NCBI RefSeq assembly: GCF_055900595.2
Contig: NZ_CM148325.1
Length of the DNA stretch: 64,000 nt
Direction: 5' to 3' (one strand)
Part shown: positions 1 through 64,000 of the stretch, one piece after another
Layout of the letters: each line of letters opens with the position of its first letter
How positions within the stretch are numbered: the first letter of the stretch is position 1
The notes under the pieces: generated by a model
The model's input: only the letters and a program-made list of their open reading frames with translations
What the model was told of the DNA's origin: nothing
Database searches by the model: none
Position numbers and translations under genes: made by a program

Positions 1-1248
1 GAGGAAGATAATCATCACGCCCAGATAGGCCGCGAGGAACAATTTACCGGCTGGTAGAGACATCAGAACTTGCTGCACAGCTGTTTCGCCGCCCAGTGTT
101 TCCAGCACCTGTGGGACGTTGATTACGCCATTGATAAACTGATGAATGGCATAGCTTTCCATTACGCCGAAGAAGAACCAGCAACCGACGGTGCTGCCGA
201 GGATCAGTCCCCAGATAACTTCTTTAATCTTACGACCGCGCGAAACTCGGGTGACAAACATTGCTACGCCAGGGGTGTATGAGATCCACCACAGCCAGTA
301 GAAAACGGTCCAGTTGCGGGTAAATGAACCATCGCCAAGCGGATCGGTGAATAAGCTCATTTGCAGGAAGTTTTGCGTGGTCAGGCCGATGGCATTGATG
401 ATGCTGTTGGTAATAAATTCGGTTGGACCGACAATCAGCACCAGTAATGGCAGCAGGAATGCGCCCCAGCCAACCATTTTGCTTAGACGTTGCAAACCGT
501 TGTTGATACCAATCCACGAGCTTAGGCAAAAAATGCCGCCGGAAAGCAGGATCACAAATGCCTGTACGGTAAAGTTATCGGGTAAACCGGTCAGCGCGGA
601 AAGCCCACGGGTAAAGGTTGCTGCGGTGACAACAAGGGAAATGGTCAGTGCGCCGACAGTGGCGATCAGGAACATCAAATCGACCAGTTTCCCCCACGGG
701 CCTTGCGGGCGAACGCCGGTAATAGCAGCAATAATGCCGGAAAGGCTCAGCCCTTTATTTTTCCGCACATGAAAGTGATAAGCCATGATTAATGAGGCCA
801 GCGTATAAGTTGCCCAGGCGCTGATGCCCCAGTGGAAGAAGGAGTAGGGAACGCTAAATTCGAGTGCCTGTTGTGAACGCGGTGCGATATTTAATCCAGG
901 CGTTTGATAATAATAGGCCCATTCAGCAACCCCCCAATAAAGCGTAGAAGAACCTAAACCTGCACAAATAAACATAAACAGCCAGGAGAGCGTGCTGTAT
1001 TCCGGTTTTCCTTCGCCAAGACGAATATTGCCGTATTTACTGGTGGCTAAATAAATCACCAGTCCCATTGCCAGCAAAACCAATACCTGTACGGCGGAAC
1101 CTAACGTACGCGTAACAAAAGTGTATATTGCGTTGGCCGCGTCGGCCGATTGTTGTGGGAAAAGGCTTAATGCAGCTGCGATGAAAAGAATGGCCACCAG
1201 GCTGATGCTTATCAACGGCACATCTTTTTTCTTAACATTGCTCATCAT
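1..1248 (-). CDS. yeaV: BCCT-family (betaine/carnitine/choline) transporter, N-terminal 416 codons; 3' end lies beyond window start
   Basis: Manual minus-strand translation from ATG at 1248 (AGGAG 7 nt upstream) gives [21 protein letters not shown]... with many hydrophobic segments and no stop before position 1; absent from ORF track because no stop codon is in the window; position next to dmlA matches recalled K-12 order. Confidence 0.8.
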
Positions 1249-1451
1249 GAGTCATCTCCTGGGCATAAAAGCCCGTCTCTGGCTTTTGCCAGTTGTAATT
1301 ATTTGCAGGGTATGAGTTGTATGTTGTGTTTAACAAATTGATTATTTACATGTTACATAAATTAAACAATTAAGAATACGGAAAGCCATAAAACACGAAA
1401 CGGAAACAATAAAAGGTGAAATGACGCAGGTTATTTACTGCAAAGAACGAA

Positions 1452-1478
1452 TAAAAAAACCGCGTCAGTGACGCGGTT
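1452..1478 (-). terminator. Rho-independent terminator downstream of dmlA
   Basis: Hairpin accgcgtcagtgacgcggt followed on the minus strand by a T-run (A7 on plus strand at 1452-1458). Confidence 0.5.
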
Positions 1479-1497
1479 CAAATAAACTGGTTTGACC

Positions 1498-2583
1498 TTA
1501 ACGCAAAAGAATTTTGCAAATCGCGTCGGCAACCTGTGGCGTGGTGGCATTGCCTTTCATATCAGGTGTTTTCGGCCCGTGAGCAATCACTTCTTCAATC
1601 GCGGCCAGAATACCGTTATGCGCTTGCTGGAAACGCTCATCGCCATTGCCGAGAAAATCGAGCATCATTGCACCGGCCCAAATCGTGGCGATAGGGTTAG
1701 CAATATTTTTCCCGTAGATATCCGGCGCGGAACCGTGGACTGGCTCGAAGAGCGACGGGAAAGTGCGTTCGGGATTCAGGTTGGCGGATGGGGCAATGCC
1801 AATGGTGCCGGTGCAGGCCGGGCCAAGATCGGAAAGGATATCGCCAAACAAATTGGACGCCACTACCACATCGAAGCGTTCCGGCTGCATCACAAAACGT
1901 GCGCAGAGAATGTCAATATGCTGCTTGTCCCAGCGGATCTCCGGGTAATTCTCAGCCATTGCTTCCACTCGCTCATCCCAGTACGGCATGCTGATGGCTA
2001 AACCGTTCGATTTAGTGGCAGAAGTTAGCGTCTTACGTGGGCGGCTTTGCGCAAGTTCAAAGGCATAGCGCAAAATACGATCGACACCACGACGAGTAAA
2101 TACCGATTCCTGAATGACGACTTCATGCTCTGTACCTTCATTCACTCTACCGCCGAGCGAGGAATATTCGCCTTCGGTGTTTTCCCTGACCACGTAAAAA
2201 TCGATGTCGCCAGGCTGTTTTCCCGCCAGCGGGCAGGGAACGCCAGGAAAGAGACGAACCGGGCGCAGGTTGACGTACTGGTCGAACTCACGACGAAATT
2301 TCAGCAGCGAACCCCACAACGAAATATGGTCCGGAACGGTATCCGGCCAGCCGACGGCACCAAAATAGATGGCGTCGAAACGGCTAAGTTGCTCATGCCA
2401 GTCGTCCGGCATCATTTTACCGTGATGGCTGTAATACTCGCAGCTCGCCCACTCCATTTGCTCAAAACTCAAGGCGAAGCCCCAGCGCTCAGCGGCAGCC
2501 TGTAACACGCGAATCCCTTCAGGAAGGACTTCTTTGCCAATCCCGTCTCCCGGGATCGCAGCAATACGCATCGTTTTCATCAT
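1498..2583 (-). CDS. dmlA: D-malate/tartrate dehydrogenase (isocitrate/isopropylmalate dehydrogenase family)
   Basis: 361-aa ORF; MMKTMRIAAIPGDGIGKEV N-terminus and overall family signature; length matches recalled K-12 DmlA; divergent LysR regulator adjacent. Confidence 0.93.
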   Translation of the reverse strand: MMKTMRIAAIPGDGIGKEVLPEGIRVLQAAAERWGFALSFEQMEWASCEYYSHHGKMMPDDWHEQLSRFDAIYFGAVGWPDTVPDHISLWGSLLKFRREFDQYVNLRPVRLFPGVPCPLAGKQPGDIDFYVVRENTEGEYSSLGGRVNEGTEHEVVIQESVFTRRGVDRILRYAFELAQSRPRKTLTSATKSNGLAISMPYWDERVEAMAENYPEIRWDKQHIDILCARFVMQPERFDVVVASNLFGDILSDLGPACTGTIGIAPSANLNPERTFPSLFEPVHGSAPDIYGKNIANPIATIWAGAMMLDFLGNGDERFQQAHNGILAAIEEVIAHGPKTPDMKGNATTPQVADAICKILLR

Positions 2584-2685
2584 TGGGTTCTCACTTCCTG
2601 ACCATCAAAATTGACAATACCCTCATCCTATAATTGACTGAAAAGGAATTAATCCCCGTAACTGGTGAAACATAAAACACGAATC
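2584..2685. promoter_or_regulatory. dmlR-dmlA divergent control region with dyad TAATT-N11-AATTA (possible LysR-type site)
   Basis: Intergenic between divergent dmlA and dmlR; TTGACA at 2611-2616, TATAAT at 2629-2634 (short spacer), dyad 2631-2651; assignment is inference. Confidence 0.35.
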
Positions 2686-3609
2686 ATGAATAATTTACCG
2701 CTGCTGAACGATTTGCGCGTCTTTATGCTGGTGGCTCGCCGGGCTGGTTTTGCCGCTGTGGCGGAAGAATTGGGCGTTTCACCGGCGTTCGTCAGCAAGC
2801 GCATCGCCTTGCTGGAGCAAACGCTAAACGTGGTGTTGTTACACCGCACCACCCGCCGCGTCACCATTACCGAAGAAGGAGAGCGGATTTATGAATGGGC
2901 GCAGCGGATTTTGCAGGATGTTGGTCAAATGATGGACGAACTTTCTGACGTGCGTCAGGTGCCGCAGGGGATGCTGCGTATTATCAGCAGCTTTGGTTTT
3001 GGACGACAGGTAGTGGCTCCGGCGTTATCAGCGCTGGCGAAAGCGTATCCGCAACTGGAGTTACGTTTTGATGTGGAAGACCGACTGGTCGATTTGGTCA
3101 ATGAAGGCGTCGATCTCGATATTCGCATTGGCGATGATATCGCCCCTAATTTAATCGCCCGCAAACTGGCGACTAATTACCGCATTCTCTGCGCGTCGCC
3201 GGAATTTATTGCGCAACATGGCGCGCCGAAACATTTAACCGATCTTTCTGCATTGCCGTGCCTGGTCATTAAAGAGCGCGATCATCCTTTTGGTGTCTGG
3301 CAATTACGCAATAAAGAAGGCCACCATGCGATTAAAGTTACCGGCCCACTGTCGTCTAATCATGGAGAAATTGTCCATCAGTGGTGTCTCGATGGGCAGG
3401 GGATTGCTCTGCGCTCCTGGTGGGATGTTAGCGAAAACATTGCCAGTGGTCATTTAGTACAAGTGCTACCGGAATATTACCAGCCAGCAAATGTCTGGGC
3501 CGTTTATGTTTCAAGGCTGGCGACGTCAGCGAAAGTGCGGATAACGGTAGAATTTTTACGCCAGTATTTTGCCGAGCACTACCCGAATTTTTCACTGGAC
3601 CACGCCTGA
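2686..3609 (+). CDS. dmlR: LysR-family transcriptional regulator of dmlA
   Basis: ORF track 2665-3609; start moved to MNNLPLLNDLRVF to give 307 aa as recalled for K-12; N-terminal HTH then LysR substrate domain. Confidence 0.88.
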   Translation: MNNLPLLNDLRVFMLVARRAGFAAVAEELGVSPAFVSKRIALLEQTLNVVLLHRTTRRVTITEEGERIYEWAQRILQDVGQMMDELSDVRQVPQGMLRIISSFGFGRQVVAPALSALAKAYPQLELRFDVEDRLVDLVNEGVDLDIRIGDDIAPNLIARKLATNYRILCASPEFIAQHGAPKHLTDLSALPCLVIKERDHPFGVWQLRNKEGHHAIKVTGPLSSNHGEIVHQWCLDGQGIALRSWWDVSENIASGHLVQVLPEYYQPANVWAVYVSRLATSAKVRITVEFLRQYFAEHYPNFSLDHA

Positions 3610-3717
3610 TTAATGATTCAATTATCGGGTTGATATCAGGTTAAACCCTGATTTTCTCCTTTCTAAGCCGCTAGAGATTGGTTAGCATATTCACCTTTAA
3701 TCGCGCATGATCGATAG

Positions 3718-4374
<657 letters not shown>

Positions 4375-4457
4375 TGCTTTCAGCCCGCGTTATCGCGGGC
4401 TTCCTGCCTGTAATCTTTCCTTATTCATCGCTGATACGGTGCTAAAGAGTAACCAAT

Positions 4458-4480
4458 AAATGGTATTTAAAATGCAAATT
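4458..4480. promoter_or_regulatory. Imperfect AT-rich palindrome upstream of yeaR, candidate NsrR-type operator
   Basis: aaatggtatttaaaatgcaaatt lies about 65 bp upstream of the yeaR start; yeaR-yoaG is a known nitrosative-stress operon (recalled); the match is judged by eye. Confidence 0.3.
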
Positions 4481-4546
4481 ATCAGGCGTACCCTGAAACG
4501 GCTGAAATAAACTGTTTTCAGCACATTCATCGAAGGAGGGAAAAGG

Positions 4547-4906
4547 ATGCTGCAAATCCCACAGAATTATATTCATACGCGCTCAACGCCTTTCTGGAAT
4601 AAACAAACTGCGCCTGCCGGAATATTCGAACGTCATCTTGATAAAGGAACGCGCCCGGGGGTTTACCCACGCCTTTCCGTTATGCATGGGGCGGTCAAAT
4701 ATCTCGGCTACGCTGATGAACACAGTACAGAGCCTGATCAAGTGATCCTTATCGAAGCGGGGCAGTTTGCGGTGTTCCCTCCAGAAAAGTGGCACAACAT
4801 TGAAGCCATGACTGACGACACTTATTTCAACATTGACTTCTTCGTTGCTCCTGAAGTCCTGATGGAAGGCGCGCAACAACGAAAAGTCATTCATAACGGG
4901 AAATGA
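4547..4906 (+). CDS. yeaR: DUF1971-family protein YeaR
   Basis: 119-aa ORF, GGAGG RBS, forms operon with yoaG; length and synteny match recalled K-12. Confidence 0.85.
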   Translation: MLQIPQNYIHTRSTPFWNKQTAPAGIFERHLDKGTRPGVYPRLSVMHGAVKYLGYADEHSTEPDQVILIEAGQFAVFPPEKWHNIEAMTDDTYFNIDFFVAPEVLMEGAQQRKVIHNGK

Positions 4907-4909
4907 ATC

Positions 4910-5092
4910 ATGGGCAAAGCAACGTATACCGTGACCGTCACCAATAACAGTAATGGCGTTTCTGTCGATTATGAAACAGAGACGCCGATGACTTTGCTGG
5001 TGCCAGAAGTGGCGGCTGAAGTGATAAAAGATCTGGTGAATACCGTGCGTTCTTATGACACGGAAAACGAACATGATGTTTGTGGTTGGTAA
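4910..5092 (+). CDS. yoaG: Small protein YoaG
   Basis: 60-aa ORF MGKATYTVTVTNNSNGVSVDYETETPM starting 4 nt after yeaR stop. Confidence 0.8.
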   Translation: MGKATYTVTVTNNSNGVSVDYETETPMTLLVPEVAAEVIKDLVNTVRSYDTENEHDVCGW

Positions 5093-5239
5093 TTATCACT
5101 GATCGTAGATGGCGCAATTTCTGCGCCATCGCAAAAAAATCCTCCGTGATGCTTGTCACAAATCTTGCCCTCCTGATGTTGTGCTATGCTTTTTATCAGC
5201 GACTAACCCGCTAATGCAAAACAGATAAGTGAGGAAACA

Positions 5240-5488
5240 ATGGGCATTCTGTCATGGATTATTTTTGGGCTTATTGCCGGTATTCTGGCGAAGTGGATCA
5301 TGCCAGGTAAAGATGGTGGTGGATTCTTTATGACTATCCTGCTGGGGATAGTCGGTGCCGTAGTCGGCGGATGGATCAGCACGCTGTTTGGCTTTGGTAA
5401 AGTCGATGGCTTCAATTTTGGCAGCTTCGTGGTTGCCGTTATTGGTGCGATTGTCGTGCTGTTTATCTACAGAAAGATCAAAAGTTAA
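5240..5488 (+). CDS. yeaQ: GlsB/YeaQ/YmgE-family small membrane protein
   Basis: 82-aa ORF MGILSWIIFGLIAGILAKWIMPG with glycine-rich TM helices; RBS GAGGA. Confidence 0.85.
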   Translation: MGILSWIIFGLIAGILAKWIMPGKDGGGFFMTILLGIVGAVVGGWISTLFGFGKVDGFNFGSFVVAVIGAIVVLFIYRKIKS

Positions 5489-5502
5489 CGCGTAAATTGC
5501 AC

Positions 5503-5536
5503 AAAGGCTGCACACAGGCAGCCTTTGCTATTTTTT
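5503..5536 (+). terminator. Rho-independent terminator after yeaQ
   Basis: Hairpin aaaggctgcacacaggcagccttt followed by T6. Confidence 0.55.
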
Positions 5537-5546
5537 AGATGTGACG

Positions 5547-5621
5547 TTACCACCATCCCAACTCAGTGCCGAGAACGACAATAATCGCTACGCCCATCAT
5601 AATAATCGTTGTTTTTTTCAT
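5547..5621 (-). CDS. yoaJ: 24-aa small membrane protein YoaJ
   Basis: Manual translation MKKTTIIMMGVAIIVVLGTELGWW; below ORF-track size cut-off; matches recalled K-12 small protein. Confidence 0.6.
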   Translation of the reverse strand: MKKTTIIMMGVAIIVVLGTELGWW

Positions 5622-5623
5622 CT

Positions 5624-5722
5624 TTACGCTCCCGGGGCAGCATAGCCGCCAATAAAAAACCATGCTAAAAATACGACCGCTGTAATAAAGATTACAACCG
5701 GAAAAATAATACCGATTCGCAT
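5624..5722 (-). CDS. yoaK: 32-aa small membrane protein YoaK
   Basis: Manual translation MRIGIIFPVVIFITAVVFLAWFFIGGYAAPGA; stop lies 2 nt upstream of the yoaJ start. Confidence 0.6.
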   Translation of the reverse strand: MRIGIIFPVVIFITAVVFLAWFFIGGYAAPGA

Positions 5723-5754
5723 GTTATCACCAATCAAAAGGATGTGAATACGCC

Positions 5755-6780
5755 TCAGGAATGTAGCGCTGAATGCGCGACAAAAGGTGTTTTCTGTTTG
5801 TGTTTTTTCTCCTGATACATCGCGATATCGGCAGCATGCAGGGCGCTGTCTGCATCGGTCGTTTCAGGATCGACTTCTACTATGCCAAGACTGGCACCAG
5901 GATAATACAAATCAACATCACCTAAGTGATATTCTCCGCGTATTTGCTGTTGAATACGTTCTCGCAGCGATGGAATATCCGCATTCTCATTGTTCAGTGA
6001 AACAACCAAAAACTCATCACCGCCGAGACGACCAATAACTTCGCCATTTTGCTGGAGCGTATTAAGGCGCTCGCCAACCTGAATAAGAAACAGATCGCCA
6101 CTATTATGACCAAAACGATCATTGATTAATTTGAAGTTATCCAGATCGATAAATGCGATCATTATCTTATGGTTAAGATGCCTCGCAAGAGAAAACAGCG
6201 TCGTCAGGTTTTCAAAAATCGCCCGCCGATTCGGTAGCCCGGTTAACGAGTCGGTATACGATTGCGCAATCAGTGCGGCATTTGCTTCGCGCAGCTGTTC
6301 AACCAGCGCCTCTTTTTGAATATATTGTGCAATCAGTCCGGCGAATAGCTGTAAAACCTGTTCCGCGCGTTCACTCCACTGGCGCTTCTCACTGCTGGCG
6401 GCGCAAAGTGTGCCATAGAATGATCCATCCGGTAAGTGAATTGGCGTGCTCAGAAATGTGGTGATGCCAAGATTTCGTGCCGCAACACAGTCGCCCCAAC
6501 GGTCGGGGACTTCATCGCTGAAAAAGCAGTTTTCATCAATGGCGCGTTTGCATAACGAGTAATCCCACGAGACGGTAAAATTCTCCGGGATGTGCATTTT
6601 CTGGCTATTACGGGCAAACATTATATGCTGCAGGCGCGCTTCGACATCCACTTTGGTCAGGTAGGTTGACTCCATATCAGTGACCATTTCCAGCATCTCC
6701 AGAAGCTGTCGGACCAGACTTTCCAGTGACTGTTCTTTGGCAAGGGATTGCGAGACGCGGGCGATAATCTGATCTGACAC
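5755..6780 (-). CDS. dgcP: Diguanylate cyclase (GAF-GGDEF)
   Basis: ORF track 5755-6909 trimmed to GTG start at VSDQIIARVSQ to give 341 aa as recalled; intact RLGGDEF motif. Confidence 0.88.
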   Translation of the reverse strand: MSDQIIARVSQSLAKEQSLESLVRQLLEMLEMVTDMESTYLTKVDVEARLQHIMFARNSQKMHIPENFTVSWDYSLCKRAIDENCFFSDEVPDRWGDCVAARNLGITTFLSTPIHLPDGSFYGTLCAASSEKRQWSERAEQVLQLFAGLIAQYIQKEALVEQLREANAALIAQSYTDSLTGLPNRRAIFENLTTLFSLARHLNHKIMIAFIDLDNFKLINDRFGHNSGDLFLIQVGERLNTLQQNGEVIGRLGGDEFLVVSLNNENADIPSLRERIQQQIRGEYHLGDVDLYYPGASLGIVEVDPETTDADSALHAADIAMYQEKKHKQKTPFVAHSALHS

Positions 6781-6962
6781 GAAACAACTCCAGGATACGG
6801 CGGGTAAATGCTGATTATTTAATCTTTGCAGGCATGATAAAACATCATCAACAAAGATGAAACAAGACGTAATATGTTTTGAGTGAATGTAATAAAAATA
6901 GTGCTGCAAAACAAAACGATACCGCGATACTCTAAGCTTGGATAAATATGTGAGATCAATAA

Positions 6963-7217
6963 ATGAAAATTATCAGTTTTGTTCTGCCTTGCTTGCTGGT
7001 CCTGGCTGGTTGTTCAACCCCTTCTCAGCCAGAAGCACCTAAACCGCCGCAGATTGGTATGGCAAATCCGGCGTCGGTCTATTGCCAGCAGAAGGGCGGG
7101 ACGCTCATTCCTGTGCAGACAGCGCAAGGGGTCAGCAACAATTGCAAATTACCGGGCGGTGAAACGATTGATGAATGGGCATTGTGGCGACGGGACCATC
7201 CGGCTGGTGAAAAATAA
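6963..7217 (+). CDS. yoaF: DUF333-family lipoprotein
   Basis: 84-aa ORF with signal peptide and lipobox LAGC. Confidence 0.8.
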   Translation: MKIISFVLPCLLVLAGCSTPSQPEAPKPPQIGMANPASVYCQQKGGTLIPVQTAQGVSNNCKLPGGETIDEWALWRRDHPAGEK

Positions 7218-7238
7218 CCGCCGGATGCTGCACTAAAA

Positions 7239-7586
7239 TCACAAGCTACGTAGCCAGTCTGCCAGCACCAGCGCATGGTTCTGTGTGGTGTTTTTTGCTG
7301 AGTAGAGCAGGGTCAGCGGCTGTTTTTTGGCGATGTCTGCCAGCCGCTTTCCTTCTTGCTCGTGTTGCGCCAGTTCTGCAAGATATTGCTCGCGAAAGGT
7401 TGCAAAATCGACGACTTCGCCGTGAAAGGCTTTGCGCAGCTCCGTTGACGGCGTGATTTCTTTATCCCACTCATCAAGGGCTAAATCGGTTTTTTTGATA
7501 CCGCGTGGCCAGAGGCGGTCGACCAGTACGCGATAACCATCGCTCTGTTCAGCCGGATCATAAACGCGTTTGCACTGAATATTCAT
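7239..7586 (-). CDS. yeaO: DUF488-family protein
   Basis: ORF track 7239-7607 trimmed to MNIQCKRVYDP (115 aa as recalled). Confidence 0.82.
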   Translation of the reverse strand: MNIQCKRVYDPAEQSDGYRVLVDRLWPRGIKKTDLALDEWDKEITPSTELRKAFHGEVVDFATFREQYLAELAQHEQEGKRLADIAKKQPLTLLYSAKNTTQNHALVLADWLRSL

Positions 7587-7640
7587 CGTATTTGTTCTTC
7601 CTTTCACGCATGATTTGTCACGTCACTATAGCACCGGATA

Positions 7641-8822
7641 TTAGCGAATTTCTTTGTCTCTCCCGGCGCAAAGTCCGAAAATCGCCATCAGTAGTGAAAG
7701 TATTGCAACACCCATCAGTGGTACGGACCAGTCACCGTTAGCATCGTGTATTTTACCCATCAGCGGCGGCCCACAGGCTGCCAGCAAATACCCGACGGAT
7801 TGTGCCATCCCCGAGAGTGCTGCCGCCTGATGCGCAGAACTTGCCCGAAGACCAATGAACGTCAACCCCAGTATCATTGTTGCGCCGGAACCAAAACCGA
7901 AAAGCAGAGTCCAGGTGATCGCGTGTGCTGGCATAAAGCAGAGCCCAACCGCGCCCACTGCGCACATCAAGGCAACGAACGCTGCAATACCACGCTGATC
8001 TTTCACATGATGTAAGAAAAGTGGGATCAGCAAACCGGGAGCTGCTGTGGCTAGTTGCAGCAAACCATGCAGTGAACCCGCCTGTGCTTCGCTATAGCCG
8101 TGACTGATGAGGATCGCCGGAAGCCAGCCAATAATCACGTAATAGACGAGTGAGTTGATCCCAAGAAACAATGTTACCTGCCAGGCAAGCGGCGAACGCC
8201 AGATACCCCGAGTATGTAAGGCGCGTGAGGTACTCAAATTTGCATGTTGTTGACTTCGCCACTGTGGCAGCCATAAAAAAAGAGCCAGCAGAGGAAAACA
8301 CATCAGCATGAGCAACGCGCCTTGCCAGCCAAAACCGTTCAAAGCCAGCGGCACGACCATAGCCGATCCCAGTGCCGCCGCAGCTCCCATTGTCAGGGAA
8401 TATGCGCCGGTAAGTCTGGCGACGGAATGAGGGAAATCGCGTTTAATTAATCCTGGCAGTAAGACATTGCCTAATGCAATCCCACCGCCAATGACCGCTG
8501 TACCGCCAAATAATAAGTAAGGCGAAGGGAGAGAGCGAATTGCGATACCTGCACAGATCAAAAGTAACGCGGCAAACAGGCTACGTTCCATACCAAAACG
8601 TCGCGCCACCGGGGCGGCAAGAGGTGAGATTAGCGCAAAGGCCAATAATGGCAGGGTGGTTAATAAGCCGGTTTGCGCCGTCGTTAGCGAGTAAGCGGAA
8701 CGAATCGTATCCAGTAACGGTGCTGCGCCGGTAAAGGTGACGCGTAATGTTGTGGCAATCATCAGAATGCCAGCGATAAGGACAATCCTGTTTTTGCCGC
8801 TTAATGAAGTTGAACAGGCCAT
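7641..8822 (-). CDS. yeaN: MFS transporter (CynX-like)
   Basis: 393-aa polytopic membrane ORF; synteny with nimR. Confidence 0.85.
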   Translation of the reverse strand: MACSTSLSGKNRIVLIAGILMIATTLRVTFTGAAPLLDTIRSAYSLTTAQTGLLTTLPLLAFALISPLAAPVARRFGMERSLFAALLLICAGIAIRSLPSPYLLFGGTAVIGGGIALGNVLLPGLIKRDFPHSVARLTGAYSLTMGAAAALGSAMVVPLALNGFGWQGALLMLMCFPLLALFLWLPQWRSQQHANLSTSRALHTRGIWRSPLAWQVTLFLGINSLVYYVIIGWLPAILISHGYSEAQAGSLHGLLQLATAAPGLLIPLFLHHVKDQRGIAAFVALMCAVGAVGLCFMPAHAITWTLLFGFGSGATMILGLTFIGLRASSAHQAAALSGMAQSVGYLLAACGPPLMGKIHDANGDWSVPLMGVAILSLLMAIFGLCAGRDKEIR

Positions 8823-8918
8823 ATGTTTCTCATTGATACAAACGAGGCTGTACCTTACCGTTTTTATTGTTATGTTGAATCAAGTTAAAATGACAAATTA
8901 TCGCTAAATTCGGACAAA

Positions 8919-9740
8919 ATGATGCACAGGTTGAATCTCAATGGTTATGAACCCGACCGACACCATGAAGCCGCGGTCGCATTTTGTATTCACGCCGGAA
9001 CGGATGAGTTAACCAGTCCTGTACATCAGCACCGCAAAGGGCAGCTGATACTGGCGCTACATGGTGCAATTACCTGTACGGTGGAAAATGCTTTGTGGAT
9101 GGTGCCGCCACAATATGCGGTTTGGATACCGGGCGGGGTGAAACATAGCAATCAAGTGACAGCTAACGCTGAACTCTGTTTTCTGTTTATAGAGCCCAGC
9201 GCAGTGACAATGCCGACAACATGTTGCACATTGAAAATATCGCCCTTATGCCGGGAATTAATTTTAACCCTGGCAAACAGGACGACGACTCAGCGTGCTG
9301 AGCCGATGACCCGCAGATTAATTCAGGTCCTGTTTGATGAACTCCCTCAGCAGCCACAACAACAGCTGCACCTGCCCGTTTCTTCTCATCCTAAAATCCG
9401 CACGATGGTGGAGATGATGGCGAAAGAGCCTGTCGAGTGGGGGGCATTGGGGCAATGGGCTCGCTTTTTTGCGATGAGTGAACGCAATCTTGCCCGACTG
9501 ATAGTGAAAGAGACGGGGTTGAGTTTTCGCCAGTGGCGTCAGCAGTTACAGCTGATTATGGCGCTTCAGGGATTAGTGAAAGGCGATACTGTACAGAAAG
9601 TTGCTCATACGCTGGGGTATGATTCAACAACGGCCTTTATTACTATGTTTAAGAAAGGCCTGGGGCAAACGCCAGGCCGATATATTGCGGGATTAACTAC
9701 TGTTTCCCCACAATCAGCGAAACCAGACCCGCGGCAATAA
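8919..9740 (+). CDS. nimR: AraC-family transcriptional regulator
   Basis: 273-aa ORF with C-terminal AraC-type HTH ([25 protein letters not shown]); divergent from yeaN. Confidence 0.85.
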
Positions 9741-10143
9741 GCGGGCCAACCGGTACGCCGCGAAACAGCGCCACGCCCAAAACAGTGCCCACCAGCAGCC
9801 CGGCGACCAGTTGCGGCTGGCTGCCCATTAACGTCACGCCGCGCCCACCTAGCCAGGAGACAATAACGCCTACTGCAATTGCCACCAGCGATTTCCAGTT
9901 CAGAAACGAGTGAATCAGGGTTGAGGGCGGTAGCGTCCCGCTGGCGATGGGGGCCATAACGCCAATCGTCAGAATGATTATCCCGATACTTAGCCCCTGT
10001 TTTTCAATCCACGGGAAAAAGGTGCTTAACGGTGTGACGCGGACAATGATTAACACCAGAATTGAAACGGCGACAGTGGTGTTATGACTGATAAAGCCCA
10101 GCGCAGCTAACCCGAGCAGGATCAGCAAAGTGACATCAAACAT
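9697..10143 (-). CDS. yeaL: DUF441/UPF0756 membrane protein
   Basis: 148-aa hydrophobic ORF; 3' end overlaps nimR 3' end by 44 nt (convergent). Confidence 0.85.
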
Positions 10144-10312
10144 CGTGGTTTCCTTGCCAAAAAATAATAAGCCTGCTTACTTTACGCTTGCTGCAGGAAG
10201 GAAGTAGAAAATCTTTACGTTTTTTGCATAAAAAATCAGGCGAACTGTCATCAAACTGCCATTTGTGCACGCTAACAATAACGTGAAAACAGCTATCTCC
10301 CCGGGGCATACT

Positions 10313-10417
10313 ATGAACGATCAAATGTTTGTCGAGACACTGATTATCACGTCATCGTTTTTTGCCATTGCTGTTGTGCTGGTTTTGTCCGTTCTGCTTA
10401 TTGAACGGACAGGCTAG
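10313..10417 (+). CDS. yoaI: 34-aa small membrane protein YoaI
   Basis: Manual translation [34 protein letters not shown]; stop TAG directly abuts the yeaK stop on the opposite strand. Confidence 0.55.
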
Positions 10418-10921
10418 TTACGCAGTGCGGCGGAAATTGACCAGTTCTGGTTGCGCAATGCGCAAATAATCCGCGGTTTTCAAAATAACGGATTTATCCA
10501 GCATGCCTGCATTGAAGGCGATTTCATCAAATCGTTCGAAGAGTAGGGGGTCGGCAACCAGTTTGAGTTTTGGATGGAAGCTGAAAGGGGGGATCGCGCC
10601 GAAGACACAGCCTGTGAGTTCATCGACTTCCGCCGGGCTGGCCAACGAAGCGCGTAATCCGCCTATATGGATGGCAAGTTGGCTCAGATCGGCCTGTTGA
10701 TCGGCAGCGAGGATCGCCAGAACATGTTGATTTACGCCATTGCCTTTGACTTTACATACCAGTGCCTTAGCCCCCTGGCCTAAAGCGGTGCCACGAATTT
10801 CTGACACCGCTTCGCATTTACCTACCGCCTCATGGGTAACGACGCGGAAGTCAGCACCTTCTTGTGATAATAAAGCGATTAACCGCTGATGCGTCACGCT
10901 TCCTTTAGCCATTTCAGTCAT
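10418..10921 (-). CDS. yeaK: YbaK/ProX-like aminoacyl-tRNA deacylase domain protein
   Basis: 167-aa ORF; family signature and synteny. Confidence 0.85.
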   Translation of the reverse strand: MTEMAKGSVTHQRLIALLSQEGADFRVVTHEAVGKCEAVSEIRGTALGQGAKALVCKVKGNGVNQHVLAILAADQQADLSQLAIHIGGLRASLASPAEVDELTGCVFGAIPPFSFHPKLKLVADPLLFERFDEIAFNAGMLDKSVILKTADYLRIAQPELVNFRRTA

Positions 10922-10963
10922 TTCACGCTCCTGAGATTACAAGCAAACAACCACAGAAGATTA

Positions 10964-12454
10964 TCATGAACGGCTGTTTTTGTTCTGCTTATTGACATAT
11001 AAACGCTCATCGGAAGCTTTATACGCATCATGTAACGTATCGTTTTCTTTCATCGCATAAATACCGGAAGAGAAGCCGATCTCTTTCTGCGGCGCGATAT
11101 GTTGCAGACGTTTTTCGATACGTTCAGGCAGTTGTGCTGCAATTTGCGGCGTCGAATCGACAAGAATGATGCAGAATTCATCGCCACCGAGTCGGATGGC
11201 ATAATCACTTTTACGAATCGACTGTTTAATCGCCTGAGCTAATAACGTAATCGCTAAATCTCCTTCCTGATGACCGAGCGTGTCATTTATTTGCTTTAAC
11301 TTGTCCATGTCAATTGCAATAAACATCACCGAAGAACCAGATTGCACCAGTTTTTGCAACCGCTGCTCCAGTTCAGGGGTTAATATTTTGCGATTATACA
11401 GTCCGGTCATCGCATCACTAATATTTTCTCGCGACACATTTTGGTATAAACGGAAGTGCATCCGCACCATATTCAGCAAAATTAACGCCGTCAAAATCCA
11501 GAACAGAACGCTTTTCCACGAAGATGTGATAAAGTAAAGAATATCAATGGATAACGATACACGAATGCCGCCCGGTAAGTCATGGACGTAACTGACATAC
11601 TGGAACAGATTATCTTCGCTCTGGTTGATGATAATGTCGCGCCCAGAATCTGTATCGGTTAGCGTGACATTGAGAAAACGCCAGAGGAGAGGGCGGTCAT
11701 GCGTGTAAAAGATATTCCGCAGATTGTTTTTGTTAATATCCAGCAGCACAATTCCTTTTAGCTGCCCTGCAACATACACTGGCGTCAGCAAACTCATCAC
11801 GTTCTGTTTAGTACGCTGATCCTGGTAAATGCTCGATAATACGGTGCGACCGGTAAAAACTTTTTCAATATCTTTGCGATCGATGCCAATGCTTCCTGAC
11901 TGCAGGAAGGACCAGTTATTCATCGCAAAGTACTCAACATTAACCGGCTCATAAAAATAGACATAGAGGTCATTGAGATCGAGATAATAGTGAAATTTCT
12001 CTTCGGCCATTCCAAGACCTGAACCATAATCATCCTGGTGGCGGTTGCCTTCCACTGCCTGATCAAAAGCGGGTAATAGTGCTGCAGCTTCCACAATTGT
12101 GTCGCATTCAGTGGATGCGGTTTGTAGTGTACCGTGTAAGCCCGTGTACTTATGGGCAGTCAGGTTTAAGCCATGGGTATTATTGGCAGACTCAAAAGCC
12201 TCGCAGATGGTACGCCGCTGTTCTGGCGACACTTCCGACTGCTCAGCAGCGAGAGCGCGCATCACATGCGCGGCAATACTCTGATTTTGATACTTGTCAT
12301 AAAGAAAGGAGGAATCTGCTCTCTGCACGATATAGCGCAGATAGGCACTCATTGCTCTGTCGCTGGCGACAAGTTCAAAAATAAGGAAGGAAGATGTCAG
12401 CACAATGACACTTGCGGCGATAAAATGCCGGAGCATTCTATGGTGCAATTTCAT
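10964..12454 (-). CDS. dgcJ: Membrane-anchored diguanylate cyclase
   Basis: ORF track 10964-12634 trimmed to MKLHHRMLRHF (496 aa as recalled); intact RLGGDEF motif. Confidence 0.88.
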   Translation of the reverse strand: MKLHHRMLRHFIAASVIVLTSSFLIFELVASDRAMSAYLRYIVQRADSSFLYDKYQNQSIAAHVMRALAAEQSEVSPEQRRTICEAFESANNTHGLNLTAHKYTGLHGTLQTASTECDTIVEAAALLPAFDQAVEGNRHQDDYGSGLGMAEEKFHYYLDLNDLYVYFYEPVNVEYFAMNNWSFLQSGSIGIDRKDIEKVFTGRTVLSSIYQDQRTKQNVMSLLTPVYVAGQLKGIVLLDINKNNLRNIFYTHDRPLLWRFLNVTLTDTDSGRDIIINQSEDNLFQYVSYVHDLPGGIRVSLSIDILYFITSSWKSVLFWILTALILLNMVRMHFRLYQNVSRENISDAMTGLYNRKILTPELEQRLQKLVQSGSSVMFIAIDMDKLKQINDTLGHQEGDLAITLLAQAIKQSIRKSDYAIRLGGDEFCIILVDSTPQIAAQLPERIEKRLQHIAPQKEIGFSSGIYAMKENDTLHDAYKASDERLYVNKQNKNSRS

Positions 12455-12634
12455 GATAAATGGCACTCCTTCGGTTAGTGAAACGAGAAAACCAGATAAA
12501 GTTCGATTGCGGCCTGGCACAGGGGCGCTAATTATACTCATCTCTGCGCCGCTGGGGAGGGGAAATTTAGGGGTAATAGTAATAAATTGTATGCAAAAGC
12601 CACGCAAAAAGCATGGCTCTGAATATTTTTGCAC

Positions 12635-14083
12635 TTAAATATGATGAATAATCACTTTGTTGCCCCCCTCGCTTTTCGCTTCGCGTAAGGCTTTATCTGC
12701 TTCCGTCATGACAAGCGAGATATTACGCGTGTCACCCGTTGAAAAAACCGTGCCAATACTGATGGTCATTTGTTCAGGAACATCATATCTGTTACTAAAA
12801 CCGGTCAGGAGTTCGACATTTTTACGCATACGTTCCGCAATGATTTTTGCCTGGGCACTATTGAGTTCGGTAAATAGCAAGCCAAACACCTCACCCTCCA
12901 GTCGCGCTAAAATATCATCGGGGCGGATGCTTTGCTGGATAATATCGACAATTGAAACCAGCACTTTATCACCCACACGATGTCCCCATTGGGCATTGAT
13001 GCGCTTGAACTGATTAATATCAACCAGCATGACACAAAAGTCCTTAACAACAGGTCGCGACAATAATGACTCTACGCTGTTGAAAAAGTAGCGCCGATTA
13101 TAAATATTGGTCAGTACATCATGAACTGCCAGTTTGCTGGAGAGTTGCAGTTCCTGAAAAATGTTATAAATCAGAAAAGACACAACAAACAGTTTACTGG
13201 AAACTTCAATCCCGCGACTGATATACCAGATGGTGTAATTATACTCATCCAGAGTCAGTAGAAGTAAGTTGCAGCATAGCGATGCCAGACATAATAATGC
13301 TATTAACGGCCATAGTTCGCTGGCTAATCGTGTACGCATGATAATAAAGAACAGTAAAAATGCCCACAGACAAACCAATATTTTTGTATAGTTGATTCCC
13401 CAGGTCGCAGTATGGTTGTCCGGACAGTAATCGACGACATACAAAGAATAGTCAGCGTTATAACTGCTCAGATTGTGTGCCAGAAGGGGAAATACTAAAA
13501 AAGGGATCAGCGTCAGTAACAGGATCCCCGTTTTTTTCTTATTGTTGTTAAGAATGTTGTCTTTACCATAACAAAAGAGCGCCAGCGAGGTTAAACAAAT
13601 AAAACTGAGTTGGCGGAAAATATAGAAAATAGAAACATCATTCGACTTTGTCTGGATCAGTGTACTGCCGTTGATTGGTTTATGGATAATTACAATGGTT
13701 TCAACTAAATAGATAAGGCCACTTAAAAATGCAAGGCTTAAAATGAGTGTTGGTAAAATTTGTTTGTTAGTGAAATATTTCATCAACATGAAAAGAAAAA
13801 TGACGGCGTTAAGGAAGAACAAAGCCACAACAACCATCAGGTAATTCATCTGTGGAATGAGTTTTACATTCGTGTTTTCGTTATATAAGGTGGTGATGCA
13901 AAATAAAATTAACGTCAGCAATAAGCTGAAAATAAAAAAGCCTTGAGCTTTTAATTTTTGTGTACCCATAGAAACCATAAAAAGGAGAGCAATGTGAGTG
14001 CTGGATTTTATTGATGGCAGAGATATATGGTTTTGACCAAGATCAATTTTCGGTAACGATGCAAAATAATTAAAGAATAACAC
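12635..14083 (-). CDS. dgcI: Degenerate GGDEF-domain membrane protein
   Basis: 482-aa ORF with many TM helices; signature motif reads EGEVF rather than GGDEF; true start may be a few codons upstream. Confidence 0.82.
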   Translation of the reverse strand: MLFFNYFASLPKIDLGQNHISLPSIKSSTHIALLFMVSMGTQKLKAQGFFIFSLLLTLILFCITTLYNENTNVKLIPQMNYLMVVVALFFLNAVIFLFMLMKYFTNKQILPTLILSLAFLSGLIYLVETIVIIHKPINGSTLIQTKSNDVSIFYIFRQLSFICLTSLALFCYGKDNILNNNKKKTGILLLTLIPFLVFPLLAHNLSSYNADYSLYVVDYCPDNHTATWGINYTKILVCLWAFLLFFIIMRTRLASELWPLIALLCLASLCCNLLLLTLDEYNYTIWYISRGIEVSSKLFVVSFLIYNIFQELQLSSKLAVHDVLTNIYNRRYFFNSVESLLSRPVVKDFCVMLVDINQFKRINAQWGHRVGDKVLVSIVDIIQQSIRPDDILARLEGEVFGLLFTELNSAQAKIIAERMRKNVELLTGFSNRYDVPEQMTISIGTVFSTGDTRNISLVMTEADKALREAKSEGGNKVIIHHI

Positions 14084-14255
14084 GGGTAAATACGTGTTGA
14101 ACGAAGCATTTTTCCGAATGATTGTTTTCTGGAACTAAATTGTGTAAAGGTTGTGCTGTTATATTTAAAGCGATTGTAAGTTAATGTATATAATAAATGA
14201 GATGATTTACAGTGTGCTAAAAAACAGCCAGGCGACGATGACCCGGCTGATAGTT

Positions 14256-15551
<1,296 letters not shown>

Positions 15552-15651
15552 CTACATTTGCCAACTGTTTGCTACGCCTGTGTTGCCGCTTCTCTGGCCC
15601 ACGGTTCGCTGTCGTTGTAGGCCCGGTAGCATGCGTACCGGGCCATGGTTG

Positions 15652-17586
15652 TTAAGACGATTTACGTACGCGCAAATACCATTCGCACAGTAAACGCACC
15701 TGTTTACGGGTGTAGCCTTTTTCCATCATACGGTCGACAAAATCGTCGTGTTTCTTCTGCTCGTCGGTTGACGTTTTGGCGTTAAACGAAATAACCGGCA
15801 ACAGCTCCTCGGTATTAGAGAACATTTTCTTCTCAATAACCGTGCGCAGTTTTTCATAGCTGGTCCAGTTCGGATTGCGTCCGCTGTTATTCGCTCTGGC
15901 GCGCAGTACGAAGTTGACAATCTCGTTGCGGAAATCTTTTGGATTACTGATCCCCGCCGGTTTCTCAATTTTCTCCAGCTCAGCGTTGAGAGATTCGCGG
16001 TCAAATAGCTGCCCGGTATCCGGGTCGCGATACTCCTGATCCTGAATCCAGAAATCTGCATACGTGACATAACGGTCAAAAATGTTTTGTCCATATTCAG
16101 AATAGGATTCAAGATACGCAGTCTGAATCTCTTTACCGATAAACTCGGCATATTTCGGAATCAAGTAACCTTTCAGGAACTCGAGATAACGCTCAGCCTG
16201 CTCCTGAGGGAACTGCTCGCGCTCGATCTGCTGTTCCAGGACGTAGAACAGATGAACAGGGTTTGCTGCCACTTCCACGTGGTCGAAGTTGAACACGCGA
16301 GAGAGGATCTTAAACGCAAAACGCGTGGACAGACCGTTCATCCCTTCATCAACGCCTGCGTAGTCACGATATTCCTGATACGACTTGGCTTTCGGATCGG
16401 TGTCTTTCAGACTTTCGCCATCATAAACCCGCATCTTCGAATAAATGCTGGAGTTTTCCGGCTCTTTCAGACGCGAAAGAATGGAAAAACGAGACAGCGT
16501 TTCCAGCGTGCCAGGTGCGCAGGGGGCGTGAGTCAGTTCACTGTGATTAAGCAATTTCTCGTAGATTTTGATCTCTTCGGAAATACGCAAGCAATATGGC
16601 ACCTTCACGATATAAACACGATCGAGGAAGGCTTCGTTGTTCTTGTTATTACGGAAAGTGACCCATTCGGATTCGTTCGAATGGGCGAGAATAATCCCGT
16701 TAAACGGCAGGGCGGAGATACCTTCCGTCCCGTTGTAGTTACCTTCCTGAGTGGCGGTTAACAGGGGATGCAGCACTTTAATCGGGGCTTTAAACATCTC
16801 GACAAACTCCATGATCCCCTGGTTGGCGCGGCATAGTGCACCGGAATATCCGTAGGCGTCCGGATCGTTCTGCGCGTAGTGTTCGAGTTTACGGATATCG
16901 ACTTTCCCTACCAGCGCTGAGATGTCCTGGTTGTTCTCATCGCCAGGTTCCGTTTTGGCGATAGCAATTTGTTGCAGAATTGACGGCCAGACCTTTACCA
17001 CCCGGAACTTAGTAATATCGCCACCAAATTCATGCAGGCGTTTTGCTGCCCACGGCGACATGATGGTGCCAAGATAGCGTCGAGGAATGCCATACTCTTT
17101 TTCCAGAATCTGCGCATCTTCTTGCGGATTGAAAAGACAGAACGGATGATCGTTGACCGGGCTCCGCTCACCGTTAGCGCTTAATACATAGATCGGCACG
17201 AGCTGCATTAATGATTTCAGTCGCTCAGCAAGCGATGATTTACCCCCACCCACAGGCCCCAGCAGATACAGGATTTGTTTCTTCTCCTCCAGCCCCTGAG
17301 CCGCGTGTTTCAGATAAGAGACAATCTGTTCAATCGCGTCTTCCATGCCGTAAAACTCTTCAAAGGCTGGGTAACGTGCAATGACCCGGTTAGAAAAGAG
17401 TCGAGAAAGTCTGGGTTCCTGGGCTGTATCGACCATGACAGGCTCACCGATAGCCATCAATAGCCGCTCAGCCGCGTTGGCATAAGCACTGCGATCTTGC
17501 CGACAAGTGGTAAGAAACTCCTGCAGTGTGAACTCTTCGTTCTTGGCAGCTTCATATCGCTGGCGATAGTGATCGAATATATTCAT
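15652..17586 (-). CDS. yeaG: PrkA-family serine protein kinase
   Basis: 644-aa ORF with Walker A GPVGGGKSS; length and synteny match. Confidence 0.93.
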   Translation of the reverse strand: MNIFDHYRQRYEAAKNEEFTLQEFLTTCRQDRSAYANAAERLLMAIGEPVMVDTAQEPRLSRLFSNRVIARYPAFEEFYGMEDAIEQIVSYLKHAAQGLEEKKQILYLLGPVGGGKSSLAERLKSLMQLVPIYVLSANGERSPVNDHPFCLFNPQEDAQILEKEYGIPRRYLGTIMSPWAAKRLHEFGGDITKFRVVKVWPSILQQIAIAKTEPGDENNQDISALVGKVDIRKLEHYAQNDPDAYGYSGALCRANQGIMEFVEMFKAPIKVLHPLLTATQEGNYNGTEGISALPFNGIILAHSNESEWVTFRNNKNNEAFLDRVYIVKVPYCLRISEEIKIYEKLLNHSELTHAPCAPGTLETLSRFSILSRLKEPENSSIYSKMRVYDGESLKDTDPKAKSYQEYRDYAGVDEGMNGLSTRFAFKILSRVFNFDHVEVAANPVHLFYVLEQQIEREQFPQEQAERYLEFLKGYLIPKYAEFIGKEIQTAYLESYSEYGQNIFDRYVTYADFWIQDQEYRDPDTGQLFDRESLNAELEKIEKPAGISNPKDFRNEIVNFVLRARANNSGRNPNWTSYEKLRTVIEKKMFSNTEELLPVISFNAKTSTDEQKKHDDFVDRMMEKGYTRKQVRLLCEWYLRVRKSS

Positions 17587-18021
17587 GGTATGCCGTCCTT
17601 TCGTTTTTTAGCACAGGTTAAGAGCCGTTCATATGAATAGTAGAGGCTCCCGGAAGAGGTAAACTGAACGACGTCTCTTGCTAAAACACAGCAACTCTCA
17701 TGCCATTTTATCGACGATGAGAACAACGTGCCCGGTGATACACCTTCAAAATTAAGCGTAGATGGCAAATGGAAAACTTGCCTGCACGGCTTTCTTAATT
17801 TCAATGGCATATCAACAACTCATCCATAAAATTTGCATAATTAATGTAAAGACCAGGGTCGCCAGTAACGCGTAATTCATTTGGCTGTAAGCGTGGTGTC
17901 ATCTGCGTCAGGAAAATTAAACAGTTACTTTAAAAAATGAAAACGTAAAAAGGTTGGGTTTCGATGTATTGACGGGTAAACTTTGTCGCCCGCTAAACAT
18001 TTGTTTAAGGAATGATTAATT

Positions 18022-18768
18022 GTGACCAAACTCAAACTTCTGGCACTTGGAGTGCTTATCGCAACGTCTGCAGGCGTAGCGCACGCTGAAGGTAAATTTT
18101 CCCTGGGCGCAGGCGTAGGTGTCGTTGAACACCCATATAAAGATTACGATACCGATGTTTACCCAGTACCGGTAATCAACTATGAAGGCGATAACTTCTG
18201 GTTCCGTGGCTTAGGTGGTGGTTACTACCTGTGGAATGACGCAACGGATAAACTTTCAATTACCGCTTACTGGTCGCCGCTTTACTTCAAAGCTAAAGAC
18301 AGTGGCGATCACCAAATGCGTCACCTGGATGACCGTAAGAGCACCATGATGGCTGGTCTGTCTTATGCTCACTTTACCCAGTACGGTTACCTGCGTACCA
18401 CCCTGGCTGGCGATACCCTGGATAACAGCAACGGCATCGTCTGGGATATGGCCTGGTTGTATCGTTACACCAACGGTGGCCTGACCGTGACTCCGGGTAT
18501 TGGTGTGCAGTGGAACAGCGAAAACCAGAACGAATACTATTATGGCGTATCGCGTAAAGAGTCTGCGCGCAGCGGTCTGCGTGGCTATAACCCGAATGAC
18601 AGCTGGAACCCTTACCTGGAGCTAAGTGCCAGCTACAACTTCCTCGGCGACTGGAGTGTTTACGGCACCGCACGCTACACTCGTCTGTCTGATGAAGTTA
18701 CTGACAGCCCAATGGTGGATAAATCCTGGACTGGCCTGATTTCTACCGGGATCACCTACAAATTCTGA
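18022..18768 (+). CDS. mipA: MltA-interacting outer-membrane protein (OmpV/MipA family)
   Basis: 248-aa ORF with signal peptide and C-terminal aromatic residue (TGITYKF). Confidence 0.9.
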   Translation: MTKLKLLALGVLIATSAGVAHAEGKFSLGAGVGVVEHPYKDYDTDVYPVPVINYEGDNFWFRGLGGGYYLWNDATDKLSITAYWSPLYFKAKDSGDHQMRHLDDRKSTMMAGLSYAHFTQYGYLRTTLAGDTLDNSNGIVWDMAWLYRYTNGGLTVTPGIGVQWNSENQNEYYYGVSRKESARSGLRGYNPNDSWNPYLELSASYNFLGDWSVYGTARYTRLSDEVTDSPMVDKSWTGLISTGITYKF

Positions 18769-18803
18769 TAATGCATCTTTCCAGGGCATTTTGTGCATAA
18801 AAA

Positions 18804-18826
18804 CAGGGCGTAATGCCCTGTTTTGC
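18804..18826 (+). terminator. Rho-independent terminator after mipA
   Basis: Hairpin cagggcgtaatgccctg followed by TTTT. Confidence 0.5.
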
Positions 18827-18857
18827 ATTACGGTGGTGCAATACCTGGGAGGAAACA

Positions 18858-19712
18858 ATGCAACAAAAAATGATTCAATTTAGTGGCGATGTCTCACTGC
18901 CAGCCATAGGGCAGGGAACATGGTATATGGGCGAAGATGCCAGTCAGCGTAAAACAGAAGTTGCTGCACTACGCGCGGGCATTGAACTCGGTTTAACCCT
19001 CATTGATACCGCCGAAATGTATGCCGATGGTGGTGCCGAAAAGGTGGTTGGGGAAGCATTAACCGGTCTGCGTGAGAACGTCTTTCTCGTCTCTAAAGTC
19101 TATCCGTGGAATGCTGGCGGGCAAAAAGCGATAAATGCATGCGAAGCCAGTTTACGCCGTCTCAATACTGATTATCTCGATCTCTACCTATTACACTGGT
19201 CTGGCAGTTTCGCTCTCGAAGAGACTGTCGCAGCGATGGAAAAATTGATCGCCCAGGGAAAAATCCGCCGCTGGGGCGTTTCTAACCTTGATTATGCCGA
19301 TATGCAGGAACTCTGGCAGCTGCCGGGGGGAAATCAGTGTGCCACTAATCAGGTGCTTTACCATCTCGGTTCACGAGGGATTGAGTACGATCTACTTCCC
19401 TGGTGCCAGAAACAGCAGATGCCGGTGATGGCTTACAGTCCATTAGCCCAGGCCGGGCGGTTGCGCAATGGACTGTTAAAAAATGCGGTAGTCAACGAAA
19501 TTGCACATGCTCACAATATCAGTGCGGCACAAGTATTGTTGGCGTGGGTAATCAGCCATCAGGGTGTGATGGCGATTCCAAAAGCGGCAACTGTCGCACA
19601 TGTCCAACAAAATGCGGCTGTGCTTGAGGTTGAACTTTCGTCAGCGGAATTAGTTATGCTGGATAAAGCGTATCCGGCACCAAAAGGAAAAACTGCGCTG
19701 GATATGGTGTGA
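18858..19712 (+). CDS. yeaE: Aldo-keto reductase
   Basis: ORF track 18813-19712 trimmed to MQQKMIQFSG (284 aa as recalled). Confidence 0.88.
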   Translation: MQQKMIQFSGDVSLPAIGQGTWYMGEDASQRKTEVAALRAGIELGLTLIDTAEMYADGGAEKVVGEALTGLRENVFLVSKVYPWNAGGQKAINACEASLRRLNTDYLDLYLLHWSGSFALEETVAAMEKLIAQGKIRRWGVSNLDYADMQELWQLPGGNQCATNQVLYHLGSRGIEYDLLPWCQKQQMPVMAYSPLAQAGRLRNGLLKNAVVNEIAHAHNISAAQVLLAWVISHQGVMAIPKAATVAHVQQNAAVLEVELSSAELVMLDKAYPAPKGKTALDMV

Positions 19713-19762
19713 TGTTGATACGTGCCGGATGCATCGCACCCGGCACACAATATTAACGCAAA

Positions 19763-20647
19763 TTAACGTTTCGCAACGCGAATGGATTGCGCCAGATGTG
19801 CAGGTTTCTCTTTGGTGACTTTTTGCGTTTCTGAAGCGTATGCCGTTTCTACACAAACAAAGGTCTTGTAGCCATCATCCGGCATATCGCCCATGCTAAC
19901 TGAAAGCGCCGGTCCTGGGTTCCAGCCTACAACGTTCAGATGATGCTGGTGGCCTACGGCGATAATACGATTCAGCGCTTCGTCATTAATTACGCTGCAA
20001 TCTTGCGGATTCAGATACACGCGATCGGTACGGTCAGGGAAGGTCTGAATACCGTCGGTCAGTACATCTTCTTTCGCGTCATTTACTTTATCAATGAAGC
20101 GATCGCCTAGTCCACTGACGCTTACCTTAGCGATATCACCCACGTTAAAGTAGGTATGCAGAGCAGAGGTAGTTTCAAATTCGCCGTGTGCTTCAAGATC
20201 GATTTCACAGGTTTTACCCACGTGGAAATGCGCTAACAGCGTAAAGTCGTGCGGCCAGAATTTTTTCGTCTCTTCGCTTTGTGTCAATTCAAAAGTCAGC
20301 GCTACACCATCAGCATCTTCACGATGTGATTTCAGCGTCCACGGCAGGTTGCGGGCAAAACCGTGCGCAGGCAGACCTTGTTGTGCAGCCGGACCAAACC
20401 ACGGCCAGCAAACCGGTATGCCACCGCGAATGGCGACGCCATTTTTGAACGGTGTGTTGTTACTCAACCACAGAACTTCTTCTTCACCCGCAGGTTTCCA
20501 CGAGAGAAGGTGTGCGCCCTGTAATGCAAAAGAGGCTTTTACCTGGGGATGATCGACCACAATGAGGTCCAGTTCATCCAGTTTACGACGGGAGAGGACA
20601 GGGGAGATTTGTTCGATGACCGGAAGGGCAAAAATTTTCTTAATCAT
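19763..20647 (-). CDS. yeaD: Aldose/glucose-6-phosphate 1-epimerase family protein
   Basis: ORF track 19763-20668 trimmed to MIKKIFALPV (294 aa). Confidence 0.88.
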   Translation of the reverse strand: MIKKIFALPVIEQISPVLSRRKLDELDLIVVDHPQVKASFALQGAHLLSWKPAGEEEVLWLSNNTPFKNGVAIRGGIPVCWPWFGPAAQQGLPAHGFARNLPWTLKSHREDADGVALTFELTQSEETKKFWPHDFTLLAHFHVGKTCEIDLEAHGEFETTSALHTYFNVGDIAKVSVSGLGDRFIDKVNDAKEDVLTDGIQTFPDRTDRVYLNPQDCSVINDEALNRIIAVGHQHHLNVVGWNPGPALSVSMGDMPDDGYKTFVCVETAYASETQKVTKEKPAHLAQSIRVAKR

Positions 20648-20679
20648 GACGCAGTCCTTTAACTTCATTTTATCAGGTA

Positions 20680-20710
20680 AAAAAAAGAGCGACCGAAGTC
20701 GCTCTTTTTA
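20680..20710 (-). terminator. gapA terminator (hairpin flanked by A/T runs, potentially bidirectional)
   Basis: aaaaaagagcgaccgaagtcgctcttttt between gapA stop and yeaD start. Confidence 0.55.
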
Positions 20711-20730
20711 GATCACAGTGTCATCTCAAC

Positions 20731-21738
<1,008 letters not shown>

Positions 21739-22067
21739 CTATTTGTTAGTGAATAAAAGGTTGCCTGTAAAATTACAAAAACCTTACGCAGCGTCAAGCG
21801 GAATCGTGTCAATCATTGCGACAAATCAATCCTGTGCCTAAGCATTATGCGACTGACTCGCCTCACTCTTCCTTTGGGCTTGAGACCACATGGGGTCGGC
21901 GCCCCGAATTTTAAAGGGCAATTACGATAAAAATGTGATTTTCATCACGATTTAGGTGCAGCTATTTCGTCGAGATCAAGTTTAGGACAAAATTTTGCCA
22001 GTTGGTGTTAATGTTTTGTTAGAATCAGTCGCGTAATGTGAGCACGATTAAAGTGAGATGTGAGCAA

Positions 22068-22481
22068 ATGGCTAATAAACCTTCGGCAGAAGAACTGAAA
22101 AAAAATTTGTCCGAGATGCAGTTCTACGTGACGCAGAATCATGGGACAGAGCCGCCATTTACGGGTCGTTTACTGCATAACAAGCGTGACGGCGTATATC
22201 ACTGTTTGATCTGCGATGCCCCGCTGTTTCATTCCCAAACCAAGTATGATTCCGGCTGTGGCTGGCCCAGTTTCTACGAACCGGTGAGTGAAGAATCCAT
22301 TCGTTATATCAAAGACTTGTCACATGGAATGCAGCGCATAGAAATTCGTTGCGGTAACTGTGATGCCCATCTGGGGCATGTCTTCCCCGACGGGCCGCAG
22401 CCAACGGGTGAACGTTATTGTGTTAACTCAGCCTCTTTACGCTTTACCGATGGCGAAAACGGCGAAGAAATCAACGGTTGA
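22068..22481 (+). CDS. msrB: Peptide methionine sulfoxide reductase B
   Basis: ORF track 22038-22481 trimmed to [10 protein letters not shown] (137 aa); two CxxC pairs and catalytic RYCVNSASL. Confidence 0.92.
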
Positions 22482-22522
22482 AAAAACGATTCAGCAACTT
22501 ATTCCACAGGAGCGGAAAAATT

Positions 22523-22795
22523 ATGAATCTTGATGACATTATCAACAGCATGACGCCTGATGTATACCAGCGTTTGTCGACTGCCGTTGAGCTGGGGAAA
22601 TGGCCCGATGGCGTTGCGCTGACCGAGGAACAAAAAGAGAACTGCCTACAGCTGGTGATGCTGTGGCAAGCCCGCCATAATACCGAAGCACAGCATATGA
22701 CAATTGACACACATGGTCAGATGGTTATGAAGAGCAAACAACAGTTAAAAGAAGATTTTGGTATCTCAGCAAAGCCTATTGCCATGTTTAAGTGA
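22523..22795 (+). CDS. yeaC: DUF1315-family protein YeaC
   Basis: ORF track 22478-22795 trimmed to MNLDDIINSM (90 aa); starts just after msrB. Confidence 0.82.
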   Translation: MNLDDIINSMTPDVYQRLSTAVELGKWPDGVALTEEQKENCLQLVMLWQARHNTEAQHMTIDTHGQMVMKSKQQLKEDFGISAKPIAMFK

Positions 22796-22955
22796 ATGAG
22801 TTGTCTAGTATTTAAGCCTGTTATTAAGGGAGGGCAAATAGACTTGTTCGGACGTCGTGTTTTAGCTGCAAGTAGGTTAAATGCAACACTGACAAGTATT
22901 ATCTGGCCTACAATGTCATTGAGGAAATGTAGGCCAGAGATGAATCCAACTAATA

Positions 22956-23597
22956 TTACTCCTGCGTCTCTTCCCAGTCTGCAAGCGTATATAGCGTTGC
23001 CCCAGCTGCTGACATCTCCATAAACGCGTGCGCACTGTCCTGTGGCTGGATATTCACGCCACGACAACCATCGGTAATCACATTAACCTTATAACCTAAC
23101 TGTAACGCGTCCAGCACGGTAAACTTCACGCAATAGTCAGTAGCCAGGCCCATAATGATCAATTCATCGATTTCATGATCGCGTAACCAGTCATCGAGCG
23201 TGGTTTTCTGCCGACGGCCGTTATCAAAAAAGGCACTGTAACTGTCAACTAAAGGATTTTCGCCTTTATGGAACACCGCTGCGATCGCTTTTTGGTTCAG
23301 TAACGGATGTAATTGTGCGCCTTCACTGTTCTGCACACAGTGATCTGGCCAGAAGGTTTGTGGCAAACCGTCGATTTGGCCTGGCGTATAAGGCTCTACA
23401 CCGTGCTGACTGGCAAAACTGCCGTGATTCGCCGGGTGCCAGTCTTGACTGGCGATAACCGCTTCACCGCGTGACTGGCACCAGTCAATCAGGCGGTTAG
23501 CGACATCCACCGTACTGTCACCTTCCGGCACGGCGAGCGCGCCACCAGCACAGAAATCATTTTGTAAATCGACCAGTAACAGGGCGCGAGGGGGCAT
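22956..23597 (-). CDS. pncA: Nicotinamidase/pyrazinamidase
   Basis: ORF track 22956-23615 trimmed to MPPRALLLVDLQNDF (213 aa); isochorismatase-family signature. Confidence 0.92.
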   Translation of the reverse strand: MPPRALLLVDLQNDFCAGGALAVPEGDSTVDVANRLIDWCQSRGEAVIASQDWHPANHGSFASQHGVEPYTPGQIDGLPQTFWPDHCVQNSEGAQLHPLLNQKAIAAVFHKGENPLVDSYSAFFDNGRRQKTTLDDWLRDHEIDELIIMGLATDYCVKFTVLDALQLGYKVNVITDGCRGVNIQPQDSAHAFMEMSAAGATLYTLADWEETQE

Positions 23598-23607
23598 TGC
23601 AGTCTCC

Positions 23608-24624
23608 TTAATCATCCGGCGTCAGTTCGCCGCGCAGGTTTTGGCTCATGGCCTTGCGAATGGTTTCAGTATCCAGTTCCTGGCTAAGCAGGTAATGCAG
23701 TTTGGTTAGCGTGGCTTCTACAGTCATATCTGCACCGCCAATAACGCCGGCATGGGCGAGGGCGTTACCGGTGGCATAACCCCCCATGTTCACTTTACCG
23801 GACATACATTGTGTCAGGTTGACTACCACAATTCCGCGATCGCTGGCTTCTTGTAATTCTTGCAGGAAGGCTTTGTTTTGTGGCGCATTACCCACGCCAT
23901 ATGAGCGCAGAATCAATGCTTTCACCGGTTGGCGCAGAAAATTGCGCACGACGTCAGCAGAAATCCCTGGATAAATCGTCACTACGCCAATTGGTTGTGG
24001 GGTGATTGGATGAACGATCAATTCCCCTTCACCGTGCGGGGCGGGTGGCGTATTCAAACGACGAATATGGATACCTGCTTCCAGTAACGGAGGAAGGTTT
24101 GGAGAGGCAAACGCATCAAAACCATCGGCATGGGCTTTGGTGGTACGGTTGCCACGATAAAGTCGATTATTAAAAAAGAGAGTTACTTCGTTGATAGGAT
24201 AATTCGCCGCAACGTACAACGCATTCAGCAGATTAATTTGTCCGTCAGAGCGTAACTCAGCCAGCGGGATTTGTGACCCTGTCACAATGACCGGTTTACC
24301 GAGATTCTCGAGCATGAACGACAGCGCAGAGGCGGTATACGCCATCGTGTCGGTGCCGTGCAGAATGACAAAACCATCATAGTCGTCATAATGCGCTTTA
24401 ATATCTTCAGCAATATGCTGCCAGTCTTCTGGCGTCATATCTGAAGAGTCCATCAGCGGCGTATATTCATGAATGGTGAAATCTGGCATCTCCGGGCGAT
24501 GGAATTCCGGCATCAGCGCCAGTTGGCGTTGTAGATGACCTGACACCGGAATATAACCCTGCTCGGAACGCTGCATCCCGATGGTCCCGCCCGTGTAGGC
24601 GACGTAAATTGATTTCTTTTGCAT
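23608..24624 (-). CDS. ansA: Cytoplasmic L-asparaginase I
   Basis: 338-aa ORF MQKKSIYVAYTGGTIGM with asparaginase catalytic threonine motif. Confidence 0.95.
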   Translation of the reverse strand: MQKKSIYVAYTGGTIGMQRSEQGYIPVSGHLQRQLALMPEFHRPEMPDFTIHEYTPLMDSSDMTPEDWQHIAEDIKAHYDDYDGFVILHGTDTMAYTASALSFMLENLGKPVIVTGSQIPLAELRSDGQINLLNALYVAANYPINEVTLFFNNRLYRGNRTTKAHADGFDAFASPNLPPLLEAGIHIRRLNTPPAPHGEGELIVHPITPQPIGVVTIYPGISADVVRNFLRQPVKALILRSYGVGNAPQNKAFLQELQEASDRGIVVVNLTQCMSGKVNMGGYATGNALAHAGVIGGADMTVEATLTKLHYLLSQELDTETIRKAMSQNLRGELTPDD

Positions 24625-24755
24625 GATATTGATATGAATGATATCGAAAGAGCAAAAGTATATACGTGAGGGGCAGCGAGCGCACCTGGATACTCTGTGG
24701 ATATGAGAAAAGTCCGGCAGAACGGAGGGATTAGTGTCCCGCCGGAGAAAAGTGG

Positions 24756-25478
24756 TTAATCCTGCAACGCATAGGTTACGGTGGTGACTACGCGTACCGT
24801 TTTATTAATCGCCGTAGGATCATCTTCATCACTGCCACTGGCGAAGATCTGGAACACGCCTTGTGAGGCATCGCTAATTGACCCCACCTGGCTACCTGAG
24901 TCCGTTGCAAATTGTAATGCTGCGTTGCGTGCATCTTTGGTGGCGGCGGCAATCATCTCAGCGCGCAGTGCGCCAATACCATTAAAGCGATAGGCGACTT
25001 TGCTCTCAGCGATAGCGCCCTCCGTAGCGACTTGCAGTTCGTTTAATTTCGCGACGACTTTTTCGACAGCAGCAACATTATGGGTTTTTATCGTCACTGA
25101 CCCGTCTGCGTTATAGCGTGGCATTGTGGGATCATCTTTCAGATAAAAGGAATCTGTTCGCTTGCTTGTCCATTGGCCCAGGGTTATCTCTTTCTCGTTA
25201 ATCCCCTGAGCATTGAGTTCGGCAACAATTTTTTTCTGCGCGTCTTCCAGTTTCGGGAACAGTTCGCCGGGAATATTACCCTTAAAGTTAATCGCAATTG
25301 TTAATTCTGCCGTATCTGCGCGAACTTCTTTTTCAGAAAGCCCACGCACATTTACATAACGGTTATTGGTTTTCAAATGTTTAACACCATCGCCAACAAA
25401 ATAACCACAGGCGCTAATCCCCAGTCCGAGGACGATAGCGGCAATTAAAGAGGGGGCCTTATTCACTGATGACTCCAT
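24756..25478 (-). CDS. SIMPL/DUF541-domain periplasmic protein (YggE-like)
   Basis: 240-aa product MESSVNKAPSLIAAIVLGLGISACGYF...; the ORF-track 389-aa version is an artefactual upstream extension running into the IS200 flank; no counterpart between ansA and sppA in recalled K-12. Confidence 0.75.
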   Translation of the reverse strand: MESSVNKAPSLIAAIVLGLGISACGYFVGDGVKHLKTNNRYVNVRGLSEKEVRADTAELTIAINFKGNIPGELFPKLEDAQKKIVAELNAQGINEKEITLGQWTSKRTDSFYLKDDPTMPRYNADGSVTIKTHNVAAVEKVVAKLNELQVATEGAIAESKVAYRFNGIGALRAEMIAAATKDARNAALQFATDSGSQVGSISDASQGVFQIFASGSDEDDPTAINKTVRVVTTVTYALQD

Positions 25479-25539
25479 ATCAGATGCTAAATGAGCAAGG
25501 GAATGTAGTGGAGAGAGGGAGTGAAAGACAGTCCGATTC

Positions 25540-26250
25540 AGGAGTGTGGCCGACAGCATATCGGCCACATTTTTGTGCACAGAAAACCCCCAGCTAGGCT
25601 GGGGGTTCCGGAAAGCTTTCAGCTTTGAGCCAGTTATTAAAACCCCTTTTGATTTGTTAAAACACCTTGCGGTCTGGCAACTGCAAGTGTCAAACAAGAA
25701 ATCAAAAGGGGGTCCCAATGGGGGACGAAAAGAGCTTAGCGCACACCCGCTGGAACTGTAAATATCACATAGTTTTTGCGCCGAAATACCGAAGACTGGC
25801 GTTTTACGGAGAGAAGCGTAGGGCGATAGGCAGTATTTTGAGAAAGCTGTGTGAGTGGAAAAGCGTACGGATTCTGGAAGCAGAGTGCTGCGCAGATCAT
25901 ATCCATATGCTTGTGGAAATCCCACCCAAAATGAGCGTATCCGGCTTTATGGGATATCTGAAAGGGAAAAGCAGTCTGATGCTTTACGAGCAGTTTGGGG
26001 ATTTGAAATTCAAATACAGAAACAGGGAGTTCTGGTGCCGAGGGTACTATGTCGATACGGTGGGTAAGAACACGGCGAAGATACAGGACTACATAAAGCA
26101 CCAGCTTGAAGAGGATAAAATGGGGGAGCAGTTATCGATTCCATATCCGGGCAGCCCGTTTACGGGCCGTAAGTAACGAAGTTGAATGCAAATGTCAGAT
26201 CGTATGCGCCTGTTAGGGCGCGGCTGGTAACAGAGCCTTACAGGCGCATT
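25540..26250 (+). mobile_element. IS200 (IS200/IS605 family), about 0.7 kb, boundaries approximate
   Basis: Contains tnpA below; left end carries the characteristic perfect hairpin gtggccgacagcatatcggccac and a second stem cccccagctaggctggggg upstream of tnpA. Confidence 0.8.
25718..26176 (+). CDS. tnpA: IS200 Y1 (HuH) transposase TnpA
   Basis: MGDEKSLAHTRWNCKYHIVFAPKYRR...HIHMLVEIPPK...YIKHQLEEDK; HuH motif; near-identical to recalled IS200 TnpA. Confidence 0.92.
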   Translation: MGDEKSLAHTRWNCKYHIVFAPKYRRLAFYGEKRRAIGSILRKLCEWKSVRILEAECCADHIHMLVEIPPKMSVSGFMGYLKGKSSLMLYEQFGDLKFKYRNREFWCRGYYVDTVGKNTAKIQDYIKHQLEEDKMGEQLSIPYPGSPFTGRK

Positions 26251-26285
26251 TGAAAAACCTCCGGCTATGCCGGAGGATATTTATT
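26250..26285 (-). terminator. sppA Rho-independent terminator
   Basis: Minus-strand hairpin cctccggcatagccggagg followed by TTTTT just downstream of the sppA stop. Confidence 0.55.
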
Positions 26286-26292
26286 GCAGGAT

Positions 26293-28149
26293 TTAACGCA
26301 CGTTGGCGCAGGTCAGGCAAAACGCATAACGGTTTTGTGGGTCGTTAAACGCTGCCAGCTTGTCGCTTTCACTTTTAACGGTAGAGGCTACCGAGGCCAG
26401 CGGTGCAGGTAACATGGCCTGGAACGCATCTGGCAACATTGCCCGGACAGAACCAGACATATTGTCCATCACTTTGTCGAAGAAGGTCGGTTCATCAACG
26501 TAGTATTCCAGATGCCACTGTTTCACTTTTGCCAGCTCTGCCGCTTTGGCAACCGCATCATCGAAATCCCCGAGACTATCGACCAGCCCGTTAGCTTTTG
26601 CATCCTGACCGGTCCAGACGTGGCCCTGGGCGATTTTATCAATCTGCTCCGGCGTCGAATGACGCGCATCAGCAACCAGCGTGATAAAGCGTTTATAGCC
26701 ATTCTCAATGCTTAACTGCATCATCTGCTGCGCTTCCGGCGGCAGTGCCTTGGTGATAGAAACATCCGCTAGCGGTGAAGTTGAGACGCCATCGGTATGA
26801 ACACCAATCGAATCCAAACTATTTTCTACGGTAGTGATCACGCCGAAGATACCGATAGAACCGGTCAGGGTGCTGGGGTTAGCCACAATGTAATTAGCTG
26901 GCGTGGAAATCCAGTAACCACCAGATGCCGCCATGCCGCCCATCGATACAACCACCGGCTTACCCGCTGCCCTGGCTGCTGCCAGTTCAGCGCGAATCAC
27001 TTCAGAGGCGGTAACGCTGCCGCCAGGGCTATTAACACGCAGAACAATCGCTTTCACTTTCGGGTCAAGGCGAGCGTCGCGGATTTGTGCCGCAGTGGTA
27101 TCACCGCCAACATTCCCCTGAGTTTCCTCGCCATCCATAATTGCGCCATTAGCGAAGACGACACCGATACTGTCACCGGTATCTGCCGGCGTTTTCAATG
27201 CGTAATCGTAATAACTGATGGCGCGATAATTTTTATCAGTCTTACTCCAGCCGAACTCTTTGGTCAGAGCTTTTTCGATTTCGGCACTTGATGCCAGTGC
27301 ATCGACCAGCTTGTTTTCCAGCGCATATTTCGCGGTATCGCCACCGGTTTTGGTTAAACCCTTAAGCAACCCTTGCGCACCAGGGAATACCTGCTGAGCA
27401 GGGATCTGCCGGTTAGCGGCAACAGTATTCAGATAGTTTTGCCACAGCTCACCGATCCAGCGGCTGTCAGCTTCGCGGGCTGCCGGTGACATATCATCAC
27501 GAATAAACGGTTCAACGGCAGATTTATACGTACCCACGCGGAACACATGGGTGGAAACTTTCAGCTTATCCAGCAACGATTTGTAGTACAGGCCGTTGGT
27601 AGCAAAACCGTGCAGATCCACCACGCCTTGTGGAGATAGCCAAATTTTGTTGGCGAAACTGGCGAGATAATATTGCCCCTGGCTGTAGTTCTCGCCTATG
27701 GCATAAACTGGTTTCCCGCTGTCACGAAACTCTTTCAGGGCTTTGCCGATGTACTGCATAGACGGCTGGTCGCCGCCTGCGAAGTTTTTCAGATCCATCA
27801 CGATACCGGTGATATTGCGGTCGTCCTTCGCCTGGCGAATGGTGTTGACGATATCAAACAGTGAGTTTTCCTGCAGACGATCGGAACTGGCACCAAGCAG
27901 CTGGCGGCTTAGCTTACTAAACCGCTGAGAACTGTCGGGTTTATCGACGATTACACCAGATATGTCCAGCAGCAGCGCGCCACGACTGGCCGTTTCTTTC
28001 GAATCACCACCACTGACCTGCATCCAAATCCCCACACCAACCAGTACGAGAAAAATAAAGAACAGGTTAAGTACCATTTCACGGACGAAATTCAGCAGAC
28101 GCCACGTCCATTTAAAAAATCCGGCAATAAATCGCCAAAGGGTTCGCAT
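26293..28149 (-). CDS. sppA: Signal peptide peptidase A (protease IV)
   Basis: ORF track 26293-28161 trimmed to [14 protein letters not shown] (618 aa); tandem ClpP/crotonase-like domains. Confidence 0.93.
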
Positions 28150-28309
28150 GTATTCTCCCAACTAAAGGTCACACCTGTCACAGGCGCAATAGATGTGGTT
28201 ATCGTAATGACCCAACCGGCACTTGTCAGCAGGAATTGCGGACTGTGCTGTAACAAAATCCACTCTCGTGTTAATTTTGTGAATAAATATCATGACAGGA
28301 GTTAATCAA

Positions 28310-28861
28310 ATGGATGCACTCGAACTATTGATCAATCGCCGTAGCGCCTCCCGCCTGGCTGAACCTGCGCCAACGGGTGAACAACTGCAAAACATACTGC
28401 GAGCGGGTATGCGTGCCCCGGACCATAAGTCCATGCAACCGTGGCATTTTTTTGTGATTGAAGGGGAAGGACGCGAGCGTTTCAGCGCATTATTGGAACA
28501 GGGGGCGATTGCTGCCGGTAGTGATGACAAAGCTATCGACAAAGCGCGTAATGCGCCGTTCCGCGCACCGCTCATCATAACGGTGGTGGCAAAATGCGAA
28601 GAAAATCATAAAGTCCCGCGCTGGGAACAGGAAATGTCTGCGGGATGTGCGGTCATGGCGATGCAAATGGCAGCAGTTGCCCAGGGGTTTGGCGGCATCT
28701 GGCGCAGTGGCGCATTAACTGAAAGTCCGGTAGTGCGTGAAGCATTCGGTTGCCGTGAGCAGGATAAAATTGTCGGTTTTCTCTACCTTGGTACGCCGCA
28801 GTTGAAAGCATCTACGTCGATAAACGTTCCGGACCCGACGCCGTTTGTGACTTATTTCTGA
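28310..28861 (+). CDS. ydjA: Nitroreductase-family protein
   Basis: ORF track 28292-28861 trimmed to [15 protein letters not shown] (183 aa). Confidence 0.88.
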
Positions 28862-28977
28862 TAATTGTCGCGAAACTGTCTGGATTGTGAGCAAAGGCGC
28901 AGGAATTCAGACACTCTCACTTATCACTTCATGGAATGAGGGTTACCATACCCGGATTGCATTGACAGGAGATGTCC

Positions 28978-30021
28978 ATGAGCGAGAACTCGATTCGTTT
29001 GACCCAATACAGCCACGGTGCAGGTTGCGGCTGTAAAATTTCCCCAAAAGTGTTGGAAACCATCCTGCACAGTGAGCAGGCGAAGTTTGTTGATCCGAAT
29101 TTGCTTGTGGGTAATGAAACCCGCGACGATGCGGCGGTGTACGATCTGGGCAATGGCACCAGCGTTATCAGTACCACCGACTTCTTTATGCCGATCGTTG
29201 ATAATCCTTTCGATTTTGGCCGCATTGCGGCGACTAACGCCATCAGCGATATCTTCGCGATGGGTGGCAAACCGATTATGGCGATTGCGATTCTCGGCTG
29301 GCCTATTAACAAACTTTCCCCTGAAATTGCCCGCGAAGTAACCGAAGGTGGACGCTATGCATGCCGTCAGGCGGGTATTGCGCTGGCTGGCGGTCACTCC
29401 ATCGATGCGCCGGAGCCGATTTTTGGTCTGGCGGTAACGGGGATCGTACCGACCGAGCGGGTGAAGAAAAACAGTACTGCACAAGCCGGATGCAAACTGT
29501 TCCTGACGAAACCGCTGGGAATTGGCGTTCTTACTACGGCTGAGAAAAAATCACTGCTGAAACCAGAACATCAGGGACTAGCGACGGAAGTGATGTGCCG
29601 GATGAACATCGCAGGCGCGTCCTTTGCCAACATCGAAGGCGTAAAAGCGATGACTGACGTGACTGGTTTTGGTCTGCTGGGGCATTTGAGCGAAATGTGT
29701 CAGGGTGCTGGTGTGCAGGCGCGAGTCGACTATGAAGCGATCCCGAAACTGCCGGGGGTTGAAGAGTACATTAAGTTGGGCGCAGTGCCTGGCGGCACCG
29801 AACGTAACTTTGCCAGCTATGGGCATCTGATGGGTGAAATGCCGCGTGAAGTGCGCGATCTGCTGTGCGATCCGCAAACTTCTGGCGGTCTGCTGCTGGC
29901 GGTCATGCCGGAAGCAGAAAATGAGGTCAAAGCTACAGCCGCCGAGTTTGGCATTGAACTGACGGCGATTGGCGAACTGGTGCCAGCGCGCGGCGGTCGT
30001 GCCATGGTTGAGATCCGTTAA
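28978..30021 (+). CDS. selD: Selenide, water dikinase (selenophosphate synthetase)
   Basis: [27 protein letters not shown]-terminus with the catalytic Cys-Gly-Cys region; 347 aa. Confidence 0.95.
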
Positions 30022-30025
30022 TTCA

Positions 30026-31981
30026 ATGCGGTTGTTTATTGCCGAAAAACCGAGTCTGGCGCGCGCCATTGCTGATGTCCTGCCCAAACCGCACCGGAAA
30101 GGCGATGGCTTTATCGAGTGCGGTAATGGCCAGGTGGTGACCTGGTGTATCGGTCACCTGCTTGAGCAGGCGCAGCCAGACGCCTACGACAGTCGCTATG
30201 CGCGCTGGAACCTGGCCGATCTCCCCATTGTCCCGGAAAAGTGGCAATTACAGCCACGACCCTCCGTGACCAAACAACTTAACGTCATCAAACGCTTTCT
30301 GCATGAAGCCAGCGAAATCGTTCACGCCGGTGACCCGGACCGTGAAGGGCAATTGCTGGTAGATGAAGTGCTGGACTACCTGCAACTGGCACCAGAAAAG
30401 CGCCAGCAGGTACAGCGTTGTTTGATAAACGACCTGAACCCGCAGGCGGTTGAGCGGGCGATCGATCGTCTTCGCTCCAATAGCGAGTTTGTACCACTGT
30501 GCGTTTCTGCGCTGGCGCGAGCACGAGCCGACTGGTTATACGGCATCAATATGACCCGCGCGTACACCATTCTCGGTCGTAATGCGGGTTATCAGGGCGT
30601 GCTTTCCGTGGGCCGCGTGCAGACGCCCGTGCTCGGGCTGGTGGTGCGCCGCGATGAAGAAATTGAAAACTTCGTGGCGAAAGACTTCTTTGAAGTCAAA
30701 GCGCATATCGTGACACCTGCCGATGAGCGGTTTACCGCTATCTGGCAACCGAGCGAAGCGTGTGAACCGTACCAGGATGAAGAAGGGCGCTTGTTACATC
30801 GTCCGCTGGCGGAGCATGTGGTCAACCGCATCAGCGGCCAACCGGCTATTGTCACCAGCTATAACGATAAACGGGAATCAGAATCCGCACCGCTGCCGTT
30901 TTCGCTTTCGGCGTTGCAGATTGAAGCGGCTAAACGCTTTGGTCTGAGTGCGCAGAACGTGCTTGATATCTGCCAGAAGTTGTACGAAACGCACAAGCTA
31001 ATCACTTATCCGCGTTCCGATTGTCGCTATCTGCCAGAAGAGCATTTTGCCGGACGCCACGCGGTGATGAATGCTATCGGCGTCCATGCGCCGGATCTGT
31101 TGCCGCAACCAGTGGTAGATCCAGATATACGCAACCGCTGTTGGGATGACAAAAAGGTCGATGCGCACCACGCCATCATCCCGACCGCGAGGAGTTCTGC
31201 CATCAACCTGACGGAAAACGAGGCGAAGGTCTATAACCTGATTGCTCGTCAGTATTTGATGCAGTTCTGTCCGGACGCGGTGTTCCGCAAGTGTGTTATC
31301 GAACTGGAAATAGCCAAAGGCAAATTTGTCGCTAAAGCCCGTTTTCTTGCTGAAACAGGCTGGCGCACACTGTTAGGCAGCAAAGAGCGCGATGAAGAAA
31401 ACGACGGCACGCCACTGCCTGTGGTGGCGAAAGGCGATGAGTTGCTGTGTGAAAAAGGTGAAGTGGTAGAGCGGCAAACCCAGCCGCCGCGCCATTTTAC
31501 CGATGCAACACTGCTTTCGGCGATGACCGGGATCGCGCGCTTTGTGCAGGACAAAGATCTGAAAAAGATCCTTCGTGCCACCGATGGTCTGGGGACAGAA
31601 GCAACCCGTGCCGGGATTATTGAACTGTTGTTCAAGCGTGGCTTTCTGACCAAAAAAGGGCGCTATATCCACTCCACCGACGCCGGAAAAGCGTTATTCC
31701 ATTCACTGCCAGAAATGGCTACGCGACCGGACATGACCGCGCACTGGGAATCGGTGCTGACGCAAATCAGCGAAAAGCAGTGCCGCTATCAGGACTTTAT
31801 GCAACCGTTGGTGGGGACGCTGTATCAGTTGATTGATCAGGCCAAACGTACGCCGGTGCGGCAGTTTCGCGGCATAGTGGCTCCAGATGGCGGAGAAGGA
31901 AATAAAAAGACTTCACCCCGTAAGCGAGCAGCGAAAAAAAGCCCGCCAGCAGCAGAGGCGGGCAGTGGAGTGATAATGTAA
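30026..31981 (+). CDS. topB: DNA topoisomerase III
   Basis: ORF track 29969-31981 trimmed to [19 protein letters not shown] (651 aa); Toprim and topoisomerase IA domains; starts 4 nt after selD stop. Confidence 0.95.
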
Positions 31982-32004
31982 TGCTCTGATGCAGTCAGTT
32001 TTCG

Positions 32005-32040
32005 TAGGCCAGATAAGGCGTTCACGCCGCATCTGGCATA
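32005..32040. repeat. REP (repetitive extragenic palindromic) element
   Basis: Reverse complement GCCAGATGCGGCGTGAACGCCTTATCTGGCCTA matches the recalled REP consensus with compensatory changes in the stem. Confidence 0.6.
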
Positions 32041-32064
32041 AACGCCTGAAACGGCGCTAATGAC

Positions 32065-33408
32065 TTAAATCACACCCTGCGCCAGCATCGCATCGGCAAC
32101 CTTCACAAAACCGGCAATGTTCGCGCCCTGCACGTAGTTGGTTTGCTCACCTTCACCACCATGCTCAACACAGGCATGGTGGATATCCAGCATGATGTGA
32201 TGCAAACGTGCGTCAACTTTCTCGGCTTTCCAGCCCAGGCGCGCAGCGTTTTGCGCCATTTCCAGGCCGGATGTAGCTACGCCACCAGCATTAGCCGCTT
32301 TACCCGGTGCAAACAGTACGCCTGCCTGCTGGAACAGTTCAGTCGCTTCGATGGTGGTCGGCATATTTGCCCCTTCGGCGACGGCTTTAACGCCATTGGC
32401 GATAAGCTGATGCGCGGCGTCTACATCCAGTTCGTTCTGGGTGGCGCAAGGCAGGGCGATATCAACCGGTACAGACCACGGCTGTTGGCCTTCGAGATAG
32501 ACCAGGCCAAATTCTTTGGCGTAATCTGCCACTCGACCATCGCGGCTGGCTTTGATTTCGATAAGACGTGCCAGTTTCTCTTTAGTGAATCCGCTTTCAT
32601 CAACGACAGTGCCACTGGAGTCTGACGCAGTAATCACACGGGCACCAAATTCCATCGCTTTTTCGATAGCGTACTGGGCGACGTTGCCGGAGCCAGAAAC
32701 GGAAACGCGCATCCCTTCAAAACCCATACCGTGGCGTTTTAGCATTGCTTCTGTGAAATAAACCAGACCGTAGCCGGTTGCTTCCGGGCGAATAAGACTG
32801 CCGCCAAAAGAAAGCCCCTTACCGGTGAAGACGCAGGCGGTATTGTTGGAGAGCTTTTTCATCATCCCCGCCATAAAGCCGACTTCACGACCACCAACGC
32901 CGATATCACCTGCCGGAACGTCGGTATCCGCGCCCAGGTGGCGATACAGTTCAGTCATCAGGGCCTGGCAAAAACGCATCACTTCACCTTCGCTTTTTCC
33001 TTTCGGATCGAAATCGCTGCCACCTTTACCACCGCCCATCGGCAGGGTAGTCAGGGCATTTTTGAAGGTTTGCTCGAAGCCGAGAAATTTGAGAATGGAG
33101 AGGTTAACTGACGGATGGAAACGCATACCGCCTTTGTACGGGCCGATGGCGGAGCTGAACTGAACGCGCCATGCACGGTTGACCTGTACCTGGTTGCGAT
33201 CGTCAACCCATACCACGCGAAACTGGATCACGCGCTCCGGTTCAACCAGACGCTCCAGTAATGACATCTGACGATATTTTGGATTTTGTTCAAGAAAAGG
33301 CCAGAGTGTGGTCATTACTTCACGAACGGCTTGCGCGAACTCGGTTTGATTCGGGTCGCGCTTTTGGACATGGTTGAGGAATGACTCCAGAGAATATGTC
33401 TGATCCAT
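32065..33408 (-). CDS. gdhA: NADP-specific glutamate dehydrogenase
   Basis: 447-aa ORF MDQTYSLESFLNHVQKRDPNQTEFAQAV with Glu/Leu/Phe/Val dehydrogenase signature. Confidence 0.97.
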   Translation of the reverse strand: MDQTYSLESFLNHVQKRDPNQTEFAQAVREVMTTLWPFLEQNPKYRQMSLLERLVEPERVIQFRVVWVDDRNQVQVNRAWRVQFSSAIGPYKGGMRFHPSVNLSILKFLGFEQTFKNALTTLPMGGGKGGSDFDPKGKSEGEVMRFCQALMTELYRHLGADTDVPAGDIGVGGREVGFMAGMMKKLSNNTACVFTGKGLSFGGSLIRPEATGYGLVYFTEAMLKRHGMGFEGMRVSVSGSGNVAQYAIEKAMEFGARVITASDSSGTVVDESGFTKEKLARLIEIKASRDGRVADYAKEFGLVYLEGQQPWSVPVDIALPCATQNELDVDAAHQLIANGVKAVAEGANMPTTIEATELFQQAGVLFAPGKAANAGGVATSGLEMAQNAARLGWKAEKVDARLHHIMLDIHHACVEHGGEGEQTNYVQGANIAGFVKVADAMLAQGVI

Positions 33409-33643
33409 AGATATAAAACCCTTATATATTAATACGATTATGCTTATGTTGTTTATGTCATGTGCTTTTGCAGTTTTCGACTATACCATCAAGAATGTGA
33501 CGGTAAGCAAGAAAAAAATGACTCACGAAAGCAAATTAATAACGGGAGAAATCTCATAACCAAAAGCGATAACTCAGACGCTAAAGTTTTGCCGCCAGGC
33601 TACCGTTATCAGTAGCAGAGACAAAAACGTTAAGGAGTTCCCT

Positions 33644-33916
33644 GTGAGTCGAGCATTGTTCGCCCTAGCATTGGCATTTCCATTCATTGCACTGGCTAAC
33701 CCGCATTATCGTCCGGACGTGGAGGTAAACGTACCGCCTGAAGTATTCAGTTCAGGCGGGCAGTCAGCGCAGCCCTGTACTCAGTGCTGCGTCTATCAGG
33801 ATCAAAACTATTCTGAAGGGGCGGTAATTAAAGCCGAAGGAATACTGCTGCAATGCCAGCGGGATGACAAAACTCTTAGCACTAATCCGCTGGTCTGGCG
33901 GCGCGTAAAGCCATAA
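33644..33916 (+). CDS. ynjH: DUF1496-family exported protein
   Basis: 90-aa ORF with signal peptide MSRALFALALAFPFIALA; synteny. Confidence 0.75.
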   Translation: MSRALFALALAFPFIALANPHYRPDVEVNVPPEVFSSGGQSAQPCTQCCVYQDQNYSEGAVIKAEGILLQCQRDDKTLSTNPLVWRRVKP

Positions 33917-34289
33917 ACGCCTTTAATAGTGGAATGTCAGCAGGGGCCAGCGGATATTGCAGCGCCTCTTCAGGTGAGCACCAGACCAGCGCCTGATGTT
34001 CATGTGCCTGTAACGTCCCGTGGAAGTGGGGTACGTGCCAGGCATGAAGATGGATAATCCGCCCCGACACTTCTCGCTGATGGCTGGCAACATACTCACC
34101 CACAGTTGCTTCGATGCCCAATTCTTCGCGTAACTCACGCACCAGCGCCTGCCGCTGGCTTTCATCCGGCTCGACTTTACCACCGGCAAACTCCCATAAT
34201 CCCGCCTGATCGCTATGGGCGGGGTGTTGAGCGAGTAAAATTTTGCCATCACGTTCGATGATGGCGGCAACAACTTCAATCATATTCAT
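33882..34289 (-). CDS. nudG: Nudix hydrolase (CTP/dCTP pyrophosphohydrolase)
   Basis: 135-aa ORF with Nudix box GKVEPDESQRQALVRELREELGI. Confidence 0.9.
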   Translation of the reverse strand: MNMIEVVAAIIERDGKILLAQHPAHSDQAGLWEFAGGKVEPDESQRQALVRELREELGIEATVGEYVASHQREVSGRIIHLHAWHVPHFHGTLQAHEHQALVWCSPEEALQYPLAPADIPLLKAFMALRAARPAD

Positions 34290-34369
34290 AAATTACACAC
34301 GGGCAGATAAGCGAAAAATGCCATAATATCCGCACTGTTGCTCAATCAGAAAGGCTTTATATTTAAGGA

Positions 34370-34996
34370 GTGCCTGTGTTAGACCGCCATCTTCATCCCC
34401 GAATTAAACCTTTGTTGCATCAGTGTGTGAAGGTGCTGGATAAACCCGGCATTACGCCAGATGGTTTAACATTAGTGGGATTTGCCATCGGCGTGCTGGC
34501 ACTGCCGTTTCTGGCGCTGGGCTGGTATCTGGCGGCGCTAATCGTCATTTTGTTGAACAGGCTGCTTGATGGTCTGGACGGCGCGTTGGCGCGGCGAAGA
34601 GGACTTACCGACGCGGGTGGCTTTCTCGATATTTCTCTCGATTTTCTTTTTTACGCACTGGTGCCTTTTGGGTTTATCCTCGCCGCACCGGAGCAAAACG
34701 CGCTGGCAGGCGGCTGGCTGCTGTTTGCGTTTATCGGCACGGGCAGCAGTTTTCTCGCATTTGCTGCGCTGGCGGCGAAACATCAGATTGATAATCCCGG
34801 TTATGCGCATAAATCGTTTTATTATCTGGGCGGGTTAACCGAAGGCAGCGAGACGATTTTGCTGTTTGTTCTGAGTTGCCTCTTGCCAGCTTATTTTCCG
34901 TGGTTTGCGTGGGTATTTGGTGCGTTGTGCTGGATGACGACCTTTACGCGGGTGTGGAGTGGGTATCTGACGCTGAAGTCGCTCCAGCGCCAGTAA
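34370..34996 (+). CDS. ynjF: CDP-alcohol phosphatidyltransferase-family membrane protein
   Basis: 208-aa hydrophobic ORF with DG-x2-AR-x8-G-x3-D-like motif (DGLDGALARRRGLTDAGGFLDISLD); GTG start. Confidence 0.82.
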   Translation: MPVLDRHLHPRIKPLLHQCVKVLDKPGITPDGLTLVGFAIGVLALPFLALGWYLAALIVILLNRLLDGLDGALARRRGLTDAGGFLDISLDFLFYALVPFGFILAAPEQNALAGGWLLFAFIGTGSSFLAFAALAAKHQIDNPGYAHKSFYYLGGLTEGSETILLFVLSCLLPAYFPWFAWVFGALCWMTTFTRVWSGYLTLKSLQRQ

Positions 34997-35004
34997 TTGC
35001 AATG

Positions 35005-36312
35005 TTATTTGCTGCTGTCCGGGCCGCGCTCACCGGTTGCTACGGGATTTTTCGGATCGCTGCTCCATTCGTACCAGCCGCCGTCGTAAACGGAGACGTT
35101 ATTCCAGCCCATTGCTCGTGCGTACATAAAGGTTTCGGACGCGCGCCAGCCGGTGCCGCAGTAGAATGAAACTTGCTGATCTGGTTTGATATTCCATGCT
35201 TTCCACATAGCGGCAATATCATCGGCGCTACGCATGGTGCCATCCGGGTTATGGAAATCCTCCATATGCGTCGAGTCGCTACCAGCGTGTCCCCAACGGG
35301 CTCCGGCTATTTCACCTTTTGGCTTAATATAGCTGTAACCACTGGTCGTACCGATAAATTCTGGCCACGAACGAATGCTCACCAGCGATGCATCCTGGCG
35401 ATGCAGCAGCCCACGGGCCTGTTCCATATCAAGCATCAACTGCGGTTGCGCCGGGATCTTCACGCCGAAATCCGGTTCAGCTTTCACTTTCGGTGGCGTT
35501 CCGCGCTCAACAGGCAGTCCCGCGTCGGACCAGGTTTGCCAGCCGCCGTCCAGCAGGCGCACATCTTTCACCCCTGCATAGAGCATAATCTGTGCTACAC
35601 GCGCTGCTGCGTATACATCACGACCATATAGAATCACCGTGGTGTCATGACGAATGCCATGCTTTGCCAGCATCGCTTTCAGTTGTTCATCAGAGACTTT
35701 ATTCCACAGCGGTTCGCTTTCCACTTCATTGGTATCGATGTAATCCGCGCCGGGAATATGGCTGATAAGGTAAAGCTTAGGAGCGCCCCAGGCCGCTTCA
35801 ATGACTTTCCAGTCACCGGCAGGTTTCGCCGTAACCTCTTTACCCTGTTGCAGGTCATGCAGCCATTGCGGATAAACCAGCTGCTCAAAGTGCGGCAGTT
35901 TTTGCAGATGGGAAGGTTCGCTTAGCGCGTCACTCAGGATGGAGATATGCGTAAAACCTGCTTTTTGCAGTCGCGTTTTGACGGCGTCGACATCTTTGTC
36001 ATTACCGTACAGCGCCACCGGAGCGTCGGTTTTCAGGTTATGTTGCTTGATCCACGCGTTGAGCTGTTCGGTGCTCATTTTGTCGAGCCAGCTAGCAGAG
36101 AGGTTTAAGGCGGCAGGTTCATGACCAGAAGGGCCATTTAAGGTTTGTGGCCAGCCGTTATAAAACGCGCTGGGGCGAGTATCTATCGCTTTGCCATTTT
36201 GTTGTTGAAGCTGGTCAAGTGTAAGAGGCTTCGCCAGTTCAGCGGCCCACGAAGAAGCGCAAGCCAGCCCTAAAGCCATTGCCAGCGCGGTCATTTGAGA
36301 AACACGTTTCAT
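35005..36312 (-). CDS. ynjE: Periplasmic thiosulfate sulfurtransferase (triple rhodanese)
   Basis: ORF track 35005-36327 trimmed to MKRVSQMTALAMALGLA (435 aa); catalytic CGTGWR loop. Confidence 0.88.
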   Translation of the reverse strand: MKRVSQMTALAMALGLACASSWAAELAKPLTLDQLQQQNGKAIDTRPSAFYNGWPQTLNGPSGHEPAALNLSASWLDKMSTEQLNAWIKQHNLKTDAPVALYGNDKDVDAVKTRLQKAGFTHISILSDALSEPSHLQKLPHFEQLVYPQWLHDLQQGKEVTAKPAGDWKVIEAAWGAPKLYLISHIPGADYIDTNEVESEPLWNKVSDEQLKAMLAKHGIRHDTTVILYGRDVYAAARVAQIMLYAGVKDVRLLDGGWQTWSDAGLPVERGTPPKVKAEPDFGVKIPAQPQLMLDMEQARGLLHRQDASLVSIRSWPEFIGTTSGYSYIKPKGEIAGARWGHAGSDSTHMEDFHNPDGTMRSADDIAAMWKAWNIKPDQQVSFYCGTGWRASETFMYARAMGWNNVSVYDGGWYEWSSDPKNPVATGERGPDSSK

Positions 36313-36378
36313 CGAAAATCCCGACATTGTAGTTTTGAGTGCGCCATTCTGAACTGACGCATTGGGAAAAACTTTGCG

Positions 36379-37032
36379 TTATCGCAGTTTGTTGTAATTT
36401 TCTGACCACTGCGCCATATCCAGAACAGAACTATCAGCAGGAACATCCTGGAGATCGTGCGTTACCTGAACGACGGGGATCGCCAGTTCGCGAACTTCGC
36501 TGAACACCCACTGGCGAAAATTATCGCGCAGAGCCACATCAAGACGGCTGAACGGCTCATCCAGTATTAACGCTTTAGGCTGGGCGAGAAGGGCACGTAG
36601 CAAGGCTACCCGCGCTCGCTGGCCGCCCGATAATGTCGCCGGATCCTGATGAAAAGTTCCGCCAAGCCCTGTCCGTTCAAGCGCATCATTTACTGCATTG
36701 TGCCTTGCAGCCCCTTTCAGTGTCGCCGGTAGCGCCAGCAATAAATTTTGCCCGACGCTGAACTGGTCAAATAACAGCGCATCCTGGAAAAGAATGCCAA
36801 TCTGACGCTGTGCGGTGGGTAGCATGTCAATCCGTTGCTCATTGAGCCATAGCTCACCTGTACAAGAAAACTGTCCTGCCAGCGCACCAATCATCCATGA
36901 AAACAGAGAAGATTTACCACAGCCTGAGGGACCCATTAACGTGACAATGTCACCTTTATTGACCGTAAAGTTAACGTTTGTCAGCAAAGGCCTTTCAGGC
37001 AAACGTAGCGAAACATCTTTCACGCAGAGCAT
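36379..37032 (-). CDS. ynjD: ABC transporter ATP-binding protein
   Basis: ORF track 36379-37119 trimmed to MLCVKDVSLRL (217 aa); Walker A GPSGCGKSS and LSGGQ signature. Confidence 0.85.
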   Translation of the reverse strand: MLCVKDVSLRLPERPLLTNVNFTVNKGDIVTLMGPSGCGKSSLFSWMIGALAGQFSCTGELWLNEQRIDMLPTAQRQIGILFQDALLFDQFSVGQNLLLALPATLKGAARHNAVNDALERTGLGGTFHQDPATLSGGQRARVALLRALLAQPKALILDEPFSRLDVALRDNFRQWVFSEVRELAIPVVQVTHDLQDVPADSSVLDMAQWSENYNKLR

Positions 37033-38567
37033 TAGCGGAGTCCTTGTCTGACATAACCTACCCATTTTGCAAGCAGGGCGGTCAGGGCAAAAATAATAAG
37101 CGGCAACAGTAGTTGCCATAAAGCCTGGGCGGCGAGAATGCCGTTGCTGCCGCCGCTGCTTAATGCCACCGCTTCAGTGGTGAGTGTCGGAAAACGCCCC
37201 GCGCCCAGCCACAGCGTCGGCATATACTGCGCAATACTGACTGAAAATCCCACCGCGAAGGTAATCAGCGCAGGGCGCAACATGAGTGGGCATTTCACGT
37301 AAAAGAAGATTTTGGCCCGCGACCAGCCCAGTGTTTGCGCAATCAAAATTAACCGTGAATCAATGCGCTGCCAGGCGGGTTGCAGGATAAACAGCATCCA
37401 CGGCATTACCCACAGCAGATGCCCCCAGACCACCGCTGTCCAGCTCCCATCTATGTTCAGCCATAGCGCCAGCATGTACTGGCCCGCCACCAGCGGCAGA
37501 GCGGGTAACAATATGGGCAACCATAGCCAGAATTGCCTCCGTAGTGATCCCCATTCCAGCCAGGCCAGTAACAGGATTAAAGCGAGAAACGTCGCGGTAA
37601 GTCCCATCGTCAGGCTGTTGATGAGCGCTTCACTATTGATCGTCGACTGATCCGCGAGGATCGCCAGCAGAGCCACACAGAGCACACCGGTTAAGGGTAA
37701 AAAAATCGCCAGTGTATTACCGGGTAATAAAGGCGTGGCGTGCTTACGAACGCCATCTTCCTGGGGGATCGTGCGTCGCCAGGCGCGCCATAACAGATAA
37801 CCCAGCAAAACGTAGGCGGCGAGTAACAGCATCAGCAGCAGGCTGGCAAGCGCGCCTTTTGTCTGTTGGTCAATGCCACCCTGGGTTAGCCACTGCCAGC
37901 TAATTACCGCCAGCGTCGGTGGATTACCCGGCCCGAGAATAATTGCCACATCCACGACCGACAACGACCATGCCACAATAGCCAGCATCGCCATTGCCAG
38001 TGCAGGCGCGACGGAGGGCAACAACAACCAGTTCAGACATTGCCAGCGGCTGTAGCCCAGCGAATCCAGTACAATAACCTGCTGCAACAGCCGTTTCTCG
38101 CTCAATACTGCCGCTAAGATCCACAGCAGAAATGCGCTTTCTTTCACCGCCAGGGTAAGGCCCAGCCCAATACCCAATTTATCCATCGGCGGAGTGAGAA
38201 AAGGAAAAACCTGATAAACCAGGCCACCTTCAGCAAACAGCAACAGGGCGCTGGTGGCAAAAGCCACATGGGGAATGGCGAGCAGCCACGGCAGACGGGC
38301 GCACATACGCTGCCATTTCGGCCCAGGCCACAGCGCCATAATTACCAGCAGGGCAATCGTCAATGCGCCGAGCGCCGCGATGGTTGTTGACACCAGTGTT
38401 GCCAGTAAGGCCTGCGGTAGCTGCGGATCGGCAAATAACGCCTGCCAGTGTGCCAACGACAAAGCAGGCGATATCAGCGTGAGAGCTGCCGGGATCAGCG
38501 GTGAATAAATCACCACCACCATCGCCCACAGCAACAAGATTAATGCGTACCGTAACGGCGTAGCCAT
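37032..38567 (-). CDS. ynjC: ABC transporter permease (fused double permease)
   Basis: 511-aa polytopic ORF; stop overlaps ynjD start by 1 nt. Confidence 0.85.
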   Translation of the reverse strand: MATPLRYALILLLWAMVVVIYSPLIPAALTLISPALSLAHWQALFADPQLPQALLATLVSTTIAALGALTIALLVIMALWPGPKWQRMCARLPWLLAIPHVAFATSALLLFAEGGLVYQVFPFLTPPMDKLGIGLGLTLAVKESAFLLWILAAVLSEKRLLQQVIVLDSLGYSRWQCLNWLLLPSVAPALAMAMLAIVAWSLSVVDVAIILGPGNPPTLAVISWQWLTQGGIDQQTKGALASLLLMLLLAAYVLLGYLLWRAWRRTIPQEDGVRKHATPLLPGNTLAIFLPLTGVLCVALLAILADQSTINSEALINSLTMGLTATFLALILLLAWLEWGSLRRQFWLWLPILLPALPLVAGQYMLALWLNIDGSWTAVVWGHLLWVMPWMLFILQPAWQRIDSRLILIAQTLGWSRAKIFFYVKCPLMLRPALITFAVGFSVSIAQYMPTLWLGAGRFPTLTTEAVALSSGGSNGILAAQALWQLLLPLIIFALTALLAKWVGYVRQGLR

Positions 38568-39709
38568 TCTTGTTCCAGCGCATTTACCCAGCCAGCATGC
38601 GGTTCCGCCAGTACCGGCGGCAGATCCTGCGGCATTCTTGATTGTAAAGTTTCACGCTGCCCGGCAGGCAGTTTTTGTGGATCGAGAACCGATGGATCAC
38701 CCCAGACAGCAGGATCTGCCTTACGTAGCTGTGCATCAGGTGAGAGCAGGAAATTGGCAACCACCTTCGCCGCAGCACTGGCATTCGCGTTGGCAGGAAC
38801 GGTGACGAAATGCACGTTGCCAATCATCCCCTCGCGAAAGCCAAAACTGTAACTGCTTGCTGGCAAATCGCCACTGGCGATTTTTTGCTGGGCATGTGCA
38901 GGATTAAAGGTCAGCGACAGGCGCAATGTGCCAGTTTTCAGCAGAGCATCCATCCGCGCGGGCGAAGGTGGGAAATCCTTTCCTTCGCGCCATAGATACG
39001 GATGCAGCGCATCAAGATATTGCCACAAGGGCGCAGTGATACGGGCGAAAGTCGCATCGTTCGGCGCTTTCTTTAATGCTGCGGGATCTGGCGTCAGCAT
39101 AATCAGTAACTGTTCAAGAAATGCGGTGCCAGTAAAGTCTGGCGGGCGCGGATAGGTAACCGTGCCAGGATTGGCTTTAGCGAATTCCAGTAAGGCTTGC
39201 GGTGTTTGTGGTGGCAGTGGCGTAACATCGCGGCGGGCGATAAACGTCAGTTGTGCGCCGCCCCAGGGCGATTCAGCCCCTTCTGTAGGCACTGAAAAAT
39301 CTTCCCGCACCGGCAGCTGTGTGTCGATATAGCGCCAGTTGGGCAGAGTCTCCGCCCAGCCTGTTTGTAATAAATTAGCCTCTTTTAAGGTGCGGAAGTT
39401 TTCGCCGTTCACCCAGAGCAGATCCACCGAACCGCCTGTTTTGCGCCCGGCAGCAGCTTCGGTCTGAATGCGCTTCACCGCGTCTGCGGCATCCGCCAGG
39501 CGGACAATCTTCAGGTTTATATCATAATGGGTTTTCATCTCGCCGCTAACCCAGTCGAGATAGCGGTTAATTGCGGTATCGCCGCCCCAGGCGTTAAACC
39601 AGACGGTTTGCCCTTTGGCCTCATTTTTAACTTCCTGCCAGTCACTGGCATGTGTTGCCAGAGAAAACAGCGATAACAATCCCAGCAACCACCCACAATG
39701 GCGCATCAT
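38540..39709 (-). CDS. ynjB: ABC transporter periplasmic substrate-binding protein
   Basis: 389-aa ORF with signal peptide; overlaps ynjC start. Confidence 0.85.
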   Translation of the reverse strand: MMRHCGWLLGLLSLFSLATHASDWQEVKNEAKGQTVWFNAWGGDTAINRYLDWVSGEMKTHYDINLKIVRLADAADAVKRIQTEAAAGRKTGGSVDLLWVNGENFRTLKEANLLQTGWAETLPNWRYIDTQLPVREDFSVPTEGAESPWGGAQLTFIARRDVTPLPPQTPQALLEFAKANPGTVTYPRPPDFTGTAFLEQLLIMLTPDPAALKKAPNDATFARITAPLWQYLDALHPYLWREGKDFPPSPARMDALLKTGTLRLSLTFNPAHAQQKIASGDLPASSYSFGFREGMIGNVHFVTVPANANASAAAKVVANFLLSPDAQLRKADPAVWGDPSVLDPQKLPAGQRETLQSRMPQDLPPVLAEPHAGWVNALEQEWLRRYGTH

Positions 39710-39936
39710 CTCTCCTTAGGAATAAAACTAGATGTATAATCTATTGTTTTTTCATTTGTTGTTTTGTTTGTGTTTTTTAGGGGCCACCAATAAGGCCCCT
39801 TGCGCAGTTCGAATTCTTCTGGTGCTATTTTTCCTCTTTTTTCTGTCTTCCTCCATTATTCTGTTTGACTCGATGTTCTGTATTACGAAATCGAATTAGA
39901 GGGCAGATACTTAGAAATTACCAGTTCAGCTTTCCA

Positions 39937-40722
39937 TTAGTTCCGGATGTTTAAACGTGATATGCGCGGAGCCCTTCTTAAAGTATCTGATACTGAACAT
40001 CTCATCTTCATAGCACTCTTTACCCTGAACAGACTGGATGTGCCATCCTGATGAATGGTTATGTTTTTCCCGTTGCCGGGGATGGGGGTGCCGCTGAACA
40101 GATGTAGCATTCTTTCCAGGTCGGCGAGTCGGTCAGTCTGTTGTCCGGTGATAAGATGAAATCCCCACCGGTCCCATCTCACCAGATTGTTGATAATGAT
40201 TTTACTTCCAAATTTACAGGGAGAGTTGGTTTTATAATTCCAGCTCAGTTCCCTGAAGACGTTAATCACTCCCCGCTTAAACACCTCATCCTTGTTCTGG
40301 TGCACTTGTTCAAATGTGCTCAGAATGTTCGCTTCGCTGATTTCCTGAAAATTATCGTACTCCAGTGAGCGGTACCATGTATCACGGGCCTGTGCATCCA
40401 TTAAGGAAAGCATCCCTGAACGTTGCATCAGGTCACGCCAGATTTCACGGTCAAGGTTGCGGGTAATGGCTTTCATTGCGGTTTCCTGTTTCTCCTTCAG
40501 CCAGCAGCCACAGCGAAAATCCTGTTTCATGGCCCAGTCCGGGGCGGTTTTACCTCCAATACTTTCCGTCAGAATTGAGATTTTAGCCAGTTGCCGGATA
40601 AGTGTGTCGATTGGCAACAGTGTACTCTTTCGTACAGCCAGAATGTGGCAGACTGAGGTGGAACAGATAACGTCCGTATGCCCGCTGACCACCTCCGGGC
40701 GGGAGAGTGTGGTATCTGACAT
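39937..40722 (-). CDS. Hypothetical protein, first gene of the island next to the core junction
   Basis: 261-aa ORF, separated from the upstream YeeW-like gene by a hairpin terminator; no family recognised from sequence alone. Confidence 0.45.
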   Translation of the reverse strand: MSDTTLSRPEVVSGHTDVICSTSVCHILAVRKSTLLPIDTLIRQLAKISILTESIGGKTAPDWAMKQDFRCGCWLKEKQETAMKAITRNLDREIWRDLMQRSGMLSLMDAQARDTWYRSLEYDNFQEISEANILSTFEQVHQNKDEVFKRGVINVFRELSWNYKTNSPCKFGSKIIINNLVRWDRWGFHLITGQQTDRLADLERMLHLFSGTPIPGNGKNITIHQDGTSSLFRVKSAMKMRCSVSDTLRRAPRISRLNIRN

Positions 40723-40756
40723 AATCGTTTTTCCTTTTTGCAGATAAATGAAAACG

Positions 40757-40785
40757 CCAGCTCTGTTCAGGCTGGCGTCAGGAGA
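40757..40785 (-). terminator. Rho-independent terminator after the YeeW-like gene
   Basis: Minus-strand hairpin acgccagcctgaacagagctggcgt followed by a T-rich tract. Confidence 0.45.
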
Positions 40786-40806
40786 ATGAAGTCTGGTGAG
40801 TGAGAT

Positions 40807-41232
40807 TCACCGGTTCTGGTGCAGAAGTTGCAGTTGGTGCAGGGTACGGATATCCTCCCTGGCCTGTTCGATACAGGGCAACAATGCTGCCGAATCCGTT
40901 TTATCCTCATCGTTGTCGAAAATAATTCCGGACCCGCAGTCGATATTGTCCTGCAGCCACGCAATGAGGATATCCAGCGCTGTTTCAGTGGTTAATGGCA
41001 TCACGCTCTGTATCACTGTATTGTCTTCCGGCAACTGATGAGAGCTGGCAGAAGTCGCCGGTGTTTCGGTAGCGTCACGTTCATCCACCACGCGGAGTGA
41101 ATAACCGTATTCAGCGACCTTGTTAATCAGTTCAGTGAGCTCAACACCATCAATGTCAACGACAATTCGCCCTATATTCAGTGCCTGTACGTTAACGCTG
41201 TCTGCTTCCAATGTCAGGGCCAGTTTCATCAT
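40807..41232 (-). CDS. YeeW-like protein following the CbtA-type toxin
   Basis: 141-aa acidic ORF whose start overlaps the toxin stop (ATGA); position matches yeeW in CP4-type islands. Confidence 0.6.
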
Positions 41233-41603
41233 TTCGCCTCCGGATACTTACCCAGGGTAATGTTATTTACCGTTCTGTAATTGTCGCGGGTCATCAGGCC
41301 GGTCGCCCTGCGAGCCCGGAGGATATCGATGCTGTTTATTAACTGAGAGCGGGTACAGGCGCTGAATCCCGGCTGGTCGGTACGCACCAGCGCGTATTTT
41401 TCCACGAGAAAGTTCACCGCATCACACAGTGAAATGCCTGCCTCAATATGCAGCTCAATCACGCGTTCATCCGCGAACGGTGTGTCATTCAGCGTAAGGC
41501 TGTAATGCTGGTCCAGTAACCGGGTGAGCAGTGTCTGCCAGATGGTGACGGGAGACGGGCAACACGATGCCTCCCGTACATGCGTGTCGGGTAATGTTTT
41601 CAT
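41229..41603 (-). CDS. CbtA/YkfI/YpjF-family toxin (type IV toxin-antitoxin)
   Basis: 124-aa [40 protein letters not shown] sequence typical of the CbtA family. Confidence 0.8.
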
Positions 41604-41692
41604 AATGAAGATTTTCCTGATATGCAGAGATAAAAAATGGGACAGTGGCGTGGTGAAAACACCAGGCCGGAGCAGAAGATTATTCTGATGAT

Positions 41693-42061
41693 TTACTTTT
41701 TCGTTTCGGGCGTCGGATAAACAGCCAGATAAACGTAACCACAGGAGCCGAGGGTGTCGGCTTCACAGGTCAGCCCCTTCGCATACAGTGTCACGGTATG
41801 CTGATGGCGGGGATTCAGTTCACCGCTGGTGAGCATGAGCTCCAGTTGTTTCATCGGCAGCGGAAAGGCCTGGTCCGGATGGTACGCATCCGCATCTCTG
41901 AACCGGCCTCTGATACCGGCACGGTCGGCAAGGTAATGCAACCGGTTACCCTCCTGCACCAGACGTGCCCCGAAACAGGGCGTCACGGTGCAGGGCAGTC
42001 CCCACCAGAGGCGGTCGTGATTGTCGTCGTGATGCGTTGTCCCGGGGAGTGTGTCTGACAC
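41693..42061 (-). CDS. CbeA/YafW/YfjZ-family antitoxin
   Basis: GTG start at 42061 (GAGGA upstream) gives 122 aa [38 protein letters not shown]...; ORF-track version carries an upstream extension. Confidence 0.8.
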
Positions 42062-42110
42062 GATAAAATCCTCACAGAAAATCGTTGAATGATAGTTTAA
42101 CTTTGACAGG

Positions 42111-42755
42111 TCAGCCGGTGCGCAGACCGGCTTCGGTGAAGGTGTATTCGTTGATGAGAAGGGCCTCATCCACAGGGGCATCTGAGGTCAGCCTGTTGTG
42201 CTCGTTTTCCAGTTGACGGTACAGCCATAAGGCCAGGTCGCGCAGGGCTTCGCTGACAGCGGCTTCCGCATCTGTTGTCATAGTCTGACCAGTCGGACTG
42301 TTCCGGGTAACAGTGATATCCATGCTGTACGGATGGCAGTAGCGTCCCCGGCGGTGGATTTCAGCCTGCAGTTGCCAGAAGTTACGCTTCTGCACCGCCT
42401 GCAGGGCATCCGCGATACGATGGAGTTCATGCTCCTGTGGGGCATACTTCCGGATTATCCGGGCTGTCGCCGGCTGCCAGTGCCAGCGTCCTTCAAAACA
42501 GGCTCCGTCCCCCTGGCTGCAGCATCCGCTGAACCAGATGCACGGCTCTTCCATAAACCTGCCGTTGCTGAGCCGGAAAACGCGCTGGCGGAGGTCAATT
42601 CCGAAAATGTCACAGACCGCCCTGAAGTCCTCATACACGTTTTCATACCAGTTGCTGTCAGCATGATGCTGACGGTACCCGTCGCGGGCTTTTCCCCGTA
42701 CCGGGCAGGAAAGTTCATCCAGCGTATACACTGTGATGGTGATAATGCTGCTCAT
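42111..42755 (-). CDS. Hypothetical cysteine-rich 214-aa protein inserted between the DUF987 and antitoxin genes
   Basis: ORF with RBS AAAGGGGA; contains CIWFSGCCSQGDGACFEGRWHW cluster; no family recognised. Confidence 0.5.
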   Translation of the reverse strand: MSSIITITVYTLDELSCPVRGKARDGYRQHHADSNWYENVYEDFRAVCDIFGIDLRQRVFRLSNGRFMEEPCIWFSGCCSQGDGACFEGRWHWQPATARIIRKYAPQEHELHRIADALQAVQKRNFWQLQAEIHRRGRYCHPYSMDITVTRNSPTGQTMTTDAEAAVSEALRDLALWLYRQLENEHNRLTSDAPVDEALLINEYTFTEAGLRTG

Positions 42756-42773
42756 CAGAATCCCCTTTCTGAT

Positions 42774-42995
42774 TCAGTTCAGGGTGACGCTCATCAGCCG
42801 GACATACGGGCCAAAACTGTCCTTACGGCGTTCAGCAAACACGGCCAGCACACCGGGAATATCCTGTACTTCACGACCGGTATACGTCTCAGCACTGCCG
42901 TGCCAGCGGTACTTACCGGTGCAGAACGGAAATAGACGGGATGCAGGATGCTGTTGGTGAATACGCATGGCTTCACCACGGGTGATAATTTTCAT
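42774..42995 (-). CDS. DUF987-family protein (YeeT/YkfH-like)
   Basis: 73-aa ORF MKIITRGEAMRIHQQHPASRLFPF; canonical position between radC-like and antitoxin genes. Confidence 0.7.
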   Translation of the reverse strand: MKIITRGEAMRIHQQHPASRLFPFCTGKYRWHGSAETYTGREVQDIPGVLAVFAERRKDSFGPYVRLMSVTLN

Positions 42996-43408
42996 AATGG
43001 GATACCTCTGAAGACAGAAGATAAAAGTGAAAACAGGTGTGATGTGGTTGTGACGGGTTAAAGCAGACCATGTTCGGCAAAGGAGAAAACCTGGCTGCCA
43101 CCGACTATCAGATGGTCCGGCACCCGGATATCCACCAGGCCCAGTGCCTGTACCAGACGTTCCGTGATAAGGCGGTCTGCCTTGCTGGGTGTGACTTCAC
43201 CGGACGGGTGATTGTGCGCCAGCACCACGGCAGCGGCATTGTGGTACAGGGCGCGTTTAATCACTTCCCGGGGATGGACTTCCGTGCGGTTGATGGTGCC
43301 GGTGAAGAGGGTTTCACCGGCAATCAGCTGATTCTGGTTGTTCAGATACAGCACCCGGAATTCTTCACGCTCCAGTCCCGCCATGTTCAGAATCAGCCAT
43401 TGTAGTGG

Positions 43409-44659
<1,251 letters not shown>

Positions 44660-44810
44660 ATTCCCGTGCCGCATGCGTGGAGGTGAAGGCCACGCCGGGT
44701 TCATGAAGATGGCGGTCCAGGGCTTTCAGGGCCCGCTGAATGAGGCTGCGCTCTCTGGTTGTCATTTCTCCGGGCAGAAAGGAAATCTGTTGCATTGTTC
44801 CGGCCCCCTT

Positions 44811-45290
44811 TCAGTCAATGATGCGCATAATGGCGCTGCATTCCGGATGCTGCAGGGCGTAATCCCGCAGACGGTAATAATGAACCGTCATGGCATAACA
44901 CTCCGTACGGCAGGCGTGATGACTGTACGTCATCAGACAGGCAGCAATGCCGGCGGCTTCCGGGCTCATTTCAGCGCGGTTACCGTTCATGGCATTGAAC
45001 AGTACCCATGTTTCGTCATCATCATCATCCGGTTCGGGGGCCATAAATGCCCCGCCGTTGTTCAGGGTGTACAGATTCCAGATACCACCGCAGTAGTCTT
45101 CGCACAGACGGTCCATCCAGCCGAAGACACGGGGCTCCAGGGTCACCCACTGTGGAATGAGGCCAAAATGCTGCGGCCAGAAGCTGATGCGCTGTTCATC
45201 AGGGACGAGGCTGGCAACCAACTGAGGCGGATTATTCTCTGGTGTTGTAGCTGAATAAATTGTGGGGGTATTCTGAGAAACGGTTTTCAT
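44811..45290 (-). CDS. Antirestriction protein (KlcA/ArdB-like)
   Basis: 159-aa ORF with acidic stretch EPDDDDDE and the conserved C-terminus recalled for YfjX/YafX-type antirestriction proteins. Confidence 0.75.
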   Translation of the reverse strand: MKTVSQNTPTIYSATTPENNPPQLVASLVPDEQRISFWPQHFGLIPQWVTLEPRVFGWMDRLCEDYCGGIWNLYTLNNGGAFMAPEPDDDDDETWVLFNAMNGNRAEMSPEAAGIAACLMTYSHHACRTECYAMTVHYYRLRDYALQHPECSAIMRIID

Positions 45291-45371
45291 GAGATAACGC
45301 CTTAAATAACAAATAAATGTGTGTTTTTCAGGAACGAAAGCTGAATGATTCCCTCACTCAGGGAAACGGCA

Positions 45372-46190
45372 TCAGCGCATGCTCTCCAGCAGCGTTTCTG
45401 CCATCACCCACAATGCGCGGTTGAGTTTTATATCGGTATCAATGCTGTGAATGGCCCGGGTATGGATACGTTTTCCTTTTGCACTGCGACCGGAAATCCC
45501 GCCTTTCAGCATATTCTCCTGGATGGTCTGATAAGCACTCCACAGGTCCTTACCGTAATCCTCCCGGCGTCGTGGTGTCAGAATGTCGGCGGTGGTGACG
45601 GGCTGATGTTCGTCACCATAACGGTAAGTCAGTGCCGCCTGTGCCAGCGCCTGGCGTGCCGGTGGCGGCAGGACCAGCGACTGCATGGCATCACGCTTCT
45701 CCTCTATCCGGTCAAACACGCCCACCACCTCGTAAGCCCCTTCAATGACTCTGTCCACCACATTTCCCCGGTGCGGAACACGCACTTCCCCCAGAGACTG
45801 ACCGCAGACGCATCCGTTCTGGCAGACGAACCTGAAGTAACCCGGCAGCATCTGGTAGCTGGAGGTACCGTCATGGGAGTTCAGCAGGATGATTTCAGGG
45901 ACATGTTGTCCGTTTATCTCCCCGTCACGGCGCAGACGCAGCATGTGTTTGGTATACCCCCGGCGGCCCGGGTCACGTACGCGGGTCTGGCAGGCGAAGA
46001 ATGGCTGAAAGCCTTCCCGCTGCAGGCTTTCCAGCACGGTGATGGTGGGGATGTATGTATAGTTCCGGCTCCGGGAGGTGTGTTTATCTTCCCCGAAAAT
46101 CCCGGGCACATGGTGCATCAGCTCTTCACGGGTCAGCGGACGGTCACGGCGTATCTGGTTCGCATAACCAAAACGACTGGCTAATCGCAT
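45372..46190 (-). CDS. DUF932-family protein (YafZ/YfjQ-like)
   Basis: 272-aa ORF MRLASRFGYANQIRRDRPLTREELMHHVPGIFGEDKHTSRS. Confidence 0.75.
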   Translation of the reverse strand: MRLASRFGYANQIRRDRPLTREELMHHVPGIFGEDKHTSRSRNYTYIPTITVLESLQREGFQPFFACQTRVRDPGRRGYTKHMLRLRRDGEINGQHVPEIILLNSHDGTSSYQMLPGYFRFVCQNGCVCGQSLGEVRVPHRGNVVDRVIEGAYEVVGVFDRIEEKRDAMQSLVLPPPARQALAQAALTYRYGDEHQPVTTADILTPRRREDYGKDLWSAYQTIQENMLKGGISGRSAKGKRIHTRAIHSIDTDIKLNRALWVMAETLLESMR

Positions 46191-46448
46191 ACTTTGCTCC
46201 TTATCAGTGGTTAAGACTGAATGACGTAATCAATGAAAAAGCCGCGTCTCACGGAGAAGACGCGGCCTGATGGATGAAATGAATGAGGGTTTACCGAAGC
46301 CCTTCAGCATTGTGGTGACGCAACCGGAAATGCGTTCCCTGATCATCTTCAATAAGCACATTGCGGTAAGCTGTTGTGACAGCCATCGCCTGTTCGCGTG
46401 AGAAAGGGCCTTCGGGCAATAAAACAGGGTGACAGTCCGACATACCGG

Positions 46449-47126
46449 CTATTTTCCGATAAATTCAACGCTGGCGCCGGTGGCATTACCGTCAGCACCA
46501 ACCGTGACGGTCACTTTGTCGTACGCACGGTCTTCAGGATTGAACACTTCAAACTCAACCTTATTGCCTTTTACTTCGTAAGAGCCAAAATCAGCGGTTT
46601 CTGTTATTTCCTCGTCATATTCCCGGGCGTATGCCTGCCGGGCAGCCTGCAGGACGGAATCTTTATTAATAGTGGTCGTCTGTTTCGGGGAAAAACCGGC
46701 AAGTGATGTGACAAATTTCGGACAGACCTTCAGCATATCACCGCGGGTGAATTCCATTCGTACACCAAATGCCTGTAAAACGGACACATCACGCTCTGCT
46801 ATGGAGTGAACGGCTTTTTTGACCATTTCCGGCGCCTGTCCGACTTCCACCTCAACAGCCCTGAATCCTGTCTGCTGATTACACATTTGTGATGTGGGGA
46901 TCAGGTTACCGTTAATGCTGATACGGTTGCCCAGGAGCGTCTGTACGCCATTCGGGCATCCCTGCATCAGGCCGGTAATACCAATCGTGCCATTTTTCAG
47001 CATTACCAGCGCCTGACCATCTTCCGTCATGGTCTGACACCAGCCGTTTTTGACAGCCCAGTTGCCGGCGGAGGCGGAGAATGATGCCACAGTGAACAGC
47101 AGGGGAAAAAGAATTCTGGTATTCAT
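46449..47126 (-). CDS. Hypothetical exported protein
   Basis: 225-aa ORF with N-terminal signal peptide [20 protein letters not shown]; no family recognised. Confidence 0.5.
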
Positions 47127-47244
47127 GACTGACCTCTGAAATTAAAGAGCGTGTTATTGATAATGACAGACGGTATACGGCAGTGGTTACCGTAATCCGT
47201 TGTCGTGTAAAGGTATACGGTTGCCACGGGGGACTCCGGAGCGT

Positions 47245-48129
47245 TCAGAACAGGTGATCCCACAGTGTGACCAGCAGGTGGATAATGCGGTCCCGGGTTT
47301 TGCGCAGAAGCTGTAACATCCAGGCCGGAAAACTGAAACGGGCAACGGCGTCGTCAAAACTTTTCCCGATGGTTTCACCAAAAGTCTGTTGTGCGTGTTT
47401 CTGGACCCGTTCAGAGCGGTTTTCCCCCCGGATATGTGAATAAACCGCGCTGGTTGCCTGTGGCGGCAGGGCGTGGATCATCAGTGACACCAGTGCCGGA
47501 ATATTCCAGCCGACAGGCGCGGCAACGGGGAGTACCGGAAATGATGAAGGGAACAGGGTTGCCACCCGGGCTGTCACCGTCGCCAGCGAGAGTTCCTGGT
47601 GACGGGACGGGCATTTTTCTGTGTCGTTCCATTCTTCAGCAGGAAATACGCGATCGGCATGGCTGAGAACAAACAGAAAACGCGAGGGATCTGCACCTTC
47701 ATTCAGTAAAAACTGATGCATGGCGATGTCGGCAGCATACGCACGTTCATCAGCCCGCAGGATCCAGATAATCAGATCCAGTTCGGGCAGTAACTGACTG
47801 TAAAGTGCCCGGTATTCCTGATCATGCTGTGGTGTTTCGCCAGTGCCGGGCAGATCGACCAGCGTCATTCTTCGTTCACCGGGCTGAAAGGTAAGACGAT
47901 GAGCCTGACGGGTGCAGCCGTTCAGCGGATGCGTGGCGCAGACACGGGACTGAAAAATGGCATTGCACAGGCTGCTTTTTCCGGCACCGGATTTACCCAT
48001 AATGCCAATCACGGGCTCGTAATGAATAACACTGTGGAGATGTTCAAGGATTTTCTGGCGAATTTCTTCAGGAAGAAACGTCAGATATGATTTCACTTGT
48101 GCGGAGAGGGAAGAATGGCTGAATGACAT
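47245..48129 (-). CDS. Island-associated GTPase (YeeP/YfjP/YkfA family)
   Basis: 294-aa ORF with P-loop GIMGKSGAGKSSL and DLPG switch motif. Confidence 0.8.
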   Translation of the reverse strand: MSFSHSSLSAQVKSYLTFLPEEIRQKILEHLHSVIHYEPVIGIMGKSGAGKSSLCNAIFQSRVCATHPLNGCTRQAHRLTFQPGERRMTLVDLPGTGETPQHDQEYRALYSQLLPELDLIIWILRADERAYAADIAMHQFLLNEGADPSRFLFVLSHADRVFPAEEWNDTEKCPSRHQELSLATVTARVATLFPSSFPVLPVAAPVGWNIPALVSLMIHALPPQATSAVYSHIRGENRSERVQKHAQQTFGETIGKSFDDAVARFSFPAWMLQLLRKTRDRIIHLLVTLWDHLF

Positions 48130-48234
48130 ACCGGTATCCTGTTGATTTCACTGAACCGGATCACACTAATCCGGTTTATCATTCAGGTAATATGGGCGTG
48201 AAAAAATCTGGAGTGACAAAGTTCGGGAGGAGTG

Positions 48235-49185
48235 ATGGCATCACTGTCGATTAATACGCTACGCCGAATGAGCATTTGTAAAAGTCAGGCCTGGAAAGAT
48301 ACCCAGCGAATACTGAAGCGTAGTGGACTTGTGTACAGAGGGGAACGGTCAGAATCGTTTGATCCTGAGAAACATTTTAATCGTTATACGGTGCGTTATC
48401 TGTACCTGCTTAACATAATTGCGCTTAAGATAAGGTCGGTTAGTAAATTTTCCTGTTGGATCGAGGTGGGACAATGCCATCGTATGACTGGTAAACATTT
48501 ATCTCTTAATGCCCCGCCTTTTATGCTGATTCCGCGTAGTATCCGGAGAAAAGTGGATGGATTCAGACAGTCAAAAGGTGAAGCAACCCCAAAATCGGCT
48601 CAACCGTTCACGGGCAGTTTGTATGAGGTTTTGAGAAAGGAGAGCGATTCAGCTAAGCTGGACGCATGGATTGCTGAACTGCCTCTGAACTTGCAGGAGG
48701 AGGGAAAGGAAATCTCAGTCATGGGATTTAGTCCACGGGCTGTGGCCCGACCTGTTCTTCGGTCAGCATCCCCGACGTTTGAACTGTTTTATCAGGAGTA
48801 TCAATCCCTAAGATTAAAATCTGTTTTTAAATTTGAACCAAGATTTGAACAACTTTTAACAAGACTGAGCTTTAGAAAACAATCAATTCTCAGAAAACAA
48901 CAATACAGGGTTAAATCGCAATTACTGGAGAGACTGGGGAATGTGTTGTTTTTCACGTCGCTTTATAACCAGGGATGTTTAGAGGAGTTTATAAATGCAC
49001 TTGTGGAAAAGGAGGACATTTATCTGAAAATGTCCCCTGGGGAGGAAAAGGTGAAAGCACACCAGAAAATGGTTAACTACATTGAAGCGTTCTGCAACAA
49101 AATGACGGAAAAATACCTGATGCCCGCAGCAAGCAGACACTACAAAAAGAAGAAAATCGCCAGGAGCGAAAGTGGTGAAAGTTAA
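48235..49185 (+). CDS. Hypothetical basic protein (gene A of convergent AT-rich pair)
   Basis: 316 aa from ATG at 48235 (GGAGG upstream); low-GC codon usage unlike the flanking backbone; no family recognised. Confidence 0.5.
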   Translation: MASLSINTLRRMSICKSQAWKDTQRILKRSGLVYRGERSESFDPEKHFNRYTVRYLYLLNIIALKIRSVSKFSCWIEVGQCHRMTGKHLSLNAPPFMLIPRSIRRKVDGFRQSKGEATPKSAQPFTGSLYEVLRKESDSAKLDAWIAELPLNLQEEGKEISVMGFSPRAVARPVLRSASPTFELFYQEYQSLRLKSVFKFEPRFEQLLTRLSFRKQSILRKQQYRVKSQLLERLGNVLFFTSLYNQGCLEEFINALVEKEDIYLKMSPGEEKVKAHQKMVNYIEAFCNKMTEKYLMPAASRHYKKKKIARSESGES

Positions 49186-49970
49186 TCCAGTCTATCGTAC
49201 AGAATCAGTTGTTCCAGAATAGCCTGCTGTGTTGTTTTCCGCTCTCTGGTCAGTCTGTCCAGAGCGCTTTTTGCGGATGGCGATATCTTTACGTTGATTT
49301 GTACCCGTTTATCTTTTTTTCCATCGATAAACTGTTTTCTGAATGCATTGTGCATCTTGTCGAAAAATCTTTCTTTTGCAGCGAATCCTAGGTGAAATTC
49401 TTTTGGCGTCAGTAAACAGGGTGTGTCTGTGGGGAATAACATTTTTAGTAAAACTACAATGGCAATATATCTTTCGTTATCATTTACAGGATTAAACCAG
49501 GAAAGATATGTGGGTGAGATACGTGCATCAATATATTCCCATGCCCATTTCAGTTGTTCGGTATTCTTTTTAAGCCATTTGGCTTCGTTTCTCTTTTCGA
49601 GTCCCAGCCAGTTTTGATGCATTATTGAGATAATCCGATCTGCTTCCCCATAAAGGATTAACGCATTAATCCATTTCCCTATAACATTCAGTCGTGTTTC
49701 ATGACTTGAAGGAATAATTGTCATGGGGTTATCCTTCATAACGATCACCCCCTTCAAGGCAGAGTTGAACTCAGATTCATTATTAAGTTTAAGTTTTTCG
49801 GGAACTGTATGAGACATAATTAACCAGAACCAGAATGCTGCAATTTCATTTTTTCTGATCCATTCAGGTATGTGATTATCTGCCAGATTATTATCATTCA
49901 ATAAATGCTCGGTTGTTTTATTTTTCCAGTCATATCTATTCACGTTATAACCGCCTTTATATTGTTTCAT
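49182..49970 (-). CDS. Hypothetical protein with C-terminal ribbon-helix-helix-like motif (gene B)
   Basis: 262 aa from ATG at 49970 (GAGG upstream; ORF track extends to a GTG at 50057); C-terminus KRVQINVKISPSAKSALDRLTRERKTTQQAILEQLI has strand-helix-helix pattern; stop overlaps gene A stop in a TTAA. Confidence 0.5.
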   Translation of the reverse strand: MKQYKGGYNVNRYDWKNKTTEHLLNDNNLADNHIPEWIRKNEIAAFWFWLIMSHTVPEKLKLNNESEFNSALKGVIVMKDNPMTIIPSSHETRLNVIGKWINALILYGEADRIISIMHQNWLGLEKRNEAKWLKKNTEQLKWAWEYIDARISPTYLSWFNPVNDNERYIAIVVLLKMLFPTDTPCLLTPKEFHLGFAAKERFFDKMHNAFRKQFIDGKKDKRVQINVKISPSAKSALDRLTRERKTTQQAILEQLILYDRLD

Positions 49971-50087
49971 CTGATTACGCCTCAATCGTTTTCTTTTCTG
50001 GTGATTTTCACCATCACATGTCAGTTGTATATGCAAGGGGATCAATAAAAATATCACCCTGCAAGCACTTCAAAGCTGATTATGGGG

Positions 50088-50151
50088 ATATTCTAGAACT
50101 ATTCACAAAACTATTCCAGACATATCAAGAACTATTTCTTGACCTATTCAT
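50088..50151. repeat. Four iteron-like direct repeats A(A/C)CTATT(C/T) upstream of gene B
   Basis: tagaactattcac, aaaactattcca, agaactatttctt, gacctattcat within 64 bp. Confidence 0.45.
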
Positions 50152-50323
50152 AATAAAATAAAACATGCTATCAACTACGGCTCATATTCTCCTTGGGGGT
50201 GTCGTTGTACTGTTCGACTGTTCTTGTGGTCAGATTAACAATCTGAAGAGTAAAAGCGACAGTAATCTGTCTGTTATAGTGGCGATAAAAACACTGAATG
50301 CGCATCCTGTATGTGAAATCCTG

Positions 50324-50590
50324 TCATGTAGAGCAGTAAGCAATGACAGACATGCATGTTATATGTGAAGGGGGCCGGGAGACGACATAATCAGTATGGC
50401 TGTCATTCTGGTTGTAAAACGCGATCACTTTCCGGGGGTAAAAGATGATATGGAGGTTGACAAACGGTTTGCTTCGGATTGTCTTTTCTGGGGCCTGAAA
50501 TACGAGGGCAGAAAAATAATTCCAGAGTAAATCTGCTCTGTTTTTAGGACAGAAAACTCCATGCTGGCTGTAAAAGTGAAAAATTAACAC
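50324..50590 (-). pseudogene. 3' portion of an unidentified ORF interrupted by IS10
   Basis: 88-aa frame begins inside the IS10 target duplication; the same frame is open across the duplication into the sequence on the far side of IS10 (51935 onward). Confidence 0.35.
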
Positions 50591-50596
50591 CCAGTA

Positions 50597-51925
50597 CTGA
50601 TGAATCCCCTAATGATTTTTATCAAAATCATTAAGTTAAGGTAGATACACATCTTGTCATATGATCAAATGGTTTCGCCAAAAATCAATAATCAGACAAC
50701 AAAATGTGCGAACTCGATATTTTACACGACTCTCTTTACCAATTCTGCCCCGAATTACACTTAAAACGACTCAACAGCTTAACGTTGGCTTGCCACGCCT
50801 TACTTGACTGTAAAACTCTCACTCTTACCGAACTTGGCCGTAACCTGCCAACCAAAGCGAGAACAAAACATAACATCAAACGAATCGACCGATTGTTAGG
50901 TAATCGTCACCTCCACAAAGAGCGACTCGCTGTATACCGTTGGCATGCTAGCTTTATCTGTTCGGGCAATACGATGCCCATTGTACTTGTTGACTGGTCT
51001 GATATCCGTGAGCAAAAACGGCTTATGGTATTGCGAGCTTCAGTCGCACTACACGGTCGTTCTGTTACTCTTTATGAGAAAGCGTTCCCGCTTTCAGAGC
51101 AATGTTCAAAGAAAGCTCATGACCAATTTCTAGCCGACCTTGCGAGCATTCTACCGAGTAACACCACACCGCTCATTGTCAGTGATGCTGGCTTTAAAGT
51201 GCCATGGTATAAATCCGTTGAGAAGCTGGGTTGGTACTGGTTAAGTCGAGTAAGAGGAAAAGTACAATATGCAGACCTAGGAGCGGAAAACTGGAAACCT
51301 ATCAGCAACTTACATGATATGTCATCTAGTCACTCAAAGACTTTAGGCTATAAGAGGCTGACTAAAAGCAATCCAATCTCATGCCAAATTCTATTGTATA
51401 AATCTCGCTCTAAAGGCCGAAAAAATCAGCGCTCGACACGGACTCATTGTCACCACCCGTCACCTAAAATCTACTCAGCGTCGGCAAAGGAGCCATGGAT
51501 TCTAGCAACTAACTTACCTGTTGAAATTCGAACACCCAAACAACTTGTTAATATCTATTCGAAGCGAATGCAGATTGAAGAAACCTTCCGAGACTTGAAA
51601 AGTCCTGCCTACGGACTAGGCCTACGCCATAGCCGAACGAGCAGCTCAGAGCGTTTTGATATCATGCTGCTAATCGCCCTGATGCTTCAACTAACATGTT
51701 GGCTTGCGGGCGTTCATGCTCAGAAACAAGGTTGGGACAAGCACTTCCAGGCTAACACAGTCAGAAATCGAAACGTACTCTCAACAGTTCGCTTAGGCAT
51801 GGAAGTTTTGCGGCATTCTGGCTACACAATAACAAGGGAAGACTCACTCGTGGCTGCAACCCTGCTTACTCAAAATCTATTCACACATGGTTACGTTTTG
51901 GGGAAATTATGAGGGGATCTCTCAG
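50597..51925 (+). mobile_element. IS10 (IS4 family), complete 1329-bp copy
   Basis: Outside end CTGATGAATCCCCTAATGATTTT at 50597, inside end ...GGGGATCTCTCAG at 51925; perfect 9-bp target-site duplication CACCCAGTA at 50588-50596 and 51926-51934. Confidence 0.93.
50704..51912 (+). CDS. IS10 transposase
   Basis: 402-aa ORF MCELDILHDSLYQFCPELHLKRLNSLTLACHALLDCKTLTLTELGRNLPTKARTKHNIKRIDRLLGNRHL... matching recalled IS10/Tn10 transposase almost exactly. Confidence 0.95.
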   Translation: MCELDILHDSLYQFCPELHLKRLNSLTLACHALLDCKTLTLTELGRNLPTKARTKHNIKRIDRLLGNRHLHKERLAVYRWHASFICSGNTMPIVLVDWSDIREQKRLMVLRASVALHGRSVTLYEKAFPLSEQCSKKAHDQFLADLASILPSNTTPLIVSDAGFKVPWYKSVEKLGWYWLSRVRGKVQYADLGAENWKPISNLHDMSSSHSKTLGYKRLTKSNPISCQILLYKSRSKGRKNQRSTRTHCHHPSPKIYSASAKEPWILATNLPVEIRTPKQLVNIYSKRMQIEETFRDLKSPAYGLGLRHSRTSSSERFDIMLLIALMLQLTCWLAGVHAQKQGWDKHFQANTVRNRNVLSTVRLGMEVLRHSGYTITREDSLVAATLLTQNLFTHGYVLGKL

Positions 51926-53005
51926 CACCCAGTATGTATGGAAGTCTGAAGATGTTGAGAATGTCGGTATGATACTATATACACATATTTTACTAAGTAT
52001 TTTTACTAAGCATTTCAGTAAGTGTTATACACGTATTTTCTACTAAGTGTTTTACCAGACATACACGTGTTTTCATAAACAGCCCTATAAGTGTTTTCAT
52101 TAAGCATTGCTGTACACATTGCTTTGTCTGAAACACATCCAGTTTAGTAAATCTTTACGTTAGCTAAAATCAGTTTAAAGCTGCTGTAAAACCTTTCTGT
52201 TTAAGCAATCAATCTGCTATTCGATTTTACTGATGTTGCGTTTAACCTTTTCTGAGATTTCGAGTTTCGACGTTAGCATGAGAAAAGTATCTTTACGCTA
52301 AATCAACCCGAACTTTCCTGAAGTAATCTGACGTTTTTTTCGATGTGCTTACGACGATTCTGTTAAACGACTTTCTGGATGTTTTGATAACAATCAGATT
52401 GAGGCATTAACGATTCCTGACGTTTTCTTTTCCGTGTAAGGTCATTCTTTTTGTCATGAGGTTTCTTCTTGCATTGCGAAAGTGTGATGAACGGTTTTGG
52501 TGTTTTTGATTCAGATAAGGTTTACGTTATCGATGGTTAACCGTTTTTATGGTGCGTAGTGAAACGTAACTTTTTCAGGATGAGAAAATCGATTCTGATG
52601 TTGGTGATTTTTGTTCTTGTGGCGGGGTTTATCTGTAAACAGGTTTTAAACGTGTCATTCACATCCGTGATTGAGTTGTGTGATTAAGCTGTAGGTTTTG
52701 GGGTTGTTGTTGATTTGCATTACCAGGAAGCGTTCTGGTTGCGTTTCTGGTGTTTTGTTCGAATGTTCTGTGGATCCTTTTCCCTTCTGACTTTTCTCGT
52801 TGTCCATGTCGTTTTTAAATCCATTCGCTGTTCTTGAGTGTTTTTACCCTGCGTGTAGAATTATCTTTTCGTTCCGGGATGGTTTGTTCCGTTTCAATCA
52901 CTCTTAATCAGAGAGTTGTAGCATTGCTCAATGCCGGATGCCGTAAAGTTTTACCGCGGTGATTAATGATGTGAAGTCAATCCAAATCAACGGAGATCTC
53001 TCATC

Positions 53006-53737
53006 ATGAATCAACCAATACACAATGCTTACTGGTTATCCCGTTTTGAAAGTATTCTCAACAGTGCCCTGGCGCAGCACCGTGCCGTCTCGTTAATCCG
53101 GGTGGATTTACGTTTCCCTGAGTATATGCCTGCCACCATCATGGATACCGATTTAGATTCAGCGGTGATTTCTCGTTTTTTTGCATCCCTGAAAGCAAAA
53201 ATTCAGGCTTACCAGCGACATAAACGACGTGCCAACAAGCGTGTGCGTGCAACCACTCTGCGTTATTTCTGGTGTCGGGAGTTTGGCAAGGAAAAAGGCA
53301 GGAAACATTATCACGTGATATTACTGCTCAACAAAGATACCTGGTGCTCGCCAGGGGATTTCACCGTTCCTTCTTCGCTGGCGACACTGATCAAGCTGGC
53401 ATGGTGTAGTGCTCTGCATCTTGAGCCCTGGCAGGGTAATGGACTGGTTCATTTTTCCAGGCGGACGCCTTTCCGTAAACCGACATCATCTGATGCTCGC
53501 CCTTCTTCCGATGATACGCCTTTGTCGGGTGGATGTTCTGATACCAGGAAGGCTTCAGACAAAAAGCCGGGTGAAGCCGCTGTTCTCTGGATCAAGCGTG
53601 GTGATGTGGAAGCGCTGCAGAAAGCCCGGAACAGAGCCAGTTATCTCGTGAAATATGAGACGAAGCAGCATGACGGTTCCGGGCAACGTAATTATGGTTG
53701 CAGTCGTGGGCCGGGGCGTCTGCTGGATGGCAGGTGA
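53006..53737 (+). CDS. YagK/YfjJ-family protein (island-associated, inovirus Gp2-like)
   Basis: 243-aa ORF with ...LIRVDLRFPEY...KHYHVILLLNKD... motifs; preceded by conserved leader motif. Confidence 0.6.
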   Translation: MNQPIHNAYWLSRFESILNSALAQHRAVSLIRVDLRFPEYMPATIMDTDLDSAVISRFFASLKAKIQAYQRHKRRANKRVRATTLRYFWCREFGKEKGRKHYHVILLLNKDTWCSPGDFTVPSSLATLIKLAWCSALHLEPWQGNGLVHFSRRTPFRKPTSSDARPSSDDTPLSGGCSDTRKASDKKPGEAAVLWIKRGDVEALQKARNRASYLVKYETKQHDGSGQRNYGCSRGPGRLLDGR

Positions 53738-54063
53738 GCCCTGTAAAACGACATCCGGTGTCTGAGCTTATGCTACAGGACGTTGGCTGACGCCCTTAGC
53801 TCGTTTTCTGAAAAAGTCGTCCTGAAGTCATGCAACGGTATTTTTCTCTGCTTTCGCTCCTGGAAACACTCCGTCGGTAAAACCTTACTGTCCTGCTTAA
53901 TGATGTGAACCGAAGTCAACGGAGATCATTCATTCTGAACCTGCATCCGGTGTTCTGTCCCTTGTCGGTTACCTGATCTTCCCGTTCTGCCGCGGTTTTT
54001 CACTTATTCCATCAACCCCATACGCAAGCCATAACACGTCAGCGCATCCACGGGCAGGACGCG

Positions 54064-54666
54064 TTGTGGGCTGCGTATAACGGAACATATCTTATGAATG
54101 CTATCCCTTATTTCGACTATAGCATGGCGCCCTTCTGGCCATCTTATCAGAACAAAATCATCGGCGTTCTCAACCGTGTGTTGCGCGAGCAGTCCGGCTC
54201 CAGGATACGGCGGATCCTGCTTCGTCTGCCGGGGGAACATGGCAACATCTTCAGCGACAGAAAAACCTGGTTCGGTATGGCCTTTATCGAAACCGTCAGT
54301 GCGCTGATGAATGCAACCCCCGGACGCGACCTCTGCTGGCTCCTGACACGTCATCCTGAAAAACCGGAATACCACGTGGTGCTGTGCGTCAGACAGGAAT
54401 ATTTCGACGGCCCTGAGCTGGACCGGTTGATTCTGGATGCCTGGAGCAACGTACTGGGCTTCGCGTCACCGGGTGAAGCAGCACCGTACCAGAAACAGAT
54501 AACCCGGGATGTGGTGCTGGACAGTTGTTCACCGGACTGCGAAGAGAGACTCAAAGAGCTGATATGGGCGTTCAGTGATTTCGCCCGCGATCGTCGTGGT
54601 GTGCGCGATCCGGAAGCCCGTTACCTCGCCGGTAATCCCTGGTATCCCGTAGCAGGCCAGCTCTGA
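54064..54666 (+). CDS. YagK/YfjJ-family paralog
   Basis: 200-aa ORF with corresponding motifs RILLRLPGEH and PEYHVVLCVRQE; same leader motif upstream; true start may be an internal Met. Confidence 0.55.
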   Translation: MWAAYNGTYLMNAIPYFDYSMAPFWPSYQNKIIGVLNRVLREQSGSRIRRILLRLPGEHGNIFSDRKTWFGMAFIETVSALMNATPGRDLCWLLTRHPEKPEYHVVLCVRQEYFDGPELDRLILDAWSNVLGFASPGEAAPYQKQITRDVVLDSCSPDCEERLKELIWAFSDFARDRRGVRDPEARYLAGNPWYPVAGQL

Positions 54667-54734
54667 AAGCTCAGCTCAGCAGATTCACCCGCATTTGCCC
54701 AACATTCATAAATCTCACAGAGGACATTCTGACC

Positions 54735-54971
54735 ATGTTGACCTCAATGACAGGTCACGACAGCGTATTGCTGCGTGCCGACGATCCCCTGATCGACATG
54801 AACTACATCACCAGCTTCACTGGTATGACCGACAAATGGTTTTACAAGCTGATCAGTGAAGGCCATTTCCCTAAACCCATCAAACTGGGGCGCAGCAGCC
54901 GCTGGTACAAAAGTGAAGTGGAGCAGTGGATGCAGCAACGAATCGAGGCATCACGAGGGGCAGCAGCATGA
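54735..54971 (+). CDS. AlpA-family phage/island transcriptional regulator (excisionase-like HTH)
   Basis: 78-aa ORF with ...YITSFTGMTDKWFYKLISEGHFPKPIKLGRSSRWYKSEVEQWM. Confidence 0.78.
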   Translation: MLTSMTGHDSVLLRADDPLIDMNYITSFTGMTDKWFYKLISEGHFPKPIKLGRSSRWYKSEVEQWMQQRIEASRGAAA

Positions 54972-55720
54972 AACGTGTTGTAATGCCGGTACGCTGGCAA
55001 TGTGCAAAATACCAGCGTTGGTATTGTGGAAATCAGCCCTGTCCCTGGTGCTGGCGACCTGCTGCCCCCGTCTGTCATTCCTCGTTCTTCGCTGTAACAG
55101 GCATCGTACCGGTCTCGGCGTGCTTTCCTGCGTACCGACACCGGTTCAGCAACATTCAAGGGGATCAAATCGTGCAAATAACCGAAACCGTACTTTCAGA
55201 GCCGGTGGAAATCCGGCGTTTTATTCAGCAGGCGGTGGATCACTGGCCGCGTCTGCTGGCCGTCCACTTCACACTCCATTCGGCAGAAGGAAACATCAAC
55301 GGACAACAGATTCATGCATTCTGTACTTCCTTTTACCGACAGGTGCACGAGCGTATTACTGAACGTAATCACACGGCCAGTCCAGCACCACCGGTGGTAT
55401 TACGCTGGTTGCGGGAACAACATGGAGGAGCAACAATGCGATGCCTGTTGCTGCTCAGCCAGACGAGCATTTGCCATCCACGGGTCAGTGCCACGGTTGA
55501 TGAAGAATGTTCGCAACGGGTGGATTTATTGCAACAGACATGGCGGGTGATAAGTGCTGACGGACAATGCCGGGTGGAAAGGTGTTTTCAGGCTGCCCGG
55601 GGTGATACATCCGGCCAGTATATTGCGTTAAAAACAGTTGCATTGTCTCTGGGGTTACCGGTTGTGACCGGTATTACCCATCGCCCGGTACAGCGCTGTA
55701 CATTGATTACAGCTCAGTGA
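54968..55720 (+). CDS. Hypothetical protein with cysteine-rich N-terminus
   Basis: ATG at 54968 overlaps alpA stop (ATGA); N-terminus has CAKYQRWYCGNQPCPWCWRPAAPVCH; alternative GTG start near 55174; no family recognised. Confidence 0.4.
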   Translation: MKRVVMPVRWQCAKYQRWYCGNQPCPWCWRPAAPVCHSSFFAVTGIVPVSACFPAYRHRFSNIQGDQIVQITETVLSEPVEIRRFIQQAVDHWPRLLAVHFTLHSAEGNINGQQIHAFCTSFYRQVHERITERNHTASPAPPVVLRWLREQHGGATMRCLLLLSQTSICHPRVSATVDEECSQRVDLLQQTWRVISADGQCRVERCFQAARGDTSGQYIALKTVALSLGLPVVTGITHRPVQRCTLITAQ

Positions 55721-55737
55721 ACAGCGCTGTTGTGCAG

Positions 55738-56040
55738 TCAACGAGGTTTTCTGTCTTTTCGTCGGTCATTCAGCATCATTAAACGGGTCTCTGCCTCTTT
55801 CTGTTCCTGTGGTGTCACTTCCCCGCACGGCTGACCGTTCAGGTTGTAACGGGCGCCACCTGCTATTAACGCACGGTAATAGCGCGGAGACTGCACATAA
55901 GACGCCACTGCTGCATGTAATGTACCAGCGCCAAACGCCAGTTCTCGGATGGCGATATCCTGTATCAGGTCGTCAGGTATCCCCACTTTAAGTGGTTTTG
56001 TTTTTTTCCCGGTTGAATGACTCAGGCCAGAGTTCCACAA
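55738..56040 (-). CDS. Hypothetical 100-aa protein
   Basis: ORF only; basic C-terminus; no family recognised. Confidence 0.3.
   Translation of the reverse strand: MWNSGLSHSTGKKTKPLKVGIPDDLIQDIAIRELAFGAGTLHAAVASYVQSPRYYRALIAGGARYNLNGQPCGEVTPQEQKEAETRLMMLNDRRKDRKPR

Positions 56041-64000: not shown

Follow-up and report, generated by a model that had tools for sequence, protein, structure and literature searches.

Gene content of the locus

The window (the whole 64,000-nt stretch of E. coli DNA that was analysed) carries on its minus strand a co-oriented block of genes that runs, in the direction of transcription, from an antirestriction gene through a radC gene split by an IS3-type element, DUF987, an ORF of 214 aa, a CbeA-type antitoxin and a CbtA-type toxin to a DUF5983/DUF957 remnant. 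The features of this block are listed in Table 1.

Table 1. Features of the co-oriented block, listed in the direction of transcription
Feature	Position	Strand	Remarks
DUF932 gene	45372..46190	-	co-oriented block, further upstream
Antirestriction gene, KlcA/ArdB type	44811..45290	-	PF03230 / phrog_10132; same co-oriented block
RadC/JAB gene, 5′ part	44659..44795	-	
IS3-type insertion sequence, 1258 bp	43401..44658	-	target duplication CAT (3 bp); splits radC
RadC/JAB gene, 3′ part	43058..43400	-	upstream of DUF987, same block
DUF987 gene (YeeT/YkfH/YpjJ homologue)	42774..42995	-	directly upstream of the 214-aa ORF
Shine-Dalgarno-like AAAGGGGA	42761..42768	-	read from the sequence; 5 nt before the ATG of the 214-aa ORF
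214-aa gene, DUF8835 / phrog_5162 family	42111..42755	-	ATG start; identical to RefSeq WP_045146861.1
YeeU/CbeA-family type IV antitoxin gene	41693..42061	-	GTG start
CbtA-family toxin gene	41229..41603	-	
141-aa ORF, DUF5983 N-terminus (aa 2-57) + DUF957 (aa 80-141)	40807..41232	-	in-frame deletion join

An earlier note on this DNA had described the 214-aa ORF as a gene with a good ribosome binding site, tightly spaced with DUF987 and with the toxin-antitoxin (TA) pair. Its position, length and spacings are borne out by the coordinates, as is its common orientation with these neighbours; the strand, which the note did not give, is the minus one. Precisely, AAAGGGGA falls within the 18-nt gap between the stop codon of DUF987 (42774-42776) and the 214-aa ORF, and the GTG of the antitoxin (42061, the start chosen by PGAP) lies 49 nt past the stop of the ORF. 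Simple scans for minus-strand promoter or terminator signals found none between 45341 and 41433; such an absence of internal signals fits co-transcription, of which it is weak evidence. The IS3-type element in radC may be polar on DUF987, the 214-aa ORF and the TA genes, perhaps abolishing their expression in this window. The 141-aa ORF is the distal end of the operon, in a decayed state.

The interruption of the operon by the IS3 element upstream of the 214-aa ORF, together with the decay of the neighbours DUF5983, DUF957 and DUF4942 in the same island, would fit a spurious ORF, or a decaying pseudogene without a product. We consider this extremely improbable, since the frame is intact and of full length, full-length homologues exist in thousands, the fold is predicted very confidently (AF2, mean pLDDT 96.0, pTM 0.88) and the dN/dS values against enterobacterial homologues, 0.18-0.47, are well under 1. 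The 214-aa ORF is a genuine gene under selective constraint, and it encodes a soluble, single-domain protein of ~210 aa, predicted by AF2 to form one compact alpha/beta domain. The earlier note had also allowed for a spurious ORF; on conservation (the above dN/dS and 2753 homologous clusters) the ORF is not one.

Family membership and prevalence in E. coli

The 214-aa protein is identical to WP_045146861.1, which bears the product name DUF8835 in recent RefSeq records, and it is on this product name that its putative membership of DUF8835 rests. It also matches phrog_5162 (E=6.4e-31, residues 3-212 of the protein against positions 3-197 of the 201 of the profile) and is a plain member of this family, with no difference found. 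Homologues amount to 2288 clusters at 90% identity and to 2753 representatives at 50% identity (phmmer, E<=1e-3), nearly all of them 205-220 aa long and typically aligned end to end. The family is therefore very large, and its members reside on mobile DNA of Proteobacteria; the gene in the window is an ordinary member of this already catalogued family.

The protein was called unrecognised in the earlier note, which is right for the Pfam-A and NCBIfam releases used, where neither Pfam-A (even at E<=10, in a release evidently older than the DUF8835 entry) nor any NCBIfam model matches it, and wrong for RefSeq, where it is routinely annotated in E. coli. PADLOC gave no match, sequence and profile searches against the PDB returned nothing meaningful and no RelB-like chain, and the comparison of the AF2 model with PDB structures found no solved fold relative. 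Literature searches on DUF8835, DUF6915/DUF6878 and DUF987/DUF932 found nothing relevant.

Structural neighbours of the model in AFDB at TM >=0.9 bear "antitoxin" names. We considered these names unsupported for DUF8835, which has neither RelB nor YeeU homology; the literature uses the name for RelB. A RelB/PhdYeFM antitoxin acting with a RelE-type toxin was likewise rejected: there is no Pfam or NCBIfam match of this kind, and the neighbouring toxin is of the CbtA type, not of the RelE type. The same propagated name occurs in the supplement of a study of the leading regions of conjugative elements (Samuel et al., Nature 2024, PMC11541004), where the family so named appears RelB-like, so we did not count it as DUF8835.

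The DUF8835 family shares the motif SGFxSQGDGA[CS]FEG, corresponding to residues 76-89 of the window protein, and further conserved positions at Y139, H141, R172, N202, F206 and G210. The window protein keeps the motif and all these residues except F78, which is replaced by Cys. From the E. coli islands to the Acinetobacter, Caulobacter and Pseudomonas phages, S76, S80, Q81, D83, Y139, H141, R172 and N202 are invariant, the first four sitting in a glycine-rich beta-hairpin loop. The string CIWFSGCCSQGDGACFEGRWHW makes up residues 72-93 of the protein.

The window protein has seven cysteines, four of them clustered within CIWFSGCCSQGDGAC, to which the earlier note had drawn attention and which could suggest a metal- or redox-binding protein. 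The cluster is present in this copy; it is not a conserved trait. In an alignment of 91 sequences position 78 is Phe in 91%, position 79 is variable and position 86 alternates between Cys and Ser. Moreover, members of the family have from 0 to 10 cysteines, and no cysteine falls in a column that is invariant or nearly so. This alignment effectively refutes a function based on the cluster, to which we assign hardly any probability.

About a third of the complete E. coli genomes (1942 of 5426) have the gene, in 2952 places as against 12912 for DUF987, so that ~23% of the E. coli DUF987 modules carry it and ~77% do not. The K-12 islands are among those without it, and the order given in the earlier note for CP4-type islands, with no intervening gene, is correct for K-12. 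The K-12-type arrangement arose by deletion from the longer one, which is ancestral; AR_0137 retains a remnant of it: the last ~113 nt of the 214-aa gene lie directly after the DUF987 stop, followed by intact cbeA and cbtA. What the earlier note had described as an unrecognised gene within a TA module is annotated as a matter of routine in this island family, a finding that the note itself had named as refuting its view, although the "known domain" is a DUF only. The finding in the window matters little by itself, because the gene is a common, annotated part of the island family and the K-12 layout is the deleted version.

Relation to the CbtA/CbeA pair and contexts outside enterobacteria

The carriers of the DUF8835 family are enterobacterial islands of the P4-integrase type, alphaproteobacterial plasmids and ICE-like islands, and lytic and jumbo phages. 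We examined the best 80 species-level loci, for which neighbours were counted on a seed basis. CbtA/YeeU was absent from 79 of these 80 loci, a giant methyltransferase/strawberry-notch (AAA_34) gene was directly downstream in 53 of them and a RadC-like gene upstream in 43. In annotated alphaproteobacterial plasmids the order is ParB, a small ORF, the DUF8835 gene, DUF932 or an antirestriction gene, and strawberry notch; other annotated plasmids have SSB, H-NS, DUF932 or RadC genes upstream. There is no CbtA/CbeA pair in these plasmid settings or in those of the ICE-like islands. Metagenomic loci, too, show DUF8835 genes co-oriented and clustered with antirestriction, methyltransferase, SSB and TA genes. 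The phage homologues lie among small unannotated genes near the genome ends or inside the terminal repeats, with no CbtA/CbeA in any phage locus examined. Homologues in phages include gp0026 of Escherichia phage Av-05, gp86 of Pseudomonas phage Lana and gp135 of Acinetobacter phage vB_AbaM_D22.

In Alphaproteobacteria a conserved ORF of ~140 aa has an 8-nt overlap with the start of the DUF8835 gene, seen in 66 of 80 loci. This ORF has no Pfam match and an hhalign probability of 0.8% against DUF987; the E. coli window, the enterobacterial islands and the phage loci are without a homologue of it. We rejected a universal two-gene cassette with a conserved upstream partner because this ORF has no counterpart in those other loci and is unrelated to DUF987.

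The pair in the window belongs to the same island family as the K-12 CbtA/CbeA (YeeV/YeeU) systems of CP4-44, CP4-6 and CP4-57, in the same co-oriented block, and its genes share 64-74% identity or better with CbeA/CbtA homologues. The 214-aa protein is homologous to neither partner: PF06154 (CbeA/YeeU) and PF06755 (CbtA) do not match it, and hhalign of the family alignment against the YeeU alignment gave a probability of 0.2%. The characterised K-12 systems consist of two genes, without the 214-aa gene, and all three pairs work as such (PMC5371832). Upstream operon genes in K-12 do not neutralise the CbtA-family toxin (PMC5371832).

The earlier note had viewed the ORF as a third gene inside a type IV TA operon. 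In fact, the 214-aa gene does not belong specifically to the CbtA/CbeA module beside it, because most family members occur in loci that lack CbtA/CbeA. Nor is co-occurrence obligate in the other direction, given the DUF987 modules without the gene. A narrower form of the proposal, in which the protein is a third component of the module (a co-antitoxin, a chaperone or a regulator) at least in enterobacteria, has in its favour that in every enterobacterial locus examined the DUF8835 gene adjoins the CbeA/CbtA pair, always co-oriented and tightly spaced with it, and that rare fusions to CbeA exist. It does so in two different positions: in Klebsiella michiganensis and in Salmonella it separates the antitoxin gene from the toxin gene, and in the Salmonella loci its start codon shares bases with the stop codon of CbeA (ATGA). 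Several E. coli assemblies have a rare natural in-frame fusion of the DUF8835 protein to CbeA, of 343 aa; its AF2 model has a pTM of 0.60, no confident packing of the domains and a low-confidence YeeU part, for which the alignment is shallow. In one Pseudosulfitobacter plasmid the gene precedes an MbcA/RES pair, unrelated to CbtA/CbeA. Finally, K-12 is without the 214-aa gene, and there the neutralisation of YkfI by YafW is only partial (PMC5371832).

Against this form of the proposal, the majority of E. coli DUF987 modules do without the gene, the AR_0137 deletion derivative keeps cbeA and cbtA intact, the three K-12 pairs behave as two-gene systems, and CbtA/CbeA is missing from 79 of the 80 species-level loci and from every phage locus that was examined. 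The protein itself shows no YeeU homology, no match to an HTH or other DNA-binding fold and no PADLOC match. We therefore regard a TA-linked role in enterobacteria as unlikely.

Proposed role of the DUF8835 protein

On the gene neighbourhood, we favour, with moderate confidence, a stand-alone accessory protein of mobile elements, acting in establishment or in anti-defence. Such a protein would be synthesised together with the products of the DUF932, antirestriction and RadC genes once the DNA of the element enters the cell or is activated in it. Its site of action would be the cytoplasm, and its target something that many hosts share, not CbtA or CbeA. Its invariant polar residues would bind, or chemically act on, a conserved ligand, which might be a nucleic acid, a nucleotide or a conserved host factor. 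The placement beside the TA pair would then come from the known clustering of TA, antirestriction, methylase and SSB genes in one region of mobile elements. The earlier note had offered a regulator, a second toxin or an anti-defence factor; judged by the gene neighbourhood, the anti-defence factor is the most plausible of the three.

Anti-defence, methyltransferase, SSB and TA genes are over-represented in the leading regions of conjugative elements, where one in three of the most prevalent families is uncharacterised; ~10% of the analysed families have phage-associated annotations (PMC11541004). The window and its relatives resemble these anti-defence islands in their co-oriented antirestriction (KlcA type), orphan methyltransferase, SSB, TA and small uncharacterised genes, and the leading regions, as is the case for DUF8835, have families in common with phages. 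A difference is that the E. coli island of the window is not known to be conjugative.

An alternative is an acidic antirestriction protein that, like ArdA and Ocr, inhibits type I restriction enzymes by mimicking DNA. ArdA, ArdB (KlcA) and Ocr are small, acidic and cytoplasmic, occur on plasmids, islands and phages and have their genes side by side in the same operons, and DUF8835 proteins are like them in this. With a median pI of 4.79 the family as a whole is acidic; in many elements its members adjoin antirestriction genes, orphan methylases and RadC, and the phage homologues are found towards the genome ends, within groups of small genes that lack annotation. However, the 214-aa protein has no sequence or fold match to ArdA, ArdB (KlcA), ArdC or Ocr: Pfam gives none for ArdA, ArdB and Ocr, and the model has no structural likeness to solved antirestriction proteins. 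The window copy is only mildly acidic, with a pI of 5.9 and 29 D+E against 24 K+R. Conservation, moreover, centres on a glycine-rich loop and a handful of polar positions that do not vary, and not on a distributed acidic surface; this pattern suggests a conserved ligand or chemistry, such as a ligand-binding or catalytic site, and fits a shape mimic less well. We consider DNA mimicry improbable.

Returning to the stand-alone accessory protein, a bolder version of it would be an effector with a new fold, possibly an enzyme or a ligand binder built around the SQGDG loop, Y139/H141 and R172, which would serve islands, conjugative plasmids/ICEs and lytic phages, soon after their DNA has entered a cell, in disarming or evading a host function that is widespread. 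We propose this version tentatively; a less likely variant of it is that enterobacteria co-opted the protein as a third player tuning the CbtA/CbeA cytoskeleton pair.

The DUF8835 family is worth experimental study, being very large (~2750 clusters at 50% identity), restricted to mobile DNA and common to islands, plasmids and lytic phages. It combines a fold predicted with high confidence and without a solved relative, an invariant polar site and antirestriction neighbours.

The 214-aa gene and its surroundings in the window

The open reading frame that an earlier note had placed between a DUF987 gene and a CbtA/CbeA-type toxin-antitoxin pair was found at the claimed site. It is 214 aa long, starts with ATG and is read on the minus strand from 42755 to 42111, with the Shine-Dalgarno-like sequence AAAGGGGA (42761-42768) 5 nt upstream from the ATG. 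The DUF987 stop lies 18 nt upstream from the ORF, and the GTG start of the YeeU/CbeA-type antitoxin gene (42061, as in PGAP) follows 49 nt past its stop. The ORF is a genuine gene: dN/dS values against enterobacterial homologues were 0.18-0.47, full-length homologues number in the thousands, and the AlphaFold2 model has a mean pLDDT of 96.0 and a pTM of 0.88.

Features of the island around the 214-aa ORF (window coordinates)
Feature	Position	Strand
DUF932 gene	45372-46190	minus
Antirestriction gene	44811-45290	minus
RadC/JAB gene	interrupted by the IS3-type element	minus
IS3-type element (1258 bp)	43401-44658; target duplication at 43398-43400 and 44659-44661	minus
DUF987 gene	42774-42995	minus
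214-aa ORF	42111-42755	minus
YeeU-type antitoxin gene	41693-42061	minus
CbtA-type toxin gene	41229-41603	minus
DUF5983/DUF957 fused remnant (141-aa ORF after the toxin gene)	40807-41232	minus
DUF4942 gene, frameshifted, island edge adjoining ynjB	39937-40722	minus
ynjB, chromosomal gene	beyond the DUF4942 gene in minus-strand order	

The IS3-type element is bounded by terminal inverted repeats (TGTAGTGG...), has duplicated 3 bp of target (CAT) and cuts the RadC/JAB gene just upstream from DUF987, the ORF and the toxin-antitoxin pair, on which it may be polar; radC is uninterrupted in strains otherwise near-identical to the window. The distal end of the island is decaying. Precisely, the 141-aa ORF is an in-frame deletion fusion, in which residues 2-57 match the DUF5983 N-terminus and residues 80-141 match DUF957 (PGAP calls here a partial DUF5983 pseudogene and a separate DUF957 gene), and the DUF4942 frameshift is the PGAP call in strains with sequence matching the window. 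No tRNA gene was found anywhere in the 64-kb window, hence the island edge near ynjB is not at a tRNA gene.

Prevalence and relation to the toxin-antitoxin pair

The gene had been regarded as unrecognised, but the identical protein is RefSeq WP_045146861.1 and its family is already catalogued: PHROGs gave phrog_5162, of unknown function (E=6e-31), while the Pfam-A and NCBIfam releases searched had no matching model. One record gives WP_045146861.1 the product name "hypothetical protein", another calls it "DUF8835 domain-containing pootine" (sic). This misspelling occurs in NZ_CP135671.1, NZ_CM194009.1 and NZ_CM185171.1 (4412-5056 of the locus compared), and three different product names are in use across RefSeq records for the same or near-identical protein. 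Nor is the gene rare, since megablast with the ORF alone (at least 80% coverage) recovered it from 1942 of the 5426 complete E. coli genomes, among them Nissle 1917, ATCC 25922, EC958 and NCTC86, and a single genome can have as many as 8 copies. It is thus a common, already catalogued island gene from a family of unknown function, and no novelty of the toxin-antitoxin module; of the earlier reading, the real gene stands and the new module feature does not.

We consider it quite improbable that the family gene is a component of the CbtA/CbeA module, even though at every enterobacterial locus examined it lies in the operon of the pair. It does so in two positions: DUF987 > gene > CbeA > CbtA in E. 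coli, including a 62% variant (type A), and DUF987 > CbeA (one or two copies) > gene > CbtA in Klebsiella michiganensis and Salmonella (type B; L070 5296-7086, L096-L102). In the Salmonella loci the family-gene start overlaps the CbeA stop; these carry a tandem pair of divergent CbeA paralogues, which share 34% and 74% identity with the antitoxin of the window. In several E. coli assemblies the 214-aa gene is also naturally fused in frame to CbeA/YeeU (343 aa; L008-L010, e.g. CP138416.1, locus coordinates 3001-4032). The fusion arose when the stop codon changed from TGA to TTA and 34 nt of the 49-nt spacer were lost; its AlphaFold2 model has a pTM of 0.60, with the YeeU part too poorly modelled to be informative on an interface.

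Against membership in the module, DUF987 occupies 12912 places in 4802 genomes whereas the ORF occupies 2952, therefore only about 23% of such modules contain it. The order with no intervening gene does exist in K-12, where CP4-44 yeeT is followed directly by cbeA (gap 73 nt). In E. coli AR_0137 the last ~113 nt of the ORF, including its stop codon, stand immediately after the DUF987 stop and are followed by intact cbeA/cbtA, so the layout lacking the ORF is a deletion derivative of the window arrangement. The three K-12 pairs studied by experiment also lack the ORF; they act as two-gene systems, whose toxins are not neutralised by the operon genes upstream (PMC5371832). Moreover, hhalign detected no homology between the family and YeeU (probability 0.2%), and outside enterobacteria it occurs without CbtA/CbeA almost everywhere.

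Conserved residues and predicted structure

An exhaustive phmmer search of 1.84 billion representatives gave 2753 family clusters at E<=1e-3, nearly all of 205-220 aa and aligned end to end. The core of a 91-sequence alignment is F-S-G-F-x-S-Q-G-D-G-A-[CS]-F-E-G, with E14, L15, G52, P106, L111, H141, W177, Y179, L182, N202, F206 and G210 also conserved. Adding four distant phage homologues (25-36% identity) left S76, G77, F78, S80, Q81, G82, D83, G84, A85, Y139, H141, R172, L182, F206 and G210 conserved, and N202 was kept in three of the four. The family's invariant polar site suggests ligand binding or catalysis. The cysteine cluster singled out in the earlier note is a red herring: C78 stands where the consensus has Phe, C79 is variable, C86 alternates with Ser, and family members have from 0 to 10 cysteines.

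The predicted fold is a compact alpha/beta domain. It comprises two helices at the N-terminus, a six-stranded antiparallel region bearing the glycine-rich SQGDG loop, two further helices, a beta-hairpin with Y139/H141 and, at the C-terminus, a long helical pair. Foldseek against AFDB50 retrieved family members only, and searching the PDB by sequence and by profile gave no match; therefore the fold offers no functional lead. One AFDB entry, A0A4P9WST2 (969 aa, annotated as DUF4326-containing, from a fungal assembly of Blyttiomyces helicus), includes a full copy of the domain at 56% identity; it probably stems from a contaminating bacterial contig or from a merged gene model.

Contexts on plasmids, phages and alphaproteobacterial genomes

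The evidence best supports reading the product as a stand-alone accessory protein that belongs to the set of antirestriction, RadC and DUF932 genes carried by mobile elements. By tblastn, the family is on 110 plasmids, mostly alphaproteobacterial (41 typed conjugative), and in 57 phage genomes. Three gene orders were seen in annotated plasmid loci: H-NS, SSB, DUF932, RadC, RadC, DUF6878, small ORFs, family gene, MbcA/RES; DUF6878, small ORFs, family gene, antirestriction; and ParB, small ORF, family gene, DUF932 or antirestriction, strawberry-notch giant gene, with virB genes alongside. Leading regions of conjugative elements cluster antirestriction, methylase, SSB and toxin-antitoxin genes with many uncharacterised families, partly common to phages (PMC11541004); the family contexts agree with this in gene content. 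From this neighbourhood we infer an establishment or anti-defence role, and the family would be a sensible target for anti-defence screens.

A one-genome-per-species scan gave 542 loci, and neighbourhoods were counted in the best 80 (79 alphaproteobacterial, 55-59% identity, and one from Salmonella). A methyltransferase/AAA_34 gene of ~1440-1490 aa lies directly downstream in 53 of these 80 (e.g. L022 6795-11117), with a methyltransferase-like N-terminal region and a strawberry-notch helicase part, and a RadC-like gene lies upstream in 43; CbtA, YeeU and DUF987 occur in the Salmonella locus only. After the giant gene comes a ~345-aa gene weakly similar to the TraI C-terminus. More divergent members adjoin ParB_N/DUF6915/AAA_34 genes, or lie in phage-like small-gene blocks or in islands with orphan methylases.

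In the alphaproteobacterial loci (L016-L095), a conserved ~140-aa ORF (consensus MADYFTHFSCLLDVGTP...GLWGFQYANTCSRPRLDAFGGGAHV; e.g. L022 5571-6008 and L109 5571-6008) ends exactly 8 nt inside the family-gene start in 66 of 80, an overlap that suggests a translationally coupled, Alphaproteobacteria-specific pair. Nothing in Pfam matches this ORF, and hhalign detected no relation between it and DUF987 (probability 0.8%). As a universal partner it was rejected, since no homologue was found in the window, enterobacterial islands or phage loci; it is a clade-specific partner.

The phages bearing the family infect Caulobacter, Acinetobacter, Pseudomonas, Brevundimonas and Erythrobacter, or are Vequintavirinae of E. 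coli and jumbo phages of Erwinia, Serratia, Klebsiella and Salmonella. Their copies lie amid small unannotated genes near a genome end: CcrColossus has the gene as gp015, at a distance of 8 kb from the left end, and several Bertelyvirus phages have it within the terminal repeats.

Follow-up and report, generated by a model that had tools for sequence, protein, structure and literature searches.

Two genes in a CP4-like island face each other and meet at their stop codons, and the RefSeq product name of both is 'hypothetical protein'. What the two proteins are, and whether they work together, was addressed by analysis of the surrounding 64,000-nucleotide stretch of DNA (the window) and of related loci in other genomes.

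A convergent gene pair conserved across islands

Gene A (48235..49185, plus strand, WP_000157733.1) encodes 316 amino acids from the RefSeq start ATG at 48235, and gene B (49182..49970, minus strand, WP_000816188.1) encodes 262 amino acids from the RefSeq start ATG at 49970. The open reading frames in the ORF listing are 48232..49185 on the plus strand for A and 49182..50057 on the minus strand for B. A Shine-Dalgarno sequence, GGGAGGAG, precedes the ATG of A as a strong ribosome-binding site, and GAGG stands 9 nt before the ATG of B. The stop codon of A is TAA at 49183-49185 and that of B is TAA on the complement at 49182-49184. The preliminary description had placed overlapping stop codons within a TTAA, and the two stops do overlap by 2 nt inside TTAA at 49182-49185.

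A divergent intergenic region of 105 bp (48130..48234) separates A from a GTPase-family gene of the YfjP/YeeP-like type (47245..48129, minus strand), which lies on the same strand as B and heads a left-hand CP4-like block of DUF932, antirestriction, RadC/JAB, DUF987 and YeeU/CbtA genes. Upstream of B is a long non-coding gap. It holds an IS10 (50597..51925, plus strand), flanked by a 9-bp target duplication, CACCCAGTA, at 50588-50596 and 51926-51934, which is not part of the A/B module. Across this gap and divergent from B lies a gene of the Inovirus Gp2 / YagK_YfjJ family (53006..53737, plus strand), referred to here as the Gp2-like gene.

The GC content is 0.35-0.46 across 48000-50750, compared with 0.50-0.60 leftward and 0.44-0.46 in IS10. 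The low GC of the A/B tract was thus correctly noted in the preliminary description, where it was taken as a sign of separately acquired cargo. However, the low-GC tract extends to ~53000 and takes in the non-coding gap beyond IS10. Low GC is common to the control region as a whole, as far as the Gp2-like gene, and does not mark A/B as cargo. The cargo proposal also disagrees with the position of the pair, which is the same in the island family of Escherichia, Citrobacter, Hafnia and a Serratia-type contig.

Searches with purpose-built HMMs of A and B showed a B-family ORF in convergent orientation right after every A-family ORF, at 22 loci of which ~12 are distinct. The pair was sampled in Escherichia, Citrobacter (including Citrobacter amalonaticus), Hafnia (Hafnia alvei), the Serratia-type contig and further contigs. 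The suggestion that A and B form a conserved unit therefore held at every A locus sampled. The A homologues are only 21-30% identical across genera, and the 3' ends of A and B overlap by as much as 26 nt or stand as much as 121 nt apart. The pair lies in varying surroundings, namely an ICE-like element, a plasmid, and islands of which some have the GTPase and some do not. The GTPase is missing from two loci (L022 and L023) and from the plasmid copy. Klebsiella-type islands carry B and lack A, and A was never found without B. The same HMMs gave no match on K-12 CP4-57.

The linkage of B to the opposite arm is constant. In all 13 contexts examined, the Gp2-like gene is linked to B and B is divergent from the AlpA / Gp2-like (YagK/YfjJ) genes; these contexts include the Klebsiella islands without A, the GTPase-less L022 and L023, and the plasmid fragment. 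In four loci (L014-L016 and L018) alpA lies within ~0.4-0.7 kb of B. The 2.3-kb region was matched in 1871 of 5426 complete genomes, with up to six matching places per genome. A profile search of genome contigs with a smaller alignment confirmed one locus, the confirmation being keyed to the E. coli sequence.

Conservation of the ORF at 21-30% identity across genera and a dN/dS of 0.2-0.5 for most pairs (~0.4-0.5 in most A pairs, 0.2-0.46 for B) support, at the sequence level, that A and B are real protein families. A spurious antisense ORF was considered for A and rejected on the same conservation in distant taxa, together with the strong ribosome-binding site and a dN/dS below 1. The possibility that A and B are paralogues was likewise rejected (hhalign probability 0.2%).

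A ribbon-helix-helix-like domain in B and its candidate operator

Gene B encodes a hypervariable, Trp-rich helical N-domain followed by a C-terminal ribbon-helix-helix (RHH)-like domain. The N-domain spans residues 1-205 (49356..49970, minus strand) and carries the motifs PEW..AAFWFW and KWLKKN..EWAW.Y. The C-terminal domain, residues 222-257 (RVQINVKISPSAKSALDRLTRERKTTQQAILEQLIL; 49200..49307, minus strand), resembles the RHH domain of CopB/RepA2 by sub-threshold profile matches, and hardly varies between B alleles whose overall identity is 45-70%. The C-terminal sequence quoted in the preliminary description was found as given there.

The NCBIfam profile PRK13702 ('replication regulatory protein RepA') matches the C terminus of the window B with an E-value of 0.025 and six of nine further diverse B members with E-values of 2e-4 to 0.023, all below the cut-off. 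Likewise below the curated cut-offs, RHH_1 (PF01402) gave E-values of 0.17 for the full protein and 0.0097 for the isolated domain, and RepB-RCR_reg (PF10723) gave 0.24 and 0.0086. Precomputed PF10723 matches exist on B C-terminal fragments and on B homologues, and one B relative shows a weak HicB match (E-value of 0.069). The AlphaFold2 monomer model of B has helices at residues 231-242 and 247-257 after a basic segment. The expected strand at residues 222-230 (RVQINVKIS) is modelled as coil with a pLDDT below 50, and its alternating polar/hydrophobic pattern is visible in the sequence. The recurrence of the CopB/RepA2, RepB-RCR_reg and RHH_1 families below threshold and the two correctly placed predicted helices indicate that the C-terminal 50 residues of B are probably RHH-like, in agreement with the earlier proposal. 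The C-terminal placement, described there as unusual, is uncommon but not unique, since HicB antitoxins also carry a C-terminal RHH.

The best-scoring families for this segment are the small RHH rep repressors CopB (RepA2, IncFII), RepC (IncL/M) and CopG / RepB-RCR_reg. As in these families, a gene resembling a replication initiator (Gp2 / YagK_YfjJ) lies close to B, and repeats are present beside the promoter region of B. However, CopG has 45 residues and CopB 86, whereas B has 262 residues including a 205-residue extra N-domain and is thus not a small RHH-only protein. In addition, B belongs to a chromosomal island and is divergent from the initiator-like gene at a distance of 1-3 kb, rather than placed in a rep operon.

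Upstream of B are five direct repeats with the core GAATAG in the direction of B and spacings of 12, 21, 12 and 11 bp (50088..50149, minus strand), which constitute a candidate B operator. Four copies fit AMCTATTY (at 50097, 50109, 50130 and 50142) and the fifth is a degenerate ATATTC at 50088-50093. Elsewhere in the 64 kb AMCTATTY occurs only three times, the number expected by chance for the whole window. When a 2.6-kb AT-rich stretch was simulated with a Markov model, 1.1% of the runs had a 7-mer present three times within 50 nt, and the window holds only three such clusters, so the array taken alone is modestly significant. Strong evidence for the repeats as candidate sites is their recurrence upstream of diverged B alleles elsewhere. 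The L010 locus, with a B 70% identical, has four GAATAG copies with a spacing of exactly 11 bp; L004 (B 45% identical) has three upstream copies and L002 (B 50%) has two. In L006 the RHH strand RVQINVKIS is replaced by RVQISALIS, and three AAATATT copies at 12 bp stand in place of GAATAG. No phased GAATAG pairs were found elsewhere in the window or in the compared loci. The repeats reported upstream of the minus-strand gene are thus conserved, and their word changes together with the RHH strand. Repeated DNA sites near the regulated promoter are characteristic of RHH regulators, and the GAATAG arrays of the window, L010, L004 and L002 are candidates for such sites.

The position of the promoter itself is less clear. 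Sigma-70-like hexamers, TTGTGA-18-CATAAT (50079..50108, minus strand), form a possible B promoter that overlaps two of the repeats. However, the match is weak and has no counterpart in the L010 and L004 alleles, and promoter-like sites are fewer in the B upstream region than in shuffles. Because the scans were not reproducible between alleles, no promoter is reliably placed for B.

Comparisons of the alleles showed that B is a mosaic. In the RHH segment, the window allele shares 93-100% identity with L002 and L004 and 72-82% with L010, whereas the N-domain shows the reverse pattern, indicating recombination breakpoints within B. The nucleotide identity of the N-domain between alleles falls to 10-60%. 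The N-domain and the repeat region form a variable cassette between conserved flanks. Beside the repeats is an unannotated non-coding block (50160..50530) that opens with an invariant AAAACATGCTATCAA; alleles with B genes only 50-70% identical share 95-98% identity in this block. RNAalifold showed no covariation signal in this block (four sequences). An Rfam search of the module and the gap (E <= 1) returned only PhotoRC-I, inside the Gp2-like gene, which was dismissed as a chance match.

The same non-coding gap contains a second repeat array of five TTTTACTAAG copies, in line with an alternative reading in which the repeats have a structural role as origin, transfer origin or centromere. B would then be an accessory RHH protein that assembles there and serves the Gp2-like gene product, a rolling-circle-type initiator in this reading, with A as a further accessory factor of the nucleoprotein complex. 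RHH proteins are known at such sites: TraY and TrwA act at oriT, ParG, ParR and omega at centromeres, and CopG and CopB beside a rep gene. The best families for the B RHH belong to plasmid replication control, and most loci, even GTPase-less or plasmid-borne ones, combine the pair with the Gp2-like gene and at least 1 kb of non-coding gap. The 11-bp phasing of the direct repeats recalls parC-type centromeres, and as with ParG, ParR and omega, a predicted RHH protein is accompanied by direct repeats at 11-12 bp (about one helical turn) upstream of its own gene. However, ParG, ParR and omega are small proteins with the RHH at or near the N terminus. The ParG/ParF, ParR/ParM and omega/delta systems have an adjacent ParA/ParM-type NTPase, whereas A has neither a P-loop nor a Pfam domain, leaving no ParA/ParM-like partner, and the GTPase gene beside A is missing in L022, L023 and the plasmid copy. 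The literature searched shows no replication or transfer of these islands, and the repeats lie near the B start, as autoregulatory operators do. We consider an origin or centromere unlikely.

Gene A and the nature of the pair

Gene A encodes a basic protein (pI 9.9) that is predicted to be all-helical. Its N-terminal ~200 residues are conserved, and its C-terminal half is mosaic. Profile and structure searches, proposed earlier for both proteins, gave the sub-threshold RHH families for the B C terminus, but nothing for A or for the N-domain of B. Pfam, NCBIfam, PADLOC, PHROG, PDB and AlphaFold families contained no match for A and no sequence or structural relative of the B N-domain outside its own family. 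A profile of 21 A sequences still matched no known toxin fold or family in Pfam, NCBIfam, PADLOC, PHROG or PDB, and PDB sequence searches with A, B, the RHH profile and the A profile gave nothing meaningful. A tblastn search against phages, run alongside the family-library searches on A, found no match, and the A sequence contains no P-loop and no GxxxxGK[ST] motif. The AlphaFold2 model of A from a 19-sequence alignment has a pLDDT of 46.8 and is unusable. Literature searches on the accessions, yfjJ/yagK/Gp2, the island gene sets and PF10723 returned nothing on the A or B proteins.

A hint of a role in phage defence, which the preliminary description had conjectured, comes from the position of the pair. 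Between yfjJ and yfjP, the K-12 CP4-57 island carries abpA/abpB ('anti-bacteriophage protein') together with the toxin-antitoxin genes rnlA/rnlB; in the related island studied here, A/B have the corresponding place between the GTPase gene and the yfjJ-like gene. Antirestriction and RadC genes adjoin, and A and the B N-domain are fast-evolving and mosaic, as conflict genes often are. A and B could thus be an undescribed anti-phage defence or anti-defence system in which B senses or regulates and A is the effector. However, PADLOC-DB v2.0.0 contained no match for A or B, and ten distant A homologues were also negative apart from a JetA match (E-value of 0.011) that was judged spurious. Family searches detected no enzymatic or effector domain, and dN/dS is below 1. 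AbpAB and RnlAB are strain-specific cargo with no sequence relationship to A/B, whereas A/B are conserved across genera. The pair occupies the same position in every A-bearing island sampled and forms a fixed syntenic backbone rather than the variable cargo typical of defence systems. A defence or anti-defence function is therefore rated as quite improbable.

If the pair were an addiction module, B would be the RHH antitoxin and A the toxin. This would account for two genes of which one has an RHH of the kind common among antitoxins, and YeeU/CbtA toxin-antitoxin genes reside in the same island. B also resembles HicB-type antitoxins in its two-domain structure with a C-terminal RHH-like domain. 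However, toxin-antitoxin partners are typically two small co-directional genes, whereas A and B are convergent, share no operon and, at 316 and 262 residues, are far above the typical partner size. The C-terminal position of the RHH in B also speaks against this reading, and neither a HicA-like nor any other toxin homology was found in A. The occurrence of B without A in the Klebsiella-type islands, and never the reverse, is the opposite of what orphan toxins show and equally fits a regulator. Thus, a toxin-antitoxin function appears highly improbable.

The two genes might also have no functional coupling. The conserved synteny could stem from shared island ancestry alone, with A and B as independent backbone genes and the repeats regulating only B. 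The C-terminal type of A does not follow the B allele (A type I occurs with three different B types), the Klebsiella-type islands dispense with A, and the A and B profiles are unrelated. However, the tight convergence of the two genes is kept at 21-30% identity, in several genera and in differing surroundings. An uncoupled pair is therefore judged improbable.

A putative regulator of the island control region

The reading we favour, with a confidence that is about evenly balanced, is that the pair is a module of the conserved core of CP4-57/CP4-44-like integrative islands in Enterobacterales, with B as an autoregulating, repeat-binding regulator of the control region and A as its partner. RHH proteins dimerise through an antiparallel two-stranded sheet, which enters the major groove. 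The RHH-like domain of B, presumably dimeric, would bind the phased GAATAG repeats 120-180 bp upstream of its own start, and this binding would lead to autoregulation. B probably also controls the AlpA / Gp2-like excision and replication arm; this is proposed because B is always divergent from that arm, and it is conjecture, since in E. coli the repeats lie ~1.4 kb (without IS10) from the start codon of the Gp2-like gene. The hypervariable 205-residue N-domain would recombine as a module, separately from the RHH, and may serve oligomerisation or sensing. A lies antisense between B and the GTPase operon, its 3' end overlapping or nearly meeting that of B, and may be a functional partner or modulator of B through contact between the proteins or through convergent transcription. 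Directly observed are the gene structure, the conservation of the pair and of the repeats, the RHH-like profile matches, the change of the repeats with the RHH strand and the mosaic pattern; binding of B to DNA, repression, the operons targeted and an interaction of A with B are inferences.

The layout of B would be like that of an immunity-type or SaPI Stl-type master repressor. Like SaPI Stl, the lambda cI-type immunity repressors and SetR of SXT, B is divergent from an excision/replication arm, and a hypervariable cassette of regulator domain and candidate operator region lies between conserved flanks, with several copies of the region in some genomes. However, Stl, cI and SetR are helix-turn-helix proteins with documented induction, whereas B is an RHH-like, putative repressor. 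Unlike these systems, the RHH and the GAATAG sites of B are conserved and the non-DNA-binding domain varies. A further, tentative proposal, which we regard as possible but doubtful, is that B, the GAATAG array and A together make up a master switch of CP4-like islands that has so far gone unrecognised. In this case B would be Stl-like, with a hypervariable N-domain that senses a phage or host signal or is countered by A, and its release would turn on the AlpA / Gp2-like arm, leading to excision, replication or transfer.

CP4-57/CP4-44-type islands are among the commonest accessory elements of E. coli and carry genes for toxin-antitoxin systems, antirestriction, adhesins and defence. Nothing beyond AlpA explains the control of their excision/replication arm in the literature searched. 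For this role B is now a specific candidate, its candidate operator is defined, and it is conserved in islands from Escherichia through Hafnia to the Serratia-type contig. A and the B N-domain represent two protein families without a characterised relative. If B is only a local autoregulator, the result would be an ordinary one, adding one more RHH regulator in a mobile element. If it acts as a master switch, it would concern an island family with matches in roughly one third of complete E. coli genomes.

A convergent gene pair in CP4-like islands

Genes A (48235-49185, plus strand) and B (49182-49970, minus strand) face each other as in the preliminary description, and their TAA stop codons share two bases within the TTAA at 49182-49185. 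A encodes 316 residues and B 262 residues, each from an ATG with a Shine-Dalgarno sequence, and both products are a 'hypothetical protein' in RefSeq (WP_000157733.1 and WP_000816188.1, respectively). Terminator-like hairpins for B lie within the 3' coding end of A (49120-49169, minus strand), and one for A lies within B (49572-49585, plus strand). If these are used, the A and B mRNAs would share an antisense overlap of tens to hundreds of nucleotides.

The 2.3-kb region has matches in 1871 of 5426 complete E. coli genomes, 497 of them over at least 80% of its length. In L001, an IS-free copy, one strand carries the CbtA/YeeU, RadC, antirestriction, DUF932 and GTPase genes in this direction, followed by A in antisense and by B on the GTPase strand. 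Beyond B, a stretch of 1.64 kb whose ORFs do not exceed 88 aa leads to an inovirus Gp2 (YagK_YfjJ family) gene, the gene of a 190-aa protein and one for an AlpA-type regulator, all on the opposite strand. The layout and the overlapping stops are preserved in diverged E. coli alleles, in which the identity is 45-70% for B (25% for a 281-aa type) and 56-82% for A. A profile HMM search with A against 1.84 billion representatives added ~17 full-length clusters of 21-30% identity, with sources including Citrobacter, Hafnia and Serratia. In all six of the distant contexts fetched, A converges with a B-like gene of ~260-320 aa, the two ends overlapping by as much as 26 nt or lying up to 121 nt apart. 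The Gp2-like gene is on the far side in all five whose contig reaches further, and an AlpA gene is called in four of these. HMMs of A and B run over every ORF of all fetched loci placed a B beside each A (22 loci, ~12 distinct), bearing out the expectation that the pair is conserved as a unit.

In the same loci, B without A occurs in Klebsiella-type islands only. There B reaches ~365 aa, its N-terminus being extended by an acidic segment of low complexity (~130 aa), and it immediately precedes the GTPase gene on the same strand (L015, 6614-7711; L014, 6626-7713, frameshifted). This form is reported also from Enterobacter, Citrobacter and Cronobacter. Conversely, two loci (L022 and L023) and a fragment on plasmid pNDM5_LS003 retain A, B and the Gp2-like gene without the GTPase gene, indicating that the pair is tied more closely to the AlpA/Gp2-like arm than to the GTPase block. 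The plasmid, an IncI-gamma/K1 conjugative NDM-5 plasmid, carries AlpA and Gp2-type genes, a YfjI-family gene, the gap, B and A beside repA (NZ_OP290546.1, ~6400-16750), with neither the GTPase gene nor the toxin-antitoxin block.

The GC content of the window is 0.35-0.46 from 48000 onward versus 0.50-0.60 leftward. The AT-rich tract ends at ~53000 and thus covers both genes as well as the long non-coding gap interrupted by IS10. The low GC had been taken as a sign of separately acquired cargo. However, the tract extends past both genes into the gap, and their position is retained across the E. coli alleles, Citrobacter, Hafnia and Serratia; the pair is island backbone rather than cargo. The HMMs found neither A nor B in K-12 CP4-57 (NC_000913.3, 2760547-2768573), where abpB, abpA, yfjM, rnlA and rnlB occupy the interval from yfjJ to yfjP. 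The slot thus differs between island lineages, being filled by defence cargo in one of them and by A and B in others. This shared position is what speaks for A and B as a novel defence or anti-defence pair, a reading that we consider quite unlikely. No phage homologue of either protein was found.

Sequence features of the A and B proteins

The C-terminal 50 residues of B are almost invariant across alleles that are 45-70% identical overall. PRK13702 (RepA2/CopB) matches this region with an E-value of 0.025 in the window protein, and of nine further members tested, six match it at 2e-4 to 0.023; RepC_IncLM and a LexA-regulated CopG-type protein are also among the matches. The isolated domain matches Pfam RepB-RCR_reg and RHH_1 at ~0.009, and precomputed PF10723 matches exist on C-terminal fragments and on homologues. 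The ribbon-helix-helix (RHH) families concerned are those used in plasmid copy control. None of the matches reaches a curated family threshold, and the AlphaFold monomer shows helices at 231-242 and 247-257 but no confident strand. The RHH-like domain proposed earlier is therefore probable rather than proven. The dN/dS of B is 0.2-0.46.

A is basic (pI 9.9), predicted to be helical and devoid of a strongly hydrophobic segment. The motifs S.AW.NTQ..LKRSG, HLY.L, IVP..IRRKA..F.Q, GSLY, LEC.RLG and LG.ALFF..LY run through the whole family, and A has no match in Pfam, NCBIfam, PADLOC, PHROGs or the PDB, also with a profile query. Comparison of A with B showed them to be unrelated. A toxin-antitoxin module is very improbable, being contradicted by the gene orientation, the protein sizes and the absence of toxin homology.

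Sliding-window nucleotide comparison between alleles divided the region into three zones: identity is 85-98% across the end of the GTPase gene and the first half of A, 10-60% across the B N-domain (residues 1-205) and the repeat region (49370-50180), and 95-98% among the window, L010 and L002 in the non-coding stretch at 50182-50530. Within 49200-49970, the RHH segment of the window is 93-100% identical to the L002 and L004 alleles and 72-82% to L010, whereas the nearest allele of the N-domain is L010. This reversal places a recombination breakpoint inside B, as judged from these alignments, and indicates that the two domains recombine independently. The dN/dS of A is ~0.4-0.5 and reaches 0.7-0.9 when its mosaic C-terminal half is compared with the most divergent allele. 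The C-terminal type of A does not track the B allele, so there is no co-evolution signal for an A-B contact. Functional uncoupling of A and B, to be weighed against their constant adjacency, is unlikely.

Repeats and the non-coding gap upstream of B

The four direct repeats reported upstream of B were confirmed as AMCTATTY at 50097, 50109, 50130 and 50142, and 50088 is the site of a fifth, degenerate one. The motif occurs just three more times in the 64 kb. Among simulated AT-rich sequences of 2.6 kb, 1.1% contain some 7-mer three times within 50 nt, so the window array taken alone is only modestly significant. Read in the direction of B, the core is GAATAG. It occurs five times in the window (spacings of 12, 21, 12 and 11 bp), four times in L010 (exactly 11 bp), three times in L004 (11 bp, one copy degenerate) and twice in L002. 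All four arrays follow an invariant GTTGATAGCATGTTTT, ~120-190 bp upstream of the B start, in otherwise poorly conserved surroundings, and neither the rest of the window nor that of the other three loci has phased GAATAG pairs. In the L006 allele, the RHH strand reads RVQISALIS instead of RVQINVKIS, and three AAATATT repeats at 12 bp replace GAATAG. This co-variation of strand and repeat, seen in few alleles, is the best support for the repeats as putative sites of the RHH domain of B. The B leader also contains, ~30 nt before the start codon, a perfect palindrome with 6-bp arms, TGGTGATTTTCACCA (49999-50013). It is almost conserved in L010 and might act as a further operator or as a hairpin in the RNA.

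Directly beside the repeats, an invariant AAAACATGCTATCAA opens an unannotated non-coding block (50160-50530) that is 95-98% conserved where the B genes are only 50-70% identical. Its query (50160-50596) matches 962 of 5426 E. coli genomes, 539 over at least 80%, almost always without an annotated feature. Rfam gave no match to the block, and four sequences gave no covariation signal. The block belongs to an AT-rich, ORF-poor gap of 1-1.9 kb between B and the Gp2-like gene (53006-53737, plus strand, in the window) in L001 (10872-12514), L002, L004, L006, L010, L021-L023 and L025, the plasmid fragment. Bacterial intergenic regions are rarely this long, and the gap as such persists across genera; alpA is nearer in L014-L016 and L018. 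A complete IS10 (50597-51925, 1329 bp, 402-aa transposase) is inserted in the gap 627 bp upstream of B, flanked by a 9-bp target duplication, CACCCAGTA (50588-50596 and 51926-51934). In this strain it stands between B with its repeats and the Gp2-like/AlpA arm. A second array (51988-52053; L001, 11549-11602) has about five TTTTACTAAGYRT spaced by 12-13 bp, with TATACAC(A/G)T words between them, and beside it the window and L001 differ by an indel (52040-52133 versus L001 11603-11643). It could bind another island protein or form part of an origin. That the GAATAG array itself serves as an origin, oriT or centromere to which B is an accessory factor is improbable.

A regulatory reading of the module

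We infer, with about even confidence, that B is an RHH regulator. B would bind the GAATAG array through its RHH domain and autoregulate. It would probably also govern the AlpA/Gp2-like arm, the island excision and replication side, as B is universally divergent from that arm; against such control, the repeats are far from the Gp2-like start codon. Promoter scans placed no promoter reproducibly in the B region. The exchangeable N-domain may serve as an oligomerisation or sensing module, and A may be a partner or modulator of B.

The module would combine an orphan partner, A, with an RHH regulator whose other domain is novel. The searchable literature yielded nothing on A or B. In a 2025 preprint on Pseudomonas islands, the core functions listed for a comparable class of islands include AlpA, Gp2-like and RadC genes, and the pair is not described. 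The mechanism that we infer holds no surprise so far. Widespread and conserved, the uncharacterised A/B module opens the control of CP4-like islands to testing.

Follow-up and report, generated by a model that had tools for sequence, protein, structure and literature searches.

The window, by which is meant the whole 64-kb stretch of DNA analysed, carries a complete, intact IS10, an insertion sequence of the IS4 family with a DDE transposase. Its sequence identifies the allele as IS10-Left of Tn10, not IS10-Right. Taken as a whole, the account of an intact IS10-Left placed by a recent, lineage-private cut-and-paste insertion into a non-coding leader is very probably correct. The site lies within a CP4-like island adjoining ynjB, a degenerate, cryptic E. 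coli genomic island of the CP4 type. In kind the finding is already known, as few insertion sequences have been studied as thoroughly as IS10, and it matters little in that E. coli often carries solo IS10 copies flanked by 9-bp duplications. It does correct the annotation of the locus, which is read here as an intergenic insertion with no disrupted gene. The features are collected in Table 1.

Table 1. Features at and around the IS10 insertion, in window coordinates.
Feature	Position	Strand	Basis or remark
Hypothetical protein WP_000816188.1, nearest real gene at left	49182..49970	-	PGAP of empty-site genomes mapped to the window; ORF
Chance ORF, 88 codons, GTG start in left duplication	50324..50590	-	Neither conserved nor annotated
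Left edge of conserved non-coding leader, interrupted by IS10	50501..50596	+	Homology among divergent islands
Target-site duplication, left copy, 9 bp, CACCCAGTA	50588..50596	.	
IS10	50597..51925	+	Outside end at left, transposase on + strand; labelled "ISVsa5" by PGAP and ISfinder
Outside-end terminal inverted repeat, 23 bp	50597..50619	+	Exact match, unique in window
RNA-OUT antisense RNA gene	50642..50711	-	Rfam RF00240
GATC (Dam) site, pIN region, IS position 67	50663..50666	.	
IS10 transposase gene, intact, 402 aa	50704..51912	+	ORF; Pfam DDE_Tnp_1 PF01609, E 1.5e-24
Inside-end terminal inverted repeat, 23 bp	51903..51925	-	Exact match, unique in window
GATC (Dam) site, inside end, IS position 1320	51916..51919	.	
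Target-site duplication, right copy, 9 bp, CACCCAGTA	51926..51934	.	
Rest of conserved ~1.15-kb leader, up to YagK/YfjJ-family gene	51935..53005	+	
Degenerate 13-bp tandem array, consensus TTTTACTAAGTAT, 5.2 copies	51988..52053	+	TRF, repeat finder, motif count
Inovirus Gp2 family protein (YagK/YfjJ), 243 aa	53006..53737	+	Pfam PF11726, E 2.9e-36; PGAP name

The element and its allele

The element measures exactly 1329 bp and is bounded on both sides by a copy of CACCCAGTA. Its left terminus is the outside end, CTGATGAATCCCCTAATGATTTT, and its right terminus is the reverse complement of the inside end, CTGAGAGATCCCCTCATAATTTCCCC; each of the two has a single exact match in the 64-kb window and none in shuffled sequence. 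As inverted repeats the terminal 23 bp are imperfect, agreeing at 17 of 23 positions. The transposase gene is intact, and in a copy with identical DNA on plasmid R100 its product is annotated as WP_001352368.1. The antisense RNA-OUT is recovered over the full Rfam model (1-70), scoring 97.3 bits where the gathering score is 41 (E 4.8e-19). It is read from pOUT toward the outside end and overlaps the start codon of the transposase. GATC occurs only twice in the element, once in the pIN region and once at the inside end. Dam sites at these two places have a regulatory role in established IS10 biology, which also supplies the chemistry of transposition and the role of RNA-OUT.

Comparison with the two copies of Tn10 in R100 separates the alleles. 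The window IS10 is identical at 1329 of 1329 positions to the copy at NC_002134.1 36132-37460, which adjoins gltS/jemA, and because of this match to the jemA/gltS-side copy it is taken to be the left one. From the tetD-side copy, IS10-Right (L005 17819-19147), it differs by 15 nt (98.9% identity), at IS positions 24, 25, 27, 47, 83, 107, 410, 425, 903, 1249, 1268, 1271, 1272, 1281, and 1300. Three of these differences (47, 83, and 107) fall inside RNA-OUT, the latter two in the RNA-OUT/RNA-IN overlap, and the transposase differs from the IS10-Right protein by four amino acids (I266V, S381L, T389A, and V398A). All 15 lie outside IS positions 1000-1230, in agreement with what is stated for IS10L versus IS10R (PMC11481808). 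The assignment draws on the gene order of Tn10 (PMC5571418), the R100 annotation and the statements in PMC11481808. An earlier note, made from the sequence, had named the element correctly as IS10 and had overlooked that the allele is the left rather than the right one.

With IS10-Left of Tn10 the window element shares the ends, transposase, RNA-OUT and both GATC sites. Unlike that copy, it is a solo IS10 with a 9-bp duplication of its own rather than an arm of Tn10, and neither a second IS10 end nor tet genes were found in the 64-kb window. Length, organisation, ends, 9-bp duplication, and target preference are likewise common to IS10-Right, the classical active IS10 (GenBank J01829), from which the 15 nucleotides and four residues set it apart. 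Further counterparts are solo copies in E. coli, including nupG::IS10 in DH5alpha, IS10L in NEB5alpha and insertions in cloning vectors, which have the same allele and a clean 9-bp duplication.

Copies of IS10 in NEB5alpha, a DH5alpha derivative, are termed IS10L (PMC11481808), and solo copies 100% identical to that of the window are present in many E. coli chromosomes, including that of DH5alpha. The allele is present at full length in about 1,170 of 5,426 genomes, in chromosomes as well as plasmids, from animal and human sources. As a guide to which of the two alleles is commoner, counts by identity band are confounded by partial copies and by Tn10 itself. One report describes IS10-Left as inactive (PMC11148124), which raises the question of which transposase mobilised the window copy. 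De novo insertions of IS10L have nevertheless been seen (PMC11481808), and the present element would add one more natural example of IS10-Left moving, though the literature still calls the allele inactive.

Target duplication, empty site and recency

The two CACCCAGTA copies form a perfect direct repeat, 1338 bp apart. The repeat is exactly 9 bp long, with differing bases adjoining it, and identity over 9 bp at two fixed positions has a chance of 4^-9, or about 4e-6. Two target consensuses have been described for IS10, the hot spot NGCTNAGCN and the relaxed NRCNNNGYN (PMC4574204). CACCCAGTA agrees with the hot-spot (strict) form at 3 of 6 positions and fits the relaxed form fully, a weak test of target fit as the latter is expected once per 64 bp. 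Solo IS10 copies elsewhere likewise occupy sites that fit the relaxed consensus only (PMC11481808, PMC4574204, PMC2758499).

Many E. coli genomes have the site in its empty state, where CACCCAGTA occurs once and the 2-kb flanks are 100% identical; in several of them 2001 of 2001 bp are the same. In the empty-site genome DG341-1, the alignments of the two flanks overlap by exactly the 9 bp of CACCCAGTA, as a single copy would produce. An uninterrupted homologue of the site is present in 722 genomes. The filled site, searched for with at least 80% coverage of IS and flanks, was found in 0 of 5,426 complete E. coli genomes, and an exact search of GTDB representative genomes for the left junction gave 0 matches. 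In this respect the insertion is unlike other solo IS10 copies, as none of the 5,426 has one at this island site next to ynjB. Not a single nucleotide separates the window IS10 from its reference copies.

The empty sites with identical flanks, together with the lack of any filled site among the 5,426 genomes, support a simple, recent and probably lineage-private transposition. This bears out the earlier note on two points, namely a complete 1329-bp element with a perfect 9-bp duplication, and a simple and probably recent transposition followed by no rearrangement. Absence from the 5,426 genomes also makes the insertion a lineage marker. IS10-Left would have arrived by the usual cut-and-paste route, in which the transposase excised the element and cut the target CACCCAGTA with a 9-bp stagger. 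Gap repair would then have produced the flanking direct repeat, with the element landing at the left edge of the non-coding leader in the degenerate CP4-type island next to ynjB.

A recent and private insertion could also have arisen in the laboratory, through IS10 hopping out of a cloning strain of E. coli or in the course of laboratory passage, in which case it would not be present in the natural isolate. Cloned DNA is documented to acquire artefactual IS10 insertions from hosts that include DH10B and JM107 (PMC2758499; Kovarik et al. 2001 therein). Identity of the allele to the DH5alpha copies, and the same absence from the 5,426 complete genomes and the GTDB representatives, would fit such an origin. 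Against it, the window shows no sign of vector sequence, and the allele is common in natural isolates from animals and humans (the roughly 1,170 genomes above), so that a natural origin is at least as likely. A laboratory artefact is, on balance, very improbable.

The minus-strand frame at the target

The earlier note had also held that a gene was split, as the minus-strand frame ending at 50324 is open straight across the duplication. The openness of the frame is real. With IS10 removed, the restored site has a minus-strand frame that is open for 120 codons, from a stop at 50324-50326 to a TAA at restored positions 50687-50689. The split gene does not follow from it, as removal of IS10 in silico yields no spanning coding sequence with a start. 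The only in-frame starts are a GTG at 50590, within the left duplication, a GTG at 50428 and an ATG at 50353. Right of the insertion point there is no in-frame ATG, GTG, or TTG. Since every start lies left of the IS, no startable coding sequence crosses the insertion point. Nor does any Shine-Dalgarno-like sequence precede the GTG in the duplication.

The frame is also broken in homologous islands that are 84-98% identical. In two of them (L002 and L003) a stop codon falls at the site corresponding to the duplication; another (L006) has a 1-bp frameshift and a fourth (L007) several stops. The 3' two-thirds of the frame have no homologue in more divergent islands. When the 1.6-kb gap is shuffled with dinucleotides preserved, 120 open codons are reached in 10% of the shuffles and an ORF of 88 aa in 33%. 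A Pfam search of the frame gave no match. In 40 of 40 sampled genomes, and in four inspected empty-site loci, the PGAP annotation has no feature under the site.

In favour of a real gene are the 120 open codons across the restored site, a length exceeding that in 90% of the shuffles, and occasional overlapping gene calls, which amount to 22 sporadic clusters among 5.8 billion proteins, mostly on short contigs. Weighed against the missing start, the broken homologues and the empty Pfam and PGAP results, it is extremely unlikely that IS10 interrupted a protein-coding minus-strand gene ending at 50324, a claim that the conservation test already contradicts. A small lineage-specific gene at the site is conceivable from sequence alone. 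The preferred reading is that the insertion is intergenic, with a target that is probably non-coding and no gene disrupted.

A plus-strand ORF of 44 aa (50396-50530) was considered as a target as well. It ends 58 bp before the site, so IS10 misses it. This ORF is annotated by PGAP in some genomes and is broken by indels in two of the islands (L006 and L007).

The conserved leader and its island

By alignment of related islands, IS10 struck a conserved, apparently non-coding leader of about 1.15 kb at its left edge; the leader stands upstream of the YagK/YfjJ gene. Homology among divergent islands starts at about 50498-50512, and a hairpin with a T-run, resembling a terminator, stands at 50523-50545, at the start of this left edge. 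Mean column identity over the leader is 81% in eight islands that are otherwise 71-88% identical. PGAP places only sporadic small hypothetical CDSs in the part right of IS10. The leader is detectable in about one third of E. coli genomes, always in CP4-type islands among the loci examined. The 13-bp array within it resembles iterons and differs in copy number between islands; related TAAGYRT motifs run on to about 52107. The insertion site is about 50 bp from the array, and near-invariant sequence follows it directly.

The gene downstream of the leader encodes a protein that resembles HUH Rep proteins, with a match to PF23343 (REP_ORF2-G2P, E 3.4e-10) and the motifs HYHVILLL and YLVKY visible in the translation. 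Apart from the leader and repeat array beside this Rep-like gene, the locus is already understood throughout.

Two kinds of signal were considered at the target and set aside. One is a promoter, for which a TTGAGA...TATACA pair can be picked out by eye just right of the insertion; it is not called by a consensus scan, which finds fewer promoter-like sites than in shuffles and none at the insertion point. The other is a structured RNA. In an RNAalifold run on seven homologues around the site, compensatory pairs numbered 0 and the covariation term was positive (a penalty); scanned against Rfam by E-value, the empty site (L001 6300-8150) matched no family.

IS10 has outward promoters, pOUT reading leftward and pIII/OUTIIp rightward. 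An effect on function could accordingly take two forms, in which the leader or array of the Rep-like gene is cut off from its upstream sequence, or the outward promoters alter the neighbouring genes. Such an effect would be compatible with the preferred account of the insertion itself, as it concerns only the outcome. The site falls in a block conserved among islands down to 71% identity, with the near-invariant sequence and the array close by. pOUT is directed at the minus-strand gene 49182-49970, which lies downstream of it at a distance of about 630 bp, and transcripts that start inside IS10 have been discussed as activators of adjacent genes (PMC11481808). On the other side, the insertion point shows no promoter-like site, Rfam family or covariation for RNA structure, the Rep-like gene is 1.07 kb away, and the island, which holds many IS fragments and pseudogenes, is degenerate. 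A functional effect is on these grounds unlikely, and the insertion most likely had a neutral outcome or, at the most, a regulatory one.

A bolder version of this idea holds that the locus is an uncharacterised HUH Rep-like module and that IS10 hit its cis-acting control or origin region. The putative module would consist of the hairpin, the conserved block, the 13-bp iteron-like array, the ~1-kb leader and the YagK/YfjJ (inovirus Gp2-like) gene; a lesser point of the reading is that IS10-Left, supposedly inactive, would have made a clean de novo hop. This reading is unlikely. If the module were indeed a working rolling-circle replication or mobilisation unit, the strain would be a natural insertion mutant of it.

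The island itself differs from other CP4-type islands in its locus next to ynjB and in having no integrase or tRNA within the window. BLASTN of window positions 48001-56000, minus IS10, against CP4-57 and CP4-6 of K-12 gave no match for the region, its flanks or the downstream gene. K-12 yagJ was considered as a counterpart of that gene, as its product also has 243 aa and it stands beside an IS1; with a BLASTP E-value of 0.58 it is not homologous. The shared backbone is that of CP4-57, CP4-44, and SRL-PAI-like islands, with genes for a YeeP/YfjP-like GTPase, DUF932, an antirestriction protein, RadC/JAB, and DUF987. Also common to CP4-type islands are the CbtA/YeeU toxin-antitoxin pair, YagK/YfjJ proteins and the isrC sRNA.

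The IS10 element and its empty site

The earlier note placed a complete IS10 with a 9-bp target duplication at 50588-51934, and this description holds. A direct repeat of exactly 9 bp, CACCCAGTA, encloses 1329 bp that start with the IS10 outside end, CTGATGAATCCCCTAATGATTTT, and finish with the reverse complement of the inside end, CTGAGAGATCCCCTCATAATTTCCCC. Each end occurs once in the 64-kb window and not at all in shuffled sequence, and 17 of the 23 terminal positions match as inverted repeats. Only two GATC sequences are found in the element, at IS positions 67 and 1320, which we take to be the Dam-regulated sites of established IS10 biology, in the pIN region and at the inside end. Over its full length, the element matches many copies on Escherichia coli chromosomes and enterobacterial plasmids at 100% identity; PGAP names these copies "IS4-like element ISVsa5 family transposase". 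As a feature, IS10 is already known.

The isolates with an empty site that the earlier note proposed seeking proved numerous. With the IS and 1 kb on either side as query, the flanks are contiguous over 2001 bp in many E. coli chromosomes, several of them 100% identical, and no record showed a filled site (at least 80% coverage). Aligned to strain DG341-1, the two flanks share exactly 9 bp; therefore the empty site of that strain holds a single CACCCAGTA. A 510-bp query representing the restored site (IS10 and one duplication copy removed) is uninterrupted in 722 genomes, and the left IS10 junction was not found in GTDB representative genomes. Together with the perfect duplication and the zero divergence of the IS10 from reference copies, these results support a simple, probably recent transposition, as the earlier note had proposed, and one private to this lineage. 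The target matches the relaxed IS10 consensus NRCNNNGYN and agrees with the hot-spot consensus, NGCTNAGCN, at three of six positions (PMC4574204).

On plasmid R100 (NC_002134.1), a copy identical to the window element adjoins gltS/jemA, which identifies the window element as the IS10-Left allele. The Tn10 arm beside tetD differs from the window element by 15 nucleotides and four amino acids (I266V, S381L, T389A, V398A). None of the 15 differences lies within IS positions 1000-1230, where IS10-Left and IS10-Right are the same (PMC11481808), in agreement with this assignment. So is the presence of the same allele in DH5alpha, as the copies in its derivative NEB5alpha are named IS10L (PMC11481808). 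IS10-Left has been reported as inactive (PMC11148124), and a de novo insertion of IS10L has also been reported (PMC11481808). The clean insertion in the window is another natural example of this allele moving.

Judged from the 64 kb of the window, the insertion may be a laboratory artefact: IS10 hops from cloning hosts are documented (PMC2758499), and the allele is shared with DH5alpha. Full-length copies of the window IS10 are found in ~1,170 of 5,426 complete E. coli genomes, so the insertion is no less likely to have arisen naturally.

Coding potential across the insertion point

The earlier note also held that a gene had been split. Its observation of an open frame is borne out: after in silico excision of IS10, the minus-strand frame with its stop at 50324-50326 spans 120 open codons. 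The only in-frame starts are GTG 50590 (within the left duplication), GTG 50428, and ATG 50353, and thus no startable coding sequence crosses the insertion point. Among homologous islands, L002 and L003 (97-98% identical) carry a stop where the duplication would be, L006 has a 1-bp deletion, and L007 has several stops in the frame. In more divergent islands, homology starts only at window ~50498-50512, which leaves the 3′ two-thirds of the frame without any counterpart. Dinucleotide shuffles of the 1.6-kb gap yield an open frame of at least 120 codons in 10% of trials and a startable ORF of at least 88 aa in 33%.

The translation has no Pfam match and, among 5.8 billion proteins, matches only 22 sporadic, unnamed, length-variable gene calls, yet the underlying DNA is present in well over a thousand genomes. 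None of 40 sampled genomes has a PGAP annotation under the site, and neither do the four empty-site loci inspected. With start codons, conservation, chance, protein matches, and annotation all opposed, it is very unlikely that IS10 interrupted a real protein-coding gene, and the split gene was rejected. The earlier reading is therefore partly supported: the insertion is a real transposition, and no gene is disrupted.

A hypothetical 44-aa ORF, annotated by PGAP in some genomes, ends 58 bp left of the site; it is unconserved, and indels break it in L006 and L007. Its end lies in a terminator-like hairpin with a T-run, which also forms the left border of a conserved leader.

Features of the locus and of the wider window
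Feature	Position	Strand	Description
STnc490	25585-25708	plus	Hfq-binding sRNA family, full-length match, 146 bits
Island segment	43402-44658		1,257 bp, contains isrC
isrC sRNA	44468-44590	minus	Rfam, 145 bits
Left gap neighbour	49182-49970	minus	hypothetical gene
44-aa ORF	50396-50530	plus	WP_000268384.1
Conserved leader	50501-50596, 51935-53005	plus	no conserved annotated genes
Hairpin	50523-50545		terminator-like
Target duplication	50588-50596, 51926-51934		CACCCAGTA
RNA-OUT	50642-50711	minus	Rfam, 97.3 bits (gathering score 41)
IS10 transposase ORF	50704-51912		402 aa; DDE_Tnp_1, E 1.5e-24; sole long ORF in element
Degenerate tandem array	51988-52053		TRF; 13-bp unit, TTTTACTAAGTAT, 5.2 copies
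Small hydrophobic ORF	52559-52687	plus	…MRKSILMLVIFVLVAGFICKQ…
Right gap neighbour	53006-53737	plus	"inovirus Gp2 family" gene, 243 aa
99-bp tandem repeat	59506-59817		3.2 copies, 96% matches

The conserved leader and consequences of the insertion

IS10 lies in a ~1.7-kb gap without conserved annotated genes. The 243-aa protein to its right matches PF11726 (YagK_YfjJ_C, E 2.9e-36) and PF23343 (REP_ORF2-G2P, E 3.4e-10), and its HYHVILLL and YLVKY sequences look like motifs 2 and 3 of HUH endonucleases (Rep). The reference annotation shows another YagK/YfjJ-domain gene ~1.5 kb to the right of this one. The conserved leader, ~1.15 kb that precede the first gene and start 80-90 bp left of the IS10 site, has a mean column identity of 81% in islands that are otherwise only 71-88% identical and differ in their neighbouring modules, which are unrelated. 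Of the 5,426 E. coli genomes, 1,862 have a homologue of this leader; K-12 CP4-6 and CP4-57 gave no BLASTN match to it. No Rfam family matched the leader, no promoter was called at the IS10 site, and no covariation supporting an RNA structure was found around the site.

The 13-bp array, ~50 bp right of the site, is interleaved with ACACRTRTTT motifs, and related motifs extend to ~52107. Its copy number depends on the island, with ~50 extra bp in L006 and L012 and fewer copies in L011. The array is iteron-like and upstream of the HUH Rep-like gene; a role of the leader as origin or operator for this protein is speculative. The small ORF in the leader becomes MRKSILMVMVMV… through a (GATGGT)n expansion in L007 and L009, and its C-terminus is island-dependent. 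It could encode a small membrane peptide or be merely a repeat-prone stretch.

The insertion is most likely neutral. As the outside end faces left, pOUT is directed at the minus-strand neighbour, ~630 bp away, and the inside end is oriented towards the Rep-like gene at ~1.07 kb; regulatory effects are possible.

Probable horizontal acquisition of the island

The right half of the window is a degenerate CP4-type island beside ynjB, encoding a YeeP-like GTPase, DUF932, an antirestriction protein, RadC/JAB, DUF987, a CbtA/YeeU toxin-antitoxin pair, and isrC, with many IS fragments. At 100% identity, window 1-25000 matches a small lineage that includes strain E200086; this strain has ynjB-ynjA-ydjZ at the locus without the island. 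The island (39700-64000) is 99.7-100% identical to those of unrelated strains, DG341-1 and TUM9803 for instance, and its matches come from chicken and human strains. A core lineage without the island and island matches in unrelated strains suggest that it was acquired horizontally; the IS10 insertion came later and is private.

The core part (1-38000), which includes the STnc490 match, is 100% identical to a rare lineage, with only eight genomes at 99% identity or above (E200086 is from Mali). The arrangement suggests a recent horizontal gain of the island with loss of ynjA and genes beyond. The isrC-containing segment is missing from the DG341-1 island, which is otherwise 98-99.97% identical, and the 99-bp repeat falls within what the annotation of the reference island gives as a YadA-like adhesin gene.

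Follow-up and report, generated by a model that had tools for sequence, protein, structure and literature searches.

Genes of the YagK/YfjJ family belong to the core of CP4-57-like, pathogenicity and defence islands and of satellite-like islands of Pseudomonas (10.1101/2024.08.29.610337). In Escherichia coli K-12, the yagK-yagL spacer contains a promoter found by SELEX with the RpoD holoenzyme (TTTAGA-16-TATAAT), and H-NS was reported to bind there as well (Shimada et al. 2014, PMC3946193); this published promoter coincides with the yagK copy of the element termed motif 2 below. The locus described here lies in a window of 64,000 nucleotides (the whole stretch of DNA analysed; assembly GCF_055900595.2, contig NZ_CM148325.1), in which a long ORF-free stretch precedes a gene of the same family. 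This stretch accounts for the bulk of a non-coding unit of ~1.16 kb, which IS10 splits into 50510-50596 and 51935-53005. The unit is organised in four layers: motif 1, motif 2 followed by short direct repeats, ~820 nt of T-rich spacer, and, up to the start codon, 75-105 nt of conserved sequence (Table 1). On balance, and with some reserve, we interpret the stretch as most of the non-coding region that controls the YagK/YfjJ-AlpA module of the island, a region cut in two by the IS10 insertion. Taken as a whole, it is regulatory or spacer DNA of an ordinary kind, with a single lead of interest.

Table 1. Features of the unit and its surroundings, in window positions
Feature	Position	Strand	Remarks
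Upstream motif 1, AATAATTCCAGAGTAA (family consensus TAAYTNNAGAGT)	50513-50528	+	Left edge of the conserved unit
Hairpin CAGAG-N8-CTCTG followed by T5	50523-50540	both	Terminator-like, overlaps motif 1; consensus scan only
IS10 target duplication, 9 bp, cacccagta	50588-50596 and 51926-51934
IS10, 1329 bp	50597-51925	+	Between motif 1 and motif 2
RNA-OUT in IS10	50642-50711	-	Rfam, 97 bits
IS10 transposase ORF	50704-51912
ORF-free stretch	51935-53005		No ORF of at least 60 aa
Promoter-like motif 2	51955-51983	+	TTGAGA at 51955-60; conserved core TGTCGGTATGATACTATATAC at 51962-82
Extended -10 of motif 2, TGATACTAT	51970-51978	+	Alternative: TTGAGA-17-TATACA
About 7 short direct repeats, 12-14 nt, T[GA]TTTT(C)AYTAAG	51986-52105	+	TRF, repeat finder; 'tttactaag' of the earlier note
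T-rich, C-poor spacer, E. coli-specific	52106-52930	+	Long untranslated leader or plain spacer DNA
Candidate proximal sigma-70 promoter, TTGAGT-16-TAGAAT	52834-52861	+	Consensus scan, 9/12; this allele group only
Small hairpin/dyad CTCTT-AATCA-GAGAG	52901-52915	+
Motif-1-like word TAATCAGAGAGT	52905-52916	+
Conserved proximal block, translation-initiation region	52931-53016	+	SD GGAG at 52992-52995, AUG at 53006
Predicted hairpin, AAUGAUGUGAAGUC paired with GGAGAUCUCUCAUCAUGAAUC	52960-53013	+
YagK/YfjJ-family gene, 243 aa	53006-53737	+	Gene preceded by the unit

The earlier note had described the region as the longest ORF-free stretch of the window, T-rich, with recurring words and several short hairpins. 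A six-frame recount confirms the first point: no other stretch free of ORFs of at least 60 aa is as long as 51913-53005 (1093 nt), the runner-up measuring 539 nt, and within 51935-53005 the longest listed ORF has 50 aa and the longest stop-to-stop frame 62 codons. The T-richness is equally real, as the plus strand of the stretch is composed of A.234, C.165, G.208 and T.392 (T 39%) against ~.25 each in the whole window, with a GC content of 34-42% and skews that reach +0.33 (GC) and -0.45 (AT) at 52350-52950. The recurring words hold in part. Specifically, the tttactaag-type repeats and TTTAC exceed what shuffled sequences give: TTTACTAAG occurs twice (0.00 expected), YANTAAG five times in 1071 nt (0.26 expected; at most 2 among 500 dinucleotide shuffles), always inside 51991-52104, and TTTAC nine times (2.4 expected; equalled by 0/500 shuffles), while TRF detects a 13-nt array at 51988-52053 (5.2 copies, score 53) that 4/300 shuffles equal. 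In contrast, CGTT (13 vs 8.7 expected; 37/500 shuffles equal it) and GTTTTC (3 vs 1.4 expected; 82/500) are explained by composition. The hairpins are no more numerous than chance provides, with MFE z-scores above -1.6 in all 200-nt windows on both strands.

The stretch is non-coding, being neither a protein-coding gene nor a recent pseudogene. The alignment to homologous islands, proposed earlier as a check, found no conserved intact ORF in the stretch among the copies; only about half of 40 copies keep the annotated 57-aa ORF intact, 41 of the 53 indels are not multiples of 3, 3-base periodicity is absent (variability by phase 0.113, 0.105 and 0.106), and six-frame translations match no Pfam family at E up to 1. 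The same evidence bears on the suggestion, not retained here, that IS10 interrupted a gene whose decayed 5' part lies in this region: once IS10 is removed, the minus-strand frame spans 120 codons from stop to stop (52024 to 50327), has its first Met only at codon 111 and enters the region by only 90 nt, and the sequence under it differs between copies either entirely or by indels that are not multiples of 3, while the neighbouring 291-aa gene (49182-50057) is intact. Moreover, another copy of the same island (L001) lacks IS10 and is 100% identical and contiguous across the insertion point. The target of IS10 is conserved non-coding DNA, not a gene, and for annotation purposes this IS10 copy disrupted regulatory DNA. 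The insertion would put 1.3 kb between motif 1 and motif 2 and leave the putative promoter core, the repeats, the spacer and the gene intact.

Conservation in related islands, raised earlier as a test of the region's relevance, is present and extensive. Matches to the query occur in 1875 of 5426 complete E. coli genomes (about one third), 1309 of them over at least 80% of the query, with a median of 2 and a maximum of 8 matching places per genome; 1861 of the 5426 carry the 272-nt cassette in uninterrupted form. In E. coli islands, the unit always lies directly upstream of a YagK/YfjJ-family gene and is never annotated: in the eight annotated loci L001-L008, the match adjoins an 'inovirus Gp2 family' gene inside an unannotated gap of 1.5-1.9 kb, and the left neighbours differ. 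The unit is absent from K-12 (CP4-6, CP4-57). A protein search of genome contigs returned 2 loci only, and a search of viral contigs with a 17-mer of motif 1 gave mostly chance matches, the unit being present in one contig alone (L022).

Motif 1 marks the left edge of the unit, since conservation starts there, first in 8 and then in 40 copies, whatever lies leftward. It occurs once per locus, including in Brenneria, Providencia and other distant relatives and at yagK and yfjJ of K-12. Its reverse complement reads as an extended -10 element (TGGAATTAT), and this minus-strand element is kept in 31/40 copies; however, the motif is conserved also where no divergent gene is present (yagK, yfjJ), so a leftward promoter is not its whole meaning.

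Motif 2, present as a single copy in the window, is the most promoter-like element. Its extended -10 is kept in 35/40 copies, as expected of a sigma-70 promoter of the extended -10 class, and its core, TGTYGG(W)ATAG-GTAATATATA, recurs upstream of family members that share 29-44% protein identity, a range over which the whole layout of motif 1, motif 2 and repeats is found family-wide. The spacing of the -35 and -10 elements is poor (TTGAGA-12-TACTAT, or TTGAGA-17-TATACA, which lacks the final T), so that the promoter call rests on the extended -10. We infer that motif 2 is the sigma-70 promoter that drives the operon from a start near 51985, and, by analogy with the in-vitro site of K-12 yagK, it is probably bound by H-NS in this unit. 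The evidence for the promoter combines consensus matching with an in-vitro result on a paralogue of only 30% protein identity. Among the readings in the earlier note, a silenced promoter region comes closest to the data, given the conserved extended -10 and the RpoD/H-NS site of yagK, but it accounts for only about the first 50-170 nt.

The short direct repeats downstream of motif 2 vary in copy number between copies of the unit, and in other lineages this place is taken by lineage-specific short direct repeats. The five YANTAAG words within 115 nt form an iteron-like array (at least three clustered direct copies of ~10-22 nt, beyond chance), and the repeats may function as an operator to which a protein of the island binds, namely AlpA or the HUH protein described below.

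The spacer is of a different kind. It is found in E. coli records only, including 3 plasmid records, and has no match among phage records; its alleles are mosaic, and among 31 loci with an intact gene its nucleotide diversity is 0.149 vs 0.088 at 4-fold sites. In three loci (L086, L087 and L013), ~300 nt of it (52521/2 to 52822-52852) are replaced by ~1.15-1.2 kb, which in L086 and L087 carry a 176-aa gene on the opposite strand, while in L052 and L070 the interval from 51981 to 52337 contains ~1.8 kb without a match. Across the YagK/YfjJ family, the length of this interval ranges from ~60 to ~1000 nt. The stretch is thus mostly low-constraint spacer, neither a new RNA nor a hidden gene, and would be either a long leader that is not translated or simple spacer DNA; if transcribed, it would offer Rho a poor loading substrate, as its sense strand is low in C and has more G than C. 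The 1.15-kb replacements, with their gene on the opposite strand, are difficult to square with a ~1-kb leader that has the distal site as its only promoter. The proximal promoter candidate may do the work in this allele, although its -10 is degraded in other alleles and it is not among the conserved sites.

Several accounts of the spacer were set aside. Per-base substitution rates are strand-symmetric (C>T 0.208, G>A 0.202), which speaks against a mutation bias linked to transcription or single-stranded DNA as the source of the T-richness. A degenerate iteron array is not supported, as full iteron words are not enriched and only TTTAC is (6 vs 1.3), and the candidate words for ops/RfaH, DnaA-box and Dam-cluster readings are, by eye, not conserved between copies. 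A feature that counts against the control-region reading is how strongly T exceeds A and G exceeds C in the spacer. Alternatively, the spacer could be without function today and derive, by erosion, from an old gene or from foreign DNA that entered between cassette and gene in an ancestor of the E. coli subfamily. Its lineage specificity (relatives have 60-700 nt there), its evolution faster than 4-fold sites, its tolerance of the replacement and other large insertions, and an excess of T-to-other over to-T changes (69 vs 53, as if the skew were relaxing, a difference that is not significant) would fit such an origin, which we nevertheless consider improbable: neither a Pfam match in any frame nor residual 3-periodicity points to a former gene, no phage record is similar and the only similar plasmid records are E. 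coli copies of this unit, the length is ~0.8 kb in most of 40 copies, internal blocks are more than 90% conserved (e.g., 52130-52260 and 52640-52800), and a remnant would account for the spacer alone, not for the cassette or the start region. The preferred reading remains that of a control region with conserved sequence at its two ends.

At the gene-proximal end, nucleotide diversity falls to 0.048 vs 0.088 at 4-fold sites, and blocks similar to the proximal block occur in L017, L018 and L081. The fold of the last 75-105 nt is predicted to bury both the SD and the AUG, which would keep the translation of the nickase-like protein low. The pairs of this hairpin are invariant and therefore without covariation support, and distant relatives do not retain the hairpin. 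Consensus folding of the alignment gives a signal only around the start codon (52901-53039, -28.9 kcal/mol, z -4.9), and covariation is confined to the 5-bp hairpin at 52901-52915, whose pairing is maintained between allele groups through CG/GC/AT, TA/TG/CG and CG/TA changes, representing few independent events.

These compensatory changes are among the observations that might favour a non-coding RNA, either a long regulatory RNA or an sRNA running from the distal promoter through the repeats and possibly binding the ProQ/FinO-like protein of the island. The conserved promoter-like element without an ORF behind it, the strand-asymmetric, C-poor spacer, which would resist Rho, and the ProQ/FinO-family gene in the same island (55738-56040) are compatible with it. 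Conversely, the covariance-model search suggested earlier (Rfam cmscan over 49000-55000, E up to 1) recovered only RNA-OUT inside IS10 and a chance 19.9-bit match inside a CDS, leaving the stretch without any Rfam family, and sliding RNAalifold on 31 copies found no conserved structure on the plus strand of 50500-52900, with consensus folding energies near zero (z > -1.6). Single-sequence z-scores are unremarkable, diversity exceeds that of 4-fold sites, no conserved terminator follows the repeats, and the ProQ/FinO gene is frameshifted in L001, L004, L006 and L007. A structured non-coding RNA, whether of a known Rfam family or a new one, is not supported, and an RNA function of the region in the wider sense is very improbable.

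The gene downstream of the unit is an intact CDS in 35 of the 37 loci with data. Its product carries an HUH motif (H101, H103) and a YxxK motif (Y213, K216) in 19/19 aligned members, matches the Pfam REP_ORF2-G2P and PHROG replication-initiation families and returns an HUH-nickase fold in a fold search, the only informative structural comparison, as protein and profile sequence searches of the PDB gave nothing; the protein is predicted to be an HUH nickase or to resemble a replication initiator. The '62-74% identical, 214-aa relatives' are frameshifted copies of the same E. coli subfamily and thus add no evolutionary depth. K-12 yagJ, of equal length (243 aa), was rejected as an orthologue: it has no tblastn homology, and only yagK and yfjJ match, at 30%. 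PADLOC and NCBIfam searches gave nothing for the neighbouring unknown genes.

The retention of the HUH and Tyr motifs and of the HUH-nickase fold means that the cassette may also be the origin of this protein. Specifically, the cassette at the distal end, made up of motif 2 and the repeats and perhaps of motif 1 as well, would be a double-strand, transfer or mobilisation origin nicked and bound by the HUH protein, from which, after excision by AlpA/integrase, rolling-circle replication or mobilisation would proceed with the T-rich spacer as the first displaced single strand; we regard this as possible, though doubtful. It is compatible with a promoter at the same place, as in CRESS-DNA viruses and RCR plasmids, whose origin overlaps the rep promoter. 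Besides the residues and family matches of the adjoining gene product, a DNA motif of ~20 nt stays beside the gene while the protein drifts to 30% identity, and lineage-specific direct repeats, putative binding sites, follow it in the usual layout of HUH origins, also in distant relatives. The plus strand is T-rich and C-poor, a bias shared by the packaged strand of ssDNA phages. Moreover, the yfjJ-lineage motif TCTTGATAGGTAATATATAG contains CTTGATA, as do the phiX174 origin (CAACTTG/ATATTAAT..) and pC194; however, this word is restricted to the yfjJ lineage, the window motif reading TGTCGGTATGA instead, and AT-rich similarity is easily over-read. Motif 2 (51955-51985) contains no nick-site hairpin, no significant inverted repeat and no excess folding, a second (terminator) copy of the motif is absent from the window, the cassette and repeats exceed 4-fold-site diversity within E. 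coli, and the literature searched reports no role of YagK/YfjJ proteins in replication or mobilisation. The present strand symmetry of substitutions also argues against it, as nothing suggests that the plus strand currently spends time single-stranded, and the conservation is already explained by the binding of RNA polymerase to the yagK site in vitro.

Two related comparisons were discarded. Judged against the F-type leading-region layout, the antirestriction, DUF932 and GTPase genes point away from the cassette, which is inconsistent with a plasmid-like leading region next to an oriT. The MOB_M relaxases (iOriT preprint) are tyrosine-recombinase-like and unrelated to the YagK/YfjJ family. 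In its broadest form, the proposal would make the YagK/YfjJ proteins unrecognised HUH initiators or relaxases of enterobacterial tRNA-associated islands, with the cassette (50513-50528 plus 51955-52105) as their origin and rolling-circle replication after excision; this generalisation is unlikely.

The significance of the stretch lies in the surrounding unit, which is unannotated although about one third of complete E. coli genomes carry it, often in several copies, and whose cis cassette stays conserved beside YagK/YfjJ genes across Enterobacterales. The HUH fold, the invariant catalytic residues and the conserved motif with iterons could point to how these islands replicate or move after excision.

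Compared with known systems, the stretch resembles Rfam families and island-encoded small RNAs in being ORF-free, AT-rich island DNA, and differs in having neither a family match (E up to 1) nor a conserved structure. The intergenic region of the Ff phages (M13/f1) before gene II is likewise non-coding, precedes a G2P-related gene and has a T-rich plus strand; it packs strong hairpins, the packaging signal and both origins into ~0.5 kb, whereas the region in the window shows no excess single-strand folding and no match to phage records. Occlusion of the translation start is known for genes of mobile elements, for example as the 'fold-back inhibition' of the IS10/IS50 transposase, where, as here, a stable stem would take up both the SD and the AUG, and the gene product would be a DNA-cleaving protein with potential for harm; in the window, the pairing is predicted, invariant and not kept in distant relatives. 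The double-strand origins of HUH proteins (the pMV158 RepB dso, those of AAV/parvoviruses, and those of CRESS-DNA viruses with iterons in the rep promoter) share with the cassette a conserved motif and lineage-specific direct repeats upstream of the gene for an HUH/Tyr protein. The cassette differs in having no nick-site hairpin and in lying ~1 kb from the gene, and its nicking, replication and mobilisation are putative; the CTTGATA nick site of phiX174 and pC194 is common to the yfjJ-type motif, not to that of the window. Lastly, relative to the region upstream of K-12 yagK (CP4-6), which measures ~270 bp with ~190 nt from promoter to ATG, the unit has an extra ~820-nt T-rich spacer, a different repeat word and a weaker -35/-10 match, while both precede a gene of the same protein family (30% identity) and follow the same order, which at yagK runs from motif 1 (TAATTGCAGAGTAAC) through ~60 nt to motif 2 (TGTTGGATAGGTATTATATAAT), short repeats with an inverted repeat, and the gene.

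A six-frame recount confirms that the ORF-free stretch between IS10 and the first YagK-like gene is real: 51935-53005 holds no ORF of at least 60 aa, the longest listed reaching 50 aa, and the longest ORF-free run of the window is 51913-53005 (1093 nt), with a runner-up half that length (539 nt). Conservation begins at ~50510 regardless of the left-hand sequence, in an alignment of 8 and then of 40 distinct copies, so the real feature is a ~1.16-kb unit (50510-50596 plus 51935-53005), with IS10 within it. The island without IS10 in strain LH10-b-1 (locus L001) is contiguous and 100% identical through the insertion point, and of 5426 complete E. coli genomes, 1861 match a 272-nt query drawn across the uninterrupted site, with no annotation in any of them. 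The earlier note had proposed that IS10 interrupted a gene whose decayed 5' part lies in the stretch. This does not hold: the minus-strand frame across the target duplication measures 120 codons from stop to stop, has its first Met at codon 111 and enters 51935-53005 by 90 nt only. The 291-aa neighbour gene (49182-50057) is intact; IS10 hit regulatory DNA, and no gene was interrupted. The IS10 end that bears RNA-OUT (50597-50711), and hence pOUT, is directed at the left flank, and outward transcription would cross motif 1 and its hairpin toward the 291-aa gene.

A 1079-nt query finds matches in 1875 genomes (1309 at no less than 80% of the query length), with the unit present at a median of 2 and a maximum of 8 places per genome and at identities of 60-100%. 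In eight annotated E. coli loci (L001-L008), whose gene order the window shares, the unit adjoins a gene named "inovirus Gp2 family protein" by PGAP, and a GTPase/DUF932/antirestriction/toxin-antitoxin module lies farther left, with variable unknown genes in between. The two such genes of the window, 48232-49185 (plus) and 49182-50057 (minus), have no match in Pfam, PHROG, PADLOC or NCBIfam; different unknown genes (376, 407 or 339 aa) occupy this place in other islands, and 48232-50057 looks like a cargo slot beside the control region. The ProQ/FinO gene is marked as frameshifted by RefSeq in four of the loci (L001, L004, L006, L007). The unit is absent from K-12, where yagK and yfjJ are paralogues of the downstream gene at 30% identity; K-12 yagJ, of equal length, is nevertheless unrelated.

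Features of the unit and its surroundings (window coordinates unless a homologous locus, L, is named; diversity, nucleotide diversity among 31 E. coli loci with an intact 243-aa gene)
Feature	Position	Strand	Diversity	Remarks
GTPase gene	47245-48129	minus		leftmost in listed layout
Motif 1	50513-50528			AATAATTCCAGAGTAA; overlaps weak hairpin, then T-run
Motif 1 to promoter	50510-51985		0.165	
IS10	50597-51925			1329 bp; 9-bp duplication cacccagta each side; RNA-OUT match 97 bits
Motif 2	51955-51983			TTGAGA, then TGTCGGTATGATACTATATAC
Direct repeats	51986-52105		0.193	~7, 12-14 nt each, immediately 3' of motif 2
Spacer	52106-52930		0.149	~820 nt, T-rich, C-poor
Hairpin or dyad	52901-52915			CTCTT AATCA GAGAG, 5 bp; includes motif-1-like word
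Proximal block	52931-53005		0.048	nearly invariant, continuing into first 45 nt of CDS
YagK/YfjJ-family gene	53006-53737		0.088 (4-fold degenerate sites)	directly after unit
200-aa unknown gene				between YagK/YfjJ-family and AlpA-family genes
AlpA-family gene	54735-54971			
ProQ/FinO-family fragment	55738-56040	minus		convergent on YagK-AlpA operon
Spacer replacements	L086 3983-5135; L087 4080-5232; L013 3593-4788			
Second proximal-block copies	L036 7532-7594; L046 3924-3986; L061 6985-7047; L066 10073-10135; L011 8046-8096			

In relatives of 36-44% protein identity (Brenneria, Providencia, metagenomic contigs), the DUF932/antirestriction/GTPase genes on one strand, an intergenic region, the YagK-like gene and AlpA recur in this order, and motif 1 occurs once per locus. 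Motif 1 (TAAYTNNAGAGT) is also present in IMG/VR relatives of 29-34% identity and at K-12 yagK and yfjJ, followed after 50-95 nt by motif 2 (TGTYGG(W)ATAG-GTAATATATA) and then by short direct repeats whose word is lineage-dependent; among copies of the unit, the repeat number differs. Motif 2 precedes the start codon by ~60 nt in yfjJ, ~830 nt in locus L081 and ~1030 nt in the window, so the spacer is a lineage-specific expansion, and its sequence is confined to E. coli records. Moreover, the spacer sequence is under little or no purifying selection, judging by its diversity, by the mosaic non-coding alleles of the unit and by large replacements and insertions. Specifically, L086, L087 and L013 share a left breakpoint at which ~300 nt of spacer (window 52521/2 to 52822-52852) are swapped for ~1.15-1.2 kb; in the first two, the opposite strand of this DNA carries a hypothetical gene of 176 aa (WP_000778605.1), and L013 has a 58-aa gene call only. 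Between 51981 and 52337, L052 and L070 have ~1.8 kb of unmatched sequence. The YagK/YfjJ-family gene is intact in 35 of the 37 loci with data. At ~52600-52625, aligned L004 and L007 show a GGTGAT hexanucleotide run (GATGGTGATGGTGATGGTGATGG) versus TTGGTGATTTTTGTTCTTGTGG in the window, a small length-variable repeat in the spacer of some alleles.

Judged by comparative sequence tests, the stretch is neither coding nor a structured RNA. Homologous islands do not preserve an intact ORF: across 40 copies, 41 of 53 distinct spacer indels are not multiples of 3 and site variability lacks 3-base periodicity, and a 57-aa ORF, annotated by PGAP in part of the genomes, survives intact in only around half of the copies; translation in all six frames gives no Pfam match at E up to 1. 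The suggested non-coding RNA finds no Rfam match at E up to 1, and sliding RNAalifold energies on the plus strand (31 copies below 97% identity) are ~0, with z > -1.6, throughout 50500-52900. The short hairpins of the earlier note are no feature of the stretch either, since 200-nt folding energies are ordinary on both strands (z > -1.6). Its T-rich plus strand is borne out (A.234, C.165, G.208, T.392), and of its recurring words only the "tttactaag" group exceeds chance, with TTTAC found 9 times versus 2.4 expected, YANTAAG 5 times versus 0.26 expected for the whole stretch, all inside 51991-52104, and a 13-nt array detected by TRF at 51988-52053; CGTT and GTTTTC are explained by composition.

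The proximal block has a predicted fold of -28.9 kcal/mol (z -4.9) that pairs GGAG (52992-95) and the AUG (53006), and it lacks covariation support because its pairs never vary. The pairing at 52901-52915 is maintained through double substitutions between allele groups and could act in the RNA, as a stem of the 5' UTR, or in the DNA, as a dyad binding site. Several related loci, unlike the window, repeat the proximal block (~65 nt, ~76% identical to window 52943-53010) at least 0.9 kb downstream of its first copy, and this repeat may be a translation-start region shared by another gene.

In K-12, the yagK-yagL spacer is listed with a constitutive RpoD promoter, TTTAGA-16-TATAAT, and is flagged as an H-NS site (Shimada et al., PMC3946193, Table 2). 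Upstream of yagK this promoter reads exactly TTTAGA-TGTTGGATAGGTATTA-TATAAT, so motif 2 occupies the gap between both hexamers; by positional homology, motif 2 of the window would be the island promoter, and the repeats would be placed as an operator, at ~+1 to +120. The extended -10 (TGATACTAT) within motif 2 is kept in 35 of 40 copies. In 31 of the 40, the minus strand of motif 1 matches an extended -10; in Providencia the divergent GTPase gene begins ~90 nt away from this motif, which is likewise conserved upstream of yagK and yfjJ, neither of which has a divergent gene. Skews within 52350-52950 reach +0.33 (GC) and -0.45 (AT), and with this excess of T over A and G over C Rho would act poorly on the sense transcript of the spacer and well on the antisense transcript, in keeping with a long untranslated leader; the skew could also be simply inherited.

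The downstream product matches PF11726, PF23343 (REP_ORF2-G2P) and PHROG replication-initiation families, with H101 and H103 (KHYHVxLLLN), Y213 and K216 (YLxK) invariant in 19 family members (AF2 model: pLDDT 76, pTM 0.77). Residues 153-189 form a ~40-aa Ser/Asp/Pro-rich insertion of the E. coli subfamily, missing from relatives and predicted to be disordered (pLDDT < 50); the 214-aa forms of L014 and L015 are frameshifted within this segment and lose the Tyr motif. HUH-type proteins target a nick motif with flanking short binding repeats, usually near their own gene. The cassette of motif 1, motif 2 and repeats has the layout of such targets, and the yfjJ-lineage motif 2 contains CTTGATA, a word shared with pC194 and the phiX174 origin; still, it is unlikely that this cassette is an origin acted on by the adjacent HUH-fold protein, a role compatible with that of promoter, as CTTGATA is missing from the window motif, the unit has no nick-site hairpin, the window has no second motif copy, substitution is strand-symmetric and the RNA polymerase binding result already explains the conservation.

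The lead to keep is an unannotated, family-wide cis cassette adjoining an HUH-fold protein without known function, of which no description was found in the searched literature. Most of the region is low-constraint spacer, and the whole is non-coding island DNA of a familiar type, AT-rich and probably an H-NS-bound promoter plus leader, whose hexamers in the window are a poorer match than those of the K-12 yagK promoter.

Follow-up and report, generated by a model that had tools for sequence, protein, structure and literature searches.

In autoregulated plasmid and phage rep control regions, a palindromic or iterated operator overlaps the promoter or leader of the replication-initiator gene. 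The intergenic region of the Ff phages (f1/M13) upstream of gene II harbours the gpII origin together with binding repeats. Immunity of phage P4 relies on repeated leader sequences, seqA and seqC, which are the targets of the CI RNA (seqB), and the alpBCDE genes of Pseudomonas aeruginosa are associated with an AlpA-binding element and AlpA-dependent antitermination.

The locus described here lies in a 64-kb stretch of DNA (hereafter the window) and harbours two copies of a short leader block, one in front of a Rep-like gene (gene A) and the other in front of a cluster of three genes (B-alpA-D). Coordinates are those of the window, and the genes and leader blocks described are on the plus strand. 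Similar to autoregulated rep control regions, a short palindrome and an AT-rich segment immediately precede a Rep-like gene and continue into its ribosome-binding site (RBS), with further copies of the site nearby (52147, 53877), but here there is no consensus promoter and one of the copies heads B-alpA-D. As in the Ff intergenic region, a conserved non-coding element directly precedes an inovirus-Gp2-type gene, and both have an AT-rich, TTAAT-containing core; however, there is no nick-site hairpin in our locus, and the second copy goes with gene B rather than with a Rep gene. The P4 system also belongs to a P4/CP4-like element with a short repeat in the leaders of consecutive transcription units, but it requires a complementary RNA, whereas the window has no antisense copy of the block and no Rfam match. 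Finally, our locus shares with the P. aeruginosa system an alpA-family gene in an operon-like cluster, a cis site near the starts of transcription units and a terminator-like hairpin separating gene A from the genes that follow, although the AlpA protein of the Escherichia coli islands is nearer to the P4 Vis/excisionases. The leader element is ordinary in kind and undescribed in detail; the literature on yfjJ/yagK, inovirus Gp2 and AlpA binding sites and searches with the literal sequence strings yielded no description of it.

Two homologous leader blocks

The initial annotation had reported two words recurring upstream of two genes, and both indeed occur exactly twice in the window and in the same order. 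TTAATGATGTGAA (word 1) is present at 52963-52975 and 53897-53909 and TCAACGGAGATC (word 2) at 52987-52998 and 53916-53927, with no third exact copy of either; the second word as originally given, GTCAACGGAGATC, is exact in copy 2 only and reads ATCAACGGAGATC in copy 1. A repeat search placed both words in a longer gapped match (52943-52975/53877-53909 and 52972-53010/53901-53939), which defines a non-coding repeat of about 65-70 nt at 52940-53010 (copy 1) and 53873-53939 (copy 2). The copies differ by a 5-nt indel; the spacer between the words is 11 nt long in copy 1 and 6 nt in copy 2. A single 12-13-mer could well recur in 64 kb by chance, and at up to two mismatches the counts were at chance level. 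The alignment of the two upstream regions that had been proposed as a check gave a local score of 41, above the 18.6 +/- 2.3 (maximum 28) of 300 shuffles, and confined the likeness to 52940/52960-53010 and 53873/53894-53939. No significant similarity was found in the flanks on either side, including the coding start of gene A. A search with an nhmmer profile of the block detected the two sense copies and no further or antisense copies in the window, its minus-strand matches merely reflecting the palindrome.

Copy 1 (52940..53010) consists of a palindrome, word 1, an 11-nt spacer, word 2 with a Shine-Dalgarno sequence and the start codon of gene A. The 16-nt palindrome, CCGTAAAGTTTTACCG (52941..52956; core GTAAA-GT-TTTAC), lies just 5' of word 1, which includes the -10-like hexamer AATGAT and a mini-frame, ATG ATG TGA. 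Word 2 contains GATC, and the Shine-Dalgarno sequence GGAG (52992-52995) is located 10 nt before the ATG at 53006, so that the motif does abut the start codon, as had been noted. Copy 2, taken with its B-specific 5' part CCTGGAAACACTCCGT, spans 53859..53939 and comprises a 16-nt palindrome (CGGTAAAACCTTACTG, 53875..53890; CGGTAA-N4-TTACCG in most relatives), word 1, a 6-nt spacer, word 2 and a relic start region. Its GGAG (53921-53924) is not followed by a start codon. The position equivalent to the gene A ATG, 10 nt after GGAG, is occupied by CTG (53935..53937), and because CTT or TTA is found there in other loci, this CTG is not a conserved start codon. A conserved small peptide encoded in the block on either strand was rejected since the open reading frames differ between the copies.

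The two blocks are thus homologous and in the same orientation, and this part of the earlier proposal of a tandem duplication that included the leader stands. A simple duplication of gene plus leader does not: the similarity ends at 53010/53939, its 3' extension is at chance level, there is no homology into the genes, copy 2 has no ATG, and a non-coding filler parts it from gene B. In related islands, the gene for a short YagK paralog is preceded by yet another version of the leader (GTAAGTTATTACCG...TGATTATGA), which is more diverged; an origin of the leaders by duplication fits with this.

The core of the palindrome, GTAA-N4-TTAC, is found three times in the window (0.76 expected), all within 52.1-53.9 kb. 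The third site, GTAAATCTTTAC (52147..52158), is about 850-860 nt upstream of gene A, and 39 of 66 unique A-upstream regions have such a distal palindrome between -790 and -910. All 66 of these regions harbour the core, at 1.6 occurrences per region compared with 0.03 expected. The arms hardly vary, in contrast to the spacer and the outer positions. The 13-mer GTAAAGTTTTACC recurs in a Providencia island, between alpA and a YagK gene whose product is 39% identical. The palindrome has the sequence features of an operator for a dimeric DNA-binding protein and is a putative operator. In one account, winged helix-turn-helix (wHTH) excision factors such as AlpA are described as usually binding direct repeats, not palindromes (PMC7498355). 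By eye, the window copies (CCGT...ACCG and CGGT...ACTG) do not fit a LexA box (CTGT-N8-ACAG), a pattern that does fit a K-12 CP4-6 site, and the spacing is wrong for a TyrR box.

No sigma-70 promoter was found in either block (-35/-10 elements, 16-18 nt spacing, at least 9/12 matches), and a consensus scan for terminators gave no site there either. By eye, the blocks hold only the -10-like AATGAT, and any -35 element would be very poor. All observed variants of word 1 keep the xAxxxT of this hexamer.

The genes behind the blocks

Gene A (53006..53737) is intact and encodes a 243-residue YagK/YfjJ protein ('inovirus Gp2 family') with HYH (HUH) and YLVKY motifs; its start matches the RefSeq annotation. 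Among Pfam families it matches PF11726 (E = 2.9e-36, 125.4 bits for a cut-off of 25.8) and PF23343 (E = 3.4e-10). Residues H101, H103, Y213 and K216 are invariant in an alignment with YfjJ, YagK and the short YagK. Gene A keeps the HUH and putative catalytic Tyr motifs of Rep-type endonucleases. Weak matches to PHROG replication-initiation families were also obtained, and a profile search of the PDB with the YagK alignment gave chance matches only.

Gene A is followed by a hairpin and T-tract (53777..53809) that is terminator-like in relatives, with a weakened stem in the window. In one related locus (L007, 3388-3411), a 9-bp stem is followed by GATCGTTTTC, and the fold z-score is -2.7 there vs -0.6 in the window. 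Across loci the stem is conserved and the loops are variable. A terminator-like hairpin at this place implies that B-alpA-D needs its own start signal.

Gene B (54094..54666) encodes an E. coli-restricted protein of 190 residues. The initial annotation had regarded both genes as YagK/YfjJ-like paralogs, but this can be demonstrated for gene A only: gene B has no Pfam or NCBIfam match at E <= 0.1 and no PHROG match at E <= 0.01. The two proteins share only about 21% identity. A comparison of gene B with YagK using hhalign, for which the profiles were shallow, gave a probability of 70% across 104 columns (E = 4e-5), and BLASTP gave E = 0.02. The HUH motif of gene B is broken, reading EYH instead of HYH; the alignment ends ahead of the Tyr motif, so that no catalytic Tyr is aligned. 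Its AlphaFold model is unusable (pLDDT 39). At best, gene B may be a remote, degenerate relative of YagK, possibly of its N-terminal domain.

The ATG of gene B is 166 nt from word 2 of copy 2. The intervening non-coding filler (53940..54093) is replaced in some islands by unrelated sequence; its two unrelated forms (~170 nt) range from 149 to 194 nt. The filler is highly conserved towards its 3' end, where it terminates in the RBS of gene B, AACGGAA (54079-54085), and this region (AACGGAR...ATGAAT) echoes word 2 and the gene A start. We rejected the possibility that copy 2 is the start of an N-terminal extension of gene B: all B homologues begin with MNAIPYFDYS, the frame upstream of gene B is open in one leader length class only, and the CTG is not conserved.

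Downstream of gene B, an alpA-family gene (54735..54971) codes for a Vis/excisionase-like wHTH protein (PF05930, E = 2e-10); the AlpA of the E. coli islands matches TIGR01764 with E = 4e-4, below the cut-off. Gene D (55172..55720) encodes a 182-residue protein labelled YagK/YfjJ-domain or UCP030791 in some RefSeq records. A ProQ/FinO-family pseudogene is found nearby.

The initial annotation had also considered a shared regulatory or structured RNA element. Its regulatory half is retained in the reading that we favour below; an element acting at the RNA level in the mRNA appears improbable to us. In one form of this explanation, word 1 (GAUUAAUGAUG) would pair with the gene A start region (CAUCAUGAAUC), through the segments GATTAATGATG/CATCATGAATC, and control translation; in another, the block would be the common target of a small RNA or of a ProQ/FinO-type protein, for which the nearby pseudogene might be a hint. 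Of 11 positions, 10 are complementary between word 1 and the gene A start region, and the AUG is buried in the predicted fold. A natural variant, GATTCATGATG, gives perfect pairing, and the palindrome variant of the window, TTACTG, retains a G-U pair. However, the variants GATGAATGATG and ATGAAC break pairs without compensation, changes in the palindrome and the putative stems are one-sided with a single pair-improving one, and in several loci copy 2 has no complementary start region. The test for RNA structure that had been advised was negative: folds of both copies, on both strands, were not better than those of shuffled sequences (z from -1.3 to +0.7), and a scan of 51900-56500 against Rfam 15 down to E = 5 gave only a sub-threshold chance match, PhotoRC-I, inside gene A. 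The lack of an antisense copy of the block in the window also argues against it.

Conservation and linkage in related islands

A majority of the complete E. coli genomes that were searched harbour homologues of the locus. The 5,426 complete E. coli genomes hold about 2,500 A-type and about 4,100 B-type places, and strains that carry the island include TUM9803, GF4 and the Nissle/ABU 83972 lineage. In related loci, the A-type block is nearly invariant (76 instances, 32 distinct sequences), with several variants of the 35 nt located 5' of it, and 79 instances of the B-type block correspond to 38 distinct sequences. As the metagenome loci were chosen by exact words, conservation estimates that include them are biased; among copies outside this selection, the words are exact in 68/69 B leaders and 67/75 A leaders, with TGAATGATG, TTCATGATG and TTAATAATG as variants of word 1. 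In eight loci, the pairwise identity of the B-type block is 0.81-0.97 vs 0.45-0.65 in the flanks, much of this difference coming from mosaic flanks and not from point divergence. When loci sharing a filler type are compared, the block and the 3' part of the B leader are equally invariant, so an extra constraint on the block itself is not demonstrated.

Only E. coli-type islands carry the exact words. A scan of species-representative genomes and viral contigs detected them in one Enterobacteriaceae metagenome-assembled genome (MAG), with both copies, and in one viral contig; two unrelated matches, in an archaeal MAG and a Chryseobacterium genome, were taken as chance. The motif is absent from the regions upstream of yfjJ, yagK, yfjI and alpA in K-12.

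Copy 2 always accompanies B-alpA-D in about 150 related loci. It precedes every B gene, whether gene A or the gene for the 188-residue short YagK is upstream, and with either of the two unrelated fillers downstream. It is missing where other cargo follows gene A (loci L003-L006), and we thus rejected the idea that it represents the 3' boundary of gene A.

This linkage bears on the view that copy 2 is a passive, functionless relic, either what remains of the 5' end of a YagK-type gene that was lost or rearranged, or the product of conversion from copy 1, its apparent conservation stemming only from a young and often-recombining island family. We consider this view rather unlikely. It is consistent with the loss of the start codon and the drift of that position between CTG, CTT and TTA, with the equally low diversity of the neighbouring leader sequence within a filler type, with the restriction of the exact words to E. 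coli-type islands and with the highly mosaic nature of these islands, which reach up to 12 copies per genome. It does not readily account for the retention of the block in all of the about 80 B loci, in two upstream contexts and next to both fillers, or for the clearly greater variability of the adjoining 3' sequence (53940-53990). The proteins have also diverged to the edge of detection, yet the A and B leaders are still about 80% identical, and the palindrome core is found at analogous positions in other genera.

In contigs with both copies, the A-block invariably comes before the B-block in the same orientation (26/26), at a distance of 0.93-10.2 kb and with variable cargo in between. Such an arrangement of direct repeats might indicate that the blocks are nick and termination (ori/ter-like) sites for the HUH protein A, with rolling-circle release or capture of the segment that they bracket, made up of gene A, a variable slot for 0-7 kb of cargo and the short YagK paralog. 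The HUH and Tyr motifs kept in gene A, the AT-rich, repeat-bearing region upstream and the position of the Ff phage origin just upstream of gene II are in line with this explanation, which we nevertheless hold to be very improbable. Cargo boundaries do not coincide with the blocks but are scattered over roughly 70 nt of the gene A 3' flank; neither hybrid A/B blocks nor 'empty' junctions were found among about 150 instances; and the unit never occurs in other flanking contexts, its context being constant. Moreover, copy 2 occurs with the short YagK even when there is no A-block in the few kb upstream that were examined (L008-L010), and the hairpin-loop architecture of nick sites is absent. The signs expected of a rolling-circle origin/terminus pair following an IS91-like logic, namely boundaries at the repeated sites, hybrid or empty sites and varied contexts, were thus not observed.

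A putative control region of a common island module

The best explanation overall, to which we give about an even chance, is that the block is a cis-regulatory leader that came to be shared through duplication, probably a control region bearing an operator. Within one family of P4/CP4-like E. coli islands, this non-coding block of ~65-80 bp would represent the ancestral 5' leader of the YagK/YfjJ-type (HUH Rep-like) genes, made up of the GTAA-N4-TTAC palindrome, a short linker, the AT-rich TTAATGATGTGAA, a spacer and the ribosome-binding TCAACGGAGATC. Copy 1 still serves gene A directly, with GGAG as its Shine-Dalgarno sequence. Copy 2 is a paralogous leader that has lost its start codon; it lies beyond the hairpin behind gene A and forms the beginning of the long 5' region of B-alpA-D. 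We infer that the retention of both copies is due to a common cis-acting control site, most likely a palindromic operator beside a weak, factor-dependent promoter. A single DNA-binding protein of island or host origin would thereby switch the Rep-like gene and B-alpA-D together. The homology and layout of the blocks, the linkage of copy 2 with gene B, the conservation and the recurring palindrome are observed, and the promoter/operator function and the co-regulation of the two units are predicted.

If the block were only a relic, it would amount to a tidy piece of island anatomy and nothing beyond. If instead the blocks were Rep sites, they would define a rolling-circle-mobilisable cassette in P4-like islands and provide a function for the widespread, uncharacterised YagK/YfjJ family. 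The module adjoins a cargo hot spot, and the intervals examined carried, for example, ireA and genes for a restriction endonuclease and an acyltransferase. YagK/YfjJ 'inovirus Gp2' genes and their alpA neighbours are a conserved part of the backbone of very common E. coli islands, and the ~65-bp block with its recurrent palindrome offers a concrete handle on what switches this module on.

Island setting and anatomy of the repeated block

The window represents a CP4/P4-like genomic island of E. coli. Several complete E. coli chromosomes match its segment 52700-55800 at 99.9% identity, and 2,857 of 5,426 genomes contain related copies of it, with a maximum of 12 per genome. Genes were listed from the RefSeq annotation of identical loci and our own checks. 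Gene A (53006-53737; 'inovirus Gp2 family'; PF11726 YagK_YfjJ_C, E = 2.9e-36; PF23343, E = 3.4e-10) precedes gene B (54094-54666; 'hypothetical protein' in RefSeq), an alpA-family gene (54735-54971; PF05930) and gene D (55172-55720), which some records describe as YagK/YfjJ-domain or UCP030791 and which has no Pfam match here. The ProQ/FinO-family gene convergent with gene D (minus strand, 55738 to ~56250) is frameshifted, and it is annotated as such in all related genomes inspected.

Upstream of gene A lies ~1.08 kb of AT-rich non-coding DNA (51926-53005; GC 0.33-0.41, strong T skew). It includes iteron-like direct repeats of the TAAGTGTTTT type (51976-52115; spacings of 24-94 nt) and has a homologous stretch of 72-99% identity in related islands. 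Its possible roles are those of an origin-like region, a silencing platform or a regulatory region. At its left edge is an IS10 copy (approximately 50597-51925; transposase at 50704-51912), an insertion that the closest complete genomes consulted for the annotation do not have; the minus-strand genes farther left are those of the usual island backbone, namely GTPase, DUF932, antirestriction, RadC and CbtA/YeeU.

The initial annotation had reported two words recurring ahead of genes A and B, and had placed the first copy against a start codon; both observations are confirmed. Word 1, an AT-rich 13-mer, and word 2, a ribosome-binding 12-mer with GGAG, each occur exactly, and exactly twice, in the window, colinear inside a longer gapped repeat (52940-53010 and 53873-53939). 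The local alignment score of the upstream regions, 41 vs 18.6 +/- 2.3 in shuffles, is above chance, and similarity is not significant in the flanks beyond the block on both sides, including the coding start of gene A. From 5' to 3', this ~65-nt block consists of a 16-nt palindrome (CCGTAAAGTTTTACCG in copy 1; CGGTAAAACCTTACTG in copy 2, for which most relatives have CGGTAA-N4-TTACCG), a linker of 6 nt, word 1, a spacer (11 nt in copy 1, 6 nt in copy 2), word 2 and a short tail. In copy 1, gene A has its Shine-Dalgarno sequence in word 2, as GGAG at 10 nt from the ATG. The proposed duplication including the leader is partly right: the leaders are homologous, but similarity ends at the block, and copy 2 has CTG at the position equivalent to the ATG (CTT or TTA in other islands), its word 2 being 166 nt from the gene B ATG.

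Gene B and the company kept by copy 2

The description of the two genes as YagK/YfjJ paralogs holds unambiguously for gene A, whose HUH motif (HYH) and YLVKY tyrosine motif are invariant across YfjJ, YagK and the short YagK, a 188-aa paralog found in related islands with sub-threshold PF11726/PF23343 matches. For gene B, which has no match in Pfam, NCBIfam or PHROG, the relation is not established. Its 61 matches show nearly always at least 71% identity, every annotated one is from E. coli, and the gene is confined to this species. Gene B may be a degenerate YagK relative in which the catalytic residues have been lost, because a remote profile-profile match of its residues 18-123 to the YagK family (N-terminal two-thirds; 70% probability, E = 4e-5) sets its EYHVVL opposite the HYHVIL of the family. 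The structure model was too poor for use (pLDDT 39).

We compared related loci from complete genomes and 120 metagenome contigs bearing the words. In loci with other genes (restriction endonuclease, ireA, acyltransferase) behind gene A, no copy 2 was found within ~2 kb 3' of gene A. The block stands ahead of every gene B, at a distance of 149-194 nt, and this pairing is the same with gene A or the short YagK upstream. The filler between block and gene B has two unrelated forms; the alternative one, of ~180 nt, carries an annotated 49-aa minus-strand ORF (L010 2601-2750, L011 2706-2855; WP_001421645/WP_001385640) missing from the window. All 26 contigs with both block types show the A-type followed by the B-type on the same strand, separated by ~935 nt on half of them and by 4.1-10.2 kb on the rest. 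The larger intervals, as seen on six contigs, comprise the A-block, gene A, ~100 nt of its 3' flank, variable cargo, the short YagK, the B-block, the filler and gene B, with alpA and D coming after B in annotated genome loci. The window is the cargo-free form of this layout. The cargo hot spot maps between ~53810-53858 and the B-type block; in related islands (L029, L043, L050, L053, L058, L065, L091, L114) it holds 3-9 kb, including a restriction endonuclease, ireA, an acyltransferase/pseudouridine-kinase cluster, a YfjI-like gene and others as well as the short YagK.

Blocks that are always direct repeats around variable cargo, together with a gene A predicted from its motifs to be catalytically intact, would suit paired recognition sites for Rep on either side of gene A and a cargo slot. 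We consider this highly improbable: left cargo junctions are scattered over roughly 70 nt in the gene A 3' flank and not at the blocks, hybrid or empty sites number 0 in ~150 instances, and the flanking context is constant.

Conservation of the block and its palindrome

In a comparison of eight loci, pairwise identities are 0.81-0.97 in the B-type block (53859-53938) vs 0.45-0.65 in its flanks, a contrast for which mosaic flanks account in part. For 51 loci that share one filler form, diversity is 0.03-0.12 in the block and 0.02-0.09 in the 3' part of the filler, only the 45 nt directly after the block being clearly more variable. A neutral relic, preserved through youth and recombination, is a possible but rather unlikely explanation of the block. 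In loci retrieved via the other copy, 68 of 69 B leaders and 67 of 75 A leaders have exact words (variants: TGAATGATG, TTCATGATG, TTAATAATG, TCAATGGAG), and the block is unchanged ahead of A-type homologues with only 62-74% protein identity.

The GTAA-N4-TTAC core occurs three times in the window (0.76 expected), always within 52.1-53.9 kb: in both leader copies and at a distal site (52147-52158, GTAAATCTTTAC). A-upstream regions contain 1.6 such cores on average vs 0.03 expected (66 unique regions), and 39 of the 66 have the distal palindrome at -790 to -910 of gene A. The four-base arms are almost invariant; the spacer and outer positions vary. Near the distal site, GCTGTAAAACCTTTCTG (52183-52198) resembles the copy 2 palindrome.

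The leader of the short YagK (GTAAGTTATTACCG then TGATTATGAGCG) can be aligned with both blocks, A and B, along the palindrome and the first part of word 1. A Providencia island (L146), whose YagK has 39% identity, harbours the 13-mer GTAAAGTTTTACC (3120-3135), identical to the copy 1 palindrome, after the stop codon of YagK and ahead of the alpA start, i.e., at the position of copy 2 in the window, and a Brenneria YagK leader (L145 ~2420-2460) is similar to the B-type block (AAAAACTT.ACC..TTG.TTAAT). In both islands, alpA is the direct neighbour of YagK. Nothing comparable was found in other distant homologues, nor at K-12 yfjJ and yagK. K-12 CP4-6 has a perfect palindrome, CTGTAATTTATTACAG, between ykgV and yagM (L018 4911-4926), which fits the LexA-box outline CTGT-N8-ACAG; the window palindromes do not fit that outline.

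A putative shared control region

The structured RNA suggested initially was not borne out, as neither copy, on either strand, folds better than shuffled sequence, and no Rfam family matches. In copy 1, word 1 is complementary to the start-codon region at 10 of 11 positions, and one natural variant makes this pairing perfect. Two other variants break pairs without compensation, several copy 2 versions have no pairing partner for word 1, palindrome changes are one-sided, and the window contains no antisense copy of the block. The case for an RNA-level element is weak, and we regard it as improbable. The whole B leader folds with z = -2.1; its most conserved part includes a long imperfect hairpin (54018-54078) just 5' of the gene B ribosome-binding site, for which one relative has a double, non-compensatory change at paired positions.

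A DNA element fits better, because the half-sites are conserved with a free spacer, the module has the palindrome around it in three places and gene A is followed by a terminator-like hairpin (53777-53809; TAAGGGCGT-loop-ACGCCCTTA and a T-tract). In L007 (3388-3411), this hairpin has a 9-bp stem and a T-tract; relatives keep the stem while loops vary, and the window version is weakened by deletion or substitution. With such a hairpin after gene A, B-alpA-D would need its own start signal. Against this reading, neither block contains a consensus sigma-70 promoter. By eye, word 1 includes a -10-like AATGAT, of which every observed variant keeps the xAxxxT pattern, but a convincing -35 is missing; if AATGAT were the -10, the palindrome would lie at about -36 to -21.

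We see about an even chance that the block functions as a shared cis-regulatory element, of the operator-bearing control-region kind. It would represent the ancestral leader of YagK-type genes in this island family, multiplied along with them. Copy 1 would still serve gene A, and copy 2, its gene start lost, would have been preserved ahead of the B-alpA-D unit. Both would be retained because they carry the same putative control region, so that the Rep-like gene and the alpA cluster would respond to one regulator. The closest analogies would be autoregulated rep-gene operators, the Ff intergenic region 5' of gene II, the repeated leader targets of CI RNA in P4 and AlpA-binding elements. The P4 system is defined by a complementary RNA; we looked for one in the window and found none. 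The literature searched contained no mention of the block sequences and no description of the control of the island genes. The block is undescribed and ordinary in kind, a putative duplicated control region common to island genes that may be paralogous.

Follow-up and report, generated by a model that had tools for sequence, protein, structure and literature searches.

A 250-codon reading frame after an alpA-like gene as a probable in-frame fusion of a small zinc-ribbon ORF and a UCP030791-family gene

The 250-codon open reading frame (ORF) that follows an alpA-like gene in the 64,000-nucleotide stretch of DNA analysed here (the window) is best explained as a chimera of two neighbouring alpA-operon genes of a CP4-like island, a reading that is very probably correct. 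The genes joined in it are a small zinc-ribbon ORF, which begins at the ATG overlapping the alpA stop codon, and a GTG-initiated gene for a 182-residue protein of the UCP030791 family.

Locus and reading frames

By nucleotide comparison, the region 53,000-56,300 of the window is 100% identical in E. coli SMS-3-5 and many other strains. It contains five genes and lies within a CP4-like integrative island. The features of the locus are as follows:

53006..53737, + strand: canonical YagK/YfjJ (inovirus Gp2-like) gene with an HYH (HUH) motif (PF11726, E=2.9e-36; PF23343, E=3.4e-10)
54094..54666: hypothetical gene upstream of the alpA-like gene
54735..54971, + strand: alpA-like gene, 78 aa, AlpA/excisionase-type helix-turn-helix (PF05930 Phage_AlpA, E=2e-10)
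54955..54960, + strand: Shine-Dalgarno-like GAGGGG, 7 nt before ATG 54968 (sequence)
54968..55720, + strand: 250-codon ORF, very probably a lineage-specific in-frame fusion (sequence, alignments with relatives)
54968..55057, + strand: conserved core (codons 1-30) of the small zinc-ribbon ORF (orthologues, pN/pS, hhalign)
55058..55171, + strand: spacer remnant read as a 38-codon 'linker' (alignment with allele L003 and in A2; spacer lengths)
55108..55145, + strand: stem-loop ACCGGT...TTTCCT...ACCGGT in the old spacer (folds in the window and in relatives)
55160..55164, + strand: Shine-Dalgarno-like GGGGA, 7 nt before GTG 55172 (sequence)
55172..55720, + strand: UCP030791-family gene, 182 aa, GTG start (WP_001167455.1, PF27752)
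55738..56246, - strand: convergent ProQ/FinO-family gene, frameshifted (PF04352, E=4.9e-17 for 55738..56040)

The ATG at 54968-54970 overlaps the TGA of the alpA-like gene at 54969-54971 (ATGA), and the frame is open from there to the TGA at 55718-55720, giving a product of 250 aa with the N-terminus MKRVVMPVRWQCAKYQRWYCGNQPCPWCW; both the overlap and the open ORF to 55720 are present in the sequence as the first-pass annotation had described them. An in-frame internal GTG lies at 55172-55174, and AAGGA or GGGG is found in relatives at the site equivalent to 55160..55164. Neither the 250-aa nor the 182-aa product matched a PHROGs entry or any model in the Pfam copy searched, which lacks PF27752, and an NCBIfam scan of the two returned a single meaningless 15-bit match. 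Scans with Pfam, NCBIfam and PHROGs detected no primase, helicase or DUF3987-type domain in the gene after alpA, unlike the related islands of the earlier remark, in which such genes often follow alpA.

The alpA-like protein matches the PHROG 'excisionase and transcriptional regulator' (E=6e-10), and 54735..54971 is labelled by PGAP as a helix-turn-helix/AlpA family regulator. Kinship of the ORF 54064..54666 with the UCP030791 family was unsupported in hhalign (probability 1%). The ProQ/FinO gene is flagged 'frameshifted' by PGAP in identical DNA; this adjoining gene is a pseudogene, and IS elements flank the locus. No sigma-70 promoter was detected in a scan of 53,700-56,300, the two terminator-like matches in that interval, one of them at 55201-55217 within the UCP030791 gene, were at chance level, and an Rfam scan of the whole window returned nothing within 54,000-56,500.

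The GTG start and the UCP030791 family

Annotation, the N-termini of homologues, comparison of spacers and a strand in the predicted model together make the GTG at 55172 a well-supported start. PGAP annotates solely 55172..55720, as the 182-aa WP_001167455.1 (RefSeq 'UCP030791 family putative phage-derived protein'), and in all records inspected it chose the GTG, in none the upstream ATG; the gene likewise always starts with GTG in eight divergent E. coli copies. The in-frame sequence 5' of the GTG is open for just 33-96 nt in relatives, and their alpA-to-GTG spacer, which measures 242-280 nt as against 200 nt in the window, contains stops and frameshifts. In many genomes, including O157:H7, the nucleotide match to the window (BLAST) sets in precisely with the GTG. 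A search of 5.8 billion proteins yielded 297 homologues, all with PF27752 and most of them 170-182 aa in length and starting (M/V)QITE; N-terminal extensions, where present, are unrelated or derive from another frame of the same DNA (MCKxPALVLW...), as they do in P0003, P0061 and P0109. When 1.84 billion cluster representatives were searched exhaustively with HMMER, a small family of 61 representatives emerged, the remote members of which (24-39% identity) have no Cys-rich N-terminus and start ~17 residues before an RRxLQQAVDHYPRL motif. The GTG start puts 17 residues ahead of RRFIQQAVDHWPRL, and throughout an alignment of 23 members with 24-87% identity (A3) the start lies ~15-20 residues before the motif (D/Y)H(Y/W)P(R/H)L, without a Cys-rich extension. 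In the AlphaFold model (pLDDT 86, pTM 0.81), the fold includes a confidently predicted beta-strand made by residues 2-8 of the GTG-initiated product.

Several points of the first-pass annotation have to be revised on this basis. The alpA-coupled extension had been taken as the N-terminus of the protein, and in relatives it is interrupted by stops or lies in another frame. The protein had been called unrecognised, but PGAP carries 55172..55720 as WP_001167455.1 and all homologues have PF27752. A single 250-aa protein had been proposed, but solely the GTG-initiated product is conserved and its family, PF27752/UCP030791, is known, the very outcome that the first-pass annotation had named as refuting its view. 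Precomputed PF27752 matches were present on all 120 homologues listed, including ones 98-100% identical, and the membership of the window protein follows from these precomputed matches to near-identical proteins together with the PGAP naming. Compared with PF27752 (PIRSF UCP030791), the 182-aa part of the window product shows no difference, and the 68-residue N-terminal extension is foreign to the family.

Profile comparisons indicate that UCP030791 is a distant, diverged relative of the YagK/YfjJ/inovirus-Gp2 Rep-like proteins, forming a branch that lacks HUH. Nine of 23 diverse members match PF11726 (YagK_YfjJ_C), the best with E=5.5e-10, and the family profile A3 was aligned by hhalign with the YagK/YfjJ protein of the window over 87 columns (probability 92.5%, E=4.8e-7); the window protein itself gave no match to PF11726 at E<=1. 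A structure search of BFVD returned weak matches to inovirus Gp2 and microvirus Rep proteins, and Foldseek against the PDB returned nothing at E<=1e-3. Sequence searches of the PDB using the A3 profile and the profile of the small ORF (A4) identified no relatives. In the alignment, the YagK segment KHYHVILLLN, which contains the HYH motif, is placed against ATMRCLLLLS, so that the motif positions read T-M-R in the window and x-R-M in the family consensus, and the His pair of HUH (His-x-His) occurs at the aligned columns in 0 of the 23 A3 members. The sole candidate for a motif-3 tyrosine, Y150 (helix 148-159), is Y, F, L, H or A across A3, its putative positional equivalence falling in a C-terminal region that was left unaligned by hhalign; no Tyr is invariant in A3. 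Given the absent HUH motif and the unconserved Y150, UCP030791 is probably a Rep-derived but non-catalytic protein and not a nickase.

The small zinc-ribbon ORF

The ATG overlapping the alpA stop opens, in relatives, an ORF of 30-51 codons (30, 37 or 50-51) that then ends in a stop, and its product reads MKRVVMPVRWQCAKC(R/Q)RWYCG(N/A/T)(Q/R)PCPWCWRH.... A scan of a genome collection with the UCP030791 profile identified 17 loci from other Enterobacterales, six of which (Siccibacter, Tenebrionibacter, Yokenella, Hafnia, Superficieibacter and an Enterobacteriaceae MAG) carry a 44-45-codon ORF located 17 nt after the alpA TGA and behind GAGGAG, with the product MEK(R/Q)RRT.P...P.RW.C.RC.R.YCG..PCPVCFR...; the orthologues in these genera adjoin alpA. 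The encoded motif, RWxCxxCxRxYCGxxPCPxC(W/F)R, is conserved across genera as W-x-C-x2-C-x4-C-x4-C-x2-C. A metagenome scan that used only the initial 20 nt of the ORF as its anchor collected 105 homologous copies. Calculated from related, non-independent sequences, and with the first 20 nt set by the search pattern, pN/pS was 0.15 in the small-ORF frame versus 0.55-6.2 in the other two frames for the E. coli set, and 0.31 versus 0.95-1.4 for the cross-genus set, and the five-Cys motif (CxxC-x4-C-x4-CxxC) was intact in 73 of the 105 metagenome copies, the lengths of which were mostly 30, 37 or 50-51 codons. Variable columns in these copies numbered 8, 10 and 21 at codon positions 1, 2 and 3, respectively.

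The remaining metagenome copies carry Cys15 to Tyr (11/105), a 26-nt deletion (12/105) or are otherwise broken (9/105). Altered in these three ways, ~30% of the E. coli small-ORF copies fit decay as well as function. Codon 15 (55010-55012) is TAC (Tyr) in the window as opposed to TGC (Cys) in most relatives. The alpA and small-ORF pair also occurs with unrelated cargo, namely a pap operon and a MADS defence system, and homology of these islands to the window ends at 55058, the end of codon 30 (BLAST). The small ORF is mostly unannotated, with just 15 matching database proteins, several of them frameshifted, and some RefSeq records have in its place an annotation of the frameshifted 41-52-aa allele. 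A Trp-rich leader peptide acting in attenuation was considered for the small ORF and rejected, solely W10 being conserved across genera. Taken together, the comparisons of relatives indicate that the small ORF is a real, separate and conserved microprotein gene under selection.

The alignment of the small ORF (A4) was matched by hhalign to that of Zn_ribbon_11 domains (A5) over 27 columns, with a probability of 91.2% and E=1e-6. The ligand spacing of the two is identical, W-x-C-x2-C-x3-Y-x-G-x3-C-x2-C, and every cross-genus orthologue has this pair of CxxC knuckles, as have 73 of the 105 related copies. The cross-genus orthologues scored 13.1-16.8 bits (E=0.005-0.075) against PF11682, below its gathering score of 24 bits, and the E. 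coli forms gave no match; nor was any NCBIfam match above threshold obtained. However, the small ORF is a stand-alone product of 30-51 aa with an additional invariant Cys (YCG), whereas Zn_ribbon_11 (PF11682) is a C-terminal domain of DUF7828 proteins. In other genera, two DUF7828 proteins whose genes lie between the small ORF and UCP030791 end in this domain, and in P0052 it is fused to the C-terminus of UCP030791 itself. The window copy, unlike Zn_ribbon_11, has Tyr at the second ligand (CAKY) and fails the two-knuckle spacing. An AF2 model of the small ORF, of low-to-moderate confidence (pLDDT 70), comprises a hairpin (9-20) and a helix (26-33) and is compatible with putative zinc binding, without being evidence for it. 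Judged by its profile and ligand spacing, the small ORF appears to add a new member to the Zn_ribbon_11 kind, one that stands alone, is largely unannotated and has predicted zinc binding. The cysteine array likened to a zinc ribbon in the earlier reading therefore stands in so far as it is conserved across genera, beyond chance, but in the window Tyr15 replaces a canonical ligand, and the array belongs to a separate small gene and not to the N-terminus of a 250-aa protein.

Origin of the fusion and comparison with known systems

The closest unfused allele, L003, is identical to the window over the first 91 nt after the ATG, including the Tyr15 codon. After that, 12+19+17+5+2 nt (~55 nt) are missing from the window in the pairwise alignment and also in a multiple alignment (A2). 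The deletion junctions relative to L003 were placed at ~55059-55084 (~55 nt gone) and at ~55160-55162 (~11 nt gone, near the ribosome-binding site), and with these two deletions the tail and stop of the small ORF are gone and the small ORF is in frame with UCP030791. Read from these alignments, the 250-codon ORF is in all likelihood an accidental in-frame fusion in one E. coli island lineage and not a conserved protein. The fused form was found in 7 of the 105 metagenome copies, one of which retains Cys15. By BLAST, ~90 complete E. coli records match the window allele with an identity of 99% or more, and the persistence of an unchanged fused allele in ~90 complete genomes argues that it is stable and might be functional. 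On the other hand, the near-identical sister allele P0126 (MKRV...RPAAPSVIPRSSL) carries a frameshift that splits the two ORFs again, which argues that the fused frame is not being maintained. The stem-loop of the old spacer has a consensus of 14 pairs, many of them G-U, with one-sided changes only and no compensatory pairs (RNAalifold). The spacer was also considered as a structured RNA and rejected as such, with z=-0.5 in the window and -1.6 to -2.3 in relatives and a hairpin devoid of compensatory changes.

Three other readings of the locus were weighed against an accidental fusion. That the ORF encodes a single genuine 250-aa Cys-rich protein, with an N-terminal zinc ribbon and the alpA-coupled ATG as its normal start, is highly improbable: although the ORF is unbroken in the window and in the identical DNA of many strains, and some gene callers emit it (P0001, 226 member sequences), the extension is missing, interrupted or frame-shifted in most copies and does not occur in remote homologues, the upstream start is unused by PGAP, the P0126 frameshift parts the two ORFs, and the linker is a translated spacer holding the conserved stem-loop. 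It is also unlikely that the small ORF is no gene at all and that the 90 nt after alpA are kept as DNA or RNA, for instance as a 3' element of alpA or the 5' UTR of the next gene, the Cys pattern being incidental. The near absence of annotation (the 15 database proteins, several frameshifted), the lack of a Pfam or NCBIfam match above threshold and the altered ~30% of E. coli copies would all suit such a reading, but the peptide motif is held across genera despite DNA divergence (pS 0.37 versus pN 0.12), third-position changes are in excess, the ligand spacing is that of Zn_ribbon_11 with the 91% hhalign match, and in other genera the ORF has its own Shine-Dalgarno sequence and an ATG conserved 17 nt after alpA.

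Alternatively, the fusion could be an adaptive new protein in which a zinc ribbon was recruited onto UCP030791, comparable to the joining of Zn_ribbon_11 to DUF7828 nearby. Zn_ribbon_11 is naturally C-terminal in DUF7828 proteins of the same operon in other genera, P0052 bears it on the C-terminus of UCP030791, strains from several hosts and sources carry the fused allele, and one fused metagenome copy has kept Cys15. Even so, we consider this unlikely, as the fused form is rare (the 7 copies noted above), the usual fused allele has C15Y at a canonical ligand position, the sister allele re-breaks the frame, and the ProQ pseudogene and surrounding IS elements fit a decaying island.

Under the favoured reading, that of an accidental chimera, the first gene would be a microprotein gene of 30-51 codons that starts at the alpA-overlapping ATG or, in other genera, 17 nt further on behind a Shine-Dalgarno motif of its own, and its product would be a stand-alone Zn_ribbon_11-like, putatively zinc-binding module (W-x-C-x2-C-x3-Y-C-G-x3-C-x2-C). 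The second gene would start at GTG 55172 and encode the 182-aa UCP030791 protein, in which a Rep-type palm/RRM-like fold may have been kept and the HUH motif is lacking. Spacer deletions of ~55 nt and ~11 nt would then have joined the two in frame in the lineage of the window. In translational coupling, terminating ribosomes re-initiate at an overlapping start codon, and ribosomes finishing alpA may do so at ATG 54968. From the window allele, read-through of the former spacer would yield a Zn-ribbon(C15Y)-linker-UCP030791 chimera, with or instead of the 182-aa protein; the zinc motif of this chimera would be short of one canonical ligand, and initiation at the GTG may still provide the normal 182-aa protein. 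UCP030791 may act as a non-catalytic nucleic-acid-binding accessory of an excision/replication-regulation module of the island, with the microprotein as a zinc-dependent partner or regulator in the same module.

A broader proposal, which we put forward tentatively, is that thousands of enterobacterial genomes contain an unannotated, functional, alpA-coupled zinc-ribbon microprotein of 30-51 aa. Together with AlpA it would make up a fixed two-gene module where the island backbone ends, and it would control excision, replication or gene expression of the island jointly with either AlpA or the DUF7828-Zn_ribbon_11 and Rep-like proteins. If this were true, the fusion in the window and the C-terminal fusion in P0052 would serve as Rosetta-stone hints of a cooperation between UCP030791 and the zinc ribbon.

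The overall finding is ordinary and the gain in annotation modest. The correct gene model consists of alpA, the small zinc-ribbon ORF (fused and mutated here) and the UCP030791 gene with its GTG start. It leaves no new zinc-ribbon protein of 250 aa, and the 182-aa gene was already catalogued. Standard pipelines miss a conserved microprotein gene beside alpA. The placement of UCP030791 as an HUH-less branch of YagK/YfjJ/Gp2 argues against a nickase and suggests a binding or regulatory role. Multi-copy islands make in-frame gene fusions via small deletions, which calls for caution in ORF-based discovery.

In a literature search, no functional study of UCP030791, YagK, YfjJ, Zn_ribbon_11, DUF7828 or AlpA with a zinc ribbon was found; AlpA and Gp2-like genes are listed as core genes of Pseudomonas islands (preprint 10.1101/2024.08.29.610337). 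YagK/YfjJ proteins (PF11726), inovirus Gp2 and the REP_ORF2-G2P rolling-circle initiators belong to the HUH superfamily, whereas UCP030791 is without the HUH motif; it shares its island context with the canonical YagK/YfjJ gene at 53006..53737. P4-like satellites and PICIs have primase/replicase genes after alpA, but the island in the window has no primase, helicase or DUF3987 there. The CP4-57 element of E. coli K-12 differs in organisation from the window, being arranged as alpA-yfjI (DUF3987)-yfjJ, and contains no copy of the zinc-ribbon small ORF. Common to the island of the window and the P4-like, PICI and CP4-57 operons is an AlpA-family gene at the head of a co-directional set that includes Gp2/YfjJ-like proteins.

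Zinc-ribbon modules around UCP030791

In other Enterobacterales, the order alpA, a 44-aa zinc-ribbon ORF, two DUF7828+Zn_ribbon_11 genes and the gene for UCP030791 (a Rep-like PF27752 protein) was read in L015, L017, L021, L022, L025 and L029 (at approximately 1,750-3,520 in each locus). The DUF7828+Zn_ribbon_11 genes form a paralogous, overlapping pair encoding approximately 140 aa each and, together with the 44-aa ORF, therefore bring the zinc-ribbon module to three copies per operon. A second, independent fusion of UCP030791 and zinc-ribbon modules is P0052, an E. coli homologue of 196 aa in which the C-terminus of UCP030791 carries a Zn_ribbon_11 tail (PF27752 + PF11682).

Altered alleles of the small zinc-ribbon ORF

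A 26-nt deletion within the small ORF that follows alpA was identified in L005 (1769..1927), in L157 (2764..2889) and in 12 of 105 metagenome copies, shifting the frame to yield a hydrophobic product of 41-52 aa that begins MKRVAM(P/S)ALVLRK. This product is annotated in RefSeq (WP_000831911.1, WP_001342704.1), unlike the canonical 37-aa zinc-ribbon form, which is unannotated. The copy in L156 (NZ_CM172034.1), an island with a MADS defence system downstream of the small ORF, starts with ATA, overlaps the alpA stop codon as ATAA and has Val in place of Gly21; it looks like a decaying copy.

Genes and stem-loop near UCP030791

54094..54666, plus strand: conserved hypothetical gene (190 aa) between YagK/YfjJ and alpA
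55108..55145, plus strand: stem-loop ACCGGT...TTTCCT...ACCGGT, conserved in relatives
55738..56246, minus strand: ProQ/FinO-family gene, convergent with UCP030791

The 190-aa product contains an 'EYHVVL' segment with a single His and matched PF11726 very weakly (E=0.3), and its comparison with UCP030791 using hhalign gave no significant match; it might be a further degenerate Rep-like paralogue. The stop codons of the ProQ/FinO-family gene and UCP030791 lie 17 nt apart, and the former gene is frameshifted in the window and in identical strains but intact in relatives (114-174 aa). The stem-loop is located approximately 30-65 nt 5' of the UCP030791 GTG, with counterparts at equivalent positions in L003-L011, which carry related DNA, and in metagenome loci. 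As four of the 14 pairs in its consensus are G-U, it is plus strand-specific as RNA. Changes across relatives were one-sided only, with no compensatory pairs, and a 3' T-run is absent. Given the adjoining ProQ/FinO-family gene, it is conceivable that the stem-loop serves as a ProQ-type RNA target.

Adhesin and Rfam RNAs elsewhere in the window

58691..60385, plus strand: YadA-like adhesin ORF (564 aa)
25585..25708, plus strand: STnc490 sRNA
44468..44590, minus strand: isrC sRNA
50642..50711, minus strand: IS10 RNA-OUT

The adhesin, of 369 aa in E. coli SMS-3-5 compared with 564 aa here, contains a 99-nt (33-aa) unit repeated 3.2 times in tandem at 59506..59817 with 96% identity. All three RNAs were Rfam matches at gathering level. 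An IS10-type transposase ORF (50704..51912) begins within RNA-OUT, and isrC is typical of Ag43/CP4-44-type islands.
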